64,000 bases of DNA from Candidatus Latescibacterota bacterium (GCA_965222605.1 OZ244960.1:5184001-5248000); one strand, 5' to 3'. Numbered from the stretch's first letter, positions 1 to 64,000 are shown. The notes: generated by a model not told the origin, from the sequence alone. Numbers and translations are program-made.

Positions 1-325
1 CAAGGTCGCCTTGCACGCAGAAGGTAATTACGAGCCAGGATTCTCCGGTATCTGGATCCTGTTCTTTGTATAGCTTGAGATTGCTCGCACTGTGGAATGA
101 CGCTTTAATCAAATCTGAAGCCCGACGAATTGTATCTTCAAGGCCATGGCGCTCGCAAAATTGTTGAGCATTGAGGTCAGCCGGCAGGCCACATACGTGC
201 GGTAATTCGCTCGAGGGTACTGTATCTGGTGGTCCATTTTCTATAACCCAGGATAGGGACCTGCTGGAATTTTCCTCAGTCTTGGACCTTGCTGGTATAG
301 CTGCTAAATTTTTTGCTTGTGCCAT
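1..325 (-). CDS. Hypothetical protein, partial (runs off left edge); possibly an antitoxin-like partner of a HEPN-type gene
   Basis: Not in ORF track. Manual translation from ATG 325 gives MAQAKNLAAIPARSK...LYKEQDPDTGESWLVITFCVQGDL with no stop to position 1; AAGAGG RBS upstream. Function is a weak guess. Confidence 0.6.
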   Translation of the reverse strand, partial: MAQAKNLAAIPARSKTEENSSRSLSWVIENGPPDTVPSSELPHVCGLPADLNAQQFCERHGLEDTIRRASDLIKASFHSASNLKLYKEQDPDTGESWLVITFCVQGDL

Positions 326-357
326 TTGTGCCTCTTATACCGAAGTAAAGCGGTAGA

Positions 358-762
358 TCAACTCGAGATGATGCCACCGCTTGGTGGACCGCCTGCACCT
401 GGCATACCACCTTGCCCGGGCAAGGTACCGGGAACGACGATGCGAGAAGATTCCTGGCGGCGATATTCTTTGGCTTCTTCAACCATTTGGTCAACAGCGT
501 GTTTGATGGCCTGGGGAAATTTTTCTATTGCTTCCCGAAGCGAAGCGGCTTCAATGGGCGCTGAGATTGGCAGAGGTCCCATTTGAGATATGATCTGTGT
601 GGAGCCGATGTATTGGGTAGGACGACTTGTGTCGTCTGTGCCATCGGTGTTGATGGGGATCAGGCGCCGAATTGTGGCGACGCGCAAATCGGTGATGGAT
701 TCTTCTCGATAGAGGTTTTGTTGATCAACCTGAATTTGATCGAGTGGCAACTGGTCGGCCAT
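358..762 (-). CDS. Conserved hypothetical cytoplasmic protein
   Basis: ORF 358..807, likely start at ATG 762 (MADQLPLDQIQVDQQNLYREESITDLRVATIRRL) after a GGAG RBS; Gly/Pro-rich tail. Confidence 0.7.
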   Translation of the reverse strand: MADQLPLDQIQVDQQNLYREESITDLRVATIRRLIPINTDGTDDTSRPTQYIGSTQIISQMGPLPISAPIEAASLREAIEKFPQAIKHAVDQMVEEAKEYRRQESSRIVVPGTLPGQGGMPGAGGPPSGGIISS

Positions 763-853
763 GAGAGTCTCCAAAAAAAGGTTACAGGTCGTGCCCCGCG
801 AGGGCAATTAAATGTTGGCGTAAATATAGGGCAAGTTGTGCAAATACGCACTT

Positions 854-2224
854 TTATTTTACTCTGTTAAGCCCATTGAGCGCGGCAACGCGATAGGCTT
901 CGGCCATTGTGGGATAGTTGAAGGTGGTGTTGATAAAGTACATGAGCGTATTGGCCTCACCTTCTTGCGCCATAATGGCTTGCCCGATGTGGATAATTTC
1001 AGATGCCTGAGAGCCAAAACAGTGGATGCCCAAAATTTCAAAGGTCTCGCGATGAAAGATAATTTTGAGCATGCCGGTGAGCCATCCAGTTACCTGTGCC
1101 CGCGCGATATGGCGAAAGTAGGCGTGGCCCACTTCATAGGGGATTTTTTGCACTGTCAGTTCTTTTTCGGTAAATCCAATAGAACTGATTTCGGGAATGG
1201 TGTAAATACCCGTGGGGATGTCTTCCACGAGGTGTTGTTCGCATTCGCCAAAGATAAGATGGGTGGCGGCAAACCTCCCCTGATCGTAAGCTGCACTTGC
1301 CAGACTGGGAAATCCAACGACATCGCCAACAGCATAAATATGGGGTTGGGCGAGTGTCTGGTACGCGTCGTTGATGAGAATAGAGCCGCGTTCATCGGTT
1401 TCGATTCCGATATTTTCCAATCCCATGTTGTCCGAGTTCCCGGTGCGCCCTTGCGCCCAGAGGAGAATATCGCTGACAATTTGTTTGTTGGATTTCAGGA
1501 ATACGCGCACTTCTTTGTCATTGGCTTCAACGCGGTCGTATTCTTCGTTGTGGCGAATACGCACTCCGTTTTGGCTGAGATGATAACTGAGGGCGTCGAT
1601 GATTTCGTCGTCGAGATAGGATAGCAATTGACTGCGGCTGTTGATGAGATTGACTTTTATGCGCAGGCCGCGGAATATGGATGCGTATTCGCAGCCGATT
1701 ACTCCCGCACCATAAAGGGTGATAATGCGCGGCGTTTCTTTGAGGCCCAGTATGGAGTCGCTGTCGCGAATCCGCGGATGGGAAAAGTCGATGTTGGGTG
1801 GGTGATAGGGGCGAGATCCGGTGGCGATAATAAATCCCCGGGCGGTGTAGCGCTCAGATCCTCCATTGAGCAACGCGACTTCGACGGTGTGCTCATTGAC
1901 AAAAGATGCGCGGCCCAGGATAATATCGACATCATTGCGTTCATAATAGCCTGTGCGCAGGTCAACCTGATGTCCGATGAGGTCGGCGGCTCGGTCGAGC
2001 AAGTCGGGAAAACTCGTTGTGCGGTGTGCATTGGTATCGATGAGTTGTTGGACATAGTGGCGCAATGCTTTGCTCGGTATTGTGCCTCTGTGCGTGCTAT
2101 TGCCGCCCACATTTTTGAAATTGTCGATGACGGCAACGCGCTTCCCTTCCTTGGCGGATTTCATTGCGGCGCCTTCTCCGCCGGGGCCAGTGCCTATCAC
2201 GATGATGTCGTAGTCGCAGGTCAT
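854..2224 (-). CDS. sthA: Soluble pyridine nucleotide transhydrogenase
   Basis: [14 protein letters not shown] motif, [16 protein letters not shown] lacking the redox Cys pair, [12 protein letters not shown]-terminal [20 protein letters not shown]. Confidence 0.93.
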
Positions 2225-2598
2225 TTTGGATCCAGATATCCCAATTGCACGAGAAAGTCGTCCATTTGCGCGACGGTTTGTTCATAATCTGAGCCATCGT
2301 CGCGGCCGTGGTTGAAAAAGCCATGTCCTCTGCCTTCGTACGCGCAGAGTTCAGAGGTATTGCCCACTTCGCGCATGGCTTTAGTAAACCGTTGGGCCTG
2401 TTCATAAGGGACGGTTTTGTCATCCGTGCCGTGAAAAATTATAGTGGGCGGTAGGTTGGAACAGATGTGTTGAAAAGGTGAGATTTTCCGTGGGTCTTTG
2501 GGAAAACGTTCGGCGAGGCGTTTTAGGCCAGCCACATCGACGACGGGGTTAAAGAGTACCATTGCGTTGGGCTGGGTGATTTTGTATATGCATTGCAT
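2221..2598 (-). pseudogene. Alpha/beta hydrolase (esterase) with N-terminal/central part deleted
   Basis: 125 aa; has PNAMVLFNPV, IFHGTDDKTVP and GHGFFN but no GxSxG nucleophile region; RBS (AAGGGA) and start intact. Confidence 0.65.
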
Positions 2599-2612
2599 GG
2601 TGGGTGTCCCTT

Positions 2613-4292
<1,680 letters not shown>

Positions 4293-4293
4293 G

Positions 4294-5001
4294 CTATTTC
4301 CCCAGATTGTCTGATTCCCAACCGCCGAGTAATTTTTCGGCTTCCTCGAGTTGTTGCTTATCGTTAATTGGCAGCCAAAAATCAGCTTCGATTACTTTAA
4401 TTTTTCGACCTGCTGCAATCAATTTCATCCATACATCGGGCGTTTCATATTCGCCGCGTGCGGATGGCGCGATTTCTGCGTCAAAGAAATCTCTGTCCAT
4501 GACCATCGCGCCGTTCCAAACCAAATTTGAAATAAATGTTTTTGGCTTTTCGACAGAACGAACGAGGTGTCCGTCTTCATCTGTCACCAGAACCCCAAAA
4601 TTTTGAGGATACGCCACACGCGAGCCGACCAGAGCGAGGTCCTGTTGTTGTACGAGATTTTGAAGGCTGCGCGGTCCAAAAATGTCATCGCCAACCATTC
4701 CCAACCACCGCCCGGTGATTGCAGGTGCAGCGACCCGAAATGCATGGGCGATGCCCAATGGCTCTTCCTGAACCAGAAATACAATGCGTCGCCCTCCATA
4801 CGTGCCATCTGAAAAGTGCTGGCGGATCGCCCCCTCGTGTGGTCCCCCCACAATGAATACAAGTTCGCGTACCTCGCACGGCAATCGATCCAGTGCGTGT
4901 TCTACCACGGGCTTTCCTGCCACCGGCAATAAGTGCTTTGGTCCCTTATGGTCCATCGCCATCCGCGTTCCCTTGCCGGCTAACAGCACAACTGCTTGCA
5001 T
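4294..5001 (-). CDS. Sugar-phosphate nucleotidyltransferase (NTP_transferase family)
   Basis: AVVLLAGKGTRM...PKHLLPVAGKP, QEEPLGIAHA, EKP, SARGEYE. Confidence 0.85.
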   Translation of the reverse strand: MQAVVLLAGKGTRMAMDHKGPKHLLPVAGKPVVEHALDRLPCEVRELVFIVGGPHEGAIRQHFSDGTYGGRRIVFLVQEEPLGIAHAFRVAAPAITGRWLGMVGDDIFGPRSLQNLVQQQDLALVGSRVAYPQNFGVLVTDEDGHLVRSVEKPKTFISNLVWNGAMVMDRDFFDAEIAPSARGEYETPDVWMKLIAAGRKIKVIEADFWLPINDKQQLEEAEKLLGGWESDNLGK

Positions 5002-5026
5002 GCATTACTCCTAAAAACTAATTCTC

Positions 5027-6007
5027 TCAATGACTGTCCCGATAGTGCTGTCTGAGAATATCGCTGCCAAAGTCATTGGTCAGGTCGCGCCAGACTGCGT
5101 GGATGTGATTGGCCTCGTCCTGGGTGCAGTCGTATTCGGCGAGGAAGGTGGAGCCGAGTACGCGATAGTAGTGCCCATCGCCGCGATTCACGCCGCCAGC
5201 CCAGGCGAATGCGGCTGTGTCGAGTGAGACGAGATTTGCGCGCTGGGCTTCTGCAATATTGTCGGGCAAGCGGGTGACATATACATCGATAAGCGCGGTG
5301 ACGACGCCGCGTTGTGAGGCGGTCATGTCTTTGAGTTGCAGACCCTCAATTTGGACTTCATCATTTACGCGGGGGACATTGCGGGTGAGGATGTCAGCGG
5401 GTGCTTCGTCACTGATGATCGCCACTCTTTTTTGTTCGCCGTCCAGAGAGGCGAGTAAGTCGCGGGCAAGGTCTTCTTCTTCTTTGAGGGCGCGCAATCC
5501 TTCGTGTTCGCCGTGTCGAACCTGTGCGGGATTAGAGCCGAAGAAGACGGGCGTAGGGGCGACGAGCGTGCCGTTGATTATGGTGTAGTTGACCGAGACG
5601 TGATGGCCTTCAAAACGCCAACTCCATGTGGCGTCACTACCGGGCGTGCCAAAGACGACGAGGTTGTAGAGGTCCGGATCGCGTGGGAACCGCCGTCTGG
5701 GACCTTCTACTTCGGCGAGGATGGGTTCCAGGTTGATGATTGTTCTGGCTTTGGTGCGCGCCTGTTCGCTCAGTCCCGTATCGAGCAGGACAAATGCTTT
5801 GTCGCGCTGGTGGGCTTCCATGTCTTTGAGCGCGAGGCCCAATCGGTCGCGCGGGATGTAGTGCCAGTCACTCCGTGCGTTTTCGTCTTCAAAGGATAAG
5901 TGTGCGGTTGCCGCCTGATCGGGACGCAGTGATGCCAAAAATGACGTGGCAGCATCGGCCATGCGCTTGGCCGTGTCTATCTGAGTATAAAGTTCTTCGA
6001 GGTTCAT
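5027..6007 (-). CDS. DUF3500-family protein
   Basis: WHYIPR, WSWRFEGHHVSVN, FFGSNP, HYYRV, NHIHAVWRD motifs; start moved to ATG 6007 after AGGAG. Confidence 0.8.
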   Translation of the reverse strand: MNLEELYTQIDTAKRMADAATSFLASLRPDQAATAHLSFEDENARSDWHYIPRDRLGLALKDMEAHQRDKAFVLLDTGLSEQARTKARTIINLEPILAEVEGPRRRFPRDPDLYNLVVFGTPGSDATWSWRFEGHHVSVNYTIINGTLVAPTPVFFGSNPAQVRHGEHEGLRALKEEEDLARDLLASLDGEQKRVAIISDEAPADILTRNVPRVNDEVQIEGLQLKDMTASQRGVVTALIDVYVTRLPDNIAEAQRANLVSLDTAAFAWAGGVNRGDGHYYRVLGSTFLAEYDCTQDEANHIHAVWRDLTNDFGSDILRQHYRDSH

Positions 6008-6047
6008 GTTCTCAACTCCTTGTGAATGTGAATGATTTGGTTGATTA

Positions 6048-6881
6048 TCACGGAGAATCTGACCGCTGTTTTCGCCCTCCCAACGTGGCACCGCCATCAA
6101 TGGTGAGTGCTTGTCCTGTGATATTTTTTCCTTTGTCACTCGCCAAAAAGACGACCATGTGGCCGACATCTTCGGGTGTTTGTTCGGTTCCCAAAGGTAC
6201 GCTGTTGCGTATTACATCTTCAAAAATTTCTCTTGCGGTAAATCCCTTGTATGTCGGGTTGTTGTTTTTGATTTGAGACGCGATCATTTCCCATGCTCGC
6301 GTCCAGAGATAGCCGGGGCAGATTGCGTTGACTCTGATCCCACGCCCCGCGAGTTGGCTGGCTAAGGTTCTGGTTAGATGAATAACTCCAGCTTTGGCCG
6401 CGCCATAAGCAGGCATGGAAACGCTGGGCATTAACGCGGCGATAGATGCGATGTTGATGATGCTGGATCCATGGCTAAGATGTGGAATGGCTGCTCTAGA
6501 TGAGACAAAGACGGTCCGAAGATTGGTGTGTAGGTGCGCATCCCAGTCGTCAACGGATAATTCCGTCAGTGGGATTTCCAGTGATGCTTTGGCCGCATTT
6601 GTATCTGGTCCTCCAATGCCCGCGTTGTTGACGAGAATATCGAGTGAGCCGAGTTCTGCAACAACCCGGTCCGTTGCCGAGCGCATGGCGGTTTCATCGG
6701 ATGCATCGGCCGATAGACCTATTGCGGGCGTTTTGAGCGTTTTTGCGGTTTCTTTCGCGCCATCGCCATCCAGGTCAGTAATGGCGATTTTCGCACCTGC
6801 ATCCGATAGGTGTTGTGCAATGGCCGCTCCAATGCCCCGCGCAGCACCGGTTATGAGTGCAACTCGGTTTTGTAATTCCAT
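6048..6881 (-). CDS. SDR family oxidoreductase
   Basis: TGAARGIG, NNAG, YGAAK; start at MELQNR (6881). Confidence 0.9.
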   Translation of the reverse strand: MELQNRVALITGAARGIGAAIAQHLSDAGAKIAITDLDGDGAKETAKTLKTPAIGLSADASDETAMRSATDRVVAELGSLDILVNNAGIGGPDTNAAKASLEIPLTELSVDDWDAHLHTNLRTVFVSSRAAIPHLSHGSSIINIASIAALMPSVSMPAYGAAKAGVIHLTRTLASQLAGRGIRVNAICPGYLWTRAWEMIASQIKNNNPTYKGFTAREIFEDVIRNSVPLGTEQTPEDVGHMVVFLASDKGKNITGQALTIDGGATLGGRKQRSDSP

Positions 6882-6883
6882 AC

Positions 6884-9793
6884 TCACGGTTGTTCCTCTT
6901 CTAATTCCAATCCGAGTGTCTTTCCTTTTTCTACCGCGGGAATACCCGCGCTCATCCATACAGGTGCGGGGGCGTCTTTGAGATAGTGGTCAAAGAATTG
7001 TTGCAGGCGGATGCTCCAATCTTTGCGGTTATGGTGTTTGCGAATGCCGTGTGCTTCCCCGTTGTAATTGACCAGCCAGGCGGATTTGCCCAGGCGGCGC
7101 AGGGCGACAAAGAGTTCGATGCCCTGGTACCAGGGTACTGCGCCGTCGTCGTCGTTGTGCAAGATGAGCAGAGGCGTTTGAATTTTGTCAGCCCAGAAGA
7201 TGGGTGAGTTTTCGATAAACCGCGTGGGTGCTTCCCAGAGTGAGCCGCCGATGCGACTCTGGGTTTTTTCGTATTGCATCATGCGGCTGAGTCCCGAACT
7301 CCATCGGATGCCGCCGTACGCACTGACCATGTTTGAGACGGGTGCGCCAGCTTCGGCCGCTCGAAATATGCTGGTTCGGGTGATCATATAGGCGATTTGA
7401 TAGCCGCCCCAACTGTGGCCCTGTACGCCGATTCGGCCGGGATTGACAAATCCCCGATTTATGAGGTGCGTCACGCCAGAGACAACCGCGTTGACGGCAC
7501 TTTCGCCGGGAAAGCCGACTTTGTAGGGGATGTCCGGGATAAAGATCAGATACCCGCGGCTGACGTAAAATGGGAAATTTATGGAGCTACCTGAGGCTCT
7601 GGGCGTGCGATGGGCGTGTAACTGATGGGACATTTTTTCATAAAAATAGACCAGCATGGGATATTTCTGGGCGGGATCGAAATTTTTGGGTTTGTAGAGA
7701 ATGCCTTGCAGGGGTTTGCCGTCGAGCGAGACCCATTCGACGAGTTCGGCAGTGCCCCACAGGTAGTCTTTTTGTTGCGGATTGATATCGCTTATTTTTT
7801 GTGCATTCTGAAAACTGAGGTCAGAGGTCCAGAGGTCGGGATATTCTTCAAAAGAGGATTGTCTGAAGAGAAGTACGTCAGCTTCTTTGGCTTTTTGGAG
7901 ATTGGAAAACCGTTTGTCGCGCGCGATGAGTTCAGCGGGTTTGTCAGTACCTTCAAGGCGGTCCAGATAGTAGCCCATGGCTTTGGTTTTGAGATTGAAA
8001 CCCGATAGGAGCAAATCGGCTTTGGGATCGCGTGCCCGTTCTTCGGGGTCGAGGCTCACATATCGAAAGCGCGTTTCGGTTTCACGCCCAATCCCTTCGG
8101 TGATGTTGACGGGTGCTTTGCGTCCATTGGGATCGGTGAGCCAGATATCATAGCGGTCGTAAATGAGAAATTCTGCGTCGCCTTTTGTCCACCCGGCATT
8201 GCCATGTGCGCTGGGGGGATACGGCCGGTCGTGCAATTCGTCGTGAATGGGATGGGGGATATTTTTGCTGACTTTGACGCGGATCAAGTTTTTGACATGC
8301 TGAACATACCAGCTTTTTTGGACGCGATCCCACCAGTAGATGTAGTTGGACTCGGGTGAGAGGGTGGGGCGCGTCTGCATCTTTGTGAGTACGCGCGTTG
8401 CCTCACCGGTCTGAATGTCGATCAGATAGCTGTCGTAATAAGCTGGCGAATCCCAGGAGATGAGTTGTCGATAAGGAAGAATCGAAGCGCCTACCGCGAT
8501 ATCGGCATTGCCCTCACTTCCCAGGCGAATATCGGGAATGGTTTCTGTGGCAAGTTGAACGATTTTGCCATTGTTTAGGTGAAAGACGGCGCGATATGTG
8601 CGTTCGCGTTCCTCTTTGGCATCTTTGAGTTGCATGGGTTGGAGGTAAGGGTCTTTCCAGTTCCAGATATCGACTGCGACTTTTTCGTCGGTCGGCGTGT
8701 CGTCCTCTGCTTCCGCTTCTGGTCTGGGTGCGGTGCCAAAAAAGAGGCGGTTGCCGTCTTTGGAAAAGGAGAGGTTGGCGTGTTCGCTGACCCACCAGTT
8801 GGAGGGTATGCCCTTCGTGCCAGATCGGGCGATTTCTTTTGCCTTATCGCTGGAGCCAACGGGCCAGTAATAGAGGGCGTATTCCTGCTGTTCTGCGTTA
8901 AAGCTGTCGCGGTTGGCAATAAATGCGAGATGGAGACTGGATTCGTCAGCGGTGATTTTTTTATAATCGCCCGCGCCCGTGAGAATGGCTGTGGTGTCGC
9001 CCGTGCTGGTGCGAATGGCGTAGATACCATCGGCTGTGCTGTCTTTGTTGGCTGCAGCAAAAATGAGATACGCGCCGCTTTCTGTGAAGGCGTAGGATAC
9101 CACATGGTTATATCGCGTTTCATCACTGGTTTGGAGGTTGCGGAGAACGAGTGTGGTGCCTTCGGATTTTTTGCGCTTTTTCTTTTTGTCGTCTTTCGGT
9201 TCTTCCTTTTTTGCTTCTTTAGTTCCAGGCTTCTGCTCGGGTTGTTTTTCGGGTTTGGATGTTTTTTCTTCAGGTTCGGATGTTTTTTCTTTTTTCTTTT
9301 TTTTCGCTGTACTGTCTTTTTTTGCGATTTCTTTTTCCAGCAAATAGGCGACCCATCCGCTGTTTTCTTTGGGTAGTTTGAAGGATTTGACGCGCGCGTC
9401 CTTAAAGATGTCTCCCGTGGCGAGGGCGATGATGCCAATGGAGTCTTTGGGCGATTCTTCGGGCTTTTTTTTATCGCGGGTCGTTTGTTTTACCGAGTCT
9501 TTGAAGGCTTTTATAAGGGTGATAACATAGTGCGAATTTTTGGTGAATCGAATGGATTCTCCGCGCGGGATCGCGTAGGAACTGTCATCTGTGAGGCTCA
9601 TGATGCGGAGTTCGGTGTCTTTTTCATCCGGGCCGACAGAGAGAAAAACCCATTGTCCATTGTTGGAAATATTGCTGGCGTGCGTGCGATTCCACACGTC
9701 GTACACGTCGTGATCCAGCGGCTTTTTCTGCTGAGCAAAGACGAGTGGAGATAAACTCAAGAACACAGATAGAAGGCATATACACAAACGCAT
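6884..9793 (-). CDS. Secreted S9 family (prolyl oligopeptidase/DPP-like) peptidase
   Basis: Signal peptide, beta-propeller region, GHSWGG, DGAVP, GEAHG catalytic triad; Lys/Glu-rich insert. Confidence 0.9.
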   Translation of the reverse strand: MRLCICLLSVFLSLSPLVFAQQKKPLDHDVYDVWNRTHASNISNNGQWVFLSVGPDEKDTELRIMSLTDDSSYAIPRGESIRFTKNSHYVITLIKAFKDSVKQTTRDKKKPEESPKDSIGIIALATGDIFKDARVKSFKLPKENSGWVAYLLEKEIAKKDSTAKKKKKEKTSEPEEKTSKPEKQPEQKPGTKEAKKEEPKDDKKKKRKKSEGTTLVLRNLQTSDETRYNHVVSYAFTESGAYLIFAAANKDSTADGIYAIRTSTGDTTAILTGAGDYKKITADESSLHLAFIANRDSFNAEQQEYALYYWPVGSSDKAKEIARSGTKGIPSNWWVSEHANLSFSKDGNRLFFGTAPRPEAEAEDDTPTDEKVAVDIWNWKDPYLQPMQLKDAKEERERTYRAVFHLNNGKIVQLATETIPDIRLGSEGNADIAVGASILPYRQLISWDSPAYYDSYLIDIQTGEATRVLTKMQTRPTLSPESNYIYWWDRVQKSWYVQHVKNLIRVKVSKNIPHPIHDELHDRPYPPSAHGNAGWTKGDAEFLIYDRYDIWLTDPNGRKAPVNITEGIGRETETRFRYVSLDPEERARDPKADLLLSGFNLKTKAMGYYLDRLEGTDKPAELIARDKRFSNLQKAKEADVLLFRQSSFEEYPDLWTSDLSFQNAQKISDINPQQKDYLWGTAELVEWVSLDGKPLQGILYKPKNFDPAQKYPMLVYFYEKMSHQLHAHRTPRASGSSINFPFYVSRGYLIFIPDIPYKVGFPGESAVNAVVSGVTHLINRGFVNPGRIGVQGHSWGGYQIAYMITRTSIFRAAEAGAPVSNMVSAYGGIRWSSGLSRMMQYEKTQSRIGGSLWEAPTRFIENSPIFWADKIQTPLLILHNDDDGAVPWYQGIELFVALRRLGKSAWLVNYNGEAHGIRKHHNRKDWSIRLQQFFDHYLKDAPAPVWMSAGIPAVEKGKTLGLELEEEQP

Positions 9794-9868
9794 AGGTGAT
9801 CTCTCAGGAGTAGGTCAAACTTGTGGTCGGATAGTTGTGAACAATATAATAGATATACAGCGATGGGC

Positions 9869-9910
9869 AAAAATAAAAGCCGACGCACACAACGCCGGCT
9901 TTTGTATTTT
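9869..9910. terminator. Intrinsic terminator, probably bidirectional
   Basis: AAAAGCCGACG-loop-CGCCGGCTTTT hairpin flanked by A and T runs. Confidence 0.7.
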
Positions 9911-9928
9911 GGCTCTTTTGGCGAACAC

Positions 9929-10432
9929 TCAGAAATTTGATTCTACACGATATTTAGCAGAGTATTCTTTCAAGTTCTTTTTAATTTGCTGAAACTGCGT
10001 GTATGAACAGGTACCCGCTGGAATTTCAATGGGGTGTTCAGGTTGAGCCTTTGGAACGATTTCTACTCCGTTGATTTTGAGGTGCATTGTCTGGATTTCA
10101 TCCCATGATATTTTTTTAGCGTGCCCGCGTCGCCTGGCTTTGATCTCCAGCCCTTCATTGCTGAATACCACACAAGGTCGCCCATATTTTTTATTGAGAT
10201 AGAGGTCAACGATTATTGAAACGATGATAGCAACACCGCCAAGTAGCTGAATTGTGCCTAATATCCAATCAGCGAGACCATGTATGTGCATAAAGTATCG
10301 CCAGCCCTGGTAGAAGAAGTTGATTCCCAGCAGACACCACACTAATAACCACATGCCCTTCATTCGGCGAAGGTCTTCTGTGTCAAAGTAAATTGTAAAA
10401 GTATCCATGTTGTATTTCCCAAAGTTTTGCAT
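9929..10432 (-). CDS. Hypothetical membrane protein (2 TM plus small soluble domain)
   Basis: Two hydrophobic helices followed by a beta-rich domain; lower GC than neighbours. Confidence 0.65.
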   Translation of the reverse strand: MQNFGKYNMDTFTIYFDTEDLRRMKGMWLLVWCLLGINFFYQGWRYFMHIHGLADWILGTIQLLGGVAIIVSIIVDLYLNKKYGRPCVVFSNEGLEIKARRRGHAKKISWDEIQTMHLKINGVEIVPKAQPEHPIEIPAGTCSYTQFQQIKKNLKEYSAKYRVESNF

Positions 10433-10437
10433 GTGAC

Positions 10438-10683
10438 TTATCGCTTAGTCCTATCCTTTGAAACCTCACCTTGATCATCTTCTGAGATATGGCGGATTTC
10501 TCCAGCGCGTTGTTGTACGATTTCTTGTGCTGCACGTTTTTTGTCTTCGTTTAGCATGAGGTCTGTTGCACCGAGCATCATTGTCGCCGACCCGCCTGCA
10601 CTTTTGCGGCCACCTTTCACAAGCGCGTAAATTGCATATCCTATGACAACAATTAGGATAAGTGTAAAGATGGCGACATCCAT
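10438..10683 (-). CDS. Small single-TM hypothetical protein
   Basis: 81 aa, N-terminal TM, GGAG RBS, tightly packed in the operon. Confidence 0.65.
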   Translation of the reverse strand: MDVAIFTLILIVVIGYAIYALVKGGRKSAGGSATMMLGATDLMLNEDKKRAAQEIVQQRAGEIRHISEDDQGEVSKDRTKR

Positions 10684-10695
10684 AGCTTACTCCGA

Positions 10696-11892
10696 TTAAG
10701 TGTCTCGGAAGACCGTGCTTTCGCGTTCAAACCATTTGGCACAGGCGTAGAGGCTGAGGGCTGCAAGGGCGATGAGTGAGGCATAGACTTCGAACAAAAG
10801 AGGCAATTTGATGGTTCCCGCGAAAATTTCTTTGGATGCAAGCGAGACATTTAAGATCGGTATAAGCGATGTGATAGCATTGAGTTCAATGCCGGGCAAG
10901 ATGCCGATAAATACGGGAATAATAATGATGATGTTGAGGGGGGCCATAATGCTCTGCGCCTCTTTGGACGATTTGGCAAAGATGGAGATAGACATTAAGA
11001 TGGCGGCAAAAAAGATGGTTAAGGGCAAGCATAGAGAAAGGACCAGGAGGATGGATGATATTTCGAACATGCCCTGTAGCGCGTCGAGGATTCTTGCGAC
11101 AATTTCTCGTTGTAACATAACAGCTACAAAAAAACCGATAAAACTATTGGCGATTGAAGCAAACCCCGATAGAACAATCACACCACATTTGCCCAGCAAG
11201 ATCTGAATTTTGCTGACGGGGGCAACGAGCAGTGTTTCGAGGGTGGCGCGTTCTTTCTCTCCCGCGCCCAGATCAAGAGCTGGATACATACAACCCATAA
11301 AACACATTAAGACAAAAATATAAGGCAAAAAACCACCCACGCTTTTTCCGATTCTTTCCCGTTGAGAAGCAATGTCGTGGCGTTTGACCAGTACGGGATC
11401 CACAATCATGCGGTCGAGGGCAAGCCTTTGGAATCGGTCATTGACAATCTGGTTTTCGTAGTCTCGAATCAGACTTGTCAGGCGATTGCGAGATGCGTCC
11501 ATATCTTTGGAAGATTTGAAATAGAGATGAATTTGACCGCGTTGCAAGTTGGCGATTTGGGCATCGAATTGCTCATCAACGCGGATAGCTGCATCTATGC
11601 TGTCGGATCGGATGAACTGATGGATCATGTCTTCTGCTATGTCTTCTCGAATTTTCAGGTCGTCGCGTTTGAGCAGGGTTTCGCGGAACACCTCTGCATT
11701 GCCGTTTGCGATCAGGGCAACGACAAGTGTTTTGGTCCTGACTTTTTGGGTCTGACGAGTGGTAAAGATGGCAGCAATTGTGAATAACAGCGGGAATAAC
11801 AGCATTGGTATGATAAACATCATTATCATCGAACGCCGGTCGCGCGTGATGTCCTTAAATTCTTTTTTGAAGATGGTGAGGATTGGTTTCAT
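10696..11892 (-). CDS. NatB-like ABC-2 exporter permease
   Basis: KKEFKDITRDRR, GAGEKERATLETLL, SSKEAQS, multiple TM helices. Confidence 0.85.
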   Translation of the reverse strand: MKPILTIFKKEFKDITRDRRSMIMMFIIPMLLFPLLFTIAAIFTTRQTQKVRTKTLVVALIANGNAEVFRETLLKRDDLKIREDIAEDMIHQFIRSDSIDAAIRVDEQFDAQIANLQRGQIHLYFKSSKDMDASRNRLTSLIRDYENQIVNDRFQRLALDRMIVDPVLVKRHDIASQRERIGKSVGGFLPYIFVLMCFMGCMYPALDLGAGEKERATLETLLVAPVSKIQILLGKCGVIVLSGFASIANSFIGFFVAVMLQREIVARILDALQGMFEISSILLVLSLCLPLTIFFAAILMSISIFAKSSKEAQSIMAPLNIIIIIPVFIGILPGIELNAITSLIPILNVSLASKEIFAGTIKLPLLFEVYASLIALAALSLYACAKWFERESTVFRDT

Positions 11893-11912
11893 GGCACCCT
11901 CTTATGGTAAAT

Positions 11913-12680
11913 CTATGCCTGTTCAACGATGCGGATAAATTCGTCTTCCAGCGTGGGGGTTTGCATTTGGTTTTGAAAGTCTTCAAAGGTTCCGTTAAAC
12001 TGCAATTGGCCTTTGTGAATGATAGCGAGGTCGTCGCTGAGCAAGCTGACTTCACCCATGCGGTGTGTGGAGAAGATGACGGTTTTTCCCGCGTCCCGAC
12101 AATCGCGGATGAGGTGCACGATATTGCGCGAGGTTACGACGTCGAGACCAGCGGTGGGTTCGTCGAATACAATGACATCGGGGTCGTGGATGATGGTGCG
12201 TACAATGGAGACTTTTTGTTTCATGCCCGTGGAGAGTTTGCCAATGCGAAGATTTGCAAATGCTTCCATGTCGAGCAGGGCAAAGAGGTGGTCGCGCCGT
12301 GTGTCGTAATCGGCACTGTTCATGCCGTGCAGGTCGGCAAAGTAGCGCACCATTTCATCGGGTGTCAGGCGATCGTACAAGCCCGTGTTGCCGGTGAGAA
12401 AGCCGAGGTTTTCACGCACGGCTTGACTTTGTGTTACGGTGTCGTACCCCGCGACAGATATGCTGCCCGAAGTGGGTTTGAGCATGGTGGCGATCATACG
12501 TAGTGCAGTGGTTTTGCCCGCGCCATTGGGTCCCAATAGCGCGAAGACGCGACCGGGCTGGCAGGTGAAGCTGATATTGCACACCGCGTCAATGGTATTG
12601 CCTTGAAAGCCATCTCCCATTTCGCGCTTTTGCTGCCGCGATAGTTTGAAGGTTTTGACAATATTTTTTGCGATAACCAT
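11913..12680 (-). CDS. NatA-like ABC exporter ATP-binding protein
   Basis: GPNGAGKTT, LSTGMKQK, DEPTAGLD, FSTH. Confidence 0.88.
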   Translation of the reverse strand: MVIAKNIVKTFKLSRQQKREMGDGFQGNTIDAVCNISFTCQPGRVFALLGPNGAGKTTALRMIATMLKPTSGSISVAGYDTVTQSQAVRENLGFLTGNTGLYDRLTPDEMVRYFADLHGMNSADYDTRRDHLFALLDMEAFANLRIGKLSTGMKQKVSIVRTIIHDPDVIVFDEPTAGLDVVTSRNIVHLIRDCRDAGKTVIFSTHRMGEVSLLSDDLAIIHKGQLQFNGTFEDFQNQMQTPTLEDEFIRIVEQA

Positions 12681-12896
12681 AATGCACTCCGCAATTGCGG
12701 GTTGAACAGCGCGTGGTCAGTTAGATAGTGATAGAGTTACCCAATTTTGTTTCAAAATGCAAGGGGGGATTTTTATATTGGATTTGTGTAAAAATTTTGT
12801 ACCTCACTAAGTCGGACGGGCTGAGGGAGTATTTGACTTTGCTCTTCAGACTTTGCACCTTGCACGCGACTCTTTACGCAATTCAAAGGAGATAAC

Positions 12897-14138
12897 ATGA
12901 ACAAACTCAAACTCGGCCTGATTGGTTGTGGCGGTATGGGTACGCGTCATTTGTATGGATTGGGCGAACTGGCGAAGACGCCGTTTAACAATATTGAACT
13001 GTGCGCCCTGTGCGATCTCAATCGGGATAACGCAGAACTGGCCGCGAGAGAGGCCGAGCAGTTGCTCGGTTCAAAACCTCCCGTATTTACATCCATGGAA
13101 GACATGGCGCAAGCGATTCCCGATTTGATGGCTGTCGATGTGGTCACTGATCCGTCGGTGCATCACACGGTGGTATGTCAGGCATTGGACCTGGGATTGC
13201 ACGTGCTGGTTGAAAAACCTATGGCTATTTCCGTAAAAGCGTGTCATGCTATGAATGAGGCGGCGGAGCGCAATGGGCGAAAACTGTCGGTTGCTGAAAA
13301 TTATCGGCGCGACCCTTCGGCGCGGTTAACGCGCCATTTGTTGGAAACCGGACGGATTGGAACGCCTTATATGGCGACACTTCACGCCATGCGCGGCGGC
13401 AATGAAATTTTTATCACGCCCTGGCGGCATTTGAAAGACCGCGGGGGACCATTGATCGATATGGGAGTACACTATGCGGATCTGATTCGGTATCAACTCG
13501 GCGATGTTATTGAGGTATATGGCGATGCGCGCCTGGTGGAGCCGGTGCGAAAAAAGCAACAGGCCATTGGCGATCGGTATGAATTTTATCAGCAGCGTTT
13601 TCGCGCGATGCCCAGCGAAGTTCCCGCTACGGCAGAAGATACGGCGATGGCGATGATGAAGATGGAAAGCGGTGTGATGGTGAGTTTTATTGTTGGCATT
13701 GGGGGGCACGGTGCATGCCGCAGTCAGTTGATTTTAGGCGATAAAGGGTGCTTGCAGAGCTACGGCAGCCGCGGGAGTCAGGCGATATGGCAGTCGGCAG
13801 ATGGCGAGGTGAGAGATCAGAATGCGATTTTAGATGTTGTTGATGATTTTGAATTGCATCCTCTCCTGGACCACTTTTTTTCTACCAAAAACAGCGTGGG
13901 TGATCAGGCAGTGGATTGGAAATTGATCGCTTATGAACAATACGAACTCGCCTGTGCTGTCTTGAATGATGAACCGATTGAGGTCGATGGTGTTGAGGGA
14001 ATGAAGGATGTTGCGGCGATTTATGCGATTTGCGAGTCTGCTCGCGCAGGTCGCACTGTGACAGCAGCAGAGATCGAAAGCGGCGAGTTATATGAATATC
14101 AGGCAGAGATCGATGCGGCGTTAAATATCAACTCTTAA
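12897..14138 (+). CDS. Gfo/Idh/MocA oxidoreductase (canonical EKP type)
   Basis: GLIGCGGMG, VEKPM, GGPLIDMGVHYAD; AAAGGAG RBS. Confidence 0.9.
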   Translation: MNKLKLGLIGCGGMGTRHLYGLGELAKTPFNNIELCALCDLNRDNAELAAREAEQLLGSKPPVFTSMEDMAQAIPDLMAVDVVTDPSVHHTVVCQALDLGLHVLVEKPMAISVKACHAMNEAAERNGRKLSVAENYRRDPSARLTRHLLETGRIGTPYMATLHAMRGGNEIFITPWRHLKDRGGPLIDMGVHYADLIRYQLGDVIEVYGDARLVEPVRKKQQAIGDRYEFYQQRFRAMPSEVPATAEDTAMAMMKMESGVMVSFIVGIGGHGACRSQLILGDKGCLQSYGSRGSQAIWQSADGEVRDQNAILDVVDDFELHPLLDHFFSTKNSVGDQAVDWKLIAYEQYELACAVLNDEPIEVDGVEGMKDVAAIYAICESARAGRTVTAAEIESGELYEYQAEIDAALNINS

Positions 14139-14139
14139 A

Positions 14140-14517
14140 ATGGAGGAAAGACAGATGGTGATTCGCAATTGGCAAGATGCCACGCCCACAGTGGGCCATG
14201 AAACGGCGTTGATCTGGTCGATTTTCAGGCAGAAAGGCTCTGCTGGTTTGAGCGAGGAAGAAGCACCGATGTTGGCGGCATCGGGATTTACCCTGCACAT
14301 GATGCAGAGCCGCAAGGCGGGCGATTACCACATGCACGATGACAAAGAACAGATTTATTATTTTACGCGCGGGCATGGCAAGATGAAAATCGACGACGAG
14401 ATTTATCCCGTGGAGCCAGGCGATGCGGTGCATTTACCGCCGCATACCTACCATCAGTTGATCAATGACAGCGACGATTGGATTGAACACATCCTGGTGA
14501 CCGTACCGGTGGGTTAA
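14140..14517 (+). CDS. Cupin domain protein
   Basis: HMHDDKEQIYY...G and PGDAVHLPPHTYH metal motifs. Confidence 0.85.
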   Translation: MEERQMVIRNWQDATPTVGHETALIWSIFRQKGSAGLSEEEAPMLAASGFTLHMMQSRKAGDYHMHDDKEQIYYFTRGHGKMKIDDEIYPVEPGDAVHLPPHTYHQLINDSDDWIEHILVTVPVG

Positions 14518-15536
14518 GGGTACAGGACGTATTTTAATCCCTCCTGTCGCTCTGCACCATCAAATGCTTGTTCCCAATTTTCGAGTGGCAGTCTGTGGGA
14601 TATGTACGCTGTGGGATCTATTGTTTTGGCGATGACCATTTCGAGGGCGCGTTGCCAACTGGGCCAGTTCTGGGCAATAGAACTGTTCACGGAAAGCTGT
14701 TTGTAGATGATTTTACCCCAGTTCACTTCAACGGGGTGTTCGACCAGAGCCACCTGTGTGAATGTGCCGAGGGGGCGCACAGCGTCGAGGCATTGATCGA
14801 TGGAGGCGGCAGCACCTGCACATTCGATGACAATGTCGGCACCGTCGCCGGTGATCGAGCGGACAAATTCGGATATATTTTCGCGCGTGACATCCACGGT
14901 TTGTTCCGCGCTTTTAGCCATAGCGAGGCGATGGGCGTCGCGGTCTGTGCCGCAGACAATAACGCGTCCGCCTGCGAGTCTGGCGAGGTCGGCGCATATC
15001 AGGCCAATGGGACCGGGGCCGGAAATGAGTACCCAATCGCCGGGTACAATTTTTGTGTGAAAAAGAACGGCTTTGATGCAGCAGGCGAGGGGTTCCACGA
15101 GCGCGGCAGTGTCATAGGAGACGGATTCGGGAAGCGGGAAGGCGAGGTTTTGGGGGATGACGCAGTATTCGGCAAAACCGCCATCGCGCATGCTGCCAAC
15201 GGAGTTGCGCTGGGGGCAGAAGAAAAATTCGCTGGCCCGACAATAGCGACAGTGCCCACATGCCCCATTCGCTGTGGGAAGGACCGTGATGCGGTCACCT
15301 GTTTTGATGCGGGTGACATTGGCGCCGACTTTGACGACTTCGCCTGACAGTTCATGGCAAAGTGTGACTGGTGGGCGAAAGCCATAACCGCCGTGGCGGA
15401 TGTGGAGATCTGTGCCGCAGAGTCCGCCGCGCTGAACGGCGATTTTAATATCGTCGGGGTATTCGATATCCGGTTCTGGGATGTTGCATAAGGCGATGTG
15501 ACCAGGACCGGGTTTTAGTTTGCGTACAGCGCGCAT
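14514..15536 (-). CDS. Zn-dependent alcohol dehydrogenase (MDR; sorbitol/threonine dehydrogenase-like)
   Basis: GLCGTDLH, CHELSG, CGHCRYC...C, GPGPIG; start at MRAVRK (15536). Confidence 0.9.
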   Translation of the reverse strand: MRAVRKLKPGPGHIALCNIPEPDIEYPDDIKIAVQRGGLCGTDLHIRHGGYGFRPPVTLCHELSGEVVKVGANVTRIKTGDRITVLPTANGACGHCRYCRASEFFFCPQRNSVGSMRDGGFAEYCVIPQNLAFPLPESVSYDTAALVEPLACCIKAVLFHTKIVPGDWVLISGPGPIGLICADLARLAGGRVIVCGTDRDAHRLAMAKSAEQTVDVTRENISEFVRSITGDGADIVIECAGAAASIDQCLDAVRPLGTFTQVALVEHPVEVNWGKIIYKQLSVNSSIAQNWPSWQRALEMVIAKTIDPTAYISHRLPLENWEQAFDGAERQEGLKYVLYP

Positions 15537-15660
15537 GGTATTTGTGCAGTTCAAAAGATATGTATTTAGGGGTCGTGTATTCGCTATTATGCACAATCTT
15601 TACATGGTAAGCAATCACTGTTTTCGCAGAGGCGTCGGACGCGGTACAAGGGCGACTTCT

Positions 15661-17586
15661 CTATACCCGGTCCACCCAGATCGGAGACGACCAGCCCATC
15701 TCACCGTCGGTCTGGATCACGCGGATGTAGTAATAGGCGTTTGCCTCAAGTGCAGTGGTGTCCCGCCACTGCAAGCGATAGACATCCTGCCTATCCCGGT
15801 GATGGGGCGTTCCAGTCTCCACGACCTTCCCGTTCTGCACGACCTCAACGCGATCGATCGCGTCTGTACCCCGGACATAGGCGTAGATCTCTCTCGACAT
15901 CTCCCTGCTCTCGATCTCCAGAATGCTCCCCATAGGCTGATCGTTGAGTGTGAAATCCAGTATAATGCGAGCGCCCGTGGTGCCGTAACAGCGACGGCTC
16001 TTGAGCGCATCGAACAGCGCCTCCCGTGTCAGCTCGGGCGCCCAGACCGCTGCAAGTCCCCCCGGAAAAGGCGTATGGGCCTGTCGGTCGTGCTGATAGC
16101 TCCGTCCCGGCATGCCCACATGGTTGTCGCTGCTGGCGATCATACCCAGCCGGTAGCCTCGTCTCAGTGCCTCCCATGCCCCAGCCCCCGGCGTCATTCC
16201 CTTGTCCCACCGGTCCATTGAGGGATTTTCAGATTGTCCCCAGCACGAATAGATCTCCATCAAAGGTTCCAGGTCCGGATCGTGAAGTGACCAATCCGTC
16301 CACGTCTTGACGTGATGAGGGATCAGCATCACATCCTTCCGTCCTCGATAGTACTCGTACAGAAAATCGGGCATATAGCTGAACGTCCCGGCATCCTGAG
16401 GCGGCTCAACCGCATCGTCCCGAAAATACACATTCCGATGGCCCACTGGAGAGCCAGCCTCATAGGACTTGAACGTCACAAATTCTCCCGGTCGGTAATG
16501 CTCGATGGCCTTCTGCTGGAGAAGCTCCCAGCCCACGCCTGTAATCGCGCCCTGATCGGTAATGGCCACAAAATCGAGCAGCGTCACGTCCCGGGCGTAC
16601 TGATACACATCGTCCGGCGTACCGCAGGAAATACCTTTAGACCAGCCCACCTGCCGGGCGTCTTTCTGTTGCGAGTGCATTACATGATATTCACTCTGGG
16701 CGTGCAGGTCCCCCCAGAAAAGCTGCAAATTGTCCTCATTCGAGTGAATGCACGGATTGGAAGTCCCCCAGATCTGTTTTCCCCCCGAATCGGTCAGCGT
16801 CACGCCCTCAAAAACGGCTCCCGAATTTTTCAGTTCCACTTCAACCGGCTGCAATCCGGAAAATCGGACATTGCCCACCCGGCGCCAGCGCTCGTCGCGC
16901 AGGACCAGGGACCTGGGCGGATCGTCGTTTGGACGACAGTGACAGGCATCTGTCAGGGCAATCCGCACCGGGGGTACAGGCCCTGTAATCACAGATGGGA
17001 CCACTACGTTGGCCCGCGCAGGGGCGCCCGACACTACGTCCAGTTCAACCGGTGCCCCTCCGGGGCGTACCCAATTTCCATCGCCCGGGTCCACATACAC
17101 CGAAATCGTCAGCCCGTCTTCAGAAAAGGTCTGAACCCGTACACCGCGTCTCACAAATTGAGGGTCACCGTAAATCAACACAATCTGGTCTCCCCCAGCC
17201 AGAGGCCCATCCTCTACCGTCGCCGTGATCCACCATCGCCAATACGCCTCCGCCGGGTCTTCATCGGGAATTAGCATGCGCTCCATCGTCTCCAGATGCA
17301 GCACAGCATCCCCCTGGGTGACTACCTCTGCCGTCGTGTTGACCGAATGAAAGGGTGCGTATTTTCGATCTTTTCCCCGCACCAATTCGTCCCAGTACCG
17401 GAGCTGGGGCACCACAACAGGCTCCCACCCGGTATTGGGCGCCCCAACACGCAACCGCGCACCCTCAGCCAGACCGTCCACGCCTGTTGTAAACGTCAAC
17501 TTCAACGTCACATATGAGCCGGTCACAAAGGGACCCTCTGGTGAAAGCGTCACCTGACCAGTCGCGTTGTCCTGAGAAAAAATCAT
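15661..17586 (-). CDS. DUF3604/CehA-McbA-like PHP-fold metallohydrolase
   Basis: FWGDLHAQS, LDFVAITD, GHRNV, PHH, ASSDNH, RRCYGTTGARI, YYYIRV. Confidence 0.8.
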   Translation of the reverse strand: MIFSQDNATGQVTLSPEGPFVTGSYVTLKLTFTTGVDGLAEGARLRVGAPNTGWEPVVVPQLRYWDELVRGKDRKYAPFHSVNTTAEVVTQGDAVLHLETMERMLIPDEDPAEAYWRWWITATVEDGPLAGGDQIVLIYGDPQFVRRGVRVQTFSEDGLTISVYVDPGDGNWVRPGGAPVELDVVSGAPARANVVVPSVITGPVPPVRIALTDACHCRPNDDPPRSLVLRDERWRRVGNVRFSGLQPVEVELKNSGAVFEGVTLTDSGGKQIWGTSNPCIHSNEDNLQLFWGDLHAQSEYHVMHSQQKDARQVGWSKGISCGTPDDVYQYARDVTLLDFVAITDQGAITGVGWELLQQKAIEHYRPGEFVTFKSYEAGSPVGHRNVYFRDDAVEPPQDAGTFSYMPDFLYEYYRGRKDVMLIPHHVKTWTDWSLHDPDLEPLMEIYSCWGQSENPSMDRWDKGMTPGAGAWEALRRGYRLGMIASSDNHVGMPGRSYQHDRQAHTPFPGGLAAVWAPELTREALFDALKSRRCYGTTGARIILDFTLNDQPMGSILEIESREMSREIYAYVRGTDAIDRVEVVQNGKVVETGTPHHRDRQDVYRLQWRDTTALEANAYYYIRVIQTDGEMGWSSPIWVDRV

Positions 17587-17628
17587 ACCCGCCACCTCGT
17601 TCAAATCCGGCTATCGATCGCTCAACGG

Positions 17629-18783
17629 TTATGGATAAACCACATATTGAGATAGGGCATCTTCGTCCATCTCAATTCCCAGCCCCGACCCCTCAGGCAG
17701 GAGGAAATGGCCCTCCTCACACACGATGGGCCGTTTCAAAAACTGGTTGGAAAGACCGAGCATCAGCGGTTGATACTCCTGGAAAACCAAATTTGGAATG
17801 GCCAATGCTACGTGGATTGAAGCCGCGATACTGGGTGGTAGGCAGACCCCTGCATGCAGCGCAATGGGGATATTGAACGTCTCGGCCAGATCGGCAATTT
17901 TCCTTGTCTCTGTAATTCCGCAACGCCCCACATCGGGCTGTGCGATATCCAGCCCCCGCGCCTGAAACCAGTTGAGAAATTGGTACCGCGTTGTCTCGGT
18001 CTCTCCGGCCGCAACGAACATATCCAGTTCCCGGGCAATCTCCGCGTGGCCCTCGATATCCTCCGGACTGGTCGGCGTTTCAAACCAGAATACTCCCAGA
18101 CGCTCCAGGTGCCGTCCCAATTGCAGAGCCGTCGGTGTGTCATAATTCCACAGTGCATCCACCATCAGCCGGACATTCGGCCCCACCGCATCTCGAATTC
18201 CCTCGACGTGCCTCAAATCTCTTTCTATTCCGAAGCCCAAAAACATCTTGAGCGCCCGGAAACCCTCCGATATATGCCCGCATGCCGTCTCCGCCATTTC
18301 CTCAATCGAGTTTCCCCGCACTCCCGAGACATAAACCGGCACTCGATCCCGGAAAGCCCCGCCCAGAAGCTCCACCACCGGCGCATCCAGCTTCTGCCCC
18401 TGGATGTCCCACAGGGCCGAATCTACCGCCGCAAGGCCGTGTACCATAAAACCGGAGTAGTGTCCCCGCAGGTTCATCGCGTGATACATCTCGTGTTTCA
18501 ATACCCCCCATTCAGCCGGGTCTCTTCCGATCAGAATCGGCCTTAGCACTTTGTCGATCACCATCGCCGTCACCTCCGGACCGATCGGTGCCTGTCCCTC
18601 TCCCCATCCCGTAATACCACCGTCGGTCTCTACTTTGACCACCGTCGTCTCGATCTGGCGGGAATAGAGCCCGCGCCATCCCGGCTGCACATCGTAGACT
18701 CGCTCTTTTTCCACTCCCTTTCCGCCAAAGGTATCTTCCTGGGGAATTTTAATCGCCATCGGCTTGATATCGGTAATTTTCAT
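17629..18783 (-). CDS. Mandelate racemase/muconate lactonizing enzyme family protein (probable acid-sugar dehydratase)
   Basis: VDSALWDI, metal ligands in LMVD, WFETP, AGET; QPDVGRCG; C-terminal GLGI. Confidence 0.88.
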   Translation of the reverse strand: MKITDIKPMAIKIPQEDTFGGKGVEKERVYDVQPGWRGLYSRQIETTVVKVETDGGITGWGEGQAPIGPEVTAMVIDKVLRPILIGRDPAEWGVLKHEMYHAMNLRGHYSGFMVHGLAAVDSALWDIQGQKLDAPVVELLGGAFRDRVPVYVSGVRGNSIEEMAETACGHISEGFRALKMFLGFGIERDLRHVEGIRDAVGPNVRLMVDALWNYDTPTALQLGRHLERLGVFWFETPTSPEDIEGHAEIARELDMFVAAGETETTRYQFLNWFQARGLDIAQPDVGRCGITETRKIADLAETFNIPIALHAGVCLPPSIAASIHVALAIPNLVFQEYQPLMLGLSNQFLKRPIVCEEGHFLLPEGSGLGIEMDEDALSQYVVYP

Positions 18784-18794
18784 CTTTTTATCCC

Positions 18795-20516
18795 TTATGG
18801 GCCTGCCTGTTCAGTCACTGTCCAAACCCGATTAACAGATATATCCGTCAGCACCTGCACCGTTCCGCTGGGCCACCGAATCATCAGAGTATCCACCGTT
18901 GAACGACTACCCAACCCGAAGTGAACCCGGAGATCGTTCTGGGAGAGATAGCTCGATCCGCTCCGCACCTCCTTCACCTGTCTCAGCCTCCCAGAGACCA
19001 CCTTTACCCTGGCACCGATTCCATCCCGGTTGCTCACCGTCCCCACCGTCCGAACTGTCAGATAGTTGTTCCGGTTTCCCCCGTCGTTGCGCAGTAGGTC
19101 TGCCCGCTCGTTGGAGTTGAGGACAAAAAGATCGACATCTCCGTCGTTGTCATAATCCCCGAACGCCGTTCCCCGACTGGCCTTCACAAGGCGCATCCCA
19201 TCCCCGGATTTCAAGGAAGCGTCGGCGAACGTCCCATCCCCGTTATTGTGAAAAAGGAGATTGCGCTGTGGATAAGAGGTTGACCCGTCCAGCCTTTCGA
19301 TGTTGTCCTGCACATGACCGTTGGCCGCGAAAAGGTCGCTGTGTCCGTCGTTGTTATAGTCGAAAAAACCGACTCCCCATCCCAGATAAGGCCGGGTGAC
19401 CCTGCCCGTACCGGAGGCAAACGACACATCGGTGAATGTCCCGTCCCCGTTGTTCCGATAGAGGGTATAAGTCTCATGCTGGAAATTGGTCACAATCAGA
19501 TCCATCCACCCGTCGTTGTCGTAATCGCCAGCATCCACGCCCATGCCTCCCTCCTCTTGACCGTTCTCGTTGTAACTGACCCCGGAGATCAATCCCACGT
19601 CGGTGAATGTCCCGTCCCCGTTGTTCCGATAGAGAAAATTCCCGACCATATCGTTGGCCACATACAGATCGGGATCCCCATCGTCGTCGTAGTCTGTGAC
19701 GACTACACCCAGACTTTTCCCTTCGGAATTGGCTATACCCGCCGCATCGGCTACATCGGTGAATGTCCCATCTCCATTGTTCCGATAGAGCCGGTCGGGC
19801 GCACCATTGAAGTTGTGCGGATGGGGATATGTCTTCAGATCCGAGGCACGGGCGGCACCGTGGTAATCGACGATATAGGGGATCAGATCAATTCGTGGAT
19901 CATCCAGAGAGTAATCGAGGTAGTTGGCCACGTAGAGGTCCAGATCCCCGTCATTATCGCAGTCCAGAAACGCACATCCTGCTCCCCAGTAGCTGTCGCC
20001 CACGGCGGCGCGCTCCGTCACATCGGTGAATGTCCCATCCCCATTGTTCCGATAGAGGAGGTTGGGGCCGTAGTTGGTCACATAGAGGTCCAGATCCCCG
20101 TCGTTGTCGTAGTCGCCTGTAGCGCATCCCGTTCCGTATCCCGTGTCGCCCACGGCGGCGCGCTCCGTCACATCGGTGAATGTCCCATCCCCATTATTCC
20201 GATAAAGCCTGTTCGTCGGCGTCTCATTTCCTACAAACTCCGGAAGCGGAGCGCCGTTAACGGCATACAGGTCCAGGTCACCGTCGCCATCGTAGTCAAA
20301 AAAGGCGCAGCCTGCCCCCATCGTCTCCACAAAGTACTTTTGCCCGCTCCCTCCGTGGACATGGCGGAATCCGACACCCGCCTGAACCGTGATATCCACA
20401 AATCGAACGCCCTGTGCATCGCCTGGATCCCGTTTTGGACCACAAGTCAGGCCAAATAACGCGACAAGAATCATGAAACGGGCTGTCCACGTTCGCGCTG
20501 AGTGAAACCGGAACAT
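18795..20516 (-). CDS. CRTAC1-family protein (FG-GAP/VCBS Ca-binding propeller plus ASPIC/UnbV domain), possible lipoprotein
   Basis: Repeated DYDNDGDLDLY and YRNNGDGTFTDV; C-terminal SNRDGIGARV...YLSQND.RVHFGLG...IRWPSG; N-terminal FGLTC. Confidence 0.9.
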   Translation of the reverse strand: MFRFHSARTWTARFMILVALFGLTCGPKRDPGDAQGVRFVDITVQAGVGFRHVHGGSGQKYFVETMGAGCAFFDYDGDGDLDLYAVNGAPLPEFVGNETPTNRLYRNNGDGTFTDVTERAAVGDTGYGTGCATGDYDNDGDLDLYVTNYGPNLLYRNNGDGTFTDVTERAAVGDSYWGAGCAFLDCDNDGDLDLYVANYLDYSLDDPRIDLIPYIVDYHGAARASDLKTYPHPHNFNGAPDRLYRNNGDGTFTDVADAAGIANSEGKSLGVVVTDYDDDGDPDLYVANDMVGNFLYRNNGDGTFTDVGLISGVSYNENGQEEGGMGVDAGDYDNDGWMDLIVTNFQHETYTLYRNNGDGTFTDVSFASGTGRVTRPYLGWGVGFFDYNNDGHSDLFAANGHVQDNIERLDGSTSYPQRNLLFHNNGDGTFADASLKSGDGMRLVKASRGTAFGDYDNDGDVDLFVLNSNERADLLRNDGGNRNNYLTVRTVGTVSNRDGIGARVKVVSGRLRQVKEVRSGSSYLSQNDLRVHFGLGSRSTVDTLMIRWPSGTVQVLTDISVNRVWTVTEQAGP

Positions 20517-20572
20517 CCTGAACGATCCTTTCTATCCACCTTACAGGTCTCAACCCGACCGTAACGCCACCT

Positions 20573-21916
20573 TTAGGGAGCTTTGCGTGCGATCTCTTCT
20601 GCCTCTTCCAAATTTCTCTTCGTTTGGAGATCGGCCGGATCGATTGCAAGTGCCGTCTTCCAGGCCGCCACTGCTTCCTGCAATCGCCCCTGCGCTGCAT
20701 AGATGACCCCGAGGTTGTTATGGGCCTTCAACAGATAAGGATCCAGCGCAATCGCCCTTTGATATTCGGCCATCGCCTTATCCAGCACACCCTGCTGCTG
20801 ATGTACCGCACCCAACTCAACGTGCGCTGGCGCAAACTCGGAGTCCAGCCCGATCGCTTTCTGAAACGCCGTTTCGGCCTCCCGATACATGTCCTGCTGT
20901 GCATAGACCAAGCCCAGATTGTGATGTGCATCTACCGAAACGGAGTCCAGCCCGATCGCCCTTTGAAACGCCGTTTCGGCCTCCCGATACATGTCCTGCT
21001 GTGCATAGACCAAGCCCAGATTGTGATGTGCATCTACCGAAACGGAGTCCAGCGCAATCGCCCTTTGAAACGCCCTGGCAGCCCGCTCAAGCTTTTCGTA
21101 GCGTGCGTGGATCACTCCCAACTCAACATAAACAGAGGGATCATTGGGACTTTGTCGAAGAACGGTTTCTACCTGTTCCACCTCTTCCATATACGCATAC
21201 AGCCGTTTGAATATCTCCAACTCCCGCTCTCCCTCGTCGGTTTTTCCCTGTCTCATGTAGGCCATACCCAAACCATAGTGGGACTTCGCGTGTTCCGGAT
21301 CGATCTCCAGAGTCCGTTCGTACGCCTGAATAGACTCCGGATACTTGCGCTGTTTTGAGTAAGCGTTTCCCAGCGCGTAGTGGGCATCTCGATAGTCGGG
21401 ATCGCGCTGTATCGCCTTCTTATATTCCGCTATGGCCTGGGCATACTCCTTTCCCTCCATGTAGATTTCCCCCAGATTGTAATATACCTGGGTCAGATCC
21501 GGGTTGATCGCGACCGTCTTTTCATAAGCTCGAATCGCCTCTGTGTACTCGCCCTGCTGTGCAAGAACCCGGCCGAGGTTATAGTAGGTTTCCACAAAAT
21601 CTGGCCGCAGAACGATCACCTTACGGAAGGCCTCCACCGCCTCATCGTATTTGCCATGAGATGTGTAAATAAGGCCCAAACCAAAGTAGGGCATCGGGGA
21701 GTCCGGGTCCAATTCGACTGCCTTTTGGAAGACCTCCATTGCCTTGCCGCGTTCGCCCCGGTTTAAGTGACTCATCCCTAAATGGTATCTTATTTCCCCT
21801 CTGGACATGCCCGTCTCCCTTTCAGGATACGGCCAGAAGTAGATGATAAATCCGATTAACAGGAGGAGTACAGCATATATCCAACCTCTTTTCCATTTTT
21901 TTAAGCTGGCATTCAC
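20573..21916 (-). CDS. Membrane-anchored tetratricopeptide repeat protein
   Basis: N-terminal TM helix followed by about 11 TPR units. Confidence 0.9.
   Translation of the reverse strand: MNASLKKWKRGWIYAVLLLLIGFIIYFWPYPERETGMSRGEIRYHLGMSHLNRGERGKAMEVFQKAVELDPDSPMPYFGLGLIYTSHGKYDEAVEAFRKVIVLRPDFVETYYNLGRVLAQQGEYTEAIRAYEKTVAINPDLTQVYYNLGEIYMEGKEYAQAIAEYKKAIQRDPDYRDAHYALGNAYSKQRKYPESIQAYERTLEIDPEHAKSHYGLGMAYMRQGKTDEGERELEIFKRLYAYMEEVEQVETVLRQSPNDPSVYVELGVIHARYEKLERAARAFQRAIALDSVSVDAHHNLGLVYAQQDMYREAETAFQRAIGLDSVSVDAHHNLGLVYAQQDMYREAETAFQKAIGLDSEFAPAHVELGAVHQQQGVLDKAMAEYQRAIALDPYLLKAHNNLGVIYAAQGRLQEAVAAWKTALAIDPADLQTKRNLEEAEEIARKAP
20839..21074. repeat. Near-exact 102-bp tandem repeat (one TPR unit), about 2.3 copies
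   Basis: CGGAGTCCAGC starts at 20839, 20941 and 21043; the sequence between is nearly identical. Confidence 0.92.
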
Positions 21917-24201
21917 AATTCCTCTCCTTCCGTCACCGTGAGGACCTGATTCACCTGGAGATTCTCAAATCGTTGAACCACACCGCTCGGCCATCGAATC
22001 TCCAGAAGGTCCACGCGCTTGTTGGATCCCAACCCGAACTCCAACGGAAGGCTATTCGTGGATCCGAAGCCGCATCCTCCGCTGACCTCTGAGTACAATA
22101 ACAGCGAACCCGCACGCACGGTCACCGCCGCCCCGATCCCATCCCGGTTGCTCCGAGTTCCAACCGTTTTAACCACCAGCCAGGCGTTGGAATTCCCTTC
22201 GTTGCGATATAAGCGATTCACCCATTGATCCCCTATGAATGCCCCTCCAACGGGGACGTAAATATCCAAATCACCGTCACTATCATAATCTGCAAAGGTC
22301 ACACCATGCCCCTTTCCGACCTGTTCGACGATGGCGGTAGATGCGGTCACATCGGTGAAGGTTCCATCCCCGTTGTTGTGGTAAAGAGCATCGGGTTCTA
22401 ACCGCCCCATCTCCGGGCCCCCGTTGGCCAGGTAGAGGTCCTGATATCCATCCTGGTCAATATCGCCAAAGTTGGCTCCCATTGACCCGAAGGCCTTGTT
22501 CAGCCCCGCCTGGATGGTCACATCGGTGAAGGTTCCATCCCCGTTGTTGCGGTAAAGCACGGGCGTGCTATAATAGGCGTCCGGGCCAGTTTCTCCGTCA
22601 ACCTGACTCTGGATATAATCGGTGAAATCGGCCATAGATGAAAAGAAAAGATCGAGATCTGCATCGTTGTCATAGTCCAAAAAGAACGTCACAAACCCCT
22701 TCCGCCTTGAGGCGACTCCAGCTCGCTCGCTCACATCTGTAAATGTACCATCTCCATTGTTGTGATAAAGGACATTGGGCTCCGTATGATTGACGACATA
22801 CAGGTCCAGATAGCCATCTTTATCGTAATCTCCAAAGGCTGTCCCGATAGCCGATCTGGTGTCTGCAACACCTGCTTGAGCGGCAACATTGGTGAAACTG
22901 CCGTCGCCATTGTTGTGATAGAGCACGTTGGGTGACGCATCCCCGACCACACCGTTGGCAATGTAAAGGTCGAGAGCTCCATCATTGTTGTAGTCCCCCC
23001 AGGCAGCGCCAAAGCCCGACCCGGAATCTCCTGCGCCAGCACTCGCCGTCACATCGTCAAAGGTGCCATCCCCATTGTTCCGGTAGAGCGAATTCGGCTT
23101 CTTGCCAAACCAGCCGTCCCGGGTTACGTAGAGATCCAGGTCCCCGTCATTGTCGTAGTCGGCAAACAGAGACGCGAAACCTCCCGGCATATCGGCCAAT
23201 CCCGCACGAGCGGCCACGTCGGTAAAGCTACCGTCCCCGTTGTTCCGGTAAAGGACCTGAGGCGAATAATGTCCCAGGGCAAAAATATCCTGGTCTCCAT
23301 CGTTGTCATAGTCTCCCCAGGCACTGCCTCGTCCGCCGTCCACCTTTGCAACCCCGACCTGGGCAGCAACGTCGGTGAACCGGACGGGGGGATTGCCGAT
23401 ATCCTCGTGGAAAAGACTGAGTCTGTATCTCTCCTCCAAATCCTCTGGATATCCGCCTTCCCGATCGTAGGCGAGTTTAAGGGCCCATTTGGACTCCAGG
23501 CTACCCGGCCTGGTTTTAAGGGCTTCTTTCAAAGCGGGAATGGCCTTGCGGTAATTCTGGCTTCGGAGATAGGCAACCCCGAGTTGATATTGGGCTTCAA
23601 AATGCTGGGGATAATGCAGGATAATTGATGCGAAGCGCTCTGCAGCTTCAGAAAATTGACCGAGTCTGAGTTCGACGATACCCAGCTGAAAGGAAGCGCC
23701 CACATGATCGGGATTCACCTCCAGCACCTTCTCAAACTGCCTCTTGGCCTCCTCCAGGTTGGGAAGCATCCCTCCCGCGATCCCCAGAAGGTAGCCGACC
23801 TTCATCCGTGCATCCGCAGGGATACCGTCTGGATCGGTCAAAAGCACCTGCTGGATCTCCTGTCGGGAGTCGAAGAACCGCCCCTCAGTCGCCAGAACCT
23901 CCGCAAGCACCAAACGGGCTTCGACCCGGTCCGGCTCGATCTCGAGCGCCTGGTGGAGCACATCGGCCGCTCGCCCCAACATCTGCTGCCTCAGATAGAT
24001 CTCTCCCAGTTGCACACGGGCATCGTAGTGGGAAGAGTCGATCTCCAGACAGCGACGAAATGCCTGGATCGCCTGATTGTACCGGCTCTGATCCATAGAT
24101 TCGACCCCGCGCCGATAATGTGCCTCGATCTCCTCCTGGTCCGAAGTTAGGGCCCAGACCGGAACCGCGATCAGCAACAACAAGAAAACCCGCATTTCCA
24201 T
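21913..24201 (-). CDS. Secreted TPR + FG-GAP propeller + ASPIC/UnbV protein
   Basis: Signal peptide, N-terminal TPRs, repeated GDYDNDG motifs, C-terminal SNRDGIGA...FGLG...IRWPSG. Confidence 0.9.
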   Translation of the reverse strand: MEMRVFLLLLIAVPVWALTSDQEEIEAHYRRGVESMDQSRYNQAIQAFRRCLEIDSSHYDARVQLGEIYLRQQMLGRAADVLHQALEIEPDRVEARLVLAEVLATEGRFFDSRQEIQQVLLTDPDGIPADARMKVGYLLGIAGGMLPNLEEAKRQFEKVLEVNPDHVGASFQLGIVELRLGQFSEAAERFASIILHYPQHFEAQYQLGVAYLRSQNYRKAIPALKEALKTRPGSLESKWALKLAYDREGGYPEDLEERYRLSLFHEDIGNPPVRFTDVAAQVGVAKVDGGRGSAWGDYDNDGDQDIFALGHYSPQVLYRNNGDGSFTDVAARAGLADMPGGFASLFADYDNDGDLDLYVTRDGWFGKKPNSLYRNNGDGTFDDVTASAGAGDSGSGFGAAWGDYNNDGALDLYIANGVVGDASPNVLYHNNGDGSFTNVAAQAGVADTRSAIGTAFGDYDKDGYLDLYVVNHTEPNVLYHNNGDGTFTDVSERAGVASRRKGFVTFFLDYDNDADLDLFFSSMADFTDYIQSQVDGETGPDAYYSTPVLYRNNGDGTFTDVTIQAGLNKAFGSMGANFGDIDQDGYQDLYLANGGPEMGRLEPDALYHNNGDGTFTDVTASTAIVEQVGKGHGVTFADYDSDGDLDIYVPVGGAFIGDQWVNRLYRNEGNSNAWLVVKTVGTRSNRDGIGAAVTVRAGSLLLYSEVSGGCGFGSTNSLPLEFGLGSNKRVDLLEIRWPSGVVQRFENLQVNQVLTVTEGEEL

Positions 24202-24231
24202 CCTCCATCTCTATTCAGGTTGAAACAGGGT

Positions 24232-25359
24232 TCAGCTATCCCATCCGTTCGAAATCAGGGCCGCTCCCGTCTCCTTGTCGAAAAAGTGCATCTCGGCCAG
24301 ATCGAACGCCAGGTGAACCGGTTCACCGACTGCCGGAATCCAATCCGTATAGATGCGGGCGACAAACCGCGTATCTTCCGCCCTCAGGTAGAGATAGGTC
24401 TCGTTTCCCATCGGTTCTACCACCTCAACGCTGGCGCGGACCTCCTCTCGTTCCCGGGGCCCGTAGGGTGCAGACGCCTCGACGATATGTTCCGGCCGGA
24501 TGCCCAGTACCAGATCCCGGCCGATGTAGGCTTGCAGGCAACTGGCACATCGCTCTGGAATGGGGAAGCAGATGGCACCGCTGGAAAAGGCCACTCCTTC
24601 GTTTCGGATCAGTCTGCCCTCCAGAAAATTCATCGACGGGCTGCCGATAAAACCGGCCACAAACCGGTTGACCGGATGCCGGTAGAGATCGATCGGAGAA
24701 CCAATCTGCTGGATCCGGCCCTCTCGCATCGCTACAATCCGCTCTCCCATCGTCATCGCCTCGACCTGATCGTGGGTGACATAGATCATCGTCGCCTCCA
24801 GATGCATATGCAGCTTGCTGATCTCTGTGCGCATCTGGACGCGCAGCCTGGCATCCAGGTTCGACAGCGGCTCGTCGAACAGGAAGACCTTCGGTTTCCG
24901 AACGATAGCCCGCCCCACCGCCACGCGCTGTCGCTGTCCACCCGACAGCGCCTTTGGCTTCCGGTCAAGCAGGTCGCCGATCCCCAGAATATCTGCCGTC
25001 TCCCGTACCCGGGCGTCGATCTCCTCCTTCCGGTATTTCCGCAGCTTCAATCCGAAGGCCATATTCTGGTAAACGGTCATGTGGGGGTAGAGGGCGTAAT
25101 TCTGGAAGACCATGGCAATATCCCGATCTTTGGGCAGGAGGTCATTTGCCAGGATCCCCCCGATATAGATCTCTCCTCTGGTCACCTCCTCCAGGCCGGC
25201 GATCATCCGGAGGATCGTCGACTTCCCGCACCCGGACGGACCCACCAGGACCACAAGCTCTCCATCTTCCACCTGGAGATCGACATCCTCCACCGCCACC
25301 ACCGCTTTGTCGAACACCTTTCGCACACGCTTCAGAGTCACGCTCGCCATCGCTGCCAC
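24232..25359 (-). CDS. Carbohydrate ABC transporter ATPase (MalK/UgpC family)
   Basis: GPSGCGKST, VFQNYALYPHM, LSGGQRQR, DEPLSNLDA, C-terminal TOBE-like domain. Confidence 0.93.
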   Translation of the reverse strand: MAAMASVTLKRVRKVFDKAVVAVEDVDLQVEDGELVVLVGPSGCGKSTILRMIAGLEEVTRGEIYIGGILANDLLPKDRDIAMVFQNYALYPHMTVYQNMAFGLKLRKYRKEEIDARVRETADILGIGDLLDRKPKALSGGQRQRVAVGRAIVRKPKVFLFDEPLSNLDARLRVQMRTEISKLHMHLEATMIYVTHDQVEAMTMGERIVAMREGRIQQIGSPIDLYRHPVNRFVAGFIGSPSMNFLEGRLIRNEGVAFSSGAICFPIPERCASCLQAYIGRDLVLGIRPEHIVEASAPYGPREREEVRASVEVVEPMGNETYLYLRAEDTRFVARIYTDWIPAVGEPVHLAFDLAEMHFFDKETGAALISNGWDS

Positions 25360-25423
25360 TCATTCCTCTCTTTTCGCTGCCACGCATCTCTCTCCTGAGT
25401 TCCCGTCCGCCATCCGCTGGCTG

Positions 25424-26263
25424 TCACTCACCTTTGAGCGAACCGACCATCAGGCCGGAAACAAAATAGCGTAGCCCACTGAGGTACAAAAGAAGCATCG
25501 GAAAAACGGCCACGAGCAATCCTGCCATCGTCACCGGCACATTGACGCCGAATCGATCCCGAAAAACAGTGACCCCTACCATAAGCGTGCGCATATCGTC
25601 GGCCTGCAGGAGCACCAGGGAGATGAGCAACTCATTCCAGACCCACAGCGCGTTGACGACGGCCAGGGTGGCGATCGCCGGAAGGGACAGCGGCAGTACG
25701 AATTTGCGCAACATCAACCCGTGCGAACACCCATCGATCAGGGCTGCGTCGAAGATCCCCTGGGGCAGCCGGCTGAAGAAGCCAGTTAAAAAAAACGTGG
25801 TATAGGGCAACATAAACCCGCAATACACCGCAATGGCCGCCGGATAGGTGTTCACCAGGCCGATCTTTACCATAAAGACAAATAGCGGCACGATCATGGC
25901 GACGACCGGAACGGCCATCAGCGCCGAGGTCAGCCGGAAGAGCACGTGCCGGCCCGTGAAAGGGATCCGGGCGAAGGCGTAAGCTGCAAAGCACGAGATA
26001 CCGAGCGTCAAACCGACCGACGTGATTGTGAGAACGGCGCTGTTCAAAATCCACCGCGCAAACTTCGACTGGCCAAAGACAACGGCAAAATTGTTCAGCA
26101 CAGGCGAAGAGGGCAATCCCACCGGATCCTGGAAAAACGCCATCTGCTCTTTAAGAGCAGAAACCACCATAAAGTAGAGGGGTACGAGGGCCACGATGCA
26201 CAGCCCGAGCAGAACAAAGTGGCACACGGCCGACCGAACAAATCTTTGGACCATCGCGAGCAT
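25424..26263 (-). CDS. Carbohydrate ABC transporter permease (MalG-like)
   Basis: 6 TM, DAALIDG EAA loop, WNE motif. Confidence 0.9.
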   Translation of the reverse strand: MLAMVQRFVRSAVCHFVLLGLCIVALVPLYFMVVSALKEQMAFFQDPVGLPSSPVLNNFAVVFGQSKFARWILNSAVLTITSVGLTLGISCFAAYAFARIPFTGRHVLFRLTSALMAVPVVAMIVPLFVFMVKIGLVNTYPAAIAVYCGFMLPYTTFFLTGFFSRLPQGIFDAALIDGCSHGLMLRKFVLPLSLPAIATLAVVNALWVWNELLISLVLLQADDMRTLMVGVTVFRDRFGVNVPVTMAGLLVAVFPMLLLYLSGLRYFVSGLMVGSLKGE

Positions 26264-26266
26264 CCT

Positions 26267-27154
26267 CTACTCGAAGATTTCCACCCGGCGCAGCAGGCTG
26301 AAAAGGCCGGACAGGCCCACAGCGACGAGCAACACCACGACAAACGAACAGGCGGAGGCAACGCCGATCTCGTCGTAGCTGAAAGCCCGCTGGTAGATAT
26401 AAAATTCACTCACGTAGGTGGTGAAGCCGGGCCCGCCCCGGGTCAATACAAAGATATAATTGAATACCCAGCTGAACAGCTGAACCATCATAACGCTCGC
26501 GTAAAACAGAATCACTGTACTCAGCTGCGGAACCGTAACGTAATAAAGCGTCTGCCACCAGCCAGCCCCATCGATACGCGCACTCTCGTAGAGTTCGCCC
26601 GGAACCTGCATCAGGCGGGCCAGAAAAAGGACGATGCCCAACCCCAATTCCCGCCAGACGATCACACCCCCTACGGTAAAAAAAGCAAGCTGTGGGTCTC
26701 CCAGCCAATCCTGGCGCAGTCCGTCCAGGCCGGCGACAGCAAGGACCCTGTTGACCAGACCGCGGTACTGAAGGATGTAACCAAACGCGATGCCGGTAAC
26801 CACAATCGGTATCATGTACGGGAGAAAAATGAAAAATCTGTACACCTGCCAGCCCCTGAGCCGCTCGTACAGAAGGGACGCAAAAACCAGAGACAGAACA
26901 ACGAGAATCGGTATCAGAAAGAACAACCCAACATTGTTCCACAACGCCTGCCAGAAGATCGGATCGTCCAGCAAGCGCCAGTAGTTGTCCAGCGCGGTCC
27001 ACACACCGGTCCCTCTATGACGCAGGCTGAATTCGATAACCTTCGCCATAGGGTATGCATACACGAAGGCGAGAACGGCAAGGGCGGGAACGAGAAAGGT
27101 GTACCCCGCACGATTTGCCCACTGTATCATCACACACTGTCTCCTGGCCTGCAT
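26267..27154 (-). CDS. Carbohydrate ABC transporter permease (MalF-like)
   Basis: ELYESARIDGA, LTRGGPG. Confidence 0.9.
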   Translation of the reverse strand: MQARRQCVMIQWANRAGYTFLVPALAVLAFVYAYPMAKVIEFSLRHRGTGVWTALDNYWRLLDDPIFWQALWNNVGLFFLIPILVVLSLVFASLLYERLRGWQVYRFFIFLPYMIPIVVTGIAFGYILQYRGLVNRVLAVAGLDGLRQDWLGDPQLAFFTVGGVIVWRELGLGIVLFLARLMQVPGELYESARIDGAGWWQTLYYVTVPQLSTVILFYASVMMVQLFSWVFNYIFVLTRGGPGFTTYVSEFYIYQRAFSYDEIGVASACSFVVVLLVAVGLSGLFSLLRRVEIFE

Positions 27155-27157
27155 ACG

Positions 27158-28504
27158 CTACCTGGCCTCAGAAGCCCAGGTAGCGAGTTTTTCAACCGTA
27201 TCCACATTCGAATCCCGCCACCGATTGAGGAACTCGTCCACCTGCCCTGCCGCCTGATCTGCAGACAGCGCTCCGGCGAACAGGGACTGCACCGCCGGGA
27301 AAAGATTTTCCCGATCCATCTGAGGCGGCCAGTAGTTCTGATAATTTGTCATGCTCTCGCTCCCCATCCACGCGGCAATCGTGCGATCCTGTGACCGCAC
27401 AAGCCTGCTGCGATCGAAACGCTCGTCGGGTGGAATCGCTCCCGACAGGGCATGCATCCGATCCAGTCGTTCCGGGGTATGAAAGTAACAAAGCAGATCG
27501 GCCGCTTCTTCCTTGTGGTCCGACCACGAAGTCACAAGCAGCTGCTGTGCCGTATTCGGCATCCTACCCGCCAGCCTGCCGCTCCCGAACCTGGGAGGCA
27601 GCATGACACCCACGTTCTCCTCTCCCAGCATCTTGATGAAGTGGCTCACCTTGGTCTGGCCGGCAACGGCCATCGCCGCCTCTCCGGCCAGAAACAGGTT
27701 TTGAGCCTGATAGTATTCCAGCGAAGAGACATCCTGGTTGAAGACGCCCTTTCGAACCATCTCCTCCACGCGGTGCAGCCAGCTTGAATACAGAGGATCG
27801 GTAAACGGAACCTCGCCGGTAGCGGCCTTGAGAATATCGATAGAATCGTCCAATTCCTGCAAAATGAAGAGACTGCTAAAATTTCCAATACCACTCAGAC
27901 CCTTCACACCATACCCCCACGGCACAAAACCGGCAGCCCGCAGGCGATCTGCTGCCGACAGGAACGCATCCCAGGTGCGAGGCGGATGATCGGGATCCAG
28001 GCCCGCCCGGGCAAAAGCCGGCTTGCTGTAGACGAGCAGGAAGGGAAGCGCATACCAGGGGAGCCCGTAGACCTTCCCCTGAAAGGCGGTCTCCCGCAGA
28101 CTGCCGGGAAAAACAGGCTCCAGGTCGTCCTCGCTCAGCAGGTCGCTGATCGGATGCACATACCCCCGCCAGACGAACTGCATCGTGGATATCCCACCCC
28201 ACATATACTGAATATCGGGGCCCTGTCGGGCCTGTCCGGCGGAGGCAAATGACGGATAGAGCGATTCTGTAGCCTGCAGCACGGTTGCAATCTCAACGCC
28301 CGGATGCGCCGCCCTGTATCGGTGAACGGTCTCCCGCATCCACTGCTGCAGACCCGGCGCCTCCTGTTCGCCCCACCACCAGACGGTGAGATGAACCTCC
28401 GGTGCGGCCTGGACGCGGCCGGGCGTCAGCTGGGCAGCCAGAGACAGACCTGCCAGACCGGCAGTTGCTCGGCCGCTCCTTGCAAGGAACTCCCGCCGTG
28501 TCAT
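27158..28504 (-). CDS. Tat-exported sugar ABC substrate-binding protein
   Basis: TRREFL twin-arginine signal; GKVYGLPW and PPRTWD family-1 SBP motifs. Confidence 0.88.
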   Translation of the reverse strand: MTRREFLARSGRATAGLAGLSLAAQLTPGRVQAAPEVHLTVWWWGEQEAPGLQQWMRETVHRYRAAHPGVEIATVLQATESLYPSFASAGQARQGPDIQYMWGGISTMQFVWRGYVHPISDLLSEDDLEPVFPGSLRETAFQGKVYGLPWYALPFLLVYSKPAFARAGLDPDHPPRTWDAFLSAADRLRAAGFVPWGYGVKGLSGIGNFSSLFILQELDDSIDILKAATGEVPFTDPLYSSWLHRVEEMVRKGVFNQDVSSLEYYQAQNLFLAGEAAMAVAGQTKVSHFIKMLGEENVGVMLPPRFGSGRLAGRMPNTAQQLLVTSWSDHKEEAADLLCYFHTPERLDRMHALSGAIPPDERFDRSRLVRSQDRTIAAWMGSESMTNYQNYWPPQMDRENLFPAVQSLFAGALSADQAAGQVDEFLNRWRDSNVDTVEKLATWASEAR

Positions 28505-29742
28505 TATAGCTCGTCCGAGTTCTGGTGTGCAGTAGGTAGCGGTCCAAACTGCTTGACGGCGTCGCTTCTGTCCACGATATCCGGCACCTGGACCGGCCTG
28601 CCCTCGTAGATCGACTGCACCGCACAGATCGCCCCAGCGCAGGAACGGGCGCTCTCATAGACGTTGCACGGCGGTTGATAGTCCTCCAGGATGGCATTCA
28701 CCAGATCCAGGTCGGCCAGGTACTCCGTGCCGCCGTGGCCTACCCTCTTGGAGATTTCCTCATCCACAATCAGCGGCGGCACCTCGATCTTCACCATCCC
28801 GTGTTCCGGCTGCTCCTTTGCAGCCCCGTCCTCCTGTTTGACGGACTCCGTGTACATCCACCCATAGACACCCCTGCTATAATTCGGATCTTCGTCGGCA
28901 AAGCAGCCATAGACACCCGGCCCATCGGGAGGATGGGGCAGACGGCCGGAGGTCTCCAGCGTGCCCTTCGTCCCGTACACGGCGGCATACTCTATCGTGG
29001 GCCGCTTCGGCCCCTTTGAACAGACGCATCGGGCAATCGCACCGCTCGCCGTTTTGAACAGCGCCACTTCGTGATCGTACACCTGTCGATAGGGCATATT
29101 CTTCTTGTTTCCGTACCCGAACACCTCGACAAATTGCTCTCCCATTAACCAGTACGCATTATCCACGGCATACAGACCGCCGCCGGCGTTGATCGATCCC
29201 TGGGCCAGTTCTCCCAGCCCCCATCGGAAGGTCGGAGAACCATCCTGCCGGACGGTAATTCCCCCGATGTCGTGGACATATTCCGTCTCCACATAATAGA
29301 TCTCCCCAAGCTTCCCCTGTTCGATCAACCGCTTCATATGCACCGTCGGTGCCATCCACCGGAGTTGATTGTCCATCTGGACCTTCAGATTGCGCCTTTC
29401 AGACATATACACAATCTTCCAGAGCGTCTCCAGGGACTGGTTCTCCATTGGCACCTCAACCATAACGTGCTTCCAGTGGTCCAGTGCCGCAAGGGTGTGC
29501 TTTCCGTGCAGGTGGCAGGGCGTGCAGAGGGCCACCAGGTCCACGTCCTTTTCGGCAAGCACATCGGCGTATCGGGTGGTCCACTTGCCAATGCCGTGTT
29601 CCTCTGCCGCGGCCCTGGCCCGCTCCTCAACGACATCGCAGACCATCACCACCTCCGTCTGATCGATGTACTCGTTAAACACCCGAACGTGTGCCCTCCC
29701 ATGGCCCATCCCGACCACAGCAACCTTCAATGTCTTTGCCAT
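28504..29742 (-). CDS. Gfo/Idh/MocA protein, GH109-like subtype
   Basis: Rossmann VVGMGHG, EVP instead of EKP, EYVHD, VGHGG. Confidence 0.82.
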   Translation of the reverse strand: MAKTLKVAVVGMGHGRAHVRVFNEYIDQTEVVMVCDVVEERARAAAEEHGIGKWTTRYADVLAEKDVDLVALCTPCHLHGKHTLAALDHWKHVMVEVPMENQSLETLWKIVYMSERRNLKVQMDNQLRWMAPTVHMKRLIEQGKLGEIYYVETEYVHDIGGITVRQDGSPTFRWGLGELAQGSINAGGGLYAVDNAYWLMGEQFVEVFGYGNKKNMPYRQVYDHEVALFKTASGAIARCVCSKGPKRPTIEYAAVYGTKGTLETSGRLPHPPDGPGVYGCFADEDPNYSRGVYGWMYTESVKQEDGAAKEQPEHGMVKIEVPPLIVDEEISKRVGHGGTEYLADLDLVNAILEDYQPPCNVYESARSCAGAICAVQSIYEGRPVQVPDIVDRSDAVKQFGPLPTAHQNSDEL

Positions 29743-29796
29743 CGCCTGTTTCTCCTTCTGATCATGGTCAACCGCTCAAGCGCGTGCCATAAGGCT

Positions 29797-31812
29797 TTAG
29801 TCTGCGTGGATATGGTGGCCGCTACCAGGGAACCAGATCGCATCCACGAGAATTGTCAGGGCGACTCCCAGCGCCCAGCCGACCAGGATGCCGATAAAAA
29901 ACGGCCTGGACCGCCTGTAGAGCGCCGCATCTCCGATCTTTATAAAGATCCATTTAAACGCCCAGGCCAGAAAGATGGAAAAGGTCATTCGGTAGCTGAA
30001 ATAGGTGGATGAAATCGCAAATCCAATCGGATGGATCGGCCAGCCGGAAAATCGATACCGCAAGAACGTCATCACAGCCATAACCCCGGCGCCGATCCAG
30101 AAGAACTGCAGCTTCTCCCAGTCGGTCGGAAATGGCGATTGCATATACACGACCACGTCGTTGAGGACCTTCGGCGCAGCGGAATTGATCTTCCAGGAGT
30201 TAAAGTTGTAGGCCCCGTGGGCATACCCCAGGTAAAGGGTTTCCCACACTGAGCAGAGCAGAGAAACAAACAGCGCCAGACCGGTGCAGACCAGAATTCC
30301 CTTCCTGGAACGTGCGGCCACATCCGCCACCTTTCCCACCTGGGTCAATACCGGCATGAACAGCCCCGTCCCCCGGGCCACTAAGGAGTATGTGAAGGTC
30401 AAGGCGGTCAGGGTGGCCCCCGAGGTCGTCTCGGTCCCCAGCACAAACAGCGTGGAATACTGCGCCGTCATTGGTGCCCGCACGTAAGCCAGGCCGGTCT
30501 CGGCCACGATTCTCGACACCCCGATGTAGATGACGAGAGTGGAAACCGTCAACACCAGTGCCATCTTGTAGCTCATCCCTGCGCTGTGTAGCCAGAAGAG
30601 AATGAATACTATACCCAGGATAAATCCAAACACGACGGTCCGATAGGACATCATCTCGTCGCCGTCCTCGGCGAGACTGGCATCCCCGAAGGCACCGCGC
30701 ACTATATTCTTCAGGTGGTGCCGCGCTGTCCATAGCACCCAGAACACCATACACCAGAACGCTCCCCAACACTGCCAGCCGGTGGCCGCGCTGTAGGACG
30801 ACCAGTACGCTCCTTCCCCAGCGCTGTAGCCGATGCGGTTGAAGATGGAGGCCTCGACAATAAAGATCAGAAAGAAGAACCAGATGCTGAACAGCACCTC
30901 TAAGTTCGCAAAAAAACCGAACGCCATCGCAAAAAAGTGGATGTTCAGGTTTATACCCGGCGCACCCTGGTAAAGAACCACGTTTCCTCCACCCAGGGGA
31001 ATGACCGGGAGGCCCGGGACAAGATAGGTCAGGATGTTCCAGCAGACGATCCCAAACGGAATCGCCACCCCGGCCCAGAACAGTTTTCCCTGCATGAACT
31101 CCGGCCTGAAGCCGACTGCTCCGGATTTCGTCGCCATCTCAATTCCGACACTCACCAGGGGGTAGCCCAGCTTCTCGTGGTGGGTCCACTGTCTTCTCAA
31201 TGCCACCACGATGCACGCCGAAACCAGCGTCACCGCCGCAATGAAACAGACCCACCAGAACAGGGGGACTACCCACACCTCCCAGGGAATACGCTCTCCT
31301 GCCGGCAAACCCTCGAAAAACCACGTCATCGCGCCGGTCTGGTCGGACGGGGCCAGCCAGTCGGAGATGTAGTTGTGAAAATATGGTTCCCACCGGTTCT
31401 CTGGCGTGGCAAAGTAGTACGGAGAGGAAATGATCGCCAGCCAAAAGCCCGTCAGTTGCCATGTCGGCAACACGCTCCCGGCCATCACCATCGCCAGGAT
31501 GATCAGCAGTTCGAAGGGCGAAAGCGGGCGCACAAAACCCAGACGGTCCAGAACGGCGTTCAAAACAACCAGGGCCAGGAAGCACAGAAAGGCAATCAGA
31601 GGAAAATGGCTCAAGTTGAGATACGAGGAGCGGATCACGTACTCGTCGTAGGTCAGAAACAGGCTGGCGAAGGCCGCGAAAAAAACGCCCAGAATCACCG
31701 ATCGAGCGGTAATCCCCTCCTTCTTCGCGGGTGCGGACAGATGCGTCTCATCTACGGCAGTCGATTCACTCGTCGCCCTGGAGGAAACGAAAACTGGTTC
31801 TCGGCTATTCAT
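29797..31812 (-). CDS. DUF6785/DUF6784-like polytopic membrane protein (putative transporter)
   Basis: Many TM helices; PYYFATPENRW, LRRQW..HEKL.YPL, RIVAETG, WPIHPIG. Confidence 0.75.
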   Translation of the reverse strand: MNSREPVFVSSRATSESTAVDETHLSAPAKKEGITARSVILGVFFAAFASLFLTYDEYVIRSSYLNLSHFPLIAFLCFLALVVLNAVLDRLGFVRPLSPFELLIILAMVMAGSVLPTWQLTGFWLAIISSPYYFATPENRWEPYFHNYISDWLAPSDQTGAMTWFFEGLPAGERIPWEVWVVPLFWWVCFIAAVTLVSACIVVALRRQWTHHEKLGYPLVSVGIEMATKSGAVGFRPEFMQGKLFWAGVAIPFGIVCWNILTYLVPGLPVIPLGGGNVVLYQGAPGINLNIHFFAMAFGFFANLEVLFSIWFFFLIFIVEASIFNRIGYSAGEGAYWSSYSAATGWQCWGAFWCMVFWVLWTARHHLKNIVRGAFGDASLAEDGDEMMSYRTVVFGFILGIVFILFWLHSAGMSYKMALVLTVSTLVIYIGVSRIVAETGLAYVRAPMTAQYSTLFVLGTETTSGATLTALTFTYSLVARGTGLFMPVLTQVGKVADVAARSRKGILVCTGLALFVSLLCSVWETLYLGYAHGAYNFNSWKINSAAPKVLNDVVVYMQSPFPTDWEKLQFFWIGAGVMAVMTFLRYRFSGWPIHPIGFAISSTYFSYRMTFSIFLAWAFKWIFIKIGDAALYRRSRPFFIGILVGWALGVALTILVDAIWFPGSGHHIHAD

Positions 31813-32678
31813 AACCTATCTGCCCCAATGTCCATACCAGTATCTTCCCACAGATCAAGGCCTAACAGTGTTCGTCCCAGGGGAGACAGTTTCGCTGTCC
31901 GGCCAAGTTCGTGTTCCTTTTCTCTGCGAAGTTCCCAGCGCTTACCGGTTACTTCGATAACCAGACCCGCCAGACGATCTCGCCAGGCGTCAATCCGATG
32001 GTTCCGCACCTCTTGCTCTTCTTCCTGGGCAGGGTACATAGTGATGTATTGCGCTACTCTCGGAAGATCGGCCGTATTTGGACTGCTTCCGTGAGGCAGC
32101 GCACTGTGCCAGATAATAAGATCCCCCGCCCTGCCCGGAATCGGCCGCACGCCCAGGCTTTCGATATCCTGCTGCTGGGGATCGGCATCTGGCGGCAGGC
32201 TCTTCAGCCACGCCTCGATCTTTCTGTGAAAGCCGGGCACACAGGAGAACGCCCCCTGGTTGGGGGCAGTATCTGTTAGATAGAGCACACCCTGTACCCA
32301 AAATTCGATCGGCAAATCCAACGATGTATCCCAATGGAACCTGCCGGTGTATTTCCAGTCGTCCCGTTCCGGCGGATTTATACTGGCCCTATCGATGCTA
32401 ACCCACAGCTTCTTCGTCCCAAAAATCTCGGCGAACGCCTGATAGACGCGGGGGTACTGGCGATTGTCCCAAAGAGCCTGATCCTGGTACATTTCGACCA
32501 TAATACTCGCACGGGGAGGATTCGGGTACCAGCTTTCTGGATGATCGGGACTCATCCCCAGAAAATCCCAGACCTTTTGTTCGGCTGCCCTGACCTGATC
32601 TGAGGGAACGGCATTGGGAATAACAACATAACCGTTCTCTTCCCAAAAGGTTCGGTTTTCTGTACTTAAAACGGACAT
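31809..32678 (-). CDS. Phytanoyl-CoA dioxygenase (PhyH) family Fe(II)/2-oxoglutarate oxygenase
   Basis: HWD, QGVLYLTD, GDLIIWHSALPHG, PR; start at MSVL after GAGGAG. Confidence 0.88.
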   Translation of the reverse strand: MSVLSTENRTFWEENGYVVIPNAVPSDQVRAAEQKVWDFLGMSPDHPESWYPNPPRASIMVEMYQDQALWDNRQYPRVYQAFAEIFGTKKLWVSIDRASINPPERDDWKYTGRFHWDTSLDLPIEFWVQGVLYLTDTAPNQGAFSCVPGFHRKIEAWLKSLPPDADPQQQDIESLGVRPIPGRAGDLIIWHSALPHGSSPNTADLPRVAQYITMYPAQEEEQEVRNHRIDAWRDRLAGLVIEVTGKRWELRREKEHELGRTAKLSPLGRTLLGLDLWEDTGMDIGADRL

Positions 32679-32728
32679 CTCCTCAATCTCCTTCGCTTTG
32701 GCGGCCGACGACCATTCCGCCACAACCA

Positions 32729-34102
32729 TCAGACATCAGCAAATTCATACAGAAGTGCAACCGCCGACTTTTCGCATGCCCGCAGGCCCTCCACTTCGAA
32801 ATACTCGTTAGGGGCGTGCAGCAACCAGCCGTGACCGAGTCCCGACATCACAAAGGGCAGGCTCAACGGGGGCTTGCTGAACAACACCTGCGGAGCCGTT
32901 CCAGGTAATATAGGCACAACGCCAGGCTCGGCGTCTAACCTTTTGAGGGCTCTAACGGCGGCTTGCGCGATATGCTCTTTCGACGATGTCCTGGCCGGAT
33001 CGTATCCGGTCACAAATCTCAGTTCGATATCACCATACCCATGCCGGTCCAGATGGGCGCGTACCTTGTCCAGAATCTCCTGGACAGTCATATCCGGCAC
33101 CAGCCGGATGTCTATCTTGCACATCGCCGAAGCTGGCACAATCGCCTTGGGTCCAGGCCCAGTGTAGCCGGACAGAAAGCCGTCGATATTCAGGCCAGGC
33201 GCAAAAATCGCTTCTCTGACAAGGTCCAGGCCATCGAGCCCTTCACGGAATTCCGTAATACCGTACATCTCTTTGAAGGCGCTGGGACCCCAGATATCGA
33301 GCAGGTCGGTGAGCATGCGCTCATCCTCCTCGGTGGGAGGTTGCACATTCTCATAAAAGCCATCAATCGCGATTCGGTCGTCGGCTCCGCGCATAGAATG
33401 AAGCGCCCAGATCAACCGCCACACCGAGCTGTTGACCACGGGTCCGACCATGGAATGCGCATCGGTCGGCAGTGTTTTGACCACCAACTCAAAGTAAGCA
33501 ATGCCTTTGAAACCCAGACTTACCTGCGGATGGCCTTTAACGGTCTCCAATGGAAGATGGTAGTACATTGCATCGGCCGTCTTCAACTCATCTGTGTACT
33601 GCTCAATAAACTGAGGCAGGTGCCGACTGCCCAATTCCTCCTCGCCGTCTATGAGGAAAATGAGATTGACGGGCACATCACCCGTGACGGCCTGAATGGA
33701 GTGGACGGCGTGAATAAAAGCCATCAGCGGTCCCTTGGTGTTTATGGCGCCCCGGGCAATGATACGGCCATCCACAATCCTGGCCTCAAAGGGCGGCGAA
33801 TCCCAGGCCTCCAGCGGATCTACCGGTTGGACGTCATACATGCCATAGACCAGAAGGGTACGATCGCTGTTCCTGGACGTCAAGCGGCCGTACACGACGG
33901 GATGACCGCCTTTCAGAGGAACCAGCCTCGCGTCTGCACCCAGGTCTCGCAGCATCTCTGCGGTCATCTCGGCACACTCTTGTATCCCCAAGTTCTCCGT
34001 TGAGATGCTGGGTTGGCGAAGATAGCGTTGCGTAGCTGCCAGATGATCGTCGAAATGTTGATCAACATATTCGAAAATCTGTTGAAGTGTATCCTCTACC
34101 AT
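32729..34102 (-). CDS. M20 family metallopeptidase/amidohydrolase
   Basis: YGMYDVQP, ARGAINTKG, GEEELGS, HAPNE. Confidence 0.88.
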   Translation of the reverse strand: MVEDTLQQIFEYVDQHFDDHLAATQRYLRQPSISTENLGIQECAEMTAEMLRDLGADARLVPLKGGHPVVYGRLTSRNSDRTLLVYGMYDVQPVDPLEAWDSPPFEARIVDGRIIARGAINTKGPLMAFIHAVHSIQAVTGDVPVNLIFLIDGEEELGSRHLPQFIEQYTDELKTADAMYYHLPLETVKGHPQVSLGFKGIAYFELVVKTLPTDAHSMVGPVVNSSVWRLIWALHSMRGADDRIAIDGFYENVQPPTEEDERMLTDLLDIWGPSAFKEMYGITEFREGLDGLDLVREAIFAPGLNIDGFLSGYTGPGPKAIVPASAMCKIDIRLVPDMTVQEILDKVRAHLDRHGYGDIELRFVTGYDPARTSSKEHIAQAAVRALKRLDAEPGVVPILPGTAPQVLFSKPPLSLPFVMSGLGHGWLLHAPNEYFEVEGLRACEKSAVALLYEFADV

Positions 34103-34124
34103 TTTAACGCCCTCCTGATCAAAT

Positions 34125-34952
34125 CTACGGATACATCTTGTCCCCTAACGCATGCTCTGTCGGCAGGTAATCGCATGTCCCCCGGCCGCCATCCACCAGG
34201 ATAACCTCGCCGGTGATAAAGCGCGCGGCCGAGGATGACAAAAATACAACGATCCCGGCGACATCCTCCGGTTCTCCGATGTGCCCGAGGGCAACGCGCT
34301 CGGCCTGTGCCTTTTCAGCGCCGGGCGTGAGCGTATCGCCCCAAATGTCGGTCCGAATCGCACCGGGTGCCACGGCGTTGACCGTAATTCCATACTGCCC
34401 CAGATCTCGGGCACAGCACCGGGTAAAGGCCTCCATCGCACCCTTGGAGGCGCTGTAGGCAGCCCTCGCAATCCAGCCCAGGCGGGCGTTGAGCGAACTG
34501 ATGTTGATGATCCGTCCACCGCCCCCGGCATCAATCATAACTTGAGCCGCGATTTGCGTACAGAGAAAGCACCCCCGAGCATTCACCGCAAAAATCCGTT
34601 CCCAATCGGCATCGGTCGTATCGAGAACAGAAACGGCGACATCAATACCGGCGTTATTGACCAGAATATCGACACCGCCAAAACGTTGAACCGCTGCCTG
34701 GATCATCGCCTCCACCGCTGTGCGATCCGACACATCGGCCTGGATCGCCATAGCCTGTCCTCCATCCCGTTCAATCTCACCGACCACGCTCGCGGCCGCC
34801 GAGGCATTGGCGGTATAGTTGACGGCGACCGCCGCCCCCTGACGTGCCAACTCGCGGGCGATCGCCCGGCCGATGCCCCGGCCCCCGCCCGTCACGACCG
34901 CAACGCGATCTTTTAGGCCTTGAAGAGGGGATGGTTGTATATCGTTCTCCAT
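34125..34952 (-). CDS. SDR family oxidoreductase
   Basis: TGGGRGIG, NNAG, YSASK. Confidence 0.9.
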   Translation of the reverse strand: MENDIQPSPLQGLKDRVAVVTGGGRGIGRAIARELARQGAAVAVNYTANASAAASVVGEIERDGGQAMAIQADVSDRTAVEAMIQAAVQRFGGVDILVNNAGIDVAVSVLDTTDADWERIFAVNARGCFLCTQIAAQVMIDAGGGGRIINISSLNARLGWIARAAYSASKGAMEAFTRCCARDLGQYGITVNAVAPGAIRTDIWGDTLTPGAEKAQAERVALGHIGEPEDVAGIVVFLSSSAARFITGEVILVDGGRGTCDYLPTEHALGDKMYP

Positions 34953-35000
34953 AATTCCGGCCTCCAGGACAATTTCTGAAAAACGGGCAAAACCGGCTCC

Positions 35001-36197
35001 TCAAAGCTCCGCACTCGACGCTTCCCCGTAGGGCAATGGATAGAGCGATTTCATCTCATCGTGCCGATCCGCAATTTGTGGGATGGAGATCGGCCGATGC
35101 GCCACCTTCGACTCTTTGACCGCAACTGCTCCGGCACATGTGCGCGCCGCTTCATAGACATTGATTTCCGACATGCAATCGTTCTCGATCGAGTGGATCA
35201 GGTCCATCCAACTGAAGAACTCCACACCGCCATGCCCCACCTTCCGGACCATCTCCCCGGTGATCCACTCCGGTATTGGAACCGGCGGCACCTCAATCGG
35301 ACGCATCTCGTAAGGCCCGGTATAAGGCTTGGGTCCGGCGCCGTCCTCCACCAGACATCCGTAAAGCCCCGTACTGTCCGGGGGCACAGGCAGATACCCC
35401 GTAGATTCGATCGTGCCCTTTGTCCCCCACACCGATTTTGTAATTTCCTTGTAGGGACGCCTCGCTGCCTTTGAACACTGGACCCGTGCAATCGCCCCAG
35501 AGGCCGTCCGAAACAGAGCCACATCGTGGTCGTCCACGTTCCGACTGGGCAGATTCTTGCGATTGCCGTAGGCGAAAACCTCTGTGAAGTCCTCTCCCAG
35601 AAACCATCGGGCCGTATCTACAGCATAGATGCCGGCTCCGGCAGACACAGATTCCTGTGCCTTCACCCCGTAGCCCATCCGAAAACCCTCTTTTTTCATG
35701 AGCCCGCCTCCGCCTTGCTGCCGAATATCCTGTAAATATTCGCAGATTACGTAATAGATCTCTCCCACCTGGCCATCGTCGATCAACTGCTTCATCTTTA
35801 CAGACTCCGGGATCCATCGGTCCGGACAGTCCATCTGGACCTTCAGATGTCGGCGTTCGGCCATCGTGATAATTTTCCAGAGCCGTTCCATGGACTCATT
35901 TTCCATCGGCGTCTCAACCATCACATGCTTGCCGGCATCCAGTGCTGCCAGCACCATCTGCCCGTGGATATGACAGGGCGAACAGATACACAGAATGTCC
36001 AGGTCCGGGTCCGAAAGCAAGTCCGCGTAATGCGTGGTTGTCTTGCCTATATCCAATTCCCCAGCCGTGTTCTGCAGCCGCACCTCGTTCACATCACAGA
36101 TCACAGTGCACTCGGTCTGCTCAAGGTATTCGTGGGTTAGGCGAACGTGGCTTCCCCCGTGACCGAGCCCGACCACACCGACCTTGTAAGTCTTCAT
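35001..36197 (-). CDS. Gfo/Idh/MocA protein, GH109-like subtype
   Basis: Start at MKTYKVGVVGLGHGG (36197); ETP instead of EKP, EYLQD, VGHGG; clear paralogue of 28504..29742. Confidence 0.82.
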   Translation of the reverse strand: MKTYKVGVVGLGHGGSHVRLTHEYLEQTECTVICDVNEVRLQNTAGELDIGKTTTHYADLLSDPDLDILCICSPCHIHGQMVLAALDAGKHVMVETPMENESMERLWKIITMAERRHLKVQMDCPDRWIPESVKMKQLIDDGQVGEIYYVICEYLQDIRQQGGGGLMKKEGFRMGYGVKAQESVSAGAGIYAVDTARWFLGEDFTEVFAYGNRKNLPSRNVDDHDVALFRTASGAIARVQCSKAARRPYKEITKSVWGTKGTIESTGYLPVPPDSTGLYGCLVEDGAGPKPYTGPYEMRPIEVPPVPIPEWITGEMVRKVGHGGVEFFSWMDLIHSIENDCMSEINVYEAARTCAGAVAVKESKVAHRPISIPQIADRHDEMKSLYPLPYGEASSAEL

Positions 36198-36229
36198 TTC
36201 CAGCCCCCCACTTTTAAATAGTTTATAGG

Positions 36230-37015
36230 CTACACCTTTTCCAGTTCCAGGATCATCCCCGTGCCCTCGACACGCGTGTAAGCGTAAGACACCCCCTTGG
36301 GATGGTAGATCGTCGCCGGAGAGGCACCCTGCACGCATCCCTGCTCGGACTGGATCTCCACCTTCAGCGTCTTCTTTGGCGCTCCGATCAGCAGACTTGC
36401 CCCATCCGCCACCGGGCGATGGGATTTGAACTGATTTGCGGCCAGTTGGTCCGCGACGACCTGGTAGATCCTCAAAAGGATGCCGGGTTGTGCGAACCGG
36501 CTGTCGATGAATGACCATCGCTGAACCTCACCCTGCCCATCCATCCTCTCTGCGGCCTTGTAAACGTCCTCCACGGCCGGGGCCGGGATCCGCGAGGTAT
36601 CCACCTCTCCCGGACCGGCCAGCGATGCCTCGTAATCTCCCCGCAGGTTGACGTGAAAAGACCAGCCACTGCCGTCCACCAGTCTATAGTGATGCAGTGT
36701 GTACTGCGGAATCATCACCACCGCCGGGGCGTGTACATCAAACGTCCTTCCCTCAATCGTCACCGTGCTGCGAAGCCCGGACAGGTCCTCCCTGTCACCC
36801 AGAAACACGTAGAAGGTATTGCAATTGTGCCGGTGGTCCTCCAGCCATTCCGGCTGGTCTATCGGGACATCGTCCACCCGCCGCCCCACAACGTAGAGCA
36901 CGCTCTGCGGATAGACCTGTCTCCCGACGAACACAAACCGCCTCCCGGGTGCCAGATCGCTGTGGTAGGGCACCTCCGATGTGCGGCGTTCCTGCGGTGC
37001 AATCAAAACAGACAA
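36230..37015 (-). CDS. Hypothetical bicupin-like protein
   Basis: HRHNCN...APAVVMIPQYTLH in the N-half; degenerate copy (SPATIYHPKG) in the C-half; TTG start. Confidence 0.6.
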   Translation of the reverse strand: MSVLIAPQERRTSEVPYHSDLAPGRRFVFVGRQVYPQSVLYVVGRRVDDVPIDQPEWLEDHRHNCNTFYVFLGDREDLSGLRSTVTIEGRTFDVHAPAVVMIPQYTLHHYRLVDGSGWSFHVNLRGDYEASLAGPGEVDTSRIPAPAVEDVYKAAERMDGQGEVQRWSFIDSRFAQPGILLRIYQVVADQLAANQFKSHRPVADGASLLIGAPKKTLKVEIQSEQGCVQGASPATIYHPKGVSYAYTRVEGTGMILELEKV

Positions 37016-37169
37016 ATGAATCCCTAAAAAAAACAGGTGTCCCTTGGATATCCGTTTAATTCAAGAATACGGTCAAGGACCACCAGGTAAAAAATGAGGA
37101 CAAAAGACAGGAAGAAGAAAACGTGAGGGAAATAGCTGAGAGTGAAACACGAGAACAGTCCACAAAATC

Positions 37170-37207
37170 AACGCCGGGGGCGCGGGATAGTCCAAGCCCC
37201 CGGCGTT
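37170..37207 (-). terminator. Strong hairpin/terminator after the PorV-family gene
   Basis: AACGCCGGGGGC / GCCCCCGGCGTT 12-bp stem followed by GATTTT on the minus strand. Confidence 0.7.
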
Positions 37208-37228
37208 CGGCATACCGTTACAGACGCC

Positions 37229-38173
37229 TCAGAACGTTCCGTTCACCGTGAACCTCAAAGGTGCGTTGAAGAAATCACTATGGGTGTAAGCGATGTCCAC
37301 ACTTAGCGACGCGGTGCCAAAAGTCCGCTTGAGTCCGGCGCCGATGCTGAAATCCTCGGCGTCGTAATTCCACTTGTACCCCCCTCTCAGCGCCAGTGTA
37401 TTGGCCAACCACAGCTCAGCGCCCAGGTGGACGCGTCCTTCGTAATCGATCGCAAATACGTTCTCCGCTGAAAGCGTCAGGTAAGTGGGATCTCCCACCT
37501 TTCCGACCACCTCCATAGCCCCGGCGATCGTGTAAACCACCGGCATAAAAGCGCTCTCTGCAATAACGGTGTTGTCCTGTCCGAAATTCTTCAGGGTCAT
37601 CGCCAACCGGGAGTTCCGGAAGCCAGTGTAGAAAAGCGTACCGACGCTGGCGTCAAAAGTAGTGTTCGAATCTTCGAACAGGGACTCTTGAAGGTACCTG
37701 AAGTTCGCGCCGAAAGAGAGCCGATCGGTGAACTGGTAGGCATAGGCAACGCCGATTGCGAAGTCGTCCCCCTCTACCATCTTGCCGGTGCCTGTGGGTT
37801 CGAAAATGGTCGTCTCTTCAAACGGCTTCGTCTGGAACGACACCATGCTGACCCCTAAGACCGAAGCACCGAAACGATAGGCCACAGCGCCCGAGTAGAG
37901 TTTTGAATCGGCAAACCAGCGATTGTAAGAAAAGGTATATGCAGCCCTCTCGATGTGGGTCAGACCGGCCGGATTCCAGAAGATGCTATTGATATCGTTA
38001 GAAATGGCCATATACGCAGATCCCATCGCCACAGGGCGAGCCGATTGGCCAATCTTTACAAAGTTGAACCCGGTCGTACCCAGTTTCTTGAAGATGGCCT
38101 CTGCATCCACGGCCAGAAGCGGCCCCATCAGTGCGGCCAAAGTGGCTATCCACAGAATTCGTCTCATTCTCAT
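37229..38173 (-). CDS. PorV/PorQ family (FadL-like) outer-membrane beta-barrel
   Basis: Signal peptide; F.KIG.SARPVAMG.A...IFWNPAGL; C-terminal F; AAAGGAGG RBS before ATG 38173. Confidence 0.82.
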   Translation of the reverse strand: MRMRRILWIATLAALMGPLLAVDAEAIFKKLGTTGFNFVKIGQSARPVAMGSAYMAISNDINSIFWNPAGLTHIERAAYTFSYNRWFADSKLYSGAVAYRFGASVLGVSMVSFQTKPFEETTIFEPTGTGKMVEGDDFAIGVAYAYQFTDRLSFGANFRYLQESLFEDSNTTFDASVGTLFYTGFRNSRLAMTLKNFGQDNTVIAESAFMPVVYTIAGAMEVVGKVGDPTYLTLSAENVFAIDYEGRVHLGAELWLANTLALRGGYKWNYDAEDFSIGAGLKRTFGTASLSVDIAYTHSDFFNAPLRFTVNGTF

Positions 38174-38195
38174 GCCTCCTTTCATGGTCGCACGG

Positions 38196-40412
38196 TTATT
38201 TGACAATCATAAAGGTTCCGGTCTTCTTCTCACCCTCGCTCCCCGGCATCAGCGACTCCACCACGAAGAAGTACTTTCCCGTCGAGACCTTCGACGCGAA
38301 ATTCAGCACCACCTGATTCCAACTCGTCTCCCCCCGAACCGGAGACCTTGTCCGCACCGGGTTGTCCACCACCGCGACCAGATCTCCAGAGACGGTAAAG
38401 ATCGAGATCTTGCACCTTCTGGGTACATTTACAAACCGGATCTCTTCGCTACCGCCCGGGTAGCGGTGGATATCGTCGAGTCTGAACGGGTTGGGTACCA
38501 CAATCACCGGATCTTCGAATCGGTCTTTCTTATCGGAGGCCACCACAAACGGTATGCTTCGCAGGTGCGTCCTCGTTTCGGGCGCGCCGTGTCCGCTCTC
38601 CAGGGAAGGGATCGCCATCCCTGTGCCGTTCCAGTCGGCGTGCCCAGAGTCGTAACTCCGGACGGAATACCAGTAGCTGAACCCCGCCAGCGAGGCGGCA
38701 TCCTTGTAGCTATGCGTGCCAGTCGGGATATCTACCAGAAGCTCCCATGGCCCCATAGACGTGTGCTCCGAACGGTAGATCCGGTAGCCGGCCACATCCT
38801 TCGCCTCGGAGGTCCCCGCATAGTCGGGATCTTCGGCAGCCTCTACATCGGCAGACCAGGACAGCAGGTTGTTTCCGTCCTCATCGCTCTCTACCGTGAA
38901 TCTGATGTCGGGCGGTGCGTCCGGGATATCGTAGTTGTTGGCGTAGGCAAACCGGGCCCGATCCAGGTGCTGGGCCAGTGCCCGTTCGCCGTCGGACACC
39001 TGAGCCTGGGCACCCGACTGTCTGCTCCACCCAAAAATGTCCACCGTCCCCCCTGAGCTTGCAAATTCGGCCCCGGTGCCAGCCACCCAGGCCACCACGA
39101 TTTTGGCCTTATCGCCGGGCCCCAGATCGTAGGGTCCATAGGTCTGGGCGAAGCCCATGGTCATAAGCTCTGTGGGGTTGTCCTGGGGGTGCTTCGGCGA
39201 GATGGGGCGCGTCCCCTGCCCGGTCATATCCAGGTAGATCTGCTCGTCGGACATAGGATGCTCCGGCGTATCGATGTCGTCCAGGCTGCGGATCTGCCAC
39301 CAGAAGGGGTAGGCCGGCTGGTCGGGATTCTTTGGTGCCACATAGACCTCGTCGTCCTGGGCGAACCCGTCGGTCGGATCGGCGTCTAACAGGGCCAGCC
39401 CGATATACTGAAATGCCCGGAGTTGCCCTTCCACGATGAGGCCGGAGTTTCGGACATTGCCCGGGGCCTCAGCCAGCCGGGCAGGCTCTCCCGTGTCATC
39501 GGTCTGGTCAAAGGGGTAGTCGCCGTCATAGACGTACTGGATCTTTTTTCCCCTCAGATCCGCGTGGCCGTCGAAATTGGGCGCTTCGCTGTATTTGAAC
39601 CAGTCGTCCTGCACCCGGGTGTCCACACCCTCCCAGCCGCTGGTCCAGCCCGTCCACATGTGTCCCGCCCGAGAGATTCTGGGCAGATTGAAAAATGAAA
39701 GGTAGGTATCGTTCAACTGCTTCGTCCCGGTATTCTCCAGAATGACCTCTTGAATGATGAAGTCGTCGTAGTCCGGGTAGCCCCACGCCTTGGCCTTTCG
39801 AGTCACGACGATTCCCGTTTCGGTGCCCCACTGCGTAATCAGGATTTCCTCGGGTTGGGTGTTGTTGGGAATGTACCGGTTGTAATCGAAGTTGTGGATT
39901 TCAGTCACATCGTTGACCACTGGCGGTGCCCCCGGCCAGTAGTTGGCTGTCACCGCTCCAGTTGCCGGGGAGACCGTCCGCACCCCCAGGTCTTTCTCTG
40001 GACCGGCGGAGGCATCGTAGGTCATCGGCATGATATCCTCTGTGACGATCCGGGGGTTGGACATCGACACATTGTAGAAGCCGCTCTCGTCCTTTGTCAG
40101 CACATAGATTCCCTCTCCCTGGCTGGTGTGGGTCGAACGGTCCGCAAAGTCGATGCTCTCCTTAACCGCCCAATGGTCTTCAAAGTCTCCCTCCAAAATG
40201 GGAGCACCGGGGTACATCAGGCCCGCGTCCCACAGCCTCGCCCAGCTCCTGGTCATGCCCTCGGTCTTACCCTGGATGCCGTTGCTGCGATAGCCCGACC
40301 AGAGCAGCCCCCGGGTCAGGTTCCGCATCGGCGCAGCCTGGGCCCAAAGGCTACACGGCAGGAACAACAGCGATAGCACCACAGGCCAGAAGCCTATTCT
40401 CACTATTCGCAT
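38196..40412 (-). CDS. Secreted protein with FnIII-like domain and T9SS type-A-like C-terminal domain
   Basis: SPI signal (LWA/Q); GYRIYRS...YWYSVRSYD FnIII-like region; CTD motifs VVPNPF, IFTVSGDLV, GKYFFVV, GTFMIVK. Confidence 0.78.
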   Translation of the reverse strand: MRIVRIGFWPVVLSLLFLPCSLWAQAAPMRNLTRGLLWSGYRSNGIQGKTEGMTRSWARLWDAGLMYPGAPILEGDFEDHWAVKESIDFADRSTHTSQGEGIYVLTKDESGFYNVSMSNPRIVTEDIMPMTYDASAGPEKDLGVRTVSPATGAVTANYWPGAPPVVNDVTEIHNFDYNRYIPNNTQPEEILITQWGTETGIVVTRKAKAWGYPDYDDFIIQEVILENTGTKQLNDTYLSFFNLPRISRAGHMWTGWTSGWEGVDTRVQDDWFKYSEAPNFDGHADLRGKKIQYVYDGDYPFDQTDDTGEPARLAEAPGNVRNSGLIVEGQLRAFQYIGLALLDADPTDGFAQDDEVYVAPKNPDQPAYPFWWQIRSLDDIDTPEHPMSDEQIYLDMTGQGTRPISPKHPQDNPTELMTMGFAQTYGPYDLGPGDKAKIVVAWVAGTGAEFASSGGTVDIFGWSRQSGAQAQVSDGERALAQHLDRARFAYANNYDIPDAPPDIRFTVESDEDGNNLLSWSADVEAAEDPDYAGTSEAKDVAGYRIYRSEHTSMGPWELLVDIPTGTHSYKDAASLAGFSYWYSVRSYDSGHADWNGTGMAIPSLESGHGAPETRTHLRSIPFVVASDKKDRFEDPVIVVPNPFRLDDIHRYPGGSEEIRFVNVPRRCKISIFTVSGDLVAVVDNPVRTRSPVRGETSWNQVVLNFASKVSTGKYFFVVESLMPGSEGEKKTGTFMIVK

Positions 40413-40442
40413 CTTGAAACCTCCTTGTGATAATGAAGGAGC

Positions 40443-40485
40443 GCCTGGGATTGGGCCACAGCCTGTGTCCGATTCAATCCCAAGC
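40443..40485 (-). other. Intergenic stem-loop after the TonB-dependent receptor gene
   Basis: GCCTGGGATTG / CAATCCCAAGC stem with an inner CACA/TGTG pair; no U tail. Confidence 0.5.
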
Positions 40486-40512
40486 CCTGGATATAAAAAT
40501 AGAGTTGACCTG

Positions 40513-43500
40513 TCAGAAGGACACCATCACCCCCAACTCGATCTCCCTTGGGAACCCGGCATACCGGCTCAGTTCTCCGGTATCTCCGAACTGTTTGTAC
40601 TTGCCGCTGTCGGGCCTGGGTTGATCCAGACCGTTTTTCCACCAGTCCACACCCGGCCTGGGCTGTAGATCGCGCTGGTTAAACAGGTTCCTGACGTTGA
40701 AATAGAGTGTGGGACGCACCTGGTTGCGGAGCTGGAACCGCTTCACAAAGGCCAGGTCGGCCCGGGTATGCACAGGTCCGAACCACCACTTCGGTGGCTC
40801 GCCAGGTAGTGCGAACCGCCTGGCCCTCCCCTCCTGCATCCGATAGACCAACGTGACGCTGATGTCGCTCCACACCGGTCCATAGTCCGTCGGCGAGTGA
40901 TACATAAACACCGCCGACCCGAAACCCGGCCGTTCGGTGCCGAAGGTCCCCTGGGCTGTGTTCCGCCCCCGGGGATTCACATTAAACTGTTTGTAGGACC
41001 ACATGCCAGGCCAATCCTCCATTTCTTTGATCTCGGATTCCTTTAGCGGATCGTAGTCCGCCGCCGCGCCATTCTGGATGGCCCGGAGCCGTTCGTTGGC
41101 CCGGTGGCCGAATTCCATGATCTCATCGTTGGTCAGCGACACTGGCACTTCCGCTCCGGAATCGCTGCTGTTCACCTGTCCGTCGCCGTTGGTGTCCCGG
41201 GAGTGCGTCACATAGTAGTTGGTTCCGGTGGCGACCCAGTTCGAGTCGGGCACAAAGTAGGTCCGCCACCACCCGGACTGGCGTGCGGCCGACACCCACT
41301 GCTTATTGTACGAAACCATGAATGCGAACCCGTGGCTGAGATTCTTCCTCAGCGACAGCTCGATGCCCCGGACGTCCTCATAGGAGTTGTTCCTCCAGTC
41401 GGCCCCACCGCGCTGGGGGGCTTGCAACTGGGGGTCCCACCAGTAGCTGTTGCCGTAGAAAAACTGATCCGTCCCGCTCTTGTAGAAGACCGTCAGAGAA
41501 CTGATGTAGTCCCCGACAAAGTTCCAGTCGGTTCCGACCTCAAAGCTGGTGGTCGTTTCATACTTGATGCGGTCCCAGAATCCGGACCAGTCCCGCGAGT
41601 CCGATTGGTTCCCGACCTCCGTCGGGTCAATCTGCCCGTTGTTGTTGAAATCTGATGCCCGGGCCCGACTGACCCACCCATACTGAGCGATGTACCATGT
41701 GGAAGGCAACTGGCGAAACACTCCGAAGGAGTAGCGGATCGTGGCTCTGTCGGTGATCGGGTGTGAGACCCCGACCCGGGGACTCCAGGCCTGCAAGGCC
41801 TTGGCATCCACCAGGGGGATGAGTTGTTGGCGCGTCCACGATTTGGTCATCGGCGCCATCGACCAGAGTCCGTGTTCGCCTTGAGGCACCTGGGTGCCCC
41901 AATCCAGCCGGTCGTAGCGGGCGCCCACATTCAGGACCAGCCCGTGAAACTCCATCTTATCCTGGATGTACCAGGACGACTGGATGGGTTCCCACGGCGT
42001 ATCTCTGGTATACGGCTTCCCGGCCACGCGCAGGGAAAAACTCGTCATACTTTGCCAGCGTTCCCATACGGTCAGCACCTTGTCGAACGCGACCTCGAAT
42101 CCGCTCTTGACGAAGTGCCCCTTTGTGATCTGACTGGAGAAATCGAGTTTAAAGTTGATCCGTTCCCGCTTCGTAAACTGATACTCGGTTCTCGTTCTGG
42201 GAGCGGCTGTGAAGTAGCCGTCCGCGTCCCGACGAATGTCCTCGGTAACGCCTTCTCCGTATTGATCTACCGGTACGTTGGTGGTGTCCTGGTTATCCCG
42301 GAAAAAGGAAAGCTTCGCCTCGTAAAATGTCTTGGGCGTCAGGATGTGGGTTAGCGACACATAGGTCAGGTCGTTTTTATACTTGACCTGCCCGGAGCCA
42401 CTTCCCTCCGAAAGAAAGATGTCGCGGCCCAACTGCCTTCTGGCGCCTGAGCCTCCCCAGTAGCTTCCGGAACGGCCGTAGATGCCCCCCACGCCCACCT
42501 TGAACTTTGAGCGCGCATTCCCGGTCAGTTTGTAGGAGGCCTCGATGTTGCCAGGAGAGGCAACCCAACCCGATTTACGGTCTGGGTAGAGGTAGAAGCC
42601 ACGCTGTTTGCCCTCTGGAAACACCGCCGCCAATCCCCGATATCTGGCCGAGGCAAAAAAGGAGGCATTTTCGACCACTGGTCCGGACAGAGTCCCCTCC
42701 AGACGGTGGCCGATCACGCCGGTGTAGTCGGTCCGCTCGTGTACCCTCCGTCCGGTCTCCGGGTCGGTCTCGCCCGTCCAGTTCGAATCGTTCCACTTCA
42801 TCTTATCTTCATAATAGGGGCTGTCATAGACGTTGCTGCCCCAGTGCTTCTTCCCGGCCGGATTCAACAGGTAATCCAGGCTGCCGTGGAAGTCCTTGCT
42901 CCCCTCCTTTGTCACAATATTGACAACACCCGCTTGAGCGTTGCCGTACTCGGCCTCCATCCCGCCTGTAACCACGGCGAGTTCCTGGACAGCACTGGCG
43001 TTGACACCCTGAAAATTTCGGCTGGCGTGCGACCGCCGCTCCACATTGACTGCAGACATGGGCACCCCATCGACGTAATAAACCACGTCACTGCTCCCGG
43101 AGCCAGATGACGACGTGTCTCCACCCCGGATCGAGGTGTCTCCGTCCAGACCGACCCCGGCCAGGAGTTCAAGCACCTGTTCGGTGTCCTTGACGAGGGG
43201 AGCGACATCCTCGATGTTGGATTTATCCAGGATGTATTTTGTGGTTGTCCTGTCCGGCTCCACAGGGGGCCGCTCCGCAACGACCACTATTGCGGCCATC
43301 TCCAGGGCGGTCTCATTCAGGGTAAAATCCACAGTCGTCGTAAAATCAGCGATGGCCTGGACGTCCGTCTTGGAAACCTGGTCGTAGCCGATCATGGACG
43401 TCGTCAGCGTGTAGATCCCCGGATTCACCAGCAAGATCAAGTAGTCCCCATCTGGCCCTGTGGTGGTACCCTGTGAGGTGCCCTCGATGATCACATTTGC

Positions 43501-43644
43501 TCCGGGCAACGCCTGACCGTTGCTGTCCACGATCTGACCCTTGATCTTCCCTGTGGTCCCGGCAACCGCCTGCTCAGAGGTCGCTGAGAACAGCAGCAGA
43601 AAGGCGAGCAGCCCTACAATCCGGAAAACACGATCTCTCTTCAT
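40513..43644 (-). CDS. TonB-dependent receptor with N-terminal carboxypeptidase-regulatory-like domain
   Basis: GTTGKIKG...LPGANVII, plug motifs IRGG, YYVDG, GGMEAEYGNAQAGVVNIVTKEG; SPRVGVSHPIT; ends LGVMVSF. Confidence 0.9.
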   Translation of the reverse strand: MKRDRVFRIVGLLAFLLLFSATSEQAVAGTTGKIKGQIVDSNGQALPGANVIIEGTSQGTTTGPDGDYLILLVNPGIYTLTTSMIGYDQVSKTDVQAIADFTTTVDFTLNETALEMAAIVVVAERPPVEPDRTTTKYILDKSNIEDVAPLVKDTEQVLELLAGVGLDGDTSIRGGDTSSSGSGSSDVVYYVDGVPMSAVNVERRSHASRNFQGVNASAVQELAVVTGGMEAEYGNAQAGVVNIVTKEGSKDFHGSLDYLLNPAGKKHWGSNVYDSPYYEDKMKWNDSNWTGETDPETGRRVHERTDYTGVIGHRLEGTLSGPVVENASFFASARYRGLAAVFPEGKQRGFYLYPDRKSGWVASPGNIEASYKLTGNARSKFKVGVGGIYGRSGSYWGGSGARRQLGRDIFLSEGSGSGQVKYKNDLTYVSLTHILTPKTFYEAKLSFFRDNQDTTNVPVDQYGEGVTEDIRRDADGYFTAAPRTRTEYQFTKRERINFKLDFSSQITKGHFVKSGFEVAFDKVLTVWERWQSMTSFSLRVAGKPYTRDTPWEPIQSSWYIQDKMEFHGLVLNVGARYDRLDWGTQVPQGEHGLWSMAPMTKSWTRQQLIPLVDAKALQAWSPRVGVSHPITDRATIRYSFGVFRQLPSTWYIAQYGWVSRARASDFNNNGQIDPTEVGNQSDSRDWSGFWDRIKYETTTSFEVGTDWNFVGDYISSLTVFYKSGTDQFFYGNSYWWDPQLQAPQRGGADWRNNSYEDVRGIELSLRKNLSHGFAFMVSYNKQWVSAARQSGWWRTYFVPDSNWVATGTNYYVTHSRDTNGDGQVNSSDSGAEVPVSLTNDEIMEFGHRANERLRAIQNGAAADYDPLKESEIKEMEDWPGMWSYKQFNVNPRGRNTAQGTFGTERPGFGSAVFMYHSPTDYGPVWSDISVTLVYRMQEGRARRFALPGEPPKWWFGPVHTRADLAFVKRFQLRNQVRPTLYFNVRNLFNQRDLQPRPGVDWWKNGLDQPRPDSGKYKQFGDTGELSRYAGFPREIELGVMVSF

Positions 43645-43674
43645 ATTCTTCTCCTTTCATTGACAGGTTGCGGA

Positions 43675-44370
43675 TCACATATAAAACTTCACTCCAGCCC
43701 CGATGTCGAACAAGTGAAACGGATGGGTCTTTTTCACACCCCAGTTCAGGAAGGGCCTGAGCTCTCCAATGATCACATTGTAACTCACACGCAGGTCCAG
43801 GGCAGCCTTCGGACCCAAGAAGATCTGCATCCCGCCCCCTCCGCTTACACCCAGCGCTGTTCGCGTATCGTCGATCGCCTCCAGGAGCAGGGTCTGATCC
43901 AGCGTGGCGCCCCCTTGTTCGGGAAAGATGAGCCCGCTCACCTTAGAATGGTAGTTGTGGAACCCGGCCCCAACGGTAAGATAGGGAACGCTTCCTTCGC
44001 CTTCGAACTTCTTATCCTTCAGGGCGAAAAGCCAGTTGACCGCCAGGCTGTTAAAGGTCATATCGGACTTGGCCTGTGGACTTGCGTAGTCCCTTCCATC
44101 CTTGAACCGAAACGTCCGTCCCTCGAGGCTGCCGCCCGCAAACTTCGAGTAGTAATACTCCACTTCCACGATCCGTGCCGGACTGGTTACAAAGTGCGCA
44201 GCAGCCCCAAGCTTGAATCCCTCGGTGTACATATCTCTGAAGTTAAACAGCGGCGAATAGAGCTCGGCGGATACGCCGAACCCTCCTCTGTGGCCCTCTT
44301 CCTGAGCCACAGCAAAAGCCGTGGGCGACAATACCCACAAGAGAATCCATAAACCCATGATCCTTCTCAT
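43675..44370 (-). CDS. Small outer-membrane beta-barrel protein (OmpA-TM/PorT-like)
   Basis: Signal peptide, alternating strands, PYLTVGAG, C-terminal GAGVKFYM. Confidence 0.75.
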   Translation of the reverse strand: MRRIMGLWILLWVLSPTAFAVAQEEGHRGGFGVSAELYSPLFNFRDMYTEGFKLGAAAHFVTSPARIVEVEYYYSKFAGGSLEGRTFRFKDGRDYASPQAKSDMTFNSLAVNWLFALKDKKFEGEGSVPYLTVGAGFHNYHSKVSGLIFPEQGGATLDQTLLLEAIDDTRTALGVSGGGGMQIFLGPKAALDLRVSYNVIIGELRPFLNWGVKKTHPFHLFDIGAGVKFYM

Positions 44371-44419
44371 AAAAACCTCCTTGAAGATACGCAGTCATTT
44401 TTCGACCAACCCACTCGTC

Positions 44420-45538
44420 TCAGATAATCTCCCTTTCCGGACCCAGCCGATTGTAAAACTGGGGGATATAGACCTTCCGGCCCCCCTCGTTGATCGAGAT
44501 TAGCGAACAGATCGCTGCAGCGCAGCTTTTTGCCGCCTCATAGACGTTGATAAATGGCAGCCTATCGTCTAAAATCGCGTCCACGAAGTCGCGGCAGTTG
44601 TGGTACGTACCGCCGCCGTGACCGGTTCTTTTGGCAACCTCGGCATCCAGTTCGAGCCCCACCAACTCCAGGGGCTCAATTTCTCCGGGAAGCCCGCCTT
44701 CCTCCTGTGCATGTGCAATACCGAGTACTCCATTATGCCGATCTCCCTCAACGGCCGCCCTGGTGCCGTATAGCGACTTGTAGAGGTTGCAGCCAGGCCA
44801 GGCCATCGCCTTGCAACAGGCGACCTTCACCGTCACCCCACCGGTCGTCCTGAAAATTGCCGTCTCCCAGTCGTTGACTGTCCGATATGGCGAGTAAATG
44901 CGGTTTCCCAACCCGACCACCTCGGTGAAATCCTGCCCGATGATCCAGCGGATGTCGTCGATCGCGTGAATGCCGCCGCCGGAAGAGATGCTCTCCTGCG
45001 TCGTCGTACCGAACCCGTCCCGCCAGGTCTTCTTTCCATCTCTTACAAACAGGTACACCAGGCTGTGTGTATATTCAGACTCGGCGTAGCATACCTCGCC
45101 GATTGTGCCCTTCTTCACCAGCCGCCTCAAAGTGATCGTGCGTGGATCCCACCGGCTGTTCTGTTCCATGGCCAGCTTCAGCCCCGTTCTCTCTACTGCC
45201 TTGACGATCTCCATGCACTGGTGCAGCTTGTCGGCATTCTCTACCATCGGAATGGTCGTCAGGATGTGCTTTCCCGCCTCCAGGGCCGCCAGACACTCAT
45301 CTCCGTGGCGAAACCCCGGTGTGCCCGTGCAGATGAAGTCCACGTCCTGATCGGCCAGCAGGTCCCCGTAGTCCGTATAGACCCTGGGCACCCCGTACTC
45401 CCTGGCCAACTGATTCGCCTTCTCCTCGTCGATATCGCACACCGCAGCGACATCTACTTCGTCGATGTAGTCGTGGAATGTCCTCAGATGTGACTCCCCG
45501 AATCCAAGCCCCACGATCCCTGCCTTCAAGGTAGCCAT
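44420..45538 (-). CDS. Gfo/Idh/MocA protein, GH109-like subtype
   Basis: Start at MATLKAGIVGLGFG (45538) after GGAGG; TIP instead of EKP, EYTHS, TGHGG. Confidence 0.82.
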   Translation of the reverse strand: MATLKAGIVGLGFGESHLRTFHDYIDEVDVAAVCDIDEEKANQLAREYGVPRVYTDYGDLLADQDVDFICTGTPGFRHGDECLAALEAGKHILTTIPMVENADKLHQCMEIVKAVERTGLKLAMEQNSRWDPRTITLRRLVKKGTIGEVCYAESEYTHSLVYLFVRDGKKTWRDGFGTTTQESISSGGGIHAIDDIRWIIGQDFTEVVGLGNRIYSPYRTVNDWETAIFRTTGGVTVKVACCKAMAWPGCNLYKSLYGTRAAVEGDRHNGVLGIAHAQEEGGLPGEIEPLELVGLELDAEVAKRTGHGGGTYHNCRDFVDAILDDRLPFINVYEAAKSCAAAICSLISINEGGRKVYIPQFYNRLGPEREII

Positions 45539-45629
45539 CAATTCCCTCCGACAGATAACAATCCGTAAGTCACGCAAATGAAAATGTTGCAACAAATCCA
45601 GGCAATACGATTCCTCGCCAAAACAAACC

Positions 45630-45650
45630 AACCGTTCCATAGTTAATTTA
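45630..45650. promoter_or_regulatory. Inverted repeat, candidate operator upstream of the 30 kb locus
   Basis: TAGTTAAT-ttaag-ATTAACTA perfect 8-5-8 palindrome in an AT-rich leader. Confidence 0.5.
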
Positions 45651-45862
45651 AGATTAACTAATTTTTACTTAACATCAAAATCTGTTTTTCTAATATTGAA
45701 AGGCGCAATGCAGAAAAATTATAACATTTTTTTTCATTGCTCTGGCCATTAGCTCCTCCGCGCAAGGTTTGGTAGCTAATGGCTTTTTTTATGCGCCTTG
45801 CCAATAAAATTCCGTTTTTACGCTCCAAACTTTTCTCTTATACCCGGGATTGCAGTGCTGCC

Positions 45863-46570
45863 TTAGCCCGGCTGAACTCGCTGCGTGCGCTTTACCCATT
45901 GCCTCAAGCCGGTATCGAAGTGATCCCACACTGCCTGCCGCATCCCGCCCGGATTACGCGCCTTCAGGGCGAGGAAGATCCGCTCGTGGTTCTGGAAGTG
46001 TTCCAGGTCAATTCTCTCCCAGTCCCACCACTCACGGTGAGCCGTAACGAAAAATTCACTCAGCACCCGTCCAAGAGCCTGAGTCGCCAGGTTCCCTGTT
46101 GCTTCGTAGGTCGCAAAGTGAAACGCCCAGTCGTGCGTGTAAAACTCGACAGGACGTTCCAACGCCTCCCGCATCGCTTCCAGGTGTTGCCCCATCGCTT
46201 CTAGCTGATCTTCTGTTACGCGCTCTATTACCATCTCCACAATTCCAATATCCACCGCCCGCCGCAATTCGTACATCTCTATAATCGTCTTTTTATTTAT
46301 GGATGGAATAAAGCTCAGATACTTAAACAAAGCCTGAGGGTCGAACTCTCTGACACTGATCCCATGCCTGGGACGAGCTTCCAGAATGCCTATTGCCTCT
46401 AAAATCTTGACCGCTTCTCGAACGGAGGCACGACTCACGCCAAACGCTTCTGCCATCTCCCGCTCTGTGGCCAACCTGTCTCCGGGCATCAATCCATTCT
46501 GCAAAATATGGTTCTTGATCGCACCGATGATCCTCTTACTCAGATTTTCTTTTTCAATGCTATTAAACAA
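45863..46570 (-). CDS. GntR family, FadR subfamily transcriptional regulator
   Basis: PGDRLATEREMAEAFGVSRASVREA HTH; FCD domain (D.AFH...N, H..I). Confidence 0.92.
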   Translation of the reverse strand: MFNSIEKENLSKRIIGAIKNHILQNGLMPGDRLATEREMAEAFGVSRASVREAVKILEAIGILEARPRHGISVREFDPQALFKYLSFIPSINKKTIIEMYELRRAVDIGIVEMVIERVTEDQLEAMGQHLEAMREALERPVEFYTHDWAFHFATYEATGNLATQALGRVLSEFFVTAHREWWDWERIDLEHFQNHERIFLALKARNPGGMRQAVWDHFDTGLRQWVKRTQRVQPG

Positions 46571-46665
46571 AGCCCATTCTCCCGACCTTTCTTTGTATTT
46601 CCATTGTACAGATATTTATGACTTTTTTGCTCTGTTTACAAAACCAGTCATATCATTATATGGTA

Positions 46666-46682
46666 TAATGGTCTGACCATTA
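46666..46682. promoter_or_regulatory. FadR-type operator (autoregulatory)
   Basis: Perfect palindrome TAATGGTC-T-GACCATTA matching the TGGTCnGACCA FadR/PdhR/LldR box. Confidence 0.82.
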
Positions 46683-46688
46683 ATAAAA

Positions 46689-46717
46689 ATAGTACGCCCA
46701 TTCACATCCTCTGTCAA
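46689..46717 (-). promoter_or_regulatory. Sigma70-type promoter of the regulator
   Basis: TTGACA-17 bp-TACTAT on the minus strand, just upstream of the operator. Confidence 0.78.
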
Positions 46718-46825
46718 GGATTTTTTGGCTCATGTAGGCTTCGGGATGAAAAATATCTGAGGAGAAGGTATAAACAGTTGACCTCTTGCGAATTGGTGAA
46801 CCTTCCTCTTTGAAAAGGTCTGGCA

Positions 46826-48502
46826 TCAGGCTGCCGAAATGACGGGAAATACGATGTGAGACGGATACCGGCTCGAGTGATGTACGGTCTGCCGGGCCGG
46901 GCGCATCTCTGTATCGGTGCCGAATTCGTGGCCGGTATTTGGGTTGCGGTCGAAGCGCGGAAAGTTGGACGAAGAAATTTCGACACGGATGCAGTGGCCT
47001 TTCCGGAACACGTTGCCGGTGACACTGAGGTCGATTTCGTATTCGTAGATCCGGTTGGGTTCGAGCAGGGTCGGGTTGGTAAGGCTTTCGCGGTATCGAG
47101 CACGCAAGATGCCGTCGCAGAGATTTTTGGCGTAACCCGTAGGGGAGACATCTACGAGCTTGGCCGTCCAGTCGGTGTCCGGGCTGTCGGTAGCGGCGTA
47201 GAGCACGGCTTTGATTGGTCCGGTGACTTCCATGTCGGCTTCCAAGGGAGCCGAGGTGTAACAGAGCACATCGCCGCGCATCTCGACCGGGCGCTGATCG
47301 TAGGGCCCCCAGGGCACGATGTGAGGCGAGCAGCAGTTGTTGCCACCCAGGGTCTGGACGGGGTACCGAGGGTCATAGACGAAGCGGTCCGGGGTGTCTC
47401 CTTCTGGGAGAGTGGGCGACAGGCTCCCGTCGCCGAGCAGGCTGTTGGCACTACCGCAGGAATGGAGGTACCATTTCTGCCACTGAGTGCGCGCCAGGGG
47501 CCATTCGTCTTCATCGCGCCATTCGTTGGTGCCCATGATGAAGAGGCGCAAGGGCGGCTCGTCCACGATGCCGTTGTCGATGCCTTTGAGCCAGTAGTCG
47601 AACCATCGCAGTTCCAGGGCCTCTAAGTCCACCATTGAGTGAGTGCCGAAGTCGATGTCGCCTGTTCGGGGGGAGGTGCTCAAGACGTGGGGCCACGGCC
47701 CCACGATGAGCTTGCTCTGCCGGGCTTCGGGGGTGCGGCCGTGCTGCCGCAGGCCGTTGAAGTTGGTGAAGGTGTTTGCGGCGTAGAGGTCATACCAGCC
47801 GCCCATGTTGAATGCGGGGACAGCGATGTCGCCCCACCGTTTTTCGTCATTGATTTCGTCCCAGTAATCGTCGTAGGCGGCGTGTTGAACCCAGTCTTTC
47901 CAGAAGCCGAGGTCGCGCCCAGCCTGTTCGTCCATTTCTATGAGGGGGAGGTAACGAAAGGCTTCAGTCCAGTTGTGGTATTCGATGCTCTGGGCAGTGC
48001 GGGCGGTGGTGCGCATGCCCCAGGTCATGAGGACGTTGAGCTGAAAGGCACCACCGGGATAGACCAACCCGCTGAAGTAGTCGCAGCAGATGACGCGAGG
48101 GGCAAGGCAGGTGAGATATTGGCTTTTGTGCGGGGCGCTTTGCCACTGGACCAGGCCCAGGTACGAAGCACCGGACATACCAATTTTGCCGTTGCTCCAT
48201 TCCTGGCGGCCGATCCATTCCTGGGTGTCGTAGCCGTCTTCGCCTTCCCGGAAAGGGTAGTCGTTGCCCTCCGAGTCCCAGCGGCCGCGACAGTCCTGCA
48301 TCGCACAGACGTAGCCACAGTTGGCCAGCCGCCGGGCTTTTTCGATCATGGCATCAATGTTATTGCTGTAGGGGGTACGCATCAAGACAGTGGGAAATTT
48401 TCCCGCGGCTCTGGGGAGGTAGATATCAGCGGACAGATTAACCCCGTCCCTCATTGGGATTTTTACATCCAGCCGCATATCTACGCCGTAATTGGGTTCC
48501 AT
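46826..48502 (-). CDS. CocE/NonD family (S15) hydrolase
   Basis: MRDGVNLSADIY, RTPY, DCRGRWDSEG, GASYLG, GGWYD, GPWPH, SSSNFPRFDRN; start after GAAGGAG. Confidence 0.92.
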   Translation of the reverse strand: MEPNYGVDMRLDVKIPMRDGVNLSADIYLPRAAGKFPTVLMRTPYSNNIDAMIEKARRLANCGYVCAMQDCRGRWDSEGNDYPFREGEDGYDTQEWIGRQEWSNGKIGMSGASYLGLVQWQSAPHKSQYLTCLAPRVICCDYFSGLVYPGGAFQLNVLMTWGMRTTARTAQSIEYHNWTEAFRYLPLIEMDEQAGRDLGFWKDWVQHAAYDDYWDEINDEKRWGDIAVPAFNMGGWYDLYAANTFTNFNGLRQHGRTPEARQSKLIVGPWPHVLSTSPRTGDIDFGTHSMVDLEALELRWFDYWLKGIDNGIVDEPPLRLFIMGTNEWRDEDEWPLARTQWQKWYLHSCGSANSLLGDGSLSPTLPEGDTPDRFVYDPRYPVQTLGGNNCCSPHIVPWGPYDQRPVEMRGDVLCYTSAPLEADMEVTGPIKAVLYAATDSPDTDWTAKLVDVSPTGYAKNLCDGILRARYRESLTNPTLLEPNRIYEYEIDLSVTGNVFRKGHCIRVEISSSNFPRFDRNPNTGHEFGTDTEMRPARQTVHHSSRYPSHIVFPVISAA

Positions 48503-48573
48503 GGGGGCTCCTTCTGAGATGTCTCTATTATCTGTGTGTATCTCACCGGTGGTTGTTTTATGAATCATTCTGA

Positions 48574-51105
48574 CTATTGCTCCTTCGAGACACGCTTATT
48601 TTTCGATCGGCTTCCATAGTGGAAGCCGACCTCGCGGGTGGCCGTCTCACCACTCACCAGGTCCGTGATCGTCACCTCCAGGACGTTGATGCCGGGTTTG
48701 GCCTTGCTCAATTCCAACTCCACATATTCATTTTCACTCGACTCTGATCCGACTTGCTCGTAGGTCACTGAGACCTGAGGCTTCTTGCTCCTGAGGAGGG
48801 ATCGGAACCCGGAGGCAACCATTCCGACGATCCCCACCGAACCCTCGGGACTGAACCGGACCAGATATTGTACCTTGTAGCGGGTCTGACCGAAAGCGTC
48901 TTTATTCAGGTTGTAGATCTCGAAATAGGCATAGACCTTCTGGTCCGGTTTGTAGGCACGGGAGGGCATCGGTACCACCCAGATATTGCCCTTCCGAAAT
49001 CTGTTGTTCGATCCTTTATCGCCGATGGCGGAAGCGAGCTCGATGTCGCTCATCTGGAGCGTCTCTAACTGATAATCCTTGACCTCCAGGGACTGTTTGT
49101 AGGCCCCCACGTGCCCTGAGACCAGGTCCTTGAGTTGAACCTGGAGTTCGTATTTTCCAGGCGGCACCTGGACCTGAAGCACGTCGGGGACAAACGTCCC
49201 CTTCGCCCAGTTGGATTCTCCGGTGTTTCGATAGGAAAACGTGTCTGTCGTTCGGTAGATGTTGGTGTGGCCTTCGTCCGCCAGGGCCAGCGCGCCCTGC
49301 GCGTGGGCCATCGAACCCGTGTCTCCCTCGACGAATTCTACCTGTTTGGGTGAAATGCCGTAATAGACTTCGAGCGTGGTCTGGCCATCGGGGCCTCGGA
49401 AGTCGGCCAGGTCGTAGTAGAAGTGGAGGGCAGAGCCCCGGAGGCTGGGACGGTAATAGTCCGGGGTTGCGACAACGGTTCTTTCAAAGACGAGGCTGGG
49501 CGCATATTCGAGCATTCGCGCCGTATATTTCAACTGCCTGTGCCCAGCAGGGATCGGGGGAAGCGGGGCAAAGTCGTAGGTGCGGTTGCCCAGTTCGTCG
49601 GTAAAGGTAAACTCGATGCCGTTCTGGATCTGTGTATAAGTCCAGGTCTCCCAGGGCACCGTATTGACCTCGTTGTCGATAGTGAGGGGCGCATAGCCCT
49701 GGAAATTGAGCCGAGCTTTCAGATCCAGGATATCATCGGAAAGGCTCCCGAGTCTGTCTTCTTCTTGAGGGGTGGGAATATTCTGCAACATAAGACGATC
49801 CAGATACGAATCCGTTGATCCCGAAAGCGCTTCAACATTCTCATCATCCAGGGTGGGATCTTCAACGGCTGTCCCTTCAGCCATCTGACGGGAGTCAACG
49901 GTGACGTCATCAGACAGAGCGTCACGGCGCGTCCGGACCGGGAAGACCGGTCCGGTAAAGGTCAAATAATGAGCCTCGGGTCCATACATATCCACAGCCA
50001 TCCGGGTGCGCACGGCCTCAACTTCGGCACTCACACTGAGTTGCCTCAGGTCGGACCGCGACCTGTAGTCGGGTTCCCCATAGCGGATGTAAACCTCTCC
50101 CCGCCTGTCCCAGGGATGGGGCCCCTCAGCGAAGAGGGTGCGGGCATACCACACCCGACGATAGTGCTCAATGATGCGCTCGTTGACCGGGGTCATGATA
50201 TCGGAATCCCGACGCATCCAGAACTGCTCCAGATAGGCCTGGCGCTCCGAAGCTTCAACGATAGCCCGGTAGTCGTCGAGTTCCTTCTTGGAGGCCACAA
50301 GTGAGATGTCCGTATAGATCTGGCGCTCCCCTTCGTCCAGGTTCTGTAGATAGCGTTCGAAGTGTTCCAGGGCGGATTCGAAGCGCTCATGAAAGAAATA
50401 GCCCTGGGCTACCAGGGGCAGGAGCCGGAACTCCTGGGGATTGGCTTCCAGATAAGGGGTGAGGTAGGTGTTAATCTTGTCATATTGCCTGGCCTGCACG
50501 CAGGAGAGCCCGAAAGCGTAGAGGCCATTTGGGTCATCGGACTCCAGTTTAACGTATTTTAAATAGTATCCAATCGCCTTTTGGTAATCCTCCCGAAAGT
50601 GTTCGTAGGCCTCTCCGAGAAGCCAGTAGGCCGGGGCGTAGAGCGAATCGATCTTGACCGCCCGCTTGCCCTCGCCCACAGCACGCCGGAAATTGTAGAA
50701 GGCCGCCAGTCCCTTGCCAGGCATCTTGACGTAGGCCAGCCCTAAACCCACGCGGGCATCGGGGAGGTTGGGATCGAGTTCTTTGGCCGCCGCGAAGGCA
50801 TCTTTGGCTACCTCGAAGTCTTCCTTCTTGAGGGCAGCGTAGCCGAGCCGGATCTGGAGGGTGGCGTCTTTCGGGTATGCCTCGGCCAGGCGAGCAAAGG
50901 TATCAACGGCCTTGCCAAACTCGCTCGCTCGCACCTGCTGCTCCCCCAGGGTGATCATAGAGTCCCGCGCGGATTTGGAGAGGACTTGTGGTGCTGCCTC
51001 GGACGGTAGATCCTGGGCAGAGACGGCAAGTGTGAGGATCCAAATCAACGTCCAAAAGGGGACCAAAAAGAAAGTAAAACGCCGAAATCCGACAGAAACG
51101 CTCAT
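48574..51105 (-). CDS. GWxTD-domain protein with N-terminal TPRs
   Basis: Signal peptide, TPRs, FW.RRD.D..TPVNER..EHYRRVWYA, variant core PWDRRGEVYIRYGEPD, WETWTY. Confidence 0.82.
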   Translation of the reverse strand: MSVSVGFRRFTFFLVPFWTLIWILTLAVSAQDLPSEAAPQVLSKSARDSMITLGEQQVRASEFGKAVDTFARLAEAYPKDATLQIRLGYAALKKEDFEVAKDAFAAAKELDPNLPDARVGLGLAYVKMPGKGLAAFYNFRRAVGEGKRAVKIDSLYAPAYWLLGEAYEHFREDYQKAIGYYLKYVKLESDDPNGLYAFGLSCVQARQYDKINTYLTPYLEANPQEFRLLPLVAQGYFFHERFESALEHFERYLQNLDEGERQIYTDISLVASKKELDDYRAIVEASERQAYLEQFWMRRDSDIMTPVNERIIEHYRRVWYARTLFAEGPHPWDRRGEVYIRYGEPDYRSRSDLRQLSVSAEVEAVRTRMAVDMYGPEAHYLTFTGPVFPVRTRRDALSDDVTVDSRQMAEGTAVEDPTLDDENVEALSGSTDSYLDRLMLQNIPTPQEEDRLGSLSDDILDLKARLNFQGYAPLTIDNEVNTVPWETWTYTQIQNGIEFTFTDELGNRTYDFAPLPPIPAGHRQLKYTARMLEYAPSLVFERTVVATPDYYRPSLRGSALHFYYDLADFRGPDGQTTLEVYYGISPKQVEFVEGDTGSMAHAQGALALADEGHTNIYRTTDTFSYRNTGESNWAKGTFVPDVLQVQVPPGKYELQVQLKDLVSGHVGAYKQSLEVKDYQLETLQMSDIELASAIGDKGSNNRFRKGNIWVVPMPSRAYKPDQKVYAYFEIYNLNKDAFGQTRYKVQYLVRFSPEGSVGIVGMVASGFRSLLRSKKPQVSVTYEQVGSESSENEYVELELSKAKPGINVLEVTITDLVSGETATREVGFHYGSRSKNKRVSKEQ

Positions 51106-51404
51106 CGTACACCTCGAGTCTATACACCGCTGGGATCTTGACTGTAAAGGTGGATCCTTCTCCAACCACTATTACGTCTACAGAACTTTAGAATAATATA
51201 AGGTTCGCTAACGGGAGAAGTCAAGCGGCAGGTCGTTATATTGCTGTGTCCTCACGAAGTTTAAAAAACTCCTTTTGAAATTTTTTAAAAAAAGCTAACT
51301 TAAACCGAAGACTGTCAGGCTGGGGTTCCCAGGTACACTCATGACGCAAAATTTATTCAGTCAGAGACGAGGCCCACCATGTCCGCACGCCGAGGAGGAG
51401 GGCT

Positions 51405-52595
51405 ATGCAGAAGCTCACTGTTTCACGAGATGACGAGATCTATGAAGCCTTCGCCGACATCGCTCGGACGCCGGACGGCACTCTTGTCTGCACCTACCGG
51501 GAAAGCCTGGCGCACGCTCCGTGGCCCTTCTCCAGGATTGTCGTGCGCCACAGCGAGGACGGTGGCTACACCTGGCAGCCCAAGCAGGTAGTCATTGAGA
51601 AGGATGGCAAGAAGGGGGAAGGGCGACTGAACTGTTCCCGCATCACAGTCTGCCGGGATGGAACCCTGTTGCTGATCGTAGATTTCTACGTGCCCGGTCG
51701 GGACCGGTTGGTGAATCCGGTCGAGAACCTGCTGTTCTGGAGCAGTGATTCGGGCCGGACATGGGAGGGGCCTATGGAGACGGGCATCACCGATGGGATC
51801 GTGCCTTCCATCAAGGAGCTTTCCAACGGCGACCTGCTCGTTGGTGTTACCCGCCAGCGTTCTACGGACGGGAGACTCTCCGGCCTGAAGGAAGAGCAGA
51901 CAATTTATCGTTCCGGCGACGGTGGTCGAACCTGGGATGGACCCTCAGTAGTTCCAGCCCCGCCTTACCTGCGGCTAAACGAAGGCGATTTTGCCGAACT
52001 GGACGATGGCACGGTGGTCTGCTACATGCGTGAAGATGGGGAGCGGTTCACGGGTTGGAAGAGTACTTCGAACGACGGTGGTCGCACATGGTCTGAAGCC
52101 TTTCGCAGCCAGATGCACTCCTGCCTTGGCCGTCCATCGGTCGGCCGGGTTCGGTCTGGCGAGATCGTTGTCACCTACCGCTTCTGCTCTGCGGTATCCA
52201 CCAGCTTGGCTCTGTATGTAGAGACTGCCGCCGAGGCGGTTCGCCGAGACGATCCGAACCCGAATGATTACGCGACCGACTATCGCCAGGCCAGGTTCGC
52301 CTTTCTGGACAATGACCGCAGCCTTCACCCCGATAGTGGCTATTCCGGGTGGGTGCAACTCCCCAGCGGCGATCTGTACGTGGTCAACTACATTACCGAT
52401 GACGCCCCCCGGGCTTTTATTCGGGGCTACATTGTCTCTCGCCATGATTGGTTTTTATTCCCGGAAGGCGCTGTGCCGTGTCTGCACCCATCATCCTCCC
52501 AGCCCTATGTAGAGTTGTCCGCCGAGTGGACCCGGAAGCAGCATGAGCGCAACCAGACGCAGGACTGGTCGCGCTACGTGCCAACACAGAAGTAA
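51405..52595 (+). CDS. Sialidase-like BNR/Asp-box beta-propeller protein
   Basis: Four SxDxGxTW boxes, DSGYS motif, GAGGAGG RBS, no signal peptide. Confidence 0.82.
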   Translation: MQKLTVSRDDEIYEAFADIARTPDGTLVCTYRESLAHAPWPFSRIVVRHSEDGGYTWQPKQVVIEKDGKKGEGRLNCSRITVCRDGTLLLIVDFYVPGRDRLVNPVENLLFWSSDSGRTWEGPMETGITDGIVPSIKELSNGDLLVGVTRQRSTDGRLSGLKEEQTIYRSGDGGRTWDGPSVVPAPPYLRLNEGDFAELDDGTVVCYMREDGERFTGWKSTSNDGGRTWSEAFRSQMHSCLGRPSVGRVRSGEIVVTYRFCSAVSTSLALYVETAAEAVRRDDPNPNDYATDYRQARFAFLDNDRSLHPDSGYSGWVQLPSGDLYVVNYITDDAPRAFIRGYIVSRHDWFLFPEGAVPCLHPSSSQPYVELSAEWTRKQHERNQTQDWSRYVPTQK

Positions 52596-52719
52596 GGAAG
52601 CGAACGCGCTGTTCAAGAGGAATATTAGCACTCGATTTACCATTATCCATGTTTTGCAATGCAGGTCCCCATCAGTTGCGCTATCTGGCGGGGATTTTCT
52701 ATACATGTGGTGGAGAATA

Positions 52720-54786
52720 ATGATCCGGAATATTCTGCACATAGGAATGGGCGTGGGCGTGGTCTTTTTGGGGCTGGTCGCCCTGGTGGAGTTACTGGGA
52801 TATGTGACCTGGTACCTGATGCCCAGGGATGCGGAGTCGATGCAACAGGCGTCCGAGTTTGAGGAGATCATGGGCAGGTTGGTACAAAGCCCCACAGAGG
52901 GGTCTATCCGGGTTGTGGTGCCAGACCGACACCCGAAGACGGCAAAAGCCGTGCATCGGGTTATGGAGTGGCCGCAGAAATGGGGACGACAGTTTCGGGA
53001 AGCTCCGATGCTAAAAAAGAGGGTGGCGGTGGGGGATCTACCACCGGTTGAGGACAGGGTGCCGGAAAATCCACTGATGATTGTACCGCCCCATCAGAAC
53101 GGGCCTTATGGAGGTACCTGGACGCGATTTGCAACGGGACCGAGAGATATAGGTATTGTTGAAGCGCGGTTTGCCTATGAGGGATTGGTGAGATGGGATC
53201 CGATGGGGCAAAAAATTCTTCCCAATCTGGCAACGCATTGGGAGATATCCGATGGGGGACGGACCTATACGTTCTGGCTGCGAAAGGGGGTGCGCTGGTC
53301 AGATGGGCATCCCTTTACGGTAGAGGATATTTTCTTCTGGCATGAAAATGTGCTGAATAATCAGGAGTTGACGCCGGTGGTCGCGCGGGATTTTCAGCGG
53401 GGAGGCGAGGTGATGGCGATGGAAAAAGTCGATGCTTACACCGTGCGTTTTCGCTTCAAGCGACCCAATGGTCTCTTTCTGAAATTGCTGGCATGGGGAC
53501 GCGGATACGAAATGTTGCGGTACCCGGCGCATTATATGGCGCAGTTTCATCCGCGGTATGTGGCACTGGAGAAATTAGAAGCGATGGCAAGGGAACACGG
53601 TTTTGATTTCTGGCACCAGCTTTTTCAAGACAAGCGAGACTGGCGGAACCCGGATATCCCCAGATTGTGGCCGTGGGTGGTCGTGGCACCTCCGCCCGCT
53701 CGTCCTTCTGTACTTGAGCGAAATCCCTATTATTGGAAGGTGGATCCAGAGGGGAACCAGCTTCCTTATATTGATCGTATGACCTTCGAGATTTATGACC
53801 GCGAGACGATCAATCTCAAAGCGATTAACGGGGAGATCGGGATGCAGGGGCGGCATATTCTGATCGAAAATTATTCCTTATTTATGGAAAATCAGTCACG
53901 CGGAGGGTACAGGGTGCTGCACTGGATTACTGGCGGAACCGGGGGTGAGAGTGTTGCGTTGAATTTGAACCACAAAGATCCGGTGATGCGCGAAATTATT
54001 TGGGATCGTCGGTTCCGCATTGCGCTGTCATATGCGATTGATCGGGGGGCGATTAACGAGGTCGGTGGGTTTGGTATCGGTCAGCCGAGACAACCGGCAC
54101 CTTTGCAAACATCGGTACATTATTCAGAGGCGTTTGAAAAAGCATATATCGAATATAAGCCGGATAAGGCCAACTCGCTTTTGGACGAGATGGGACTGAT
54201 GGAGAGAGATCGGTCCGGTATGCGATTGCGGCCGGATGGAAAGCCGATCAGGCTGGCAATTGAAACGATGTCGCTCAACAACCGGGTGCTGGAATTGGTG
54301 GCGAATTATTGGACGGCGGTGGGGGTGAAGACGGAGATCAAAGAGGAAGCCCGACAGCTTTATTACGAGCGAAGAAAGGCACTGATACACGATGCGGCAA
54401 CTGCGGGGGGTGAGGTTCAGAACCCACTTCTGGAACCGCGCCTGTTTGTCCCCTATAATGTGGGTTCGAGCCACGCGATTGGGTTCACGCATTGGCTTTT
54501 GACGAATGGAAAACGGGGGGAGACGCCTACAGGGGATATGCGACGCTGCATTGAACTGTTCTGGCAGATTGAGGAGACGCCTGACGAGGCGGAACAGGTT
54601 CGGTTGTTTGGGGAGATTGTAGAATTGAATCGGAAAAATCTCTGGGTGATCGGAACAATCGGGAGCATGCCCTCGATTATGCTGGTACACAATACATTTC
54701 GGAATGTGCCGGAAGTCGCCATGGCGTCATGGTCGGTCCGCACGCCCGCAAATACGGCGGTTGAGTGTTATGCGATTGAGCCATAG
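52720..54786 (+). CDS. Family-5 ABC substrate-binding protein with N-terminal anchor (orphan)
   Basis: EAPML...LPPVEDRVPENP, GPYGG, LRKGVRWSDGHPFTVED, RNPYYWKVDPEGNQLPYID; start at ATG 52720 after GGAG. Confidence 0.87.
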   Translation: MIRNILHIGMGVGVVFLGLVALVELLGYVTWYLMPRDAESMQQASEFEEIMGRLVQSPTEGSIRVVVPDRHPKTAKAVHRVMEWPQKWGRQFREAPMLKKRVAVGDLPPVEDRVPENPLMIVPPHQNGPYGGTWTRFATGPRDIGIVEARFAYEGLVRWDPMGQKILPNLATHWEISDGGRTYTFWLRKGVRWSDGHPFTVEDIFFWHENVLNNQELTPVVARDFQRGGEVMAMEKVDAYTVRFRFKRPNGLFLKLLAWGRGYEMLRYPAHYMAQFHPRYVALEKLEAMAREHGFDFWHQLFQDKRDWRNPDIPRLWPWVVVAPPPARPSVLERNPYYWKVDPEGNQLPYIDRMTFEIYDRETINLKAINGEIGMQGRHILIENYSLFMENQSRGGYRVLHWITGGTGGESVALNLNHKDPVMREIIWDRRFRIALSYAIDRGAINEVGGFGIGQPRQPAPLQTSVHYSEAFEKAYIEYKPDKANSLLDEMGLMERDRSGMRLRPDGKPIRLAIETMSLNNRVLELVANYWTAVGVKTEIKEEARQLYYERRKALIHDAATAGGEVQNPLLEPRLFVPYNVGSSHAIGFTHWLLTNGKRGETPTGDMRRCIELFWQIEETPDEAEQVRLFGEIVELNRKNLWVIGTIGSMPSIMLVHNTFRNVPEVAMASWSVRTPANTAVECYAIEP

Positions 54787-54808
54787 CCTATAGGAAGGAT
54801 GTGGATGA

Positions 54809-55836
54809 TTACTCGTCTATTGCCGAAAACTGAGCGGTTTGTTCAATCTTGCCATCGACAATGCCCATGTATCCAATTAGCATTTCGTCAAAACTTTGCT
54901 CACCCCAGTGGACCGTTGCGGACGGGTCGGGGTTGAGTTTGTTTTTCGCCGAATTGTCAAAGACGGCATGGCTGACTACGCGCGTTCCTGCGGGCAGGTA
55001 TTTGGGGGTCGAGGGGGCGTAGAACCGCTGCCAGTTGAATGTGTAATTGGGCACAGAGAGCAGGTTTTCGCGGGTTCCATCGGGATAATGGGCCACATAT
55101 CGAAAGCCCGCGCCCCGGAAGTGCATGTGGGGGAAGAAGGTGTAGAGCGTTACACCCTTTTCAAAGACTTTTATGGATGAATCGCGATGGGCACTGGCAT
55201 GTGGTGGGATTTTAATTTTCGGATTGGCGGGGCCGACCACGCGGTGTTCGCGCAGGTTTTGTGCATTGGTGAAATACAACCCCAGTTTGCTTTCATCCAC
55301 TTCGGGGCGTCCAGTAGTCGTGTAGTGGATTTGAAATTGGAGTTTGCTCCCTTTGGGGAGTAGTTGCGCCGTGCCCTTGGGCAGCATGACACCGTCCATG
55401 CCCGGTACATAAGAGGCAAAGATGCCGTCTAACCACCGGTTCTTTTTGACGGTTTTCAGTTTGTGTCCTTTGGGATAGATCACGCGCGCCAGTGCATGGC
55501 TGCGCGATTTCCCGGCAGAAATTCGGTACCTCGCACCCGCACATCGCGGTCGTCTTGCAAATTGGCATTGAGCATTAAAAATTGTACGCCTTTGGGCGCG
55601 TATTCATCGCGTATTGCGTTGAGGCTATGCACTGCATTGCGCACAATTGGGCAACCATTGCCCTGGACGAATAAGACGATGGCTGATGCGTCTGAATGCT
55701 CATAGAGCGTGTGGAATTCGCCGTTCTGGTCATAAAGGCCAAAATCATTAACGACAATATCCACCGATTGTGGCGTTTCGGGAATAGCAGAACAGCCGAT
55801 GAGAAGACAGGAAAGAATATACGAGAGGTGTTTCAT
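54809..55836 (-). pseudogene. Redoxin + copper type II monooxygenase-like lipoprotein, internally deleted and frameshifted
   Basis: ORF 55480..55836 has a lipobox and CPIVR redoxin start, then jumps to VRGTEFLPGNRAAMH; ORF 54809..55483 has QIHY, PHMHFRG, YTFNWQ, WGEQSFDEM. Confidence 0.78.
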
Positions 55837-55847
55837 AATATCTCTAT

Positions 55848-56750
55848 TTAAAAATCGCTACTTCGCAACAATTCCAGTACGCGATCGAGGTCATCATTGC
55901 TGTAAAATTCGATTTCGATTTTGCCCCTGGAGCCTCTGCGGTTGATGTTGACCGCTGTGCCAAAATAACGCTGGAGATCTTCTTCAAGAAATAGCAGGTT
56001 GGGATCTTTAGGCGGCGTGGATTTTTTTTCTGTGGTGCCTTCTTTTAGTGCTTTGACGAGGGCTTCTGTGCGGCGAACCGATAGTCCCTGTGCAATAATC
56101 TGCTGGCATAAGGCAATTTGTTGATCCGCGTTGTCAAGGCCCAGGAGTGTGCGGGCGTGACCAGCTGATATCTGCCCGGCTTGCAGGGCGTCGAGTACTT
56201 CAGATGCCAATGCGAGGAGGCGCAAGGTGTTGGCAACGGTGGAGCGGTCTTTGCCCACGTGTTCAGCAACCTCCTCCTGTGTGAGAAAACACTCGTCTAT
56301 GAGCATGCGATAAGCTCTGGCTTCTTCTATGGGGTTGAGATTTTCTCGCTGAATATTTTCAATCAGCGAGAGTTCCATCATTTCCTGGTCTGTACCCACA
56401 TCCATAACAATTGCAGGTACAACCGTGAGTTCGGCCTGGCGCGCGGCGCGAAAACGACGCTCGCCTGCGATCAGTTGATAGCCCGATCCAAAGCGGCGCA
56501 CGGAAATAGGCTGAATGATGCCTTTTTCGCGGATTGATTGCGCCAATTCGCTCACGGCTTTGGGATCAAATTCCGTGCGCGGCTGGTGGGGGTTGGGTTC
56601 AATATCATCAATGGATATTTCGATGATTTGCCTATGGCTCTGCCCCATGAGTGAAGGGGCTATTTCCGATGTGATCTGGTTGGCAGGGGTTTCATCGGCA
56701 CCGGGAATCAGGGCGCCCAATCCCTTGCCAAGGGCATTGCGTTTAGCCAT
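55848..56750 (-). CDS. parB: Chromosome partitioning protein ParB (Spo0J)
   Basis: LGKGLGALI, NPHQPR, IAGERRFRA, ENIQRENLNPIEEA, HTH. Confidence 0.95.
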   Translation of the reverse strand: MAKRNALGKGLGALIPGADETPANQITSEIAPSLMGQSHRQIIEISIDDIEPNPHQPRTEFDPKAVSELAQSIREKGIIQPISVRRFGSGYQLIAGERRFRAARQAELTVVPAIVMDVGTDQEMMELSLIENIQRENLNPIEEARAYRMLIDECFLTQEEVAEHVGKDRSTVANTLRLLALASEVLDALQAGQISAGHARTLLGLDNADQQIALCQQIIAQGLSVRRTEALVKALKEGTTEKKSTPPKDPNLLFLEEDLQRYFGTAVNINRRGSRGKIEIEFYSNDDLDRVLELLRSSDF

Positions 56751-57504
56751 TGAGGACCTCCCCGGCTAAGTTCATGTAATTTTGCGCGCCGGTAGATATA
56801 ATATCGTAGAGGATGATGGGTTTGCCAAAACTGGGTGCTTCGCCAAGTTTGACGTTGCGAGTGATAATCGTATTATAGACGCGGTCGCCAAAATGCGATT
56901 TGGTTTCTTCGGCAACCTGGCGCGCTAGATTGAGACGCCCATCGTACATGGTGAGCAGTACGCCTTCAATAGTGAGATGTGGATTGAGGTGTTGCTGCAC
57001 GAGGTGCAGGGTGTTGAGCAATTTACTCAGGCCTTCAAGCGCGTAGAATTCGCATTGTATGGGAATGAGCACAGAGTCGGCTGCCGTCAGCGCATTGAGC
57101 GTGAGCAATCCCAGTGCGGGGGGGCAGTCGATGATGATGAAGTCATAGGTTTCACGCGCTTGTAGGAGGGCATTTTTGAGGCGTTGTTCGCGCGATGTGA
57201 CGGAGACCATTTCCACTTCGGCGCCGATGAGGCGAATGTGAGAGGGCGCAATGCTGAGAAAGGGCAAGTCGCTTTCGTGGATTACTTCCATTAAGGGCAC
57301 GTCTTCGAGAAGCACTTCGTACACACAAGGCGTTTGTTCATCTATCACAATGCCACATCCGCTGGACGCATTGGCCTGTGGGTCTATGTCGAATAGCAGG
57401 GTTTGCTTTTCGGCAGTAGCCAGACACGCAGATAGGTTGACTGCGGTGGTGGTTTTGCCCACGCCGCCTTTTTGATTGGCTATGGCTATGACGCGTGCGG
57501 ACAT
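56743..57504 (-). CDS. parA: Chromosome partitioning ATPase ParA (Soj)
   Basis: NQKGGVGKTTT, DPQANA, DCPP, PIQCEFYALEG, EAPSFGKP. Confidence 0.95.
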   Translation of the reverse strand: MSARVIAIANQKGGVGKTTTAVNLSACLATAEKQTLLFDIDPQANASSGCGIVIDEQTPCVYEVLLEDVPLMEVIHESDLPFLSIAPSHIRLIGAEVEMVSVTSREQRLKNALLQARETYDFIIIDCPPALGLLTLNALTAADSVLIPIQCEFYALEGLSKLLNTLHLVQQHLNPHLTIEGVLLTMYDGRLNLARQVAEETKSHFGDRVYNTIITRNVKLGEAPSFGKPIILYDIISTGAQNYMNLAGEVLNG

Positions 57505-57553
57505 TTCAAACCCCGTAAATTTACTTTATAAATAGAGATATTCAAGTCGGTAG

Positions 57554-57582
57554 AATATAGTGTACGCATAGGGGAAAATCAA
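57554..57582 (-). promoter_or_regulatory. Putative sigma70 promoter of parAB
   Basis: TTGATT-17 bp-TATATT on the minus strand. Confidence 0.5.
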
Positions 57583-57630
57583 GCGCGGGCATTTATCGCT
57601 GCTTCTCGTTGTGGGATGGAAAGGCGAGGA

Positions 57631-59193
57631 TTATGGTGCTTTTTGCAATGGCTTATCTGAATACTGTGTAACATCAGAAAAAAGTACAAATTGGGATTCA
57701 CTAACGTCAGATTTTGGCATATATCGCGCGAGATGCTGGTCTTTGTGAAGTATCTCTGCAAGTGCGATCAAATCCAAACGCTTGAGTATATCGGCTGTAA
57801 TCGGACGTTTGGCATCCCAAAAAATGAAAGCATGCAAAAATTCATGCGCTGCTTTTGAGTTGAGGAGGTCTGCGAATAAAATCGCTTCATCTCGATTTGT
57901 GCATGGAAGAATATAACAGGTATCGTCAACCATTGCGGGTTTTCCGTCCAGAGGAGGGATGATTGAGAATTGAATTTTTTTGTATAACCCTGAAATCGCT
58001 ACTTTCCACTGGGCAAAGGAATAATCGCCGATGCCGAAGATAGAAAAACGCGGTTTATTTTTGTAAATAGAGCTTTTTCGCCGATCCAATTTGTCCGCAT
58101 GGTTTGTGAGATAAGCCCAGGTTCTGGGTGCCTTTTCTCGAATGATACGGGTTTCATCGCCGACTTTTCGCTGGGGTATGAGAACCCATCGCTCGGGCAT
58201 TTCTGTTTTGCATTTGACGACATGTGAACTTTTGTAAAGTGGGAACACAAACGTATCTTCTATATCGACAACTTCGCCTATGCCATTTACAAAAGTGCCA
58301 TTTTTGCGCGTAAATTCCATTATGCGGGCGCAGTCGTGCTTTACACCCGACCGCCATTTGAAAGGAATATGACCATCGAGTTGAGACCACTTTTTATATT
58401 TTTTTAAATCAGCTAAAATTTCAGTATTGTGCATCCCTATCTCAGAGATTTTACATTTATCCGAAATGCCCTGAAAAACATCGCACGATTTTGTTTTTGA
58501 AGGCGTGCCCGTCCTGCATACCAATAAGCACGCGGAGACAGAGACATTGAAATGCGCCTTAGAATCTATGATATACAAACGGGTATCGGAGATGCGAAAA
58601 TCGCGATTCCATATATATTTCAGTACTTTTCTCGCAACTGTGGTTTTGCAAAGCATCGCCAATAATGCGCTTCTGCTCTGTATTTTATCCAGTAGATGAA
58701 TGAGCATCCACTCGGATATATCGAAGTTGGATTTTCCCGTTATTGCATCGAATCCTTTGTGTCCCTGAAAATTGCTCTTAGAAGGTAGATTCGATCCCCG
58801 AATGCGCCCCAAACCCGAATTTGTTACCCAGGGCGGGTTGCCAAGTATTAGAATGGGTTGTGGCAGGTGGGCCAAAATATCTTCCCAATCAAGTTGAAAA
58901 AAATCTTCATTTTTGAGTTCGATTCGCGTATGGTCTCTTCCTTGCAGTCTTCGCTCAAGTGCCAGTAAATATTCCCTGTTGATTTCAATGCCCAAAAATT
59001 TTTGTGCCTGTTCAAAAGCGGCCATAGCACTCACTATAAATCCACCGGTGCCGCACGTTGGTTCAATGACGCTCTCTGGGCGCACGCCCATAGAATGCAG
59101 GAAATGACATATCTCATCTGTGAGTTCAGACGGCGTTTGAAAGTCACCAAATTCCACTTCACGGAGAGAATTTACTGTCAATTCGGGTTTCAT
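57631..59193 (-). CDS. Type II N6-adenine DNA methyltransferase (gamma-class motif order), apparently orphan
   Basis: GDFQTP, IEPTCGTGGF (motif I), GNPPW (motif IV), C-terminal TRD region; AT-rich relative to flanks. Confidence 0.85.
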   Translation of the reverse strand: MKPELTVNSLREVEFGDFQTPSELTDEICHFLHSMGVRPESVIEPTCGTGGFIVSAMAAFEQAQKFLGIEINREYLLALERRLQGRDHTRIELKNEDFFQLDWEDILAHLPQPILILGNPPWVTNSGLGRIRGSNLPSKSNFQGHKGFDAITGKSNFDISEWMLIHLLDKIQSRSALLAMLCKTTVARKVLKYIWNRDFRISDTRLYIIDSKAHFNVSVSACLLVCRTGTPSKTKSCDVFQGISDKCKISEIGMHNTEILADLKKYKKWSQLDGHIPFKWRSGVKHDCARIMEFTRKNGTFVNGIGEVVDIEDTFVFPLYKSSHVVKCKTEMPERWVLIPQRKVGDETRIIREKAPRTWAYLTNHADKLDRRKSSIYKNKPRFSIFGIGDYSFAQWKVAISGLYKKIQFSIIPPLDGKPAMVDDTCYILPCTNRDEAILFADLLNSKAAHEFLHAFIFWDAKRPITADILKRLDLIALAEILHKDQHLARYMPKSDVSESQFVLFSDVTQYSDKPLQKAP

Positions 59194-59370
59194 TTTGGCT
59201 TTCCTGTGTGTGTACGACTTGAAGATAGTCATTTTTCGGCGTTTTTCAAGTCCCCATCAATTCTTTTTGGCAATTTTTGGATAGACATATCTCATTTAGG
59301 ACGTCGGGACTTTGGGCAAATTTTGGGCGACTGATTTTTAAATAAAAACCAATTTGTTGAACCAAAACAA

Positions 59371-59503
59371 AAGCCCGCCTCCTCAATAGAAGCGGGCCCT
59401 GCTGTTTGTAAACACAATAGGAGATTACTCTGCCAGTGCAGCGTGGGCGGCTGCGAGGCGGGCGATGGGGAAGGGCGAACAGGATACGTAATCCATGCCA
59501 ATT
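59371..59503 (-). repeat. Displaced duplicate of the ppdK 3' end and its terminator
   Basis: Translates IGMDYVSCSPF--PIARLAAAHAALAE*; 59416..59469 is identical to 61431..61484; related hairpin at 59371..59400. Confidence 0.9.
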
Positions 59504-59753
59504 GCGTATTTCTGACGGATTATGCAGGTGAGAAAGATTGGCATATACCTTGTTCGGTAATGAAACTATTTGAGTAACAAGAGGCAGTCGGTTATATTTG
59601 TCGTCACGACAAGCGACGAGCGAAGGTGGCAATATACGTACCATAACGCATACGGGCACAAGTGTCACGCGCTACTGCTGGGCGTGACACTACCTCGTAT
59701 TCATCAAATAACGCGCCAGCCTTACAGAAAGAATAGAGAAGGATACTCAATTC

Positions 59754-61331
59754 ATGCGCTTCTTCAATACGAGCGGACCGGTGGTGGCCGCAGACCATTA
59801 CTGCATCCCACCTCTAAAACGGCTAAACCTCGCCGCGGTTCGCAGGCTCATTCGCGACAAACGCTACTTTGTCCTGCACGCACCCCGGCAGACGGGCAAG
59901 ACCTCGGCATTGTTGGCTTTGCGCGATCTACTCAATGCCGAGGGCACCTACCGATGCGTGTACGTCAATGTTGAAGGTGGGCAGGCCGGGCGCGAAGATG
60001 TGGAACAGGTGATGCGCACCATTTTGGGCGAACTGGCTTCCTGGGCGCGCTTGACGCTGCGCGACGAGTTCCTGGACGAGATTTGGGTCGACATCTTGGC
60101 AAAATACGGCCCGCACGTTGCGCTACGCGAGGCGTTGACGCGCTGGGCGCAGGCCGATCCCAAATCCCTGGTGTTGCTCATTGACGAGATTGACGCGCTC
60201 ATCGGCGATTCTCTACTGTCGGTGTTGCGGCAGTTGCGGGCAGGATATGTTCTGCGCCCGGGGGGATTTCCACAAAGCGTGGTGCTGTGCGGTGTGCGCG
60301 ATGTGCGCGATTACCGCATCCACTCCAGTTCGGCCAACGCCATCATCACTGGCGGTAGCGCGTTCAACATCAAAGCGCGATCCTTGCGCCTGGGTGACTT
60401 CTCGCAAGACGAGGTGATCGCCCTGCTCGGGCAGCATACGGAGGAGACGGAACAGGTGTTCACGCCCGACGCGCAGGAGACGATCTGGACGCAGACGCAA
60501 GGACAGCCCTGGCTGGTCAACGCGCTGGCAGATGAGACCTGTTTCCATGACGGTGACACAGCAGACCGACATCGTCCGATCACCGCCACCGACATCCACA
60601 ACGCTCAAGAGCAACTCATCCTGCGCCGAGAAACACATCTGGATCAGTTGGCGGACAAATTGCAGGAAGAGCGCGTGCGGCGCGTTGTCGAGCCCCTCTT
60701 GAGCGGCGCCCAGGAACGCCACTTCATTGACCGCGATCTGGAGTATGTGCGAGATCTCGGCCTGGTGGCTCAGGATTTGCCGTACCGCATTGCCAATCCG
60801 ATCTACGCGGAGGTCGTTCCCCGCGAACTGACGTGGGTGGTACAAGGGGAATTTGAGCAGGACACCGCATGGTACGTCACTGTCGATGGTAGCCTGGACG
60901 TGGTCAAGCTGATGACCGAGTTTCAGACATTTTTTCGCGAGCACTCGGAACATTGGGTGACGCGGTTTCAATACCAGGAGGCCGGTCCACAGTTGCTGTT
61001 GCAGGCATTTCTCCAGCGTATTGTCAACAGTGGCGGGCGCATTGAGCGGGAGTATGGCCTGGGCAGGATGCGTACAGATCTGCTGATTGTCTGGCCGCAG
61101 GGCGATCAGACGTGCAAAGTCGTAATTGAGTGCAAAATTCTCCACAAGAGCTTAGAGCAGACCATCGCCGAGGGTCTGGAACAGACGGCGGAGTATATGG
61201 ATCGCTGTGCAGCAGAGGCGGGGCATTTAGTGATTTTTGATCGCCGTGAAGGCAGGCGTTGGGGGGATAAAGTGTTCCATTGCCGAGGAACGTCGGGCAG
61301 CGGGGCAGAGATCGACATTTGGGGCATGTGA
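59754..61331 (+). CDS. AAA ATPase fused to a C-terminal PD-(D/E)XK nuclease-like domain
   Basis: RFFNTSGP, Walker A APRQTGKTS, Walker B LLIDEID, TQGQPWLVN, C-terminal REY..GRMRTDLLI...VIECK. Confidence 0.85.
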   Translation: MRFFNTSGPVVAADHYCIPPLKRLNLAAVRRLIRDKRYFVLHAPRQTGKTSALLALRDLLNAEGTYRCVYVNVEGGQAGREDVEQVMRTILGELASWARLTLRDEFLDEIWVDILAKYGPHVALREALTRWAQADPKSLVLLIDEIDALIGDSLLSVLRQLRAGYVLRPGGFPQSVVLCGVRDVRDYRIHSSSANAIITGGSAFNIKARSLRLGDFSQDEVIALLGQHTEETEQVFTPDAQETIWTQTQGQPWLVNALADETCFHDGDTADRHRPITATDIHNAQEQLILRRETHLDQLADKLQEERVRRVVEPLLSGAQERHFIDRDLEYVRDLGLVAQDLPYRIANPIYAEVVPRELTWVVQGEFEQDTAWYVTVDGSLDVVKLMTEFQTFFREHSEHWVTRFQYQEAGPQLLLQAFLQRIVNSGGRIEREYGLGRMRTDLLIVWPQGDQTCKVVIECKILHKSLEQTIAEGLEQTAEYMDRCAAEAGHLVIFDRREGRRWGDKVFHCRGTSGSGAEIDIWGM

Positions 61332-61378
61332 CAGCATCTCCGTGCATCGCAGGAAAATTGGAATGACATACAACAAGT

Positions 61379-61412
61379 AAGTGCCCGCTCCTCAACGGAA
61401 GCGGGCACTTTT
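61379..61412. terminator. Terminator between the convergent ppdK and ATPase genes
   Basis: AAGTGCCCGCT-loop-AGCGGGCACTTTT. Confidence 0.8.
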
Positions 61413-61439
61413 GTATTTACCCCTATTGGAAATAGGAGA

Positions 61440-64000
61440 TTACTCTGCCAGTGCAGCGTGGGCGGCTGCGAGGCGGGCGATGGGTACGCGGAAGGGCGAG
61501 CAGGAGACGTAGTCCATGCCGATGTTGTGGCAAAAGTGTACAGAGGCTGGATCGCCGCCGTGTTCACCACAGATGCCCACTTTGAGATCCTCGCGGGCAC
61601 CGCGTCCGTTTTTTGTGCCGAGTTCGACGAGTTGCCCCACGCCGGTCTGGTCGAGAGTCTGGAAGGGATCGTTTTCGAGGATGCCCTTTTCGACGTATTC
61701 GCCCAGGAATTTGCCGGCGTCGTCGCGCGAGTAACCATAAGTCAGTTGCGTGAGATCGTTGGTGCCAAACGAGAAAAATTCTGCGTGTTCGGCAATTTCG
61801 GCGGCGGTGAGGGCAGCGCGGGGAATTTCGATCATGGTGCCGATCAGATACGCGACGCGCTTGCCTGTTTCGTCTTCTACTGCGCGAGCCACGCGATCTG
61901 TCATGATTTTGAGTTCGGTAAATTCTTTGACCGTGCCGACGAGTGGAATCATGATTTCGGGAATGGCTTTGGATCCCACATTTACGGCGGCTTCGAGGAT
62001 GGCACGCACCTGCATTTCGTAAATTTCTGGATAGGTGATGCCCAACCGACAGCCGCGATGCCCGAGCATGGGATTAAATTCGTTGAGGGATTCAACCTTG
62101 TCCTGAATCACGCGCAACGAGGTATCGAGCCGCCTTGCCATTTCCTCTTGCTGGTCGCTCTCGTGCGGGAGAAACTCGTGCAGGGGAGGGTCGAGCAGGC
62201 GAACGGTCACGGGCAGTTCTGCCATGGCGTTGAAAATGCCTTCAAAGTCGCCGCGCTGGATGGGCAACAACTTTTCGAGGGCGCGACGGCGGCCTTCTTC
62301 ATCATCGGCGAGAATCATTTCGCGCACGATATTGATGCGGTCGCCTTCAAAGAACATGTGTTCTGTGCGGCACAGGCCAATGCCTTCGGCGCCAAACGCG
62401 CGCGCAACAGCCGAATCGTGTGGCGTGTCCGCATTGGTACGCACATTGAGTGTGCGAATTTCGTCTGCCCAACTCATCAAGATGGCAAAATCACCCGAGA
62501 GTTCAGCTTCCTGTGTGGGAACCTGGCCGAGCATGACTTCACCCGTAGAACCGTCAATAGAGACCCAGTCGCCAGCTTTGACAACCGTATCGCCAACGGA
62601 GAATTGGTTTTCTGTGTAGTCGATGACCAGATCGCCACAACCGGCCACACAGCATTTGCCCATACCGCGAGCGACCACAGCAGCGTGCGAGGTCATGCCC
62701 CCGCGTGCGGTGAGAATGCCCTGTGCGGCGTTCATGCCCCCGATATCTTCGGGCGAGGTTTCAAGACGCACCAGCAGGACCTGCTCGCCCTGTTCTGCGG
62801 CTTCTTCGGCTTCTTCAGCGAGAAAGACGACCTTTCCCGACGCAGCCCCGGGAGAAGCGGGCAATCCCTTGGCCAGCACATTGCGTTCAGCCGTGGGATC
62901 GAAGGTGGGGTGCAGGAGTTGGTCGAGTTGTTCTGGTTCCACGCGCAGCACGGCTTCGCTCTGGGTAATCAGTCCTTCGTTGACCATGTCAACAGCAATC
63001 TTGACAGCGGCGGCGGCGGTGCGTTTGCCACCTCGGGTTTGCAGCATCCAGAGTTTGCTCTGTTGCACGGTAAATTCAATGTCCTGCATGTCTCGATAGT
63101 GCTTTTCGAGTGTTTGATAGATGTCTTCGAGTGTTTGATAGGCTTCGGGCTGTCTGCTCTTCAGGCGATCTACGGGTTCGGGCGTGCGAACACCCGCGAC
63201 CACGTCTTCGCCCTGTGCGTTGGTGAGAAATTCGCCGTAAAATATGTTTTCACCCGTGGAGGGGTCGCGCGTAAATGCAACGCCTGTGGCGCAGTCATCG
63301 CCCATGTTGCCATAGACCATGGACTGTACGTTGACCGCTGTTCCCCAGTCTCCGGGGATATTCTCCAAACGCCGATAGGTGATGGCGCGATCTGCCTGCC
63401 ATGAGCCAAATACCGCGCCAATACCACCCCAGAGTTGCTCAATGGGATCGGTGGGGAAATTTTGTCCCGTGCGTTTTTTTACAATGTCTTTGAACATATC
63501 GACGAGGGTTTTGAGGTCCTCTACGGTCATGTCGAGGTCGTCTTCGATGCCGCGCTTTTCTTTAACTTCGTCAATGGCGGCTTCAAAGGGGTCTATTTCG
63601 ATGCCTTCAGGAGCTACGCCCATCACCACATCGCCATAGGTTTGGATGAAGCGACGATAAGAGTCCCATCCAAAACGCGGGTTGTTGCTCCTGGCTATGA
63701 GACCTTCTGTGATTTCATCGTTGAGACCGAGGTTGAGTACGGTTTCCATCATGCCGGGCATGGAGACGCGCGCACCCGAGCGCACGGAGAGAAGCAATGG
63801 GTTCGTCGCATCGCCGAATTTGCCACCCATAACATTTTCGAGCTTGGCAACGTTGTCCATGACCTGTTTTTCGAGTGCGTCGGGATATTGTTTGTCGTTA
63901 TCGTAATAATACGTGCAAACTTCGGTGGTGATGGTAAATCCGGCGGGTACGGGAATACCCAGGCCCGACATTTCTGCCAGATTCGCGCCTTTGCCACCGA
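61440..64000 (-). CDS. ppdK: Pyruvate, phosphate dikinase (5' end outside window)
   Basis: GGKGANLAEM, LLSVRSGA, GGMTSHAAVVARG phospho-His motif, GIGLCRTEHMF, GICGEHGG. Confidence 0.97.
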   Translation of the reverse strand, partial: GGKGANLAEMSGLGIPVPAGFTITTEVCTYYYDNDKQYPDALEKQVMDNVAKLENVMGGKFGDATNPLLLSVRSGARVSMPGMMETVLNLGLNDEITEGLIARSNNPRFGWDSYRRFIQTYGDVVMGVAPEGIEIDPFEAAIDEVKEKRGIEDDLDMTVEDLKTLVDMFKDIVKKRTGQNFPTDPIEQLWGGIGAVFGSWQADRAITYRRLENIPGDWGTAVNVQSMVYGNMGDDCATGVAFTRDPSTGENIFYGEFLTNAQGEDVVAGVRTPEPVDRLKSRQPEAYQTLEDIYQTLEKHYRDMQDIEFTVQQSKLWMLQTRGGKRTAAAAVKIAVDMVNEGLITQSEAVLRVEPEQLDQLLHPTFDPTAERNVLAKGLPASPGAASGKVVFLAEEAEEAAEQGEQVLLVRLETSPEDIGGMNAAQGILTARGGMTSHAAVVARGMGKCCVAGCGDLVIDYTENQFSVGDTVVKAGDWVSIDGSTGEVMLGQVPTQEAELSGDFAILMSWADEIRTLNVRTNADTPHDSAVARAFGAEGIGLCRTEHMFFEGDRINIVREMILADDEEGRRRALEKLLPIQRGDFEGIFNAMAELPVTVRLLDPPLHEFLPHESDQQEEMARRLDTSLRVIQDKVESLNEFNPMLGHRGCRLGITYPEIYEMQVRAILEAAVNVGSKAIPEIMIPLVGTVKEFTELKIMTDRVARAVEDETGKRVAYLIGTMIEIPRAALTAAEIAEHAEFFSFGTNDLTQLTYGYSRDDAGKFLGEYVEKGILENDPFQTLDQTGVGQLVELGTKNGRGAREDLKVGICGEHGGDPASVHFCHNIGMDYVSCSPFRVPIARLAAAHAALAE

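Follow-up and report, generated by a model that had tools for sequence, protein, structure and literature searches.

Among the described TonB-dependent transporters, BtuB of gut Bacteroides is capped by BtuG, a non-SusD, beta-rich surface protein that is a lipoprotein, and the BtuB–BtuG pair has neither a CTD nor a partner barrel. An N-terminal carboxypeptidase-regulatory-like domain is found also in Oar of Myxococcus xanthus. Oar, a large TonB-dependent barrel protein (about 1000 aa) that has a TonB box, is tied to a secreted protein (PMC6434023, PMC11658791). In the SusC/SusD pairs and utilisomes, the transporter is TonB-dependent, has a CarboxypepD_reg-type domain at its N-terminus and is encoded adjacent to its surface partner, many paralogues are present per genome, and the loci include regulators, inner-membrane transporters and catabolic enzymes (PMC11658791). 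The PorQ–PorZ and PorV–PorU pairs consist of a PorV/PorQ-family barrel and a surface protein whose C-terminal domain (CTD) is kept as an anchor (PMC10202324 section 16, PMC12365241). In SprB–SprF and PG1035–PorP, the gene of a type B CTD protein is directly followed by that of its own PorV-like barrel, and type B CTD proteins need a PorP/SprF-like barrel for both secretion and surface anchorage (PMC9143113, PMC12618676). In BamG–BamH and in PorV on SprA, a 14-stranded FadL/PorV-type barrel is packed against a larger one, and its extracellular loops retain a surface protein: the FadL-like BamG packs on BamA and grips its surface protein (PMC12578637), and the loops of PorV bind the CTD (PMC10994853).

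The window, i.e. the whole analysed stretch of 64,000 nucleotides, originates from a Latescibacterota genome and not from Bacteroidota. The ORF listing agrees with that annotation in placing four tightly packed minus-strand genes at 37229–44370: B (43675–44370; small OMP beta-barrel, 231 aa), T (40513–43644; TonB-dependent receptor, 1043 aa), C (38196–40412; signal-peptide protein of no known family, 738 aa) and V (37229–38167 from the probable start; PorV/PorQ-family barrel, 312 aa). All four products have an N-terminal hydrophobic segment. The cassette ends on the same strand in an intrinsic-terminator-like hairpin and U tract (37161–37207), with a G+C stem of 12 bp (arms 37207–37196 and 37181–37170) and the U tract at 37169–37161. 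This hairpin, previously described as strong, has a folding energy of −39.3 kcal/mol (z −3.75), and in five orthologous loci (L001–L005) its stem is kept and its loop is variable. The claimed lack of a SusD-like protein was borne out, as the SusD family had no match among 43 ORFs of the window (four searched at E ≤ 0.1, 39 of at least 150 aa at E ≤ 1e-5) or in 106 ORFs flanking 16 related loci (E ≤ 1e-6). No description of the four-gene B-T-C-V arrangement was found in the literature searched.

B has a signal peptide with Q directly past the predicted cleavage point, and it matches OMP_b-brl (PF13505) barely above the cut-off (29.1 vs 28.7 bits); nine of the 16 members of its family match the OMP domain TIGR04565 (best E 4e-9). 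T is composed of a signal peptide, a CarboxypepD_reg domain (65 bits), a TonB-box-like motif, a plug (34 vs a cut-off of 23.9), a large divergent barrel and a final Phe. All 19 T-family members have CarboxypepD_reg, Plug, the terminal F and the TonB-box-like motif, which reads E-[LI]-V-V-V-A-E-R-P-P-V-E-P-D-K-T, and the family profile matches the FepA plug (E 2e-13). In the window copy no barrel model of Pfam or NCBIfam was matched. The barrel PF00593 was recognised in only two of the 19 members, which was counted against the uptake explanation presented below, and also in the receptor of one distant cassette (E 1.3e-28). An identity of T as a SusC was rejected: TIGR04056 gave 53 bits against a cut-off of 368, matching only the N-terminal domain, so that T, unlike the SusC transporters, falls outside the SusC/RagA family. 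Since T is not a SusC, the absence of SusD is expected and does not represent a loss.

The full-length ORF of V encodes 325 aa from a TTG (37229–38206), and because its nearest homologues, named 'PorV/PorQ family protein' by NCBI, have 312 aa, translation probably begins at the ATG at 38167. V matches the PorV/PorQ family model NF033709 over positions 1–322 of 326 (163.2 vs a cut-off of 90) and the Pfam model PorV (33.4 vs 27). The V-family profile detects PorV of F. johnsoniae (6h3i_F; E 7e-22, chain residues 6–235 and 324–395), and 31 of 34 members end in F. Judged from these matches V is a genuine PorV homologue, as the initial annotation had claimed, whereas its assignment as an orthologue of either PorV (65 vs 250) or PorQ (70.8 vs 220) was rejected. 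These two models gave the top equivalog scores of V, the highest being that of PorQ.

At full length C gave no Pfam or NCBIfam match at E ≤ 0.1. Its signal peptide and head (residues 1–500; 38913–40412) are predicted to belong to a secreted non-lipoprotein, a lipobox being absent from the first 45 residues of all 43 C-family members, and by crude propensities residues 29–420 have 0–7% helix and are beta/coil-rich rather than all-helical; in both respects C differs from the SusD partners. The head, of about 470 residues, has many conserved acidic residues, with W210, D216 and D217 invariant across the 43 sequences and D269, D296 and D306 nearly so. The C-family profile found no PDB relative for the head, the heads of 61 distant relatives matched no Pfam domain, and a search for internal repeats found none. 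This lack of a recognisable binding or catalytic fold was likewise counted against the uptake explanation. The following region (residues about 501–630; 38523–38912) may form an Fn3-like stalk: the family profile weakly matches the Fn3-like 3mpc_A (E 0.033, profile positions 557–627), and some distant relatives match fn3 in the aligned region.

The initial annotation had ended C in a type-A-like T9SS CTD (residues 631–738; 38199–38522). In the window copy the best matches of the tail, CHU_C (E 0.046) and an M6-like T9SS model (E 0.096), were both below cut-off, and no curated T9SS-CTD model reached its cut-off. Among 22 C-family tails, the Pfam models CHU_C and Por_Secre_tail were matched by 21 (E ≤ 1, best 3.6e-7) and 16, respectively, and the NCBIfam models TIGR04183, PorZ, PorU and TIGR04131 by 16, 14 (best 6.7e-8), four and one. 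Furthermore, hhalign aligned the tails with bona fide CTDs at 95.5% (E 1.4e-8) and in a second comparison at 94.1% (E 1.3e-7), the latter extending through the last residue. On this profile evidence the tail family is homologous to bona fide T9SS CTDs, and the CTD claim therefore stands at the family level; the narrower claim does not, as the type is ambiguous, Pfam favouring CHU_C (type B) and NCBIfam type A and PorZ, and cannot be assigned to type A. The below-threshold tail of the window copy and the ambiguous type were both weighed against the uptake explanation, as was the lack of any T9SS core gene in the Latescibacterota locus sequence examined. With an HMM built from bona fide CTDs, another 20 CTD proteins were detected; their loci belong to Marinimicrobia, Calditrichota, KSB1 or unclassified records, and the 45 Latescibacterota loci yielded none, a further observation against the uptake explanation.

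Of the 63 related loci in which both flanks are readable, 62 have the T-C-V order, in a sample of five taxon labels and unclassified records that comprises about 45 assemblies and 24 non-redundant cassettes; the triad is thus conserved, as had been proposed. By label, the order was found in Latescibacterota (43/43), Marinimicrobia (9/9), Calditrichota (2/3), KSB1 (1/1), a MAG labelled Gemmatimonas (3/3) and unclassified records (4/4). C has T as its immediate upstream neighbour in 64 of 66 testable loci and V as its immediate downstream neighbour in 66 of 69, and at least 56 of the 63 loci carry B ahead of T. The estimated median gaps are 21 nt (B-T), 28 nt (T-C) and 24.5 nt (C-V). By these counts the B-T-C-V arrangement is far beyond chance. 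Chromosome OZ253501.1 carries at least eight copies of the cassette, and distant T'-C'-V' triads with another head and the same tail occur in L024, L036/L042 and L041. The hosts, Latescibacterota, Fidelibacterota (Marinimicrobia), Calditrichota and KSB1, the T9SS-type CTD of C, and the presence of a dedicated PorV-family barrel and a small barrel in the unit all set the cassettes apart from the SusC/SusD systems. C occurs without T or V in L038, where both flanks are readable, and in L031, L059 and L060, where one is; these solitary genes were counted against the uptake explanation.

Co-variation was explored with partial Mantel tests, in which V correlated more closely with the T barrel (0.51) than with the CTD (0.27), and the C head and the T barrel diverged in parallel (partial r 0.37). 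The closer tracking of the T barrel by V was an observation against the uptake explanation, and so was the lack of fused C-V or T-V forms among four longer V relatives.

The surroundings of the cassettes are of an uptake/catabolic, import type, in agreement with the locus type originally suggested. A Gfo/Idh/MocA oxidoreductase gene (44420–45640, minus strand; Pfam), 49 nt upstream of B, probably opens the transcription unit; it has partial NCBIfam matches to inositol and glycoside 3-dehydrogenases, a Gfo/Idh-type gene occupies the equivalent position in L001–L005, and the 222-nt gap upstream of it contains inverted repeats. It is preceded by a gene for a GntR/FCD-family regulator (45863–46570, minus strand) with a palindrome upstream (46647–46677). 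On the same strand, 5.4 kb past V, is the gene of a polytopic DUF6785+DUF6784 membrane protein (29797–31812; Pfam E 2.6e-110) with about 10–11 hydrophobic 19-mers. In 34 of 41 Latescibacterota loci the 4 kb past V include a relative on the same strand, and this protein is a candidate inner-membrane transporter travelling with the cassettes. The same strand block contains an ABC sugar-type transporter with a binding protein, two permeases and a MalK-like ATPase (24232–28504, minus strand). In other loci symporters stand near the cassette, and sulfatase, FGE, PhyH, heparinase II/III-like, NamZ and MR_MLE genes were found in the flanks. In 15 Marinimicrobia-type loci, ceramidase-like (15), GDPD (12) and SSF (7) genes are located past V, on its strand and no more than 4 kb away. 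Paralogous C heads near quite different enzymes are still 35–55% identical, which is unlike a strongly substrate-specific binder and was counted against the uptake explanation.

The explanation that we favour, with moderate confidence, is that the cassette is a modular outer-membrane nutrient-uptake unit of non-Bacteroidota FCB phyla in which C is tethered by its cognate V. T would act as a TonB-energised import channel. C would be exported by Sec through its ordinary signal peptide, with no lipid anchor, and brought to the surface by its T9SS-type CTD, where it would stay, the CTD not being cleaved under this model. V would retain it, as PorQ does with PorZ, PorV with PorU and PorP/SprF with type B CTD proteins. 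The Fn3-like stalk would set the head over or beside T, and the head would bind or process the substrate and pass it to T, comparable to SusD and the surface lipoproteins of SusC. The neighbouring DUF6785 protein or the ABC system may then take the imported product across the inner membrane, and the adjoining oxidoreductases and hydrolases would degrade it; the substrate of the window copy is probably a glycoside or sugar derivative. B would be an accessory barrel. In favour of this explanation are the conserved gene order, the import-type neighbourhood, the motif and plug of T, the homology of the C tails to CTDs including matches to PorZ, whose CTD is retained, the PorV homology of V, the absence of a lipobox from C, and the close similarity, detailed below, of CTDs that share one V.

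Surface attachment of C is probably due to its own small barrel, V, in place of a lipid anchor. The idea of a cognate PorV-like barrel keeping a CTD protein on the surface, put forward in the initial annotation, has direct precedents (PMC10202324, PMC12365241, PMC9143113, PMC12618676). With PorQ–PorZ and PorV–PorU the cassette shares the family of the barrel and the matches of the C tails to PorZ and PorU; V is, however, far under both equivalog cut-offs, C is without a PorZ or PorU body, CTD retention is a conclusion that for C we infer, and the C-V pair is accompanied by a TonB-dependent receptor and occurs in several copies per genome, whereas theirs is a single housekeeping secretion part. 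SprB–SprF and PG1035–PorP resemble it in gene order and in that CHU_C is the commonest match of the C tails, and differ in that V belongs to the PorV/PorQ family and not to PorP/SprF, that the tails match NCBIfam type B in one and type A in 16 of 22, and that C is linked to uptake genes and not to gliding. The proposed geometry of V, T and C is like that of BamG–BamH on BAM and PorV on SprA, although contact between V and T is here hinted at by the exploratory, sequence-derived partial correlation of 0.51.

A tentative alternative is that V tethers C, and C is not a lid but an accessory surface enzyme or a glycan- or peptide-binding protein beside an ordinary, unlidded T. Its large head with conserved acidic residues, including the invariant D216/D217, would suit this, the stalk would keep the head off the membrane, and utilisomes have such proteins in their GH and SGBP lipoproteins (PMC11658791). 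Marinimicrobia-type loci have two C per V, also counted against the uptake explanation, and two C paralogues plus a further CTD protein per T, which suits accessory proteins better than a one-to-one lid. On the other hand, no hydrolase, lyase or peptidase family was matched by the head in the window copy, 43 close or 61 distant relatives, and a fixed partner would be expected to show just such strict T-C adjacency and a head that diverges in step with the T barrel.

We consider it unlikely that the cassette is a secretion module in which T exports C outward, as Oar does for PopC (PMC6434023; PMC11658791 section 4.12), and V receives it at the surface, a self-contained display route with no need of a SprA translocon. 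Inner-membrane importers and catabolic enzymes adjoin the cassettes in nearly all loci, and together with the many paralogous copies per genome they form the pattern of nutrient uptake. The CarboxypepD_reg domain and very large divergent barrel of T recall Oar; T has, however, no match to the Oar-type barrel family in Pfam (E ≤ 0.1), and Oar differs from the present system in the import-type neighbourhood of the latter and in the T9SS-type CTD and own PorV-like barrel of C. The co-variation of V with the T barrel would agree with a docking of V on T like that of PorV on SprA (PMC10994853), and the lack of T9SS core genes and bona fide CTD proteins in the Latescibacterota sequence examined would also fit; against this, T9SS-type CTDs are known solely as signals of the SprA/Sov route (PMC10202324).

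About equally improbable is that V is a FadL-type channel admitting a hydrophobic or amphipathic moiety of the substrate, with the CTD cleaved and handled by a general PorV elsewhere. PorV lies within the FadL superfamily (PMC12578637), and V has sub-threshold matches to Toluene_X/FadL (E 1.7e-4, 20.6 vs 29.7 bits); nevertheless, a PDB search with its profile (E ≤ 1) finds PorV but none of the FadL channels, and V matches the PorV/PorQ family model over practically its whole length. Matches to the PorP/SprF model TIGR03519 (E 0.0017, 17.9 vs 90.55 bits) and to the BamG model (E 0.04 at best) were weaker. The ceramidase-like and glycerophosphodiesterase genes of the Marinimicrobia-type loci suggest lipid-derived substrates, yet V directly follows C irrespective of the neighbouring enzymes. 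Furthermore, the CTDs of C paralogues with a common V are unusually similar: in 14 pairs sharing one V the CTDs are 68–80% and the heads 50–53% identical, in a comparison representing very few independent duplication events, whereas in pairs with a V each and head identities of 0.45–0.60 the CTDs are 47–59% identical, with none of the 129 pairs at 68% or above.

A non-nutritional adhesion, motility or envelope-structure unit, with a surface protein on an anchor barrel beside a receptor-like barrel, would agree with the mostly adhesive nature of type B CTD proteins on PorP/SprF (PMC12618676, PMC9143113), the lack of an enzymatic signature in C and the recurrence of TPR and GWxTD proteins of unknown role nearby, and is made very improbable by the conserved TonB-box-like motif and plug, the consistent association with transporters, sulfatases, dehydrogenases and regulators, and the many divergent copies per genome.

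Under the favoured explanation of a nutrient-uptake unit, if C is indeed tethered by a barrel, the cassette would correspond to the SusC/SusD pairs with which Bacteroidota capture nutrients.

The four cassette genes were recovered as co-oriented open reading frames on the minus strand, at exactly the positions given in the initial annotation: a small outer-membrane barrel, B (43675–44370, 231 aa), a TonB-dependent receptor (TBDR), T (40513–43644, 1043 aa), a signal-peptide protein, C (38196–40412, 738 aa), and a PorV/PorQ-family barrel, V (37229–38206, 325 aa when read from a TTG). The nearest homologues of V have 312 aa, which favours translation from an ATG at 38167; with that start, V would not overlap C. 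All four proteins have a hydrophobic signal-like N-terminal segment. In B (44370–44302) and C (40412–40338) a Gln directly follows the predicted signal-peptide cut, and this Gln or a small-x-small-Q site is present in at least 24 of the 43 C-family members; the pattern recalls the 'Q-rule' for Bacteroidetes, a title in the reference list of PMC11285876. B barely passed the generic OMP barrel model PF13505 (29.1 bits, cut-off 28.7), and its sole match in the PDB search, a designed lectin, was read as noise. A crude count of amphipathic strands gave eight segments for B and 18 overlapping segments for V, and no weight was placed on it.

The strong closing hairpin reported earlier was also found after V, with a 12-bp G+C stem (arms 37207–37196 and 37181–37170) and a U tract (-39.3 kcal/mol, z -3.75). 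In five orthologous loci the stem was kept and the loop was variable. The generic terminator scan, which missed the full hairpin owing to its loop limit, returned 11 terminator-like sites against 10.1 expected, and the generic promoter scan 10 promoter-like sites against 5.5 expected. The sigma-54 -24/-12 pattern occurred at chance level (64 matches, 66.7 expected), Rfam gave no match in 36500–47000 at E ≤ 0.1 nor in the whole window at gathering scores, and the tRNA search found none. Some 700 nt, approximately 36230–36937, separate the hairpin from the next Gfo/Idh gene, whose real start is near 36200. The window and the related loci L002 and L003 have this stretch; L001, L004 and L005, nearly identical in other respects, lack it. 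An open reading frame within it (36230–37015, minus strand) matched no family, and the stretch contains only weak repeats.

When one genome per species was scanned with the alignment of the C family, 236 relatives were identified, the best 80 of which gave 74 loci; by a hand count, about 45 assemblies lie behind these. The window locus is shared, with 97–99% identity, by three complete Latescibacterota chromosomes, each about 6 Mb long (L001–L003); the complete chromosomes with this locus are OX638329.1, OZ253501.1 and OX638317.1. The other loci were found in further Latescibacterota, Neomarinimicrobiota (Marinimicrobia/Fidelibacterota), Calditrichota and KSB1, and also in a Gemmatimonas-labelled MAG, in six records without classification and in a short contig with an archaeal label. 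When the four window proteins were searched by tblastn against the listed loci with sufficient flanking sequence, a C gene was immediately preceded by T in 64 of 66 loci and immediately followed by V in 66 of 69. The T–C–V triad that had been noticed in the window is thus conserved across genomes, being present in 62 of the 63 loci with both flanks (the exception is L038), and at least 56 of the 63 also include B. The median intergenic gaps were estimated as 21, 28 and 24.5 nt for B–T, T–C and C–V, respectively (n = 56 each). The loci are not independent, and removal of near-copies left 24 distinct cassettes.

The T tree divided the Latescibacterota sequences into at least six paralogous lineages, and placed Marinimicrobia together with Calditrichota/KSB1 in a separate clade; the chromosome OZ253501.1 alone includes eight of the listed loci. 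The pattern is that of old vertical inheritance with expansion. A recent horizontal arrival was rejected, as the GC content of the cassette resembles that of its surroundings and the branching of the tree agrees with the phylum labels. Further distant triads were detected by local profile searches of the flanks (L024 5289–12588, L036/L042, L041 and L025), and their middle proteins have only the tail in common with C.

Some of the records deserve separate mention. The cassettes of the MAG labelled 'uncultured Gemmatimonas sp.' (L024, L026, L044 and L055) nest inside Latescibacterota clades, and the Gemmatimonas label therefore looks doubtful; L055 adjoins L068 in the T tree. The 3.85-kb contig of L050, labelled Poseidoniales archaeon and including T and C genes, is probably mis-binned. 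On OZ253501.1 one C homologue (L002:11920–11923) and one V homologue (L019:12740–12746) are split across two frames, which reflects either frameshifts in pseudogenes or errors in the assembly.

T belongs to the TBDR family by its Plug domain (PF07715, 34.0 bits, gathering score 23.9), and all 19 members of the T family have both CarboxypepD_reg and Plug. The T family profile also matched the plug region of FepA (E 2e-13). The PF00593 barrel was not matched by the window T and was detected in 2 of the 19 family members (best 1.5e-16); the receptor of a distant cassette has a clear PF00593 barrel (1.3e-28). All 19 members end in a C-terminal Phe and have, between CarboxypepD_reg and the plug, a motif of the type E-[LI]-V-V-V-A-E-R, which we take to be the TonB box by its resemblance to the known consensus. 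A classification of T as SusC/RagA was rejected (TIGR04056, 53.3 bits vs 368.25, residues 33–123 only).

The assignment of the last gene to a PorV-family barrel held, as V passes both the NF033709 PorV/PorQ model (163.2 bits vs 90, positions 1–322 of 326) and the Pfam PorV model (33.4 vs 27). The V family profile matched Flavobacterium johnsoniae PorV (PDB 6h3i_F) with E 7e-22, and no FadL channel was found in the PDB at E ≤ 1. V is not PorV proper or PorQ proper according to the equivalog models NF033710/NF033711 (65 vs 250 and 70.8 vs 220, respectively), nor PorV2 (46.2 vs 325), and it is without about 90 residues of F. johnsoniae PorV in the region of the later loops (chain residues 235–324). 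Four longer V relatives were found, and no fusion of V to C or T, so that fused forms lend no support to a contact between these proteins. A distant V relative without a link to the C family, P0329 (782 aa), combines a PorV-like/UPF0164 barrel with FlgD_ig, which has a CTD-like fold, and an OmpA domain.

The initial annotation described C as ending in a T9SS type-A-like C-terminal domain (CTD). Homology to the CTD superfamily was borne out at the level of the family and the assignment to type A was not. The earlier observation stands as a whole except for the CTD of the window copy, which falls below every curated cut-off. The tail of the window C (residues 631–738) gave no match at E ≤ 1 to the type A models PF18962 and TIGR04183, the latter having been the proposed check, and reached E 0.046 with the type B model CHU_C (PF13585; 14.3 bits vs 27). 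Among 22 family tails, 16 matched PF18962 Por_Secre_tail at E ≤ 1 (best 2.5e-4), 16 TIGR04183 (best 6.2e-5), 21 CHU_C (best 3.6e-7), one the type B model TIGR04131 and two FlgD_ig. With other NCBIfam models, 14 of the 22 matched PorZ (best 6.7e-8), four PorU and ten the M6-like T9SS substrate model. In hhalign the 22 tails aligned with six bona fide CTDs whose genes lie in related loci of Marinimicrobia, Calditrichota and KSB1 (95.5%, E 1.4e-8, 70 columns), and the whole C-family profile aligned to its last residue with nine small CTD proteins (94.1%, E 1.3e-7, 76 columns). The PDB profile search with the tails gave nothing, the best E of 0.61 being noise. By these Pfam and NCBIfam family matches and profile–profile comparisons the C tail is placed in the T9SS CTD superfamily; the same comparisons cannot assign it to type A or type B.

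Bona fide CTD proteins accompany the cassette in part of the phyla. In Marinimicrobia-type loci an additional gene separates B from T (L032:920–1966, L043:1040–2029, L054:2087–3112 and six more); it encodes a Trp-rich protein of about 340 aa that has a bona fide CTD and a body for which no solved relative was found. Calditrichota and KSB1 loci have a bona fide CTD protein just upstream of B. In 45 Latescibacterota loci no such protein was found beside the cassette, and none of the genes within the 64-kb window encodes a part of the T9SS core (SprA/Sov, PorK–N, PorU, PorV). The reviewed list of FCB phyla other than Bacteroidota that possibly have a T9SS omits Latescibacterota, in the part of PMC11285876 concerned.

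Whole-protein scans of C gave no Pfam or NCBIfam family match. A word index gave 61 relatives, and the exhaustive search of representatives, clustered at 50% identity, gave 900 clusters at E ≤ 1e-3, 301 at 1e-10 and 59 at 1e-30. All the source names seen were 'hypothetical protein', none of the relatives had a precomputed Pfam domain, and in many distant relatives the match was confined to residues ~420–738. For the head (residues 1–500) the C family profile found no solved relative in the PDB, the heads of 61 distant relatives had no Pfam domain, and no internal repeats were found. The stalk (~501–630) gave a weak Fn3 signal in the family profile at positions 557–627 (E 0.033). In the Atlas, the homologues P0022 and P0010 fell into clusters that were unnamed or CTD-bearing, with no structure. 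The C family is dark matter in the sense that it is large and has no Pfam model, solved relative or informative name. A SusD-like helical head is unlikely, because residues 29–420 have almost no helix predicted by crude propensities, a weak method, and C as a lipoprotein was rejected, a lipobox being present in 0 of 43 members.

The reported lack of a SusD-like protein was likewise corroborated, with no SusD-family Pfam match among the 43 open reading frames of the window or 106 flanking open reading frames of 16 related loci. A polysaccharide utilization locus in the strict sense, with an adjacent SusC/SusD pair, was rejected on this basis. The window cassette sits in a long same-strand block including a GntR/FCD regulator, several Gfo/Idh/MocA oxidoreductases with partial matches to inositol and glycoside 3-dehydrogenases, an SDR, an M20 peptidase, a PhyH dioxygenase, a DUF6785+DUF6784 protein (29797–31812), an ABC sugar-type transporter, FG-GAP/ASPIC proteins, an MR_MLE enolase and a metallohydrolase. 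Of 41 Latescibacterota loci, 34 have a DUF6785-type gene in the same orientation less than 4 kb after V, and 38 have one at some position in the locus. The product of this gene has about 10–11 hydrophobic spans, the literature search found no paper and the PDB no solved relative, and DUF6785/DUF6784 is a candidate new family of inner-membrane transporters. Within the same distance and on the same strand, the 15 Marinimicrobia-type loci have ceramidase-like (15), GDPD (12) and sodium:solute symporter (7) genes; these loci also include a second C paralogue. Sulfatase, FGE, arylsulfotransferase, heparinase II/III-like, NamZ and PhyH genes are present in various loci.

Other features of the surroundings include GWxTD-domain proteins, some with TPR (window 48574–51165, L007:13253–14620, L016:13388–14878); relatives of the 456-aa GWxTD type are found in 26 of the 41 Latescibacterota loci. 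Inverted repeats at 45705–45783, upstream of the Gfo/Idh gene preceding B, and at 46647–46677, upstream of the GntR/FCD gene, are possible operator sites. Two stretches of the window, 10001–12000 and 58001–60000, have low GC contents of 0.457 and 0.461 (~0.56 elsewhere), and the second covers an N6-methylase-like gene (57631–59232) and adjoins an AAA protein gene (59754–61331) and parAB (55848–57504).

Import is indicated by the neighbourhood, by the plug and the TonB-box-like motif, and by the spread in many copies. The cassette would then be a functional counterpart of the SusC/SusD unit (PMC11658791), with C displayed on the cell surface by its CTD, bound to V as a private PorV-family barrel. 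Such display must rest on the CTD, as C cannot be lipid-anchored. According to passages in PMC10202324 and PMC12365241, CTDs are retained on barrels in PorZ on PorQ and PorU on PorV, and portions of PMC9143113 and PMC12618676 describe type B CTD proteins that sit on adjacently encoded PorP/SprF-like barrels. The regular presence of a private V beside C fits these cognate barrels that bind kept CTDs. The extracellular loops of PorV bind CTDs (PMC10994853, in part), and BamG, a FadL-type barrel, is packed against BamA and bears a surface protein (PMC12578637, in part); by analogy with these two cases, a geometry in which V packs on T is plausible.

One comparison of the cassette parts speaks for a specific fit between CTD and V. 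Two C paralogues sharing one V had CTDs 68–80% identical and heads 50–53% identical (14 pairs), whereas the CTDs of C pairs each with its own V and of comparable head identity were 47–59% identical (0 of 129 at ≥ 68%). This result is suggestive only, since both sets of pairs derive from very few duplication events. Exploratory partial Mantel values were 0.51 for V and the T barrel, 0.37 for the head and the T barrel, 0.27 for V and the CTD, 0.00 for V and the Fn3 part, and 0.54 for B and the N-terminal part of T. These are given little weight, as all parts co-diverge in the mirror-tree comparison (r 0.78–0.96) and tests of this kind yield too many positives when ancestry is shared.

Within the uptake model, in which T imports and C is a surface partner tethered by V, C could about equally likely be a lid or an accessory enzyme or binding protein. 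A more far-reaching reading, which we put forward tentatively and consider rather improbable, is that the four products B, T, C and V assemble into a single, stable multi-barrel machine, with V docked on T and C as a hinged lipid-free lid. V would dock on T like PorV on SprA and BamG on BamA, and the cassette would represent a new class of lidded TBDR built of T9SS parts, the main gate for high-molecular-weight nutrients in Latescibacterota, Fidelibacterota (Marinimicrobia), Calditrichota and KSB1, and a sister solution to SusCD in the FCB superphylum. A less likely, outward reading, with T exporting in the manner described for Oar (PMC6434023), fits poorly with the import-type neighbourhood.

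No description of a cassette of TonB receptor, CTD protein and PorV-family barrel was found in the full-text literature, mostly from non-subscription journals and without supplements, and the passages of the Latescibacteria and Caldithrix genome papers matching the search terms do not mention it. Each part is of a known kind, and the tethering of CTD proteins by barrels is known already. What is new is the fixed combination of a CTD protein and a PorV-like barrel with a TonB-dependent transporter, its spread over several FCB phyla other than Bacteroidota, and the C family, which is large and uncharacterised.

SusC/SusD is the accepted hallmark of polymer feeding in the FCB group, yet it is confined to Bacteroidota and close relatives. 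The cassette is a different, equally modular solution in several little-studied sister phyla, including abundant ocean and sediment bacteria. It provides a marker for uptake loci where predictors based on SusD find nothing, and it flags DUF6785/DUF6784 proteins as probable inner-membrane transporters and GWxTD proteins as recurrent companions. If the tether model is true, T9SS-type CTDs and PorV-like barrels would have been recruited as a general means of mounting non-lipoprotein partners on transporters, and the known roles of both would widen.
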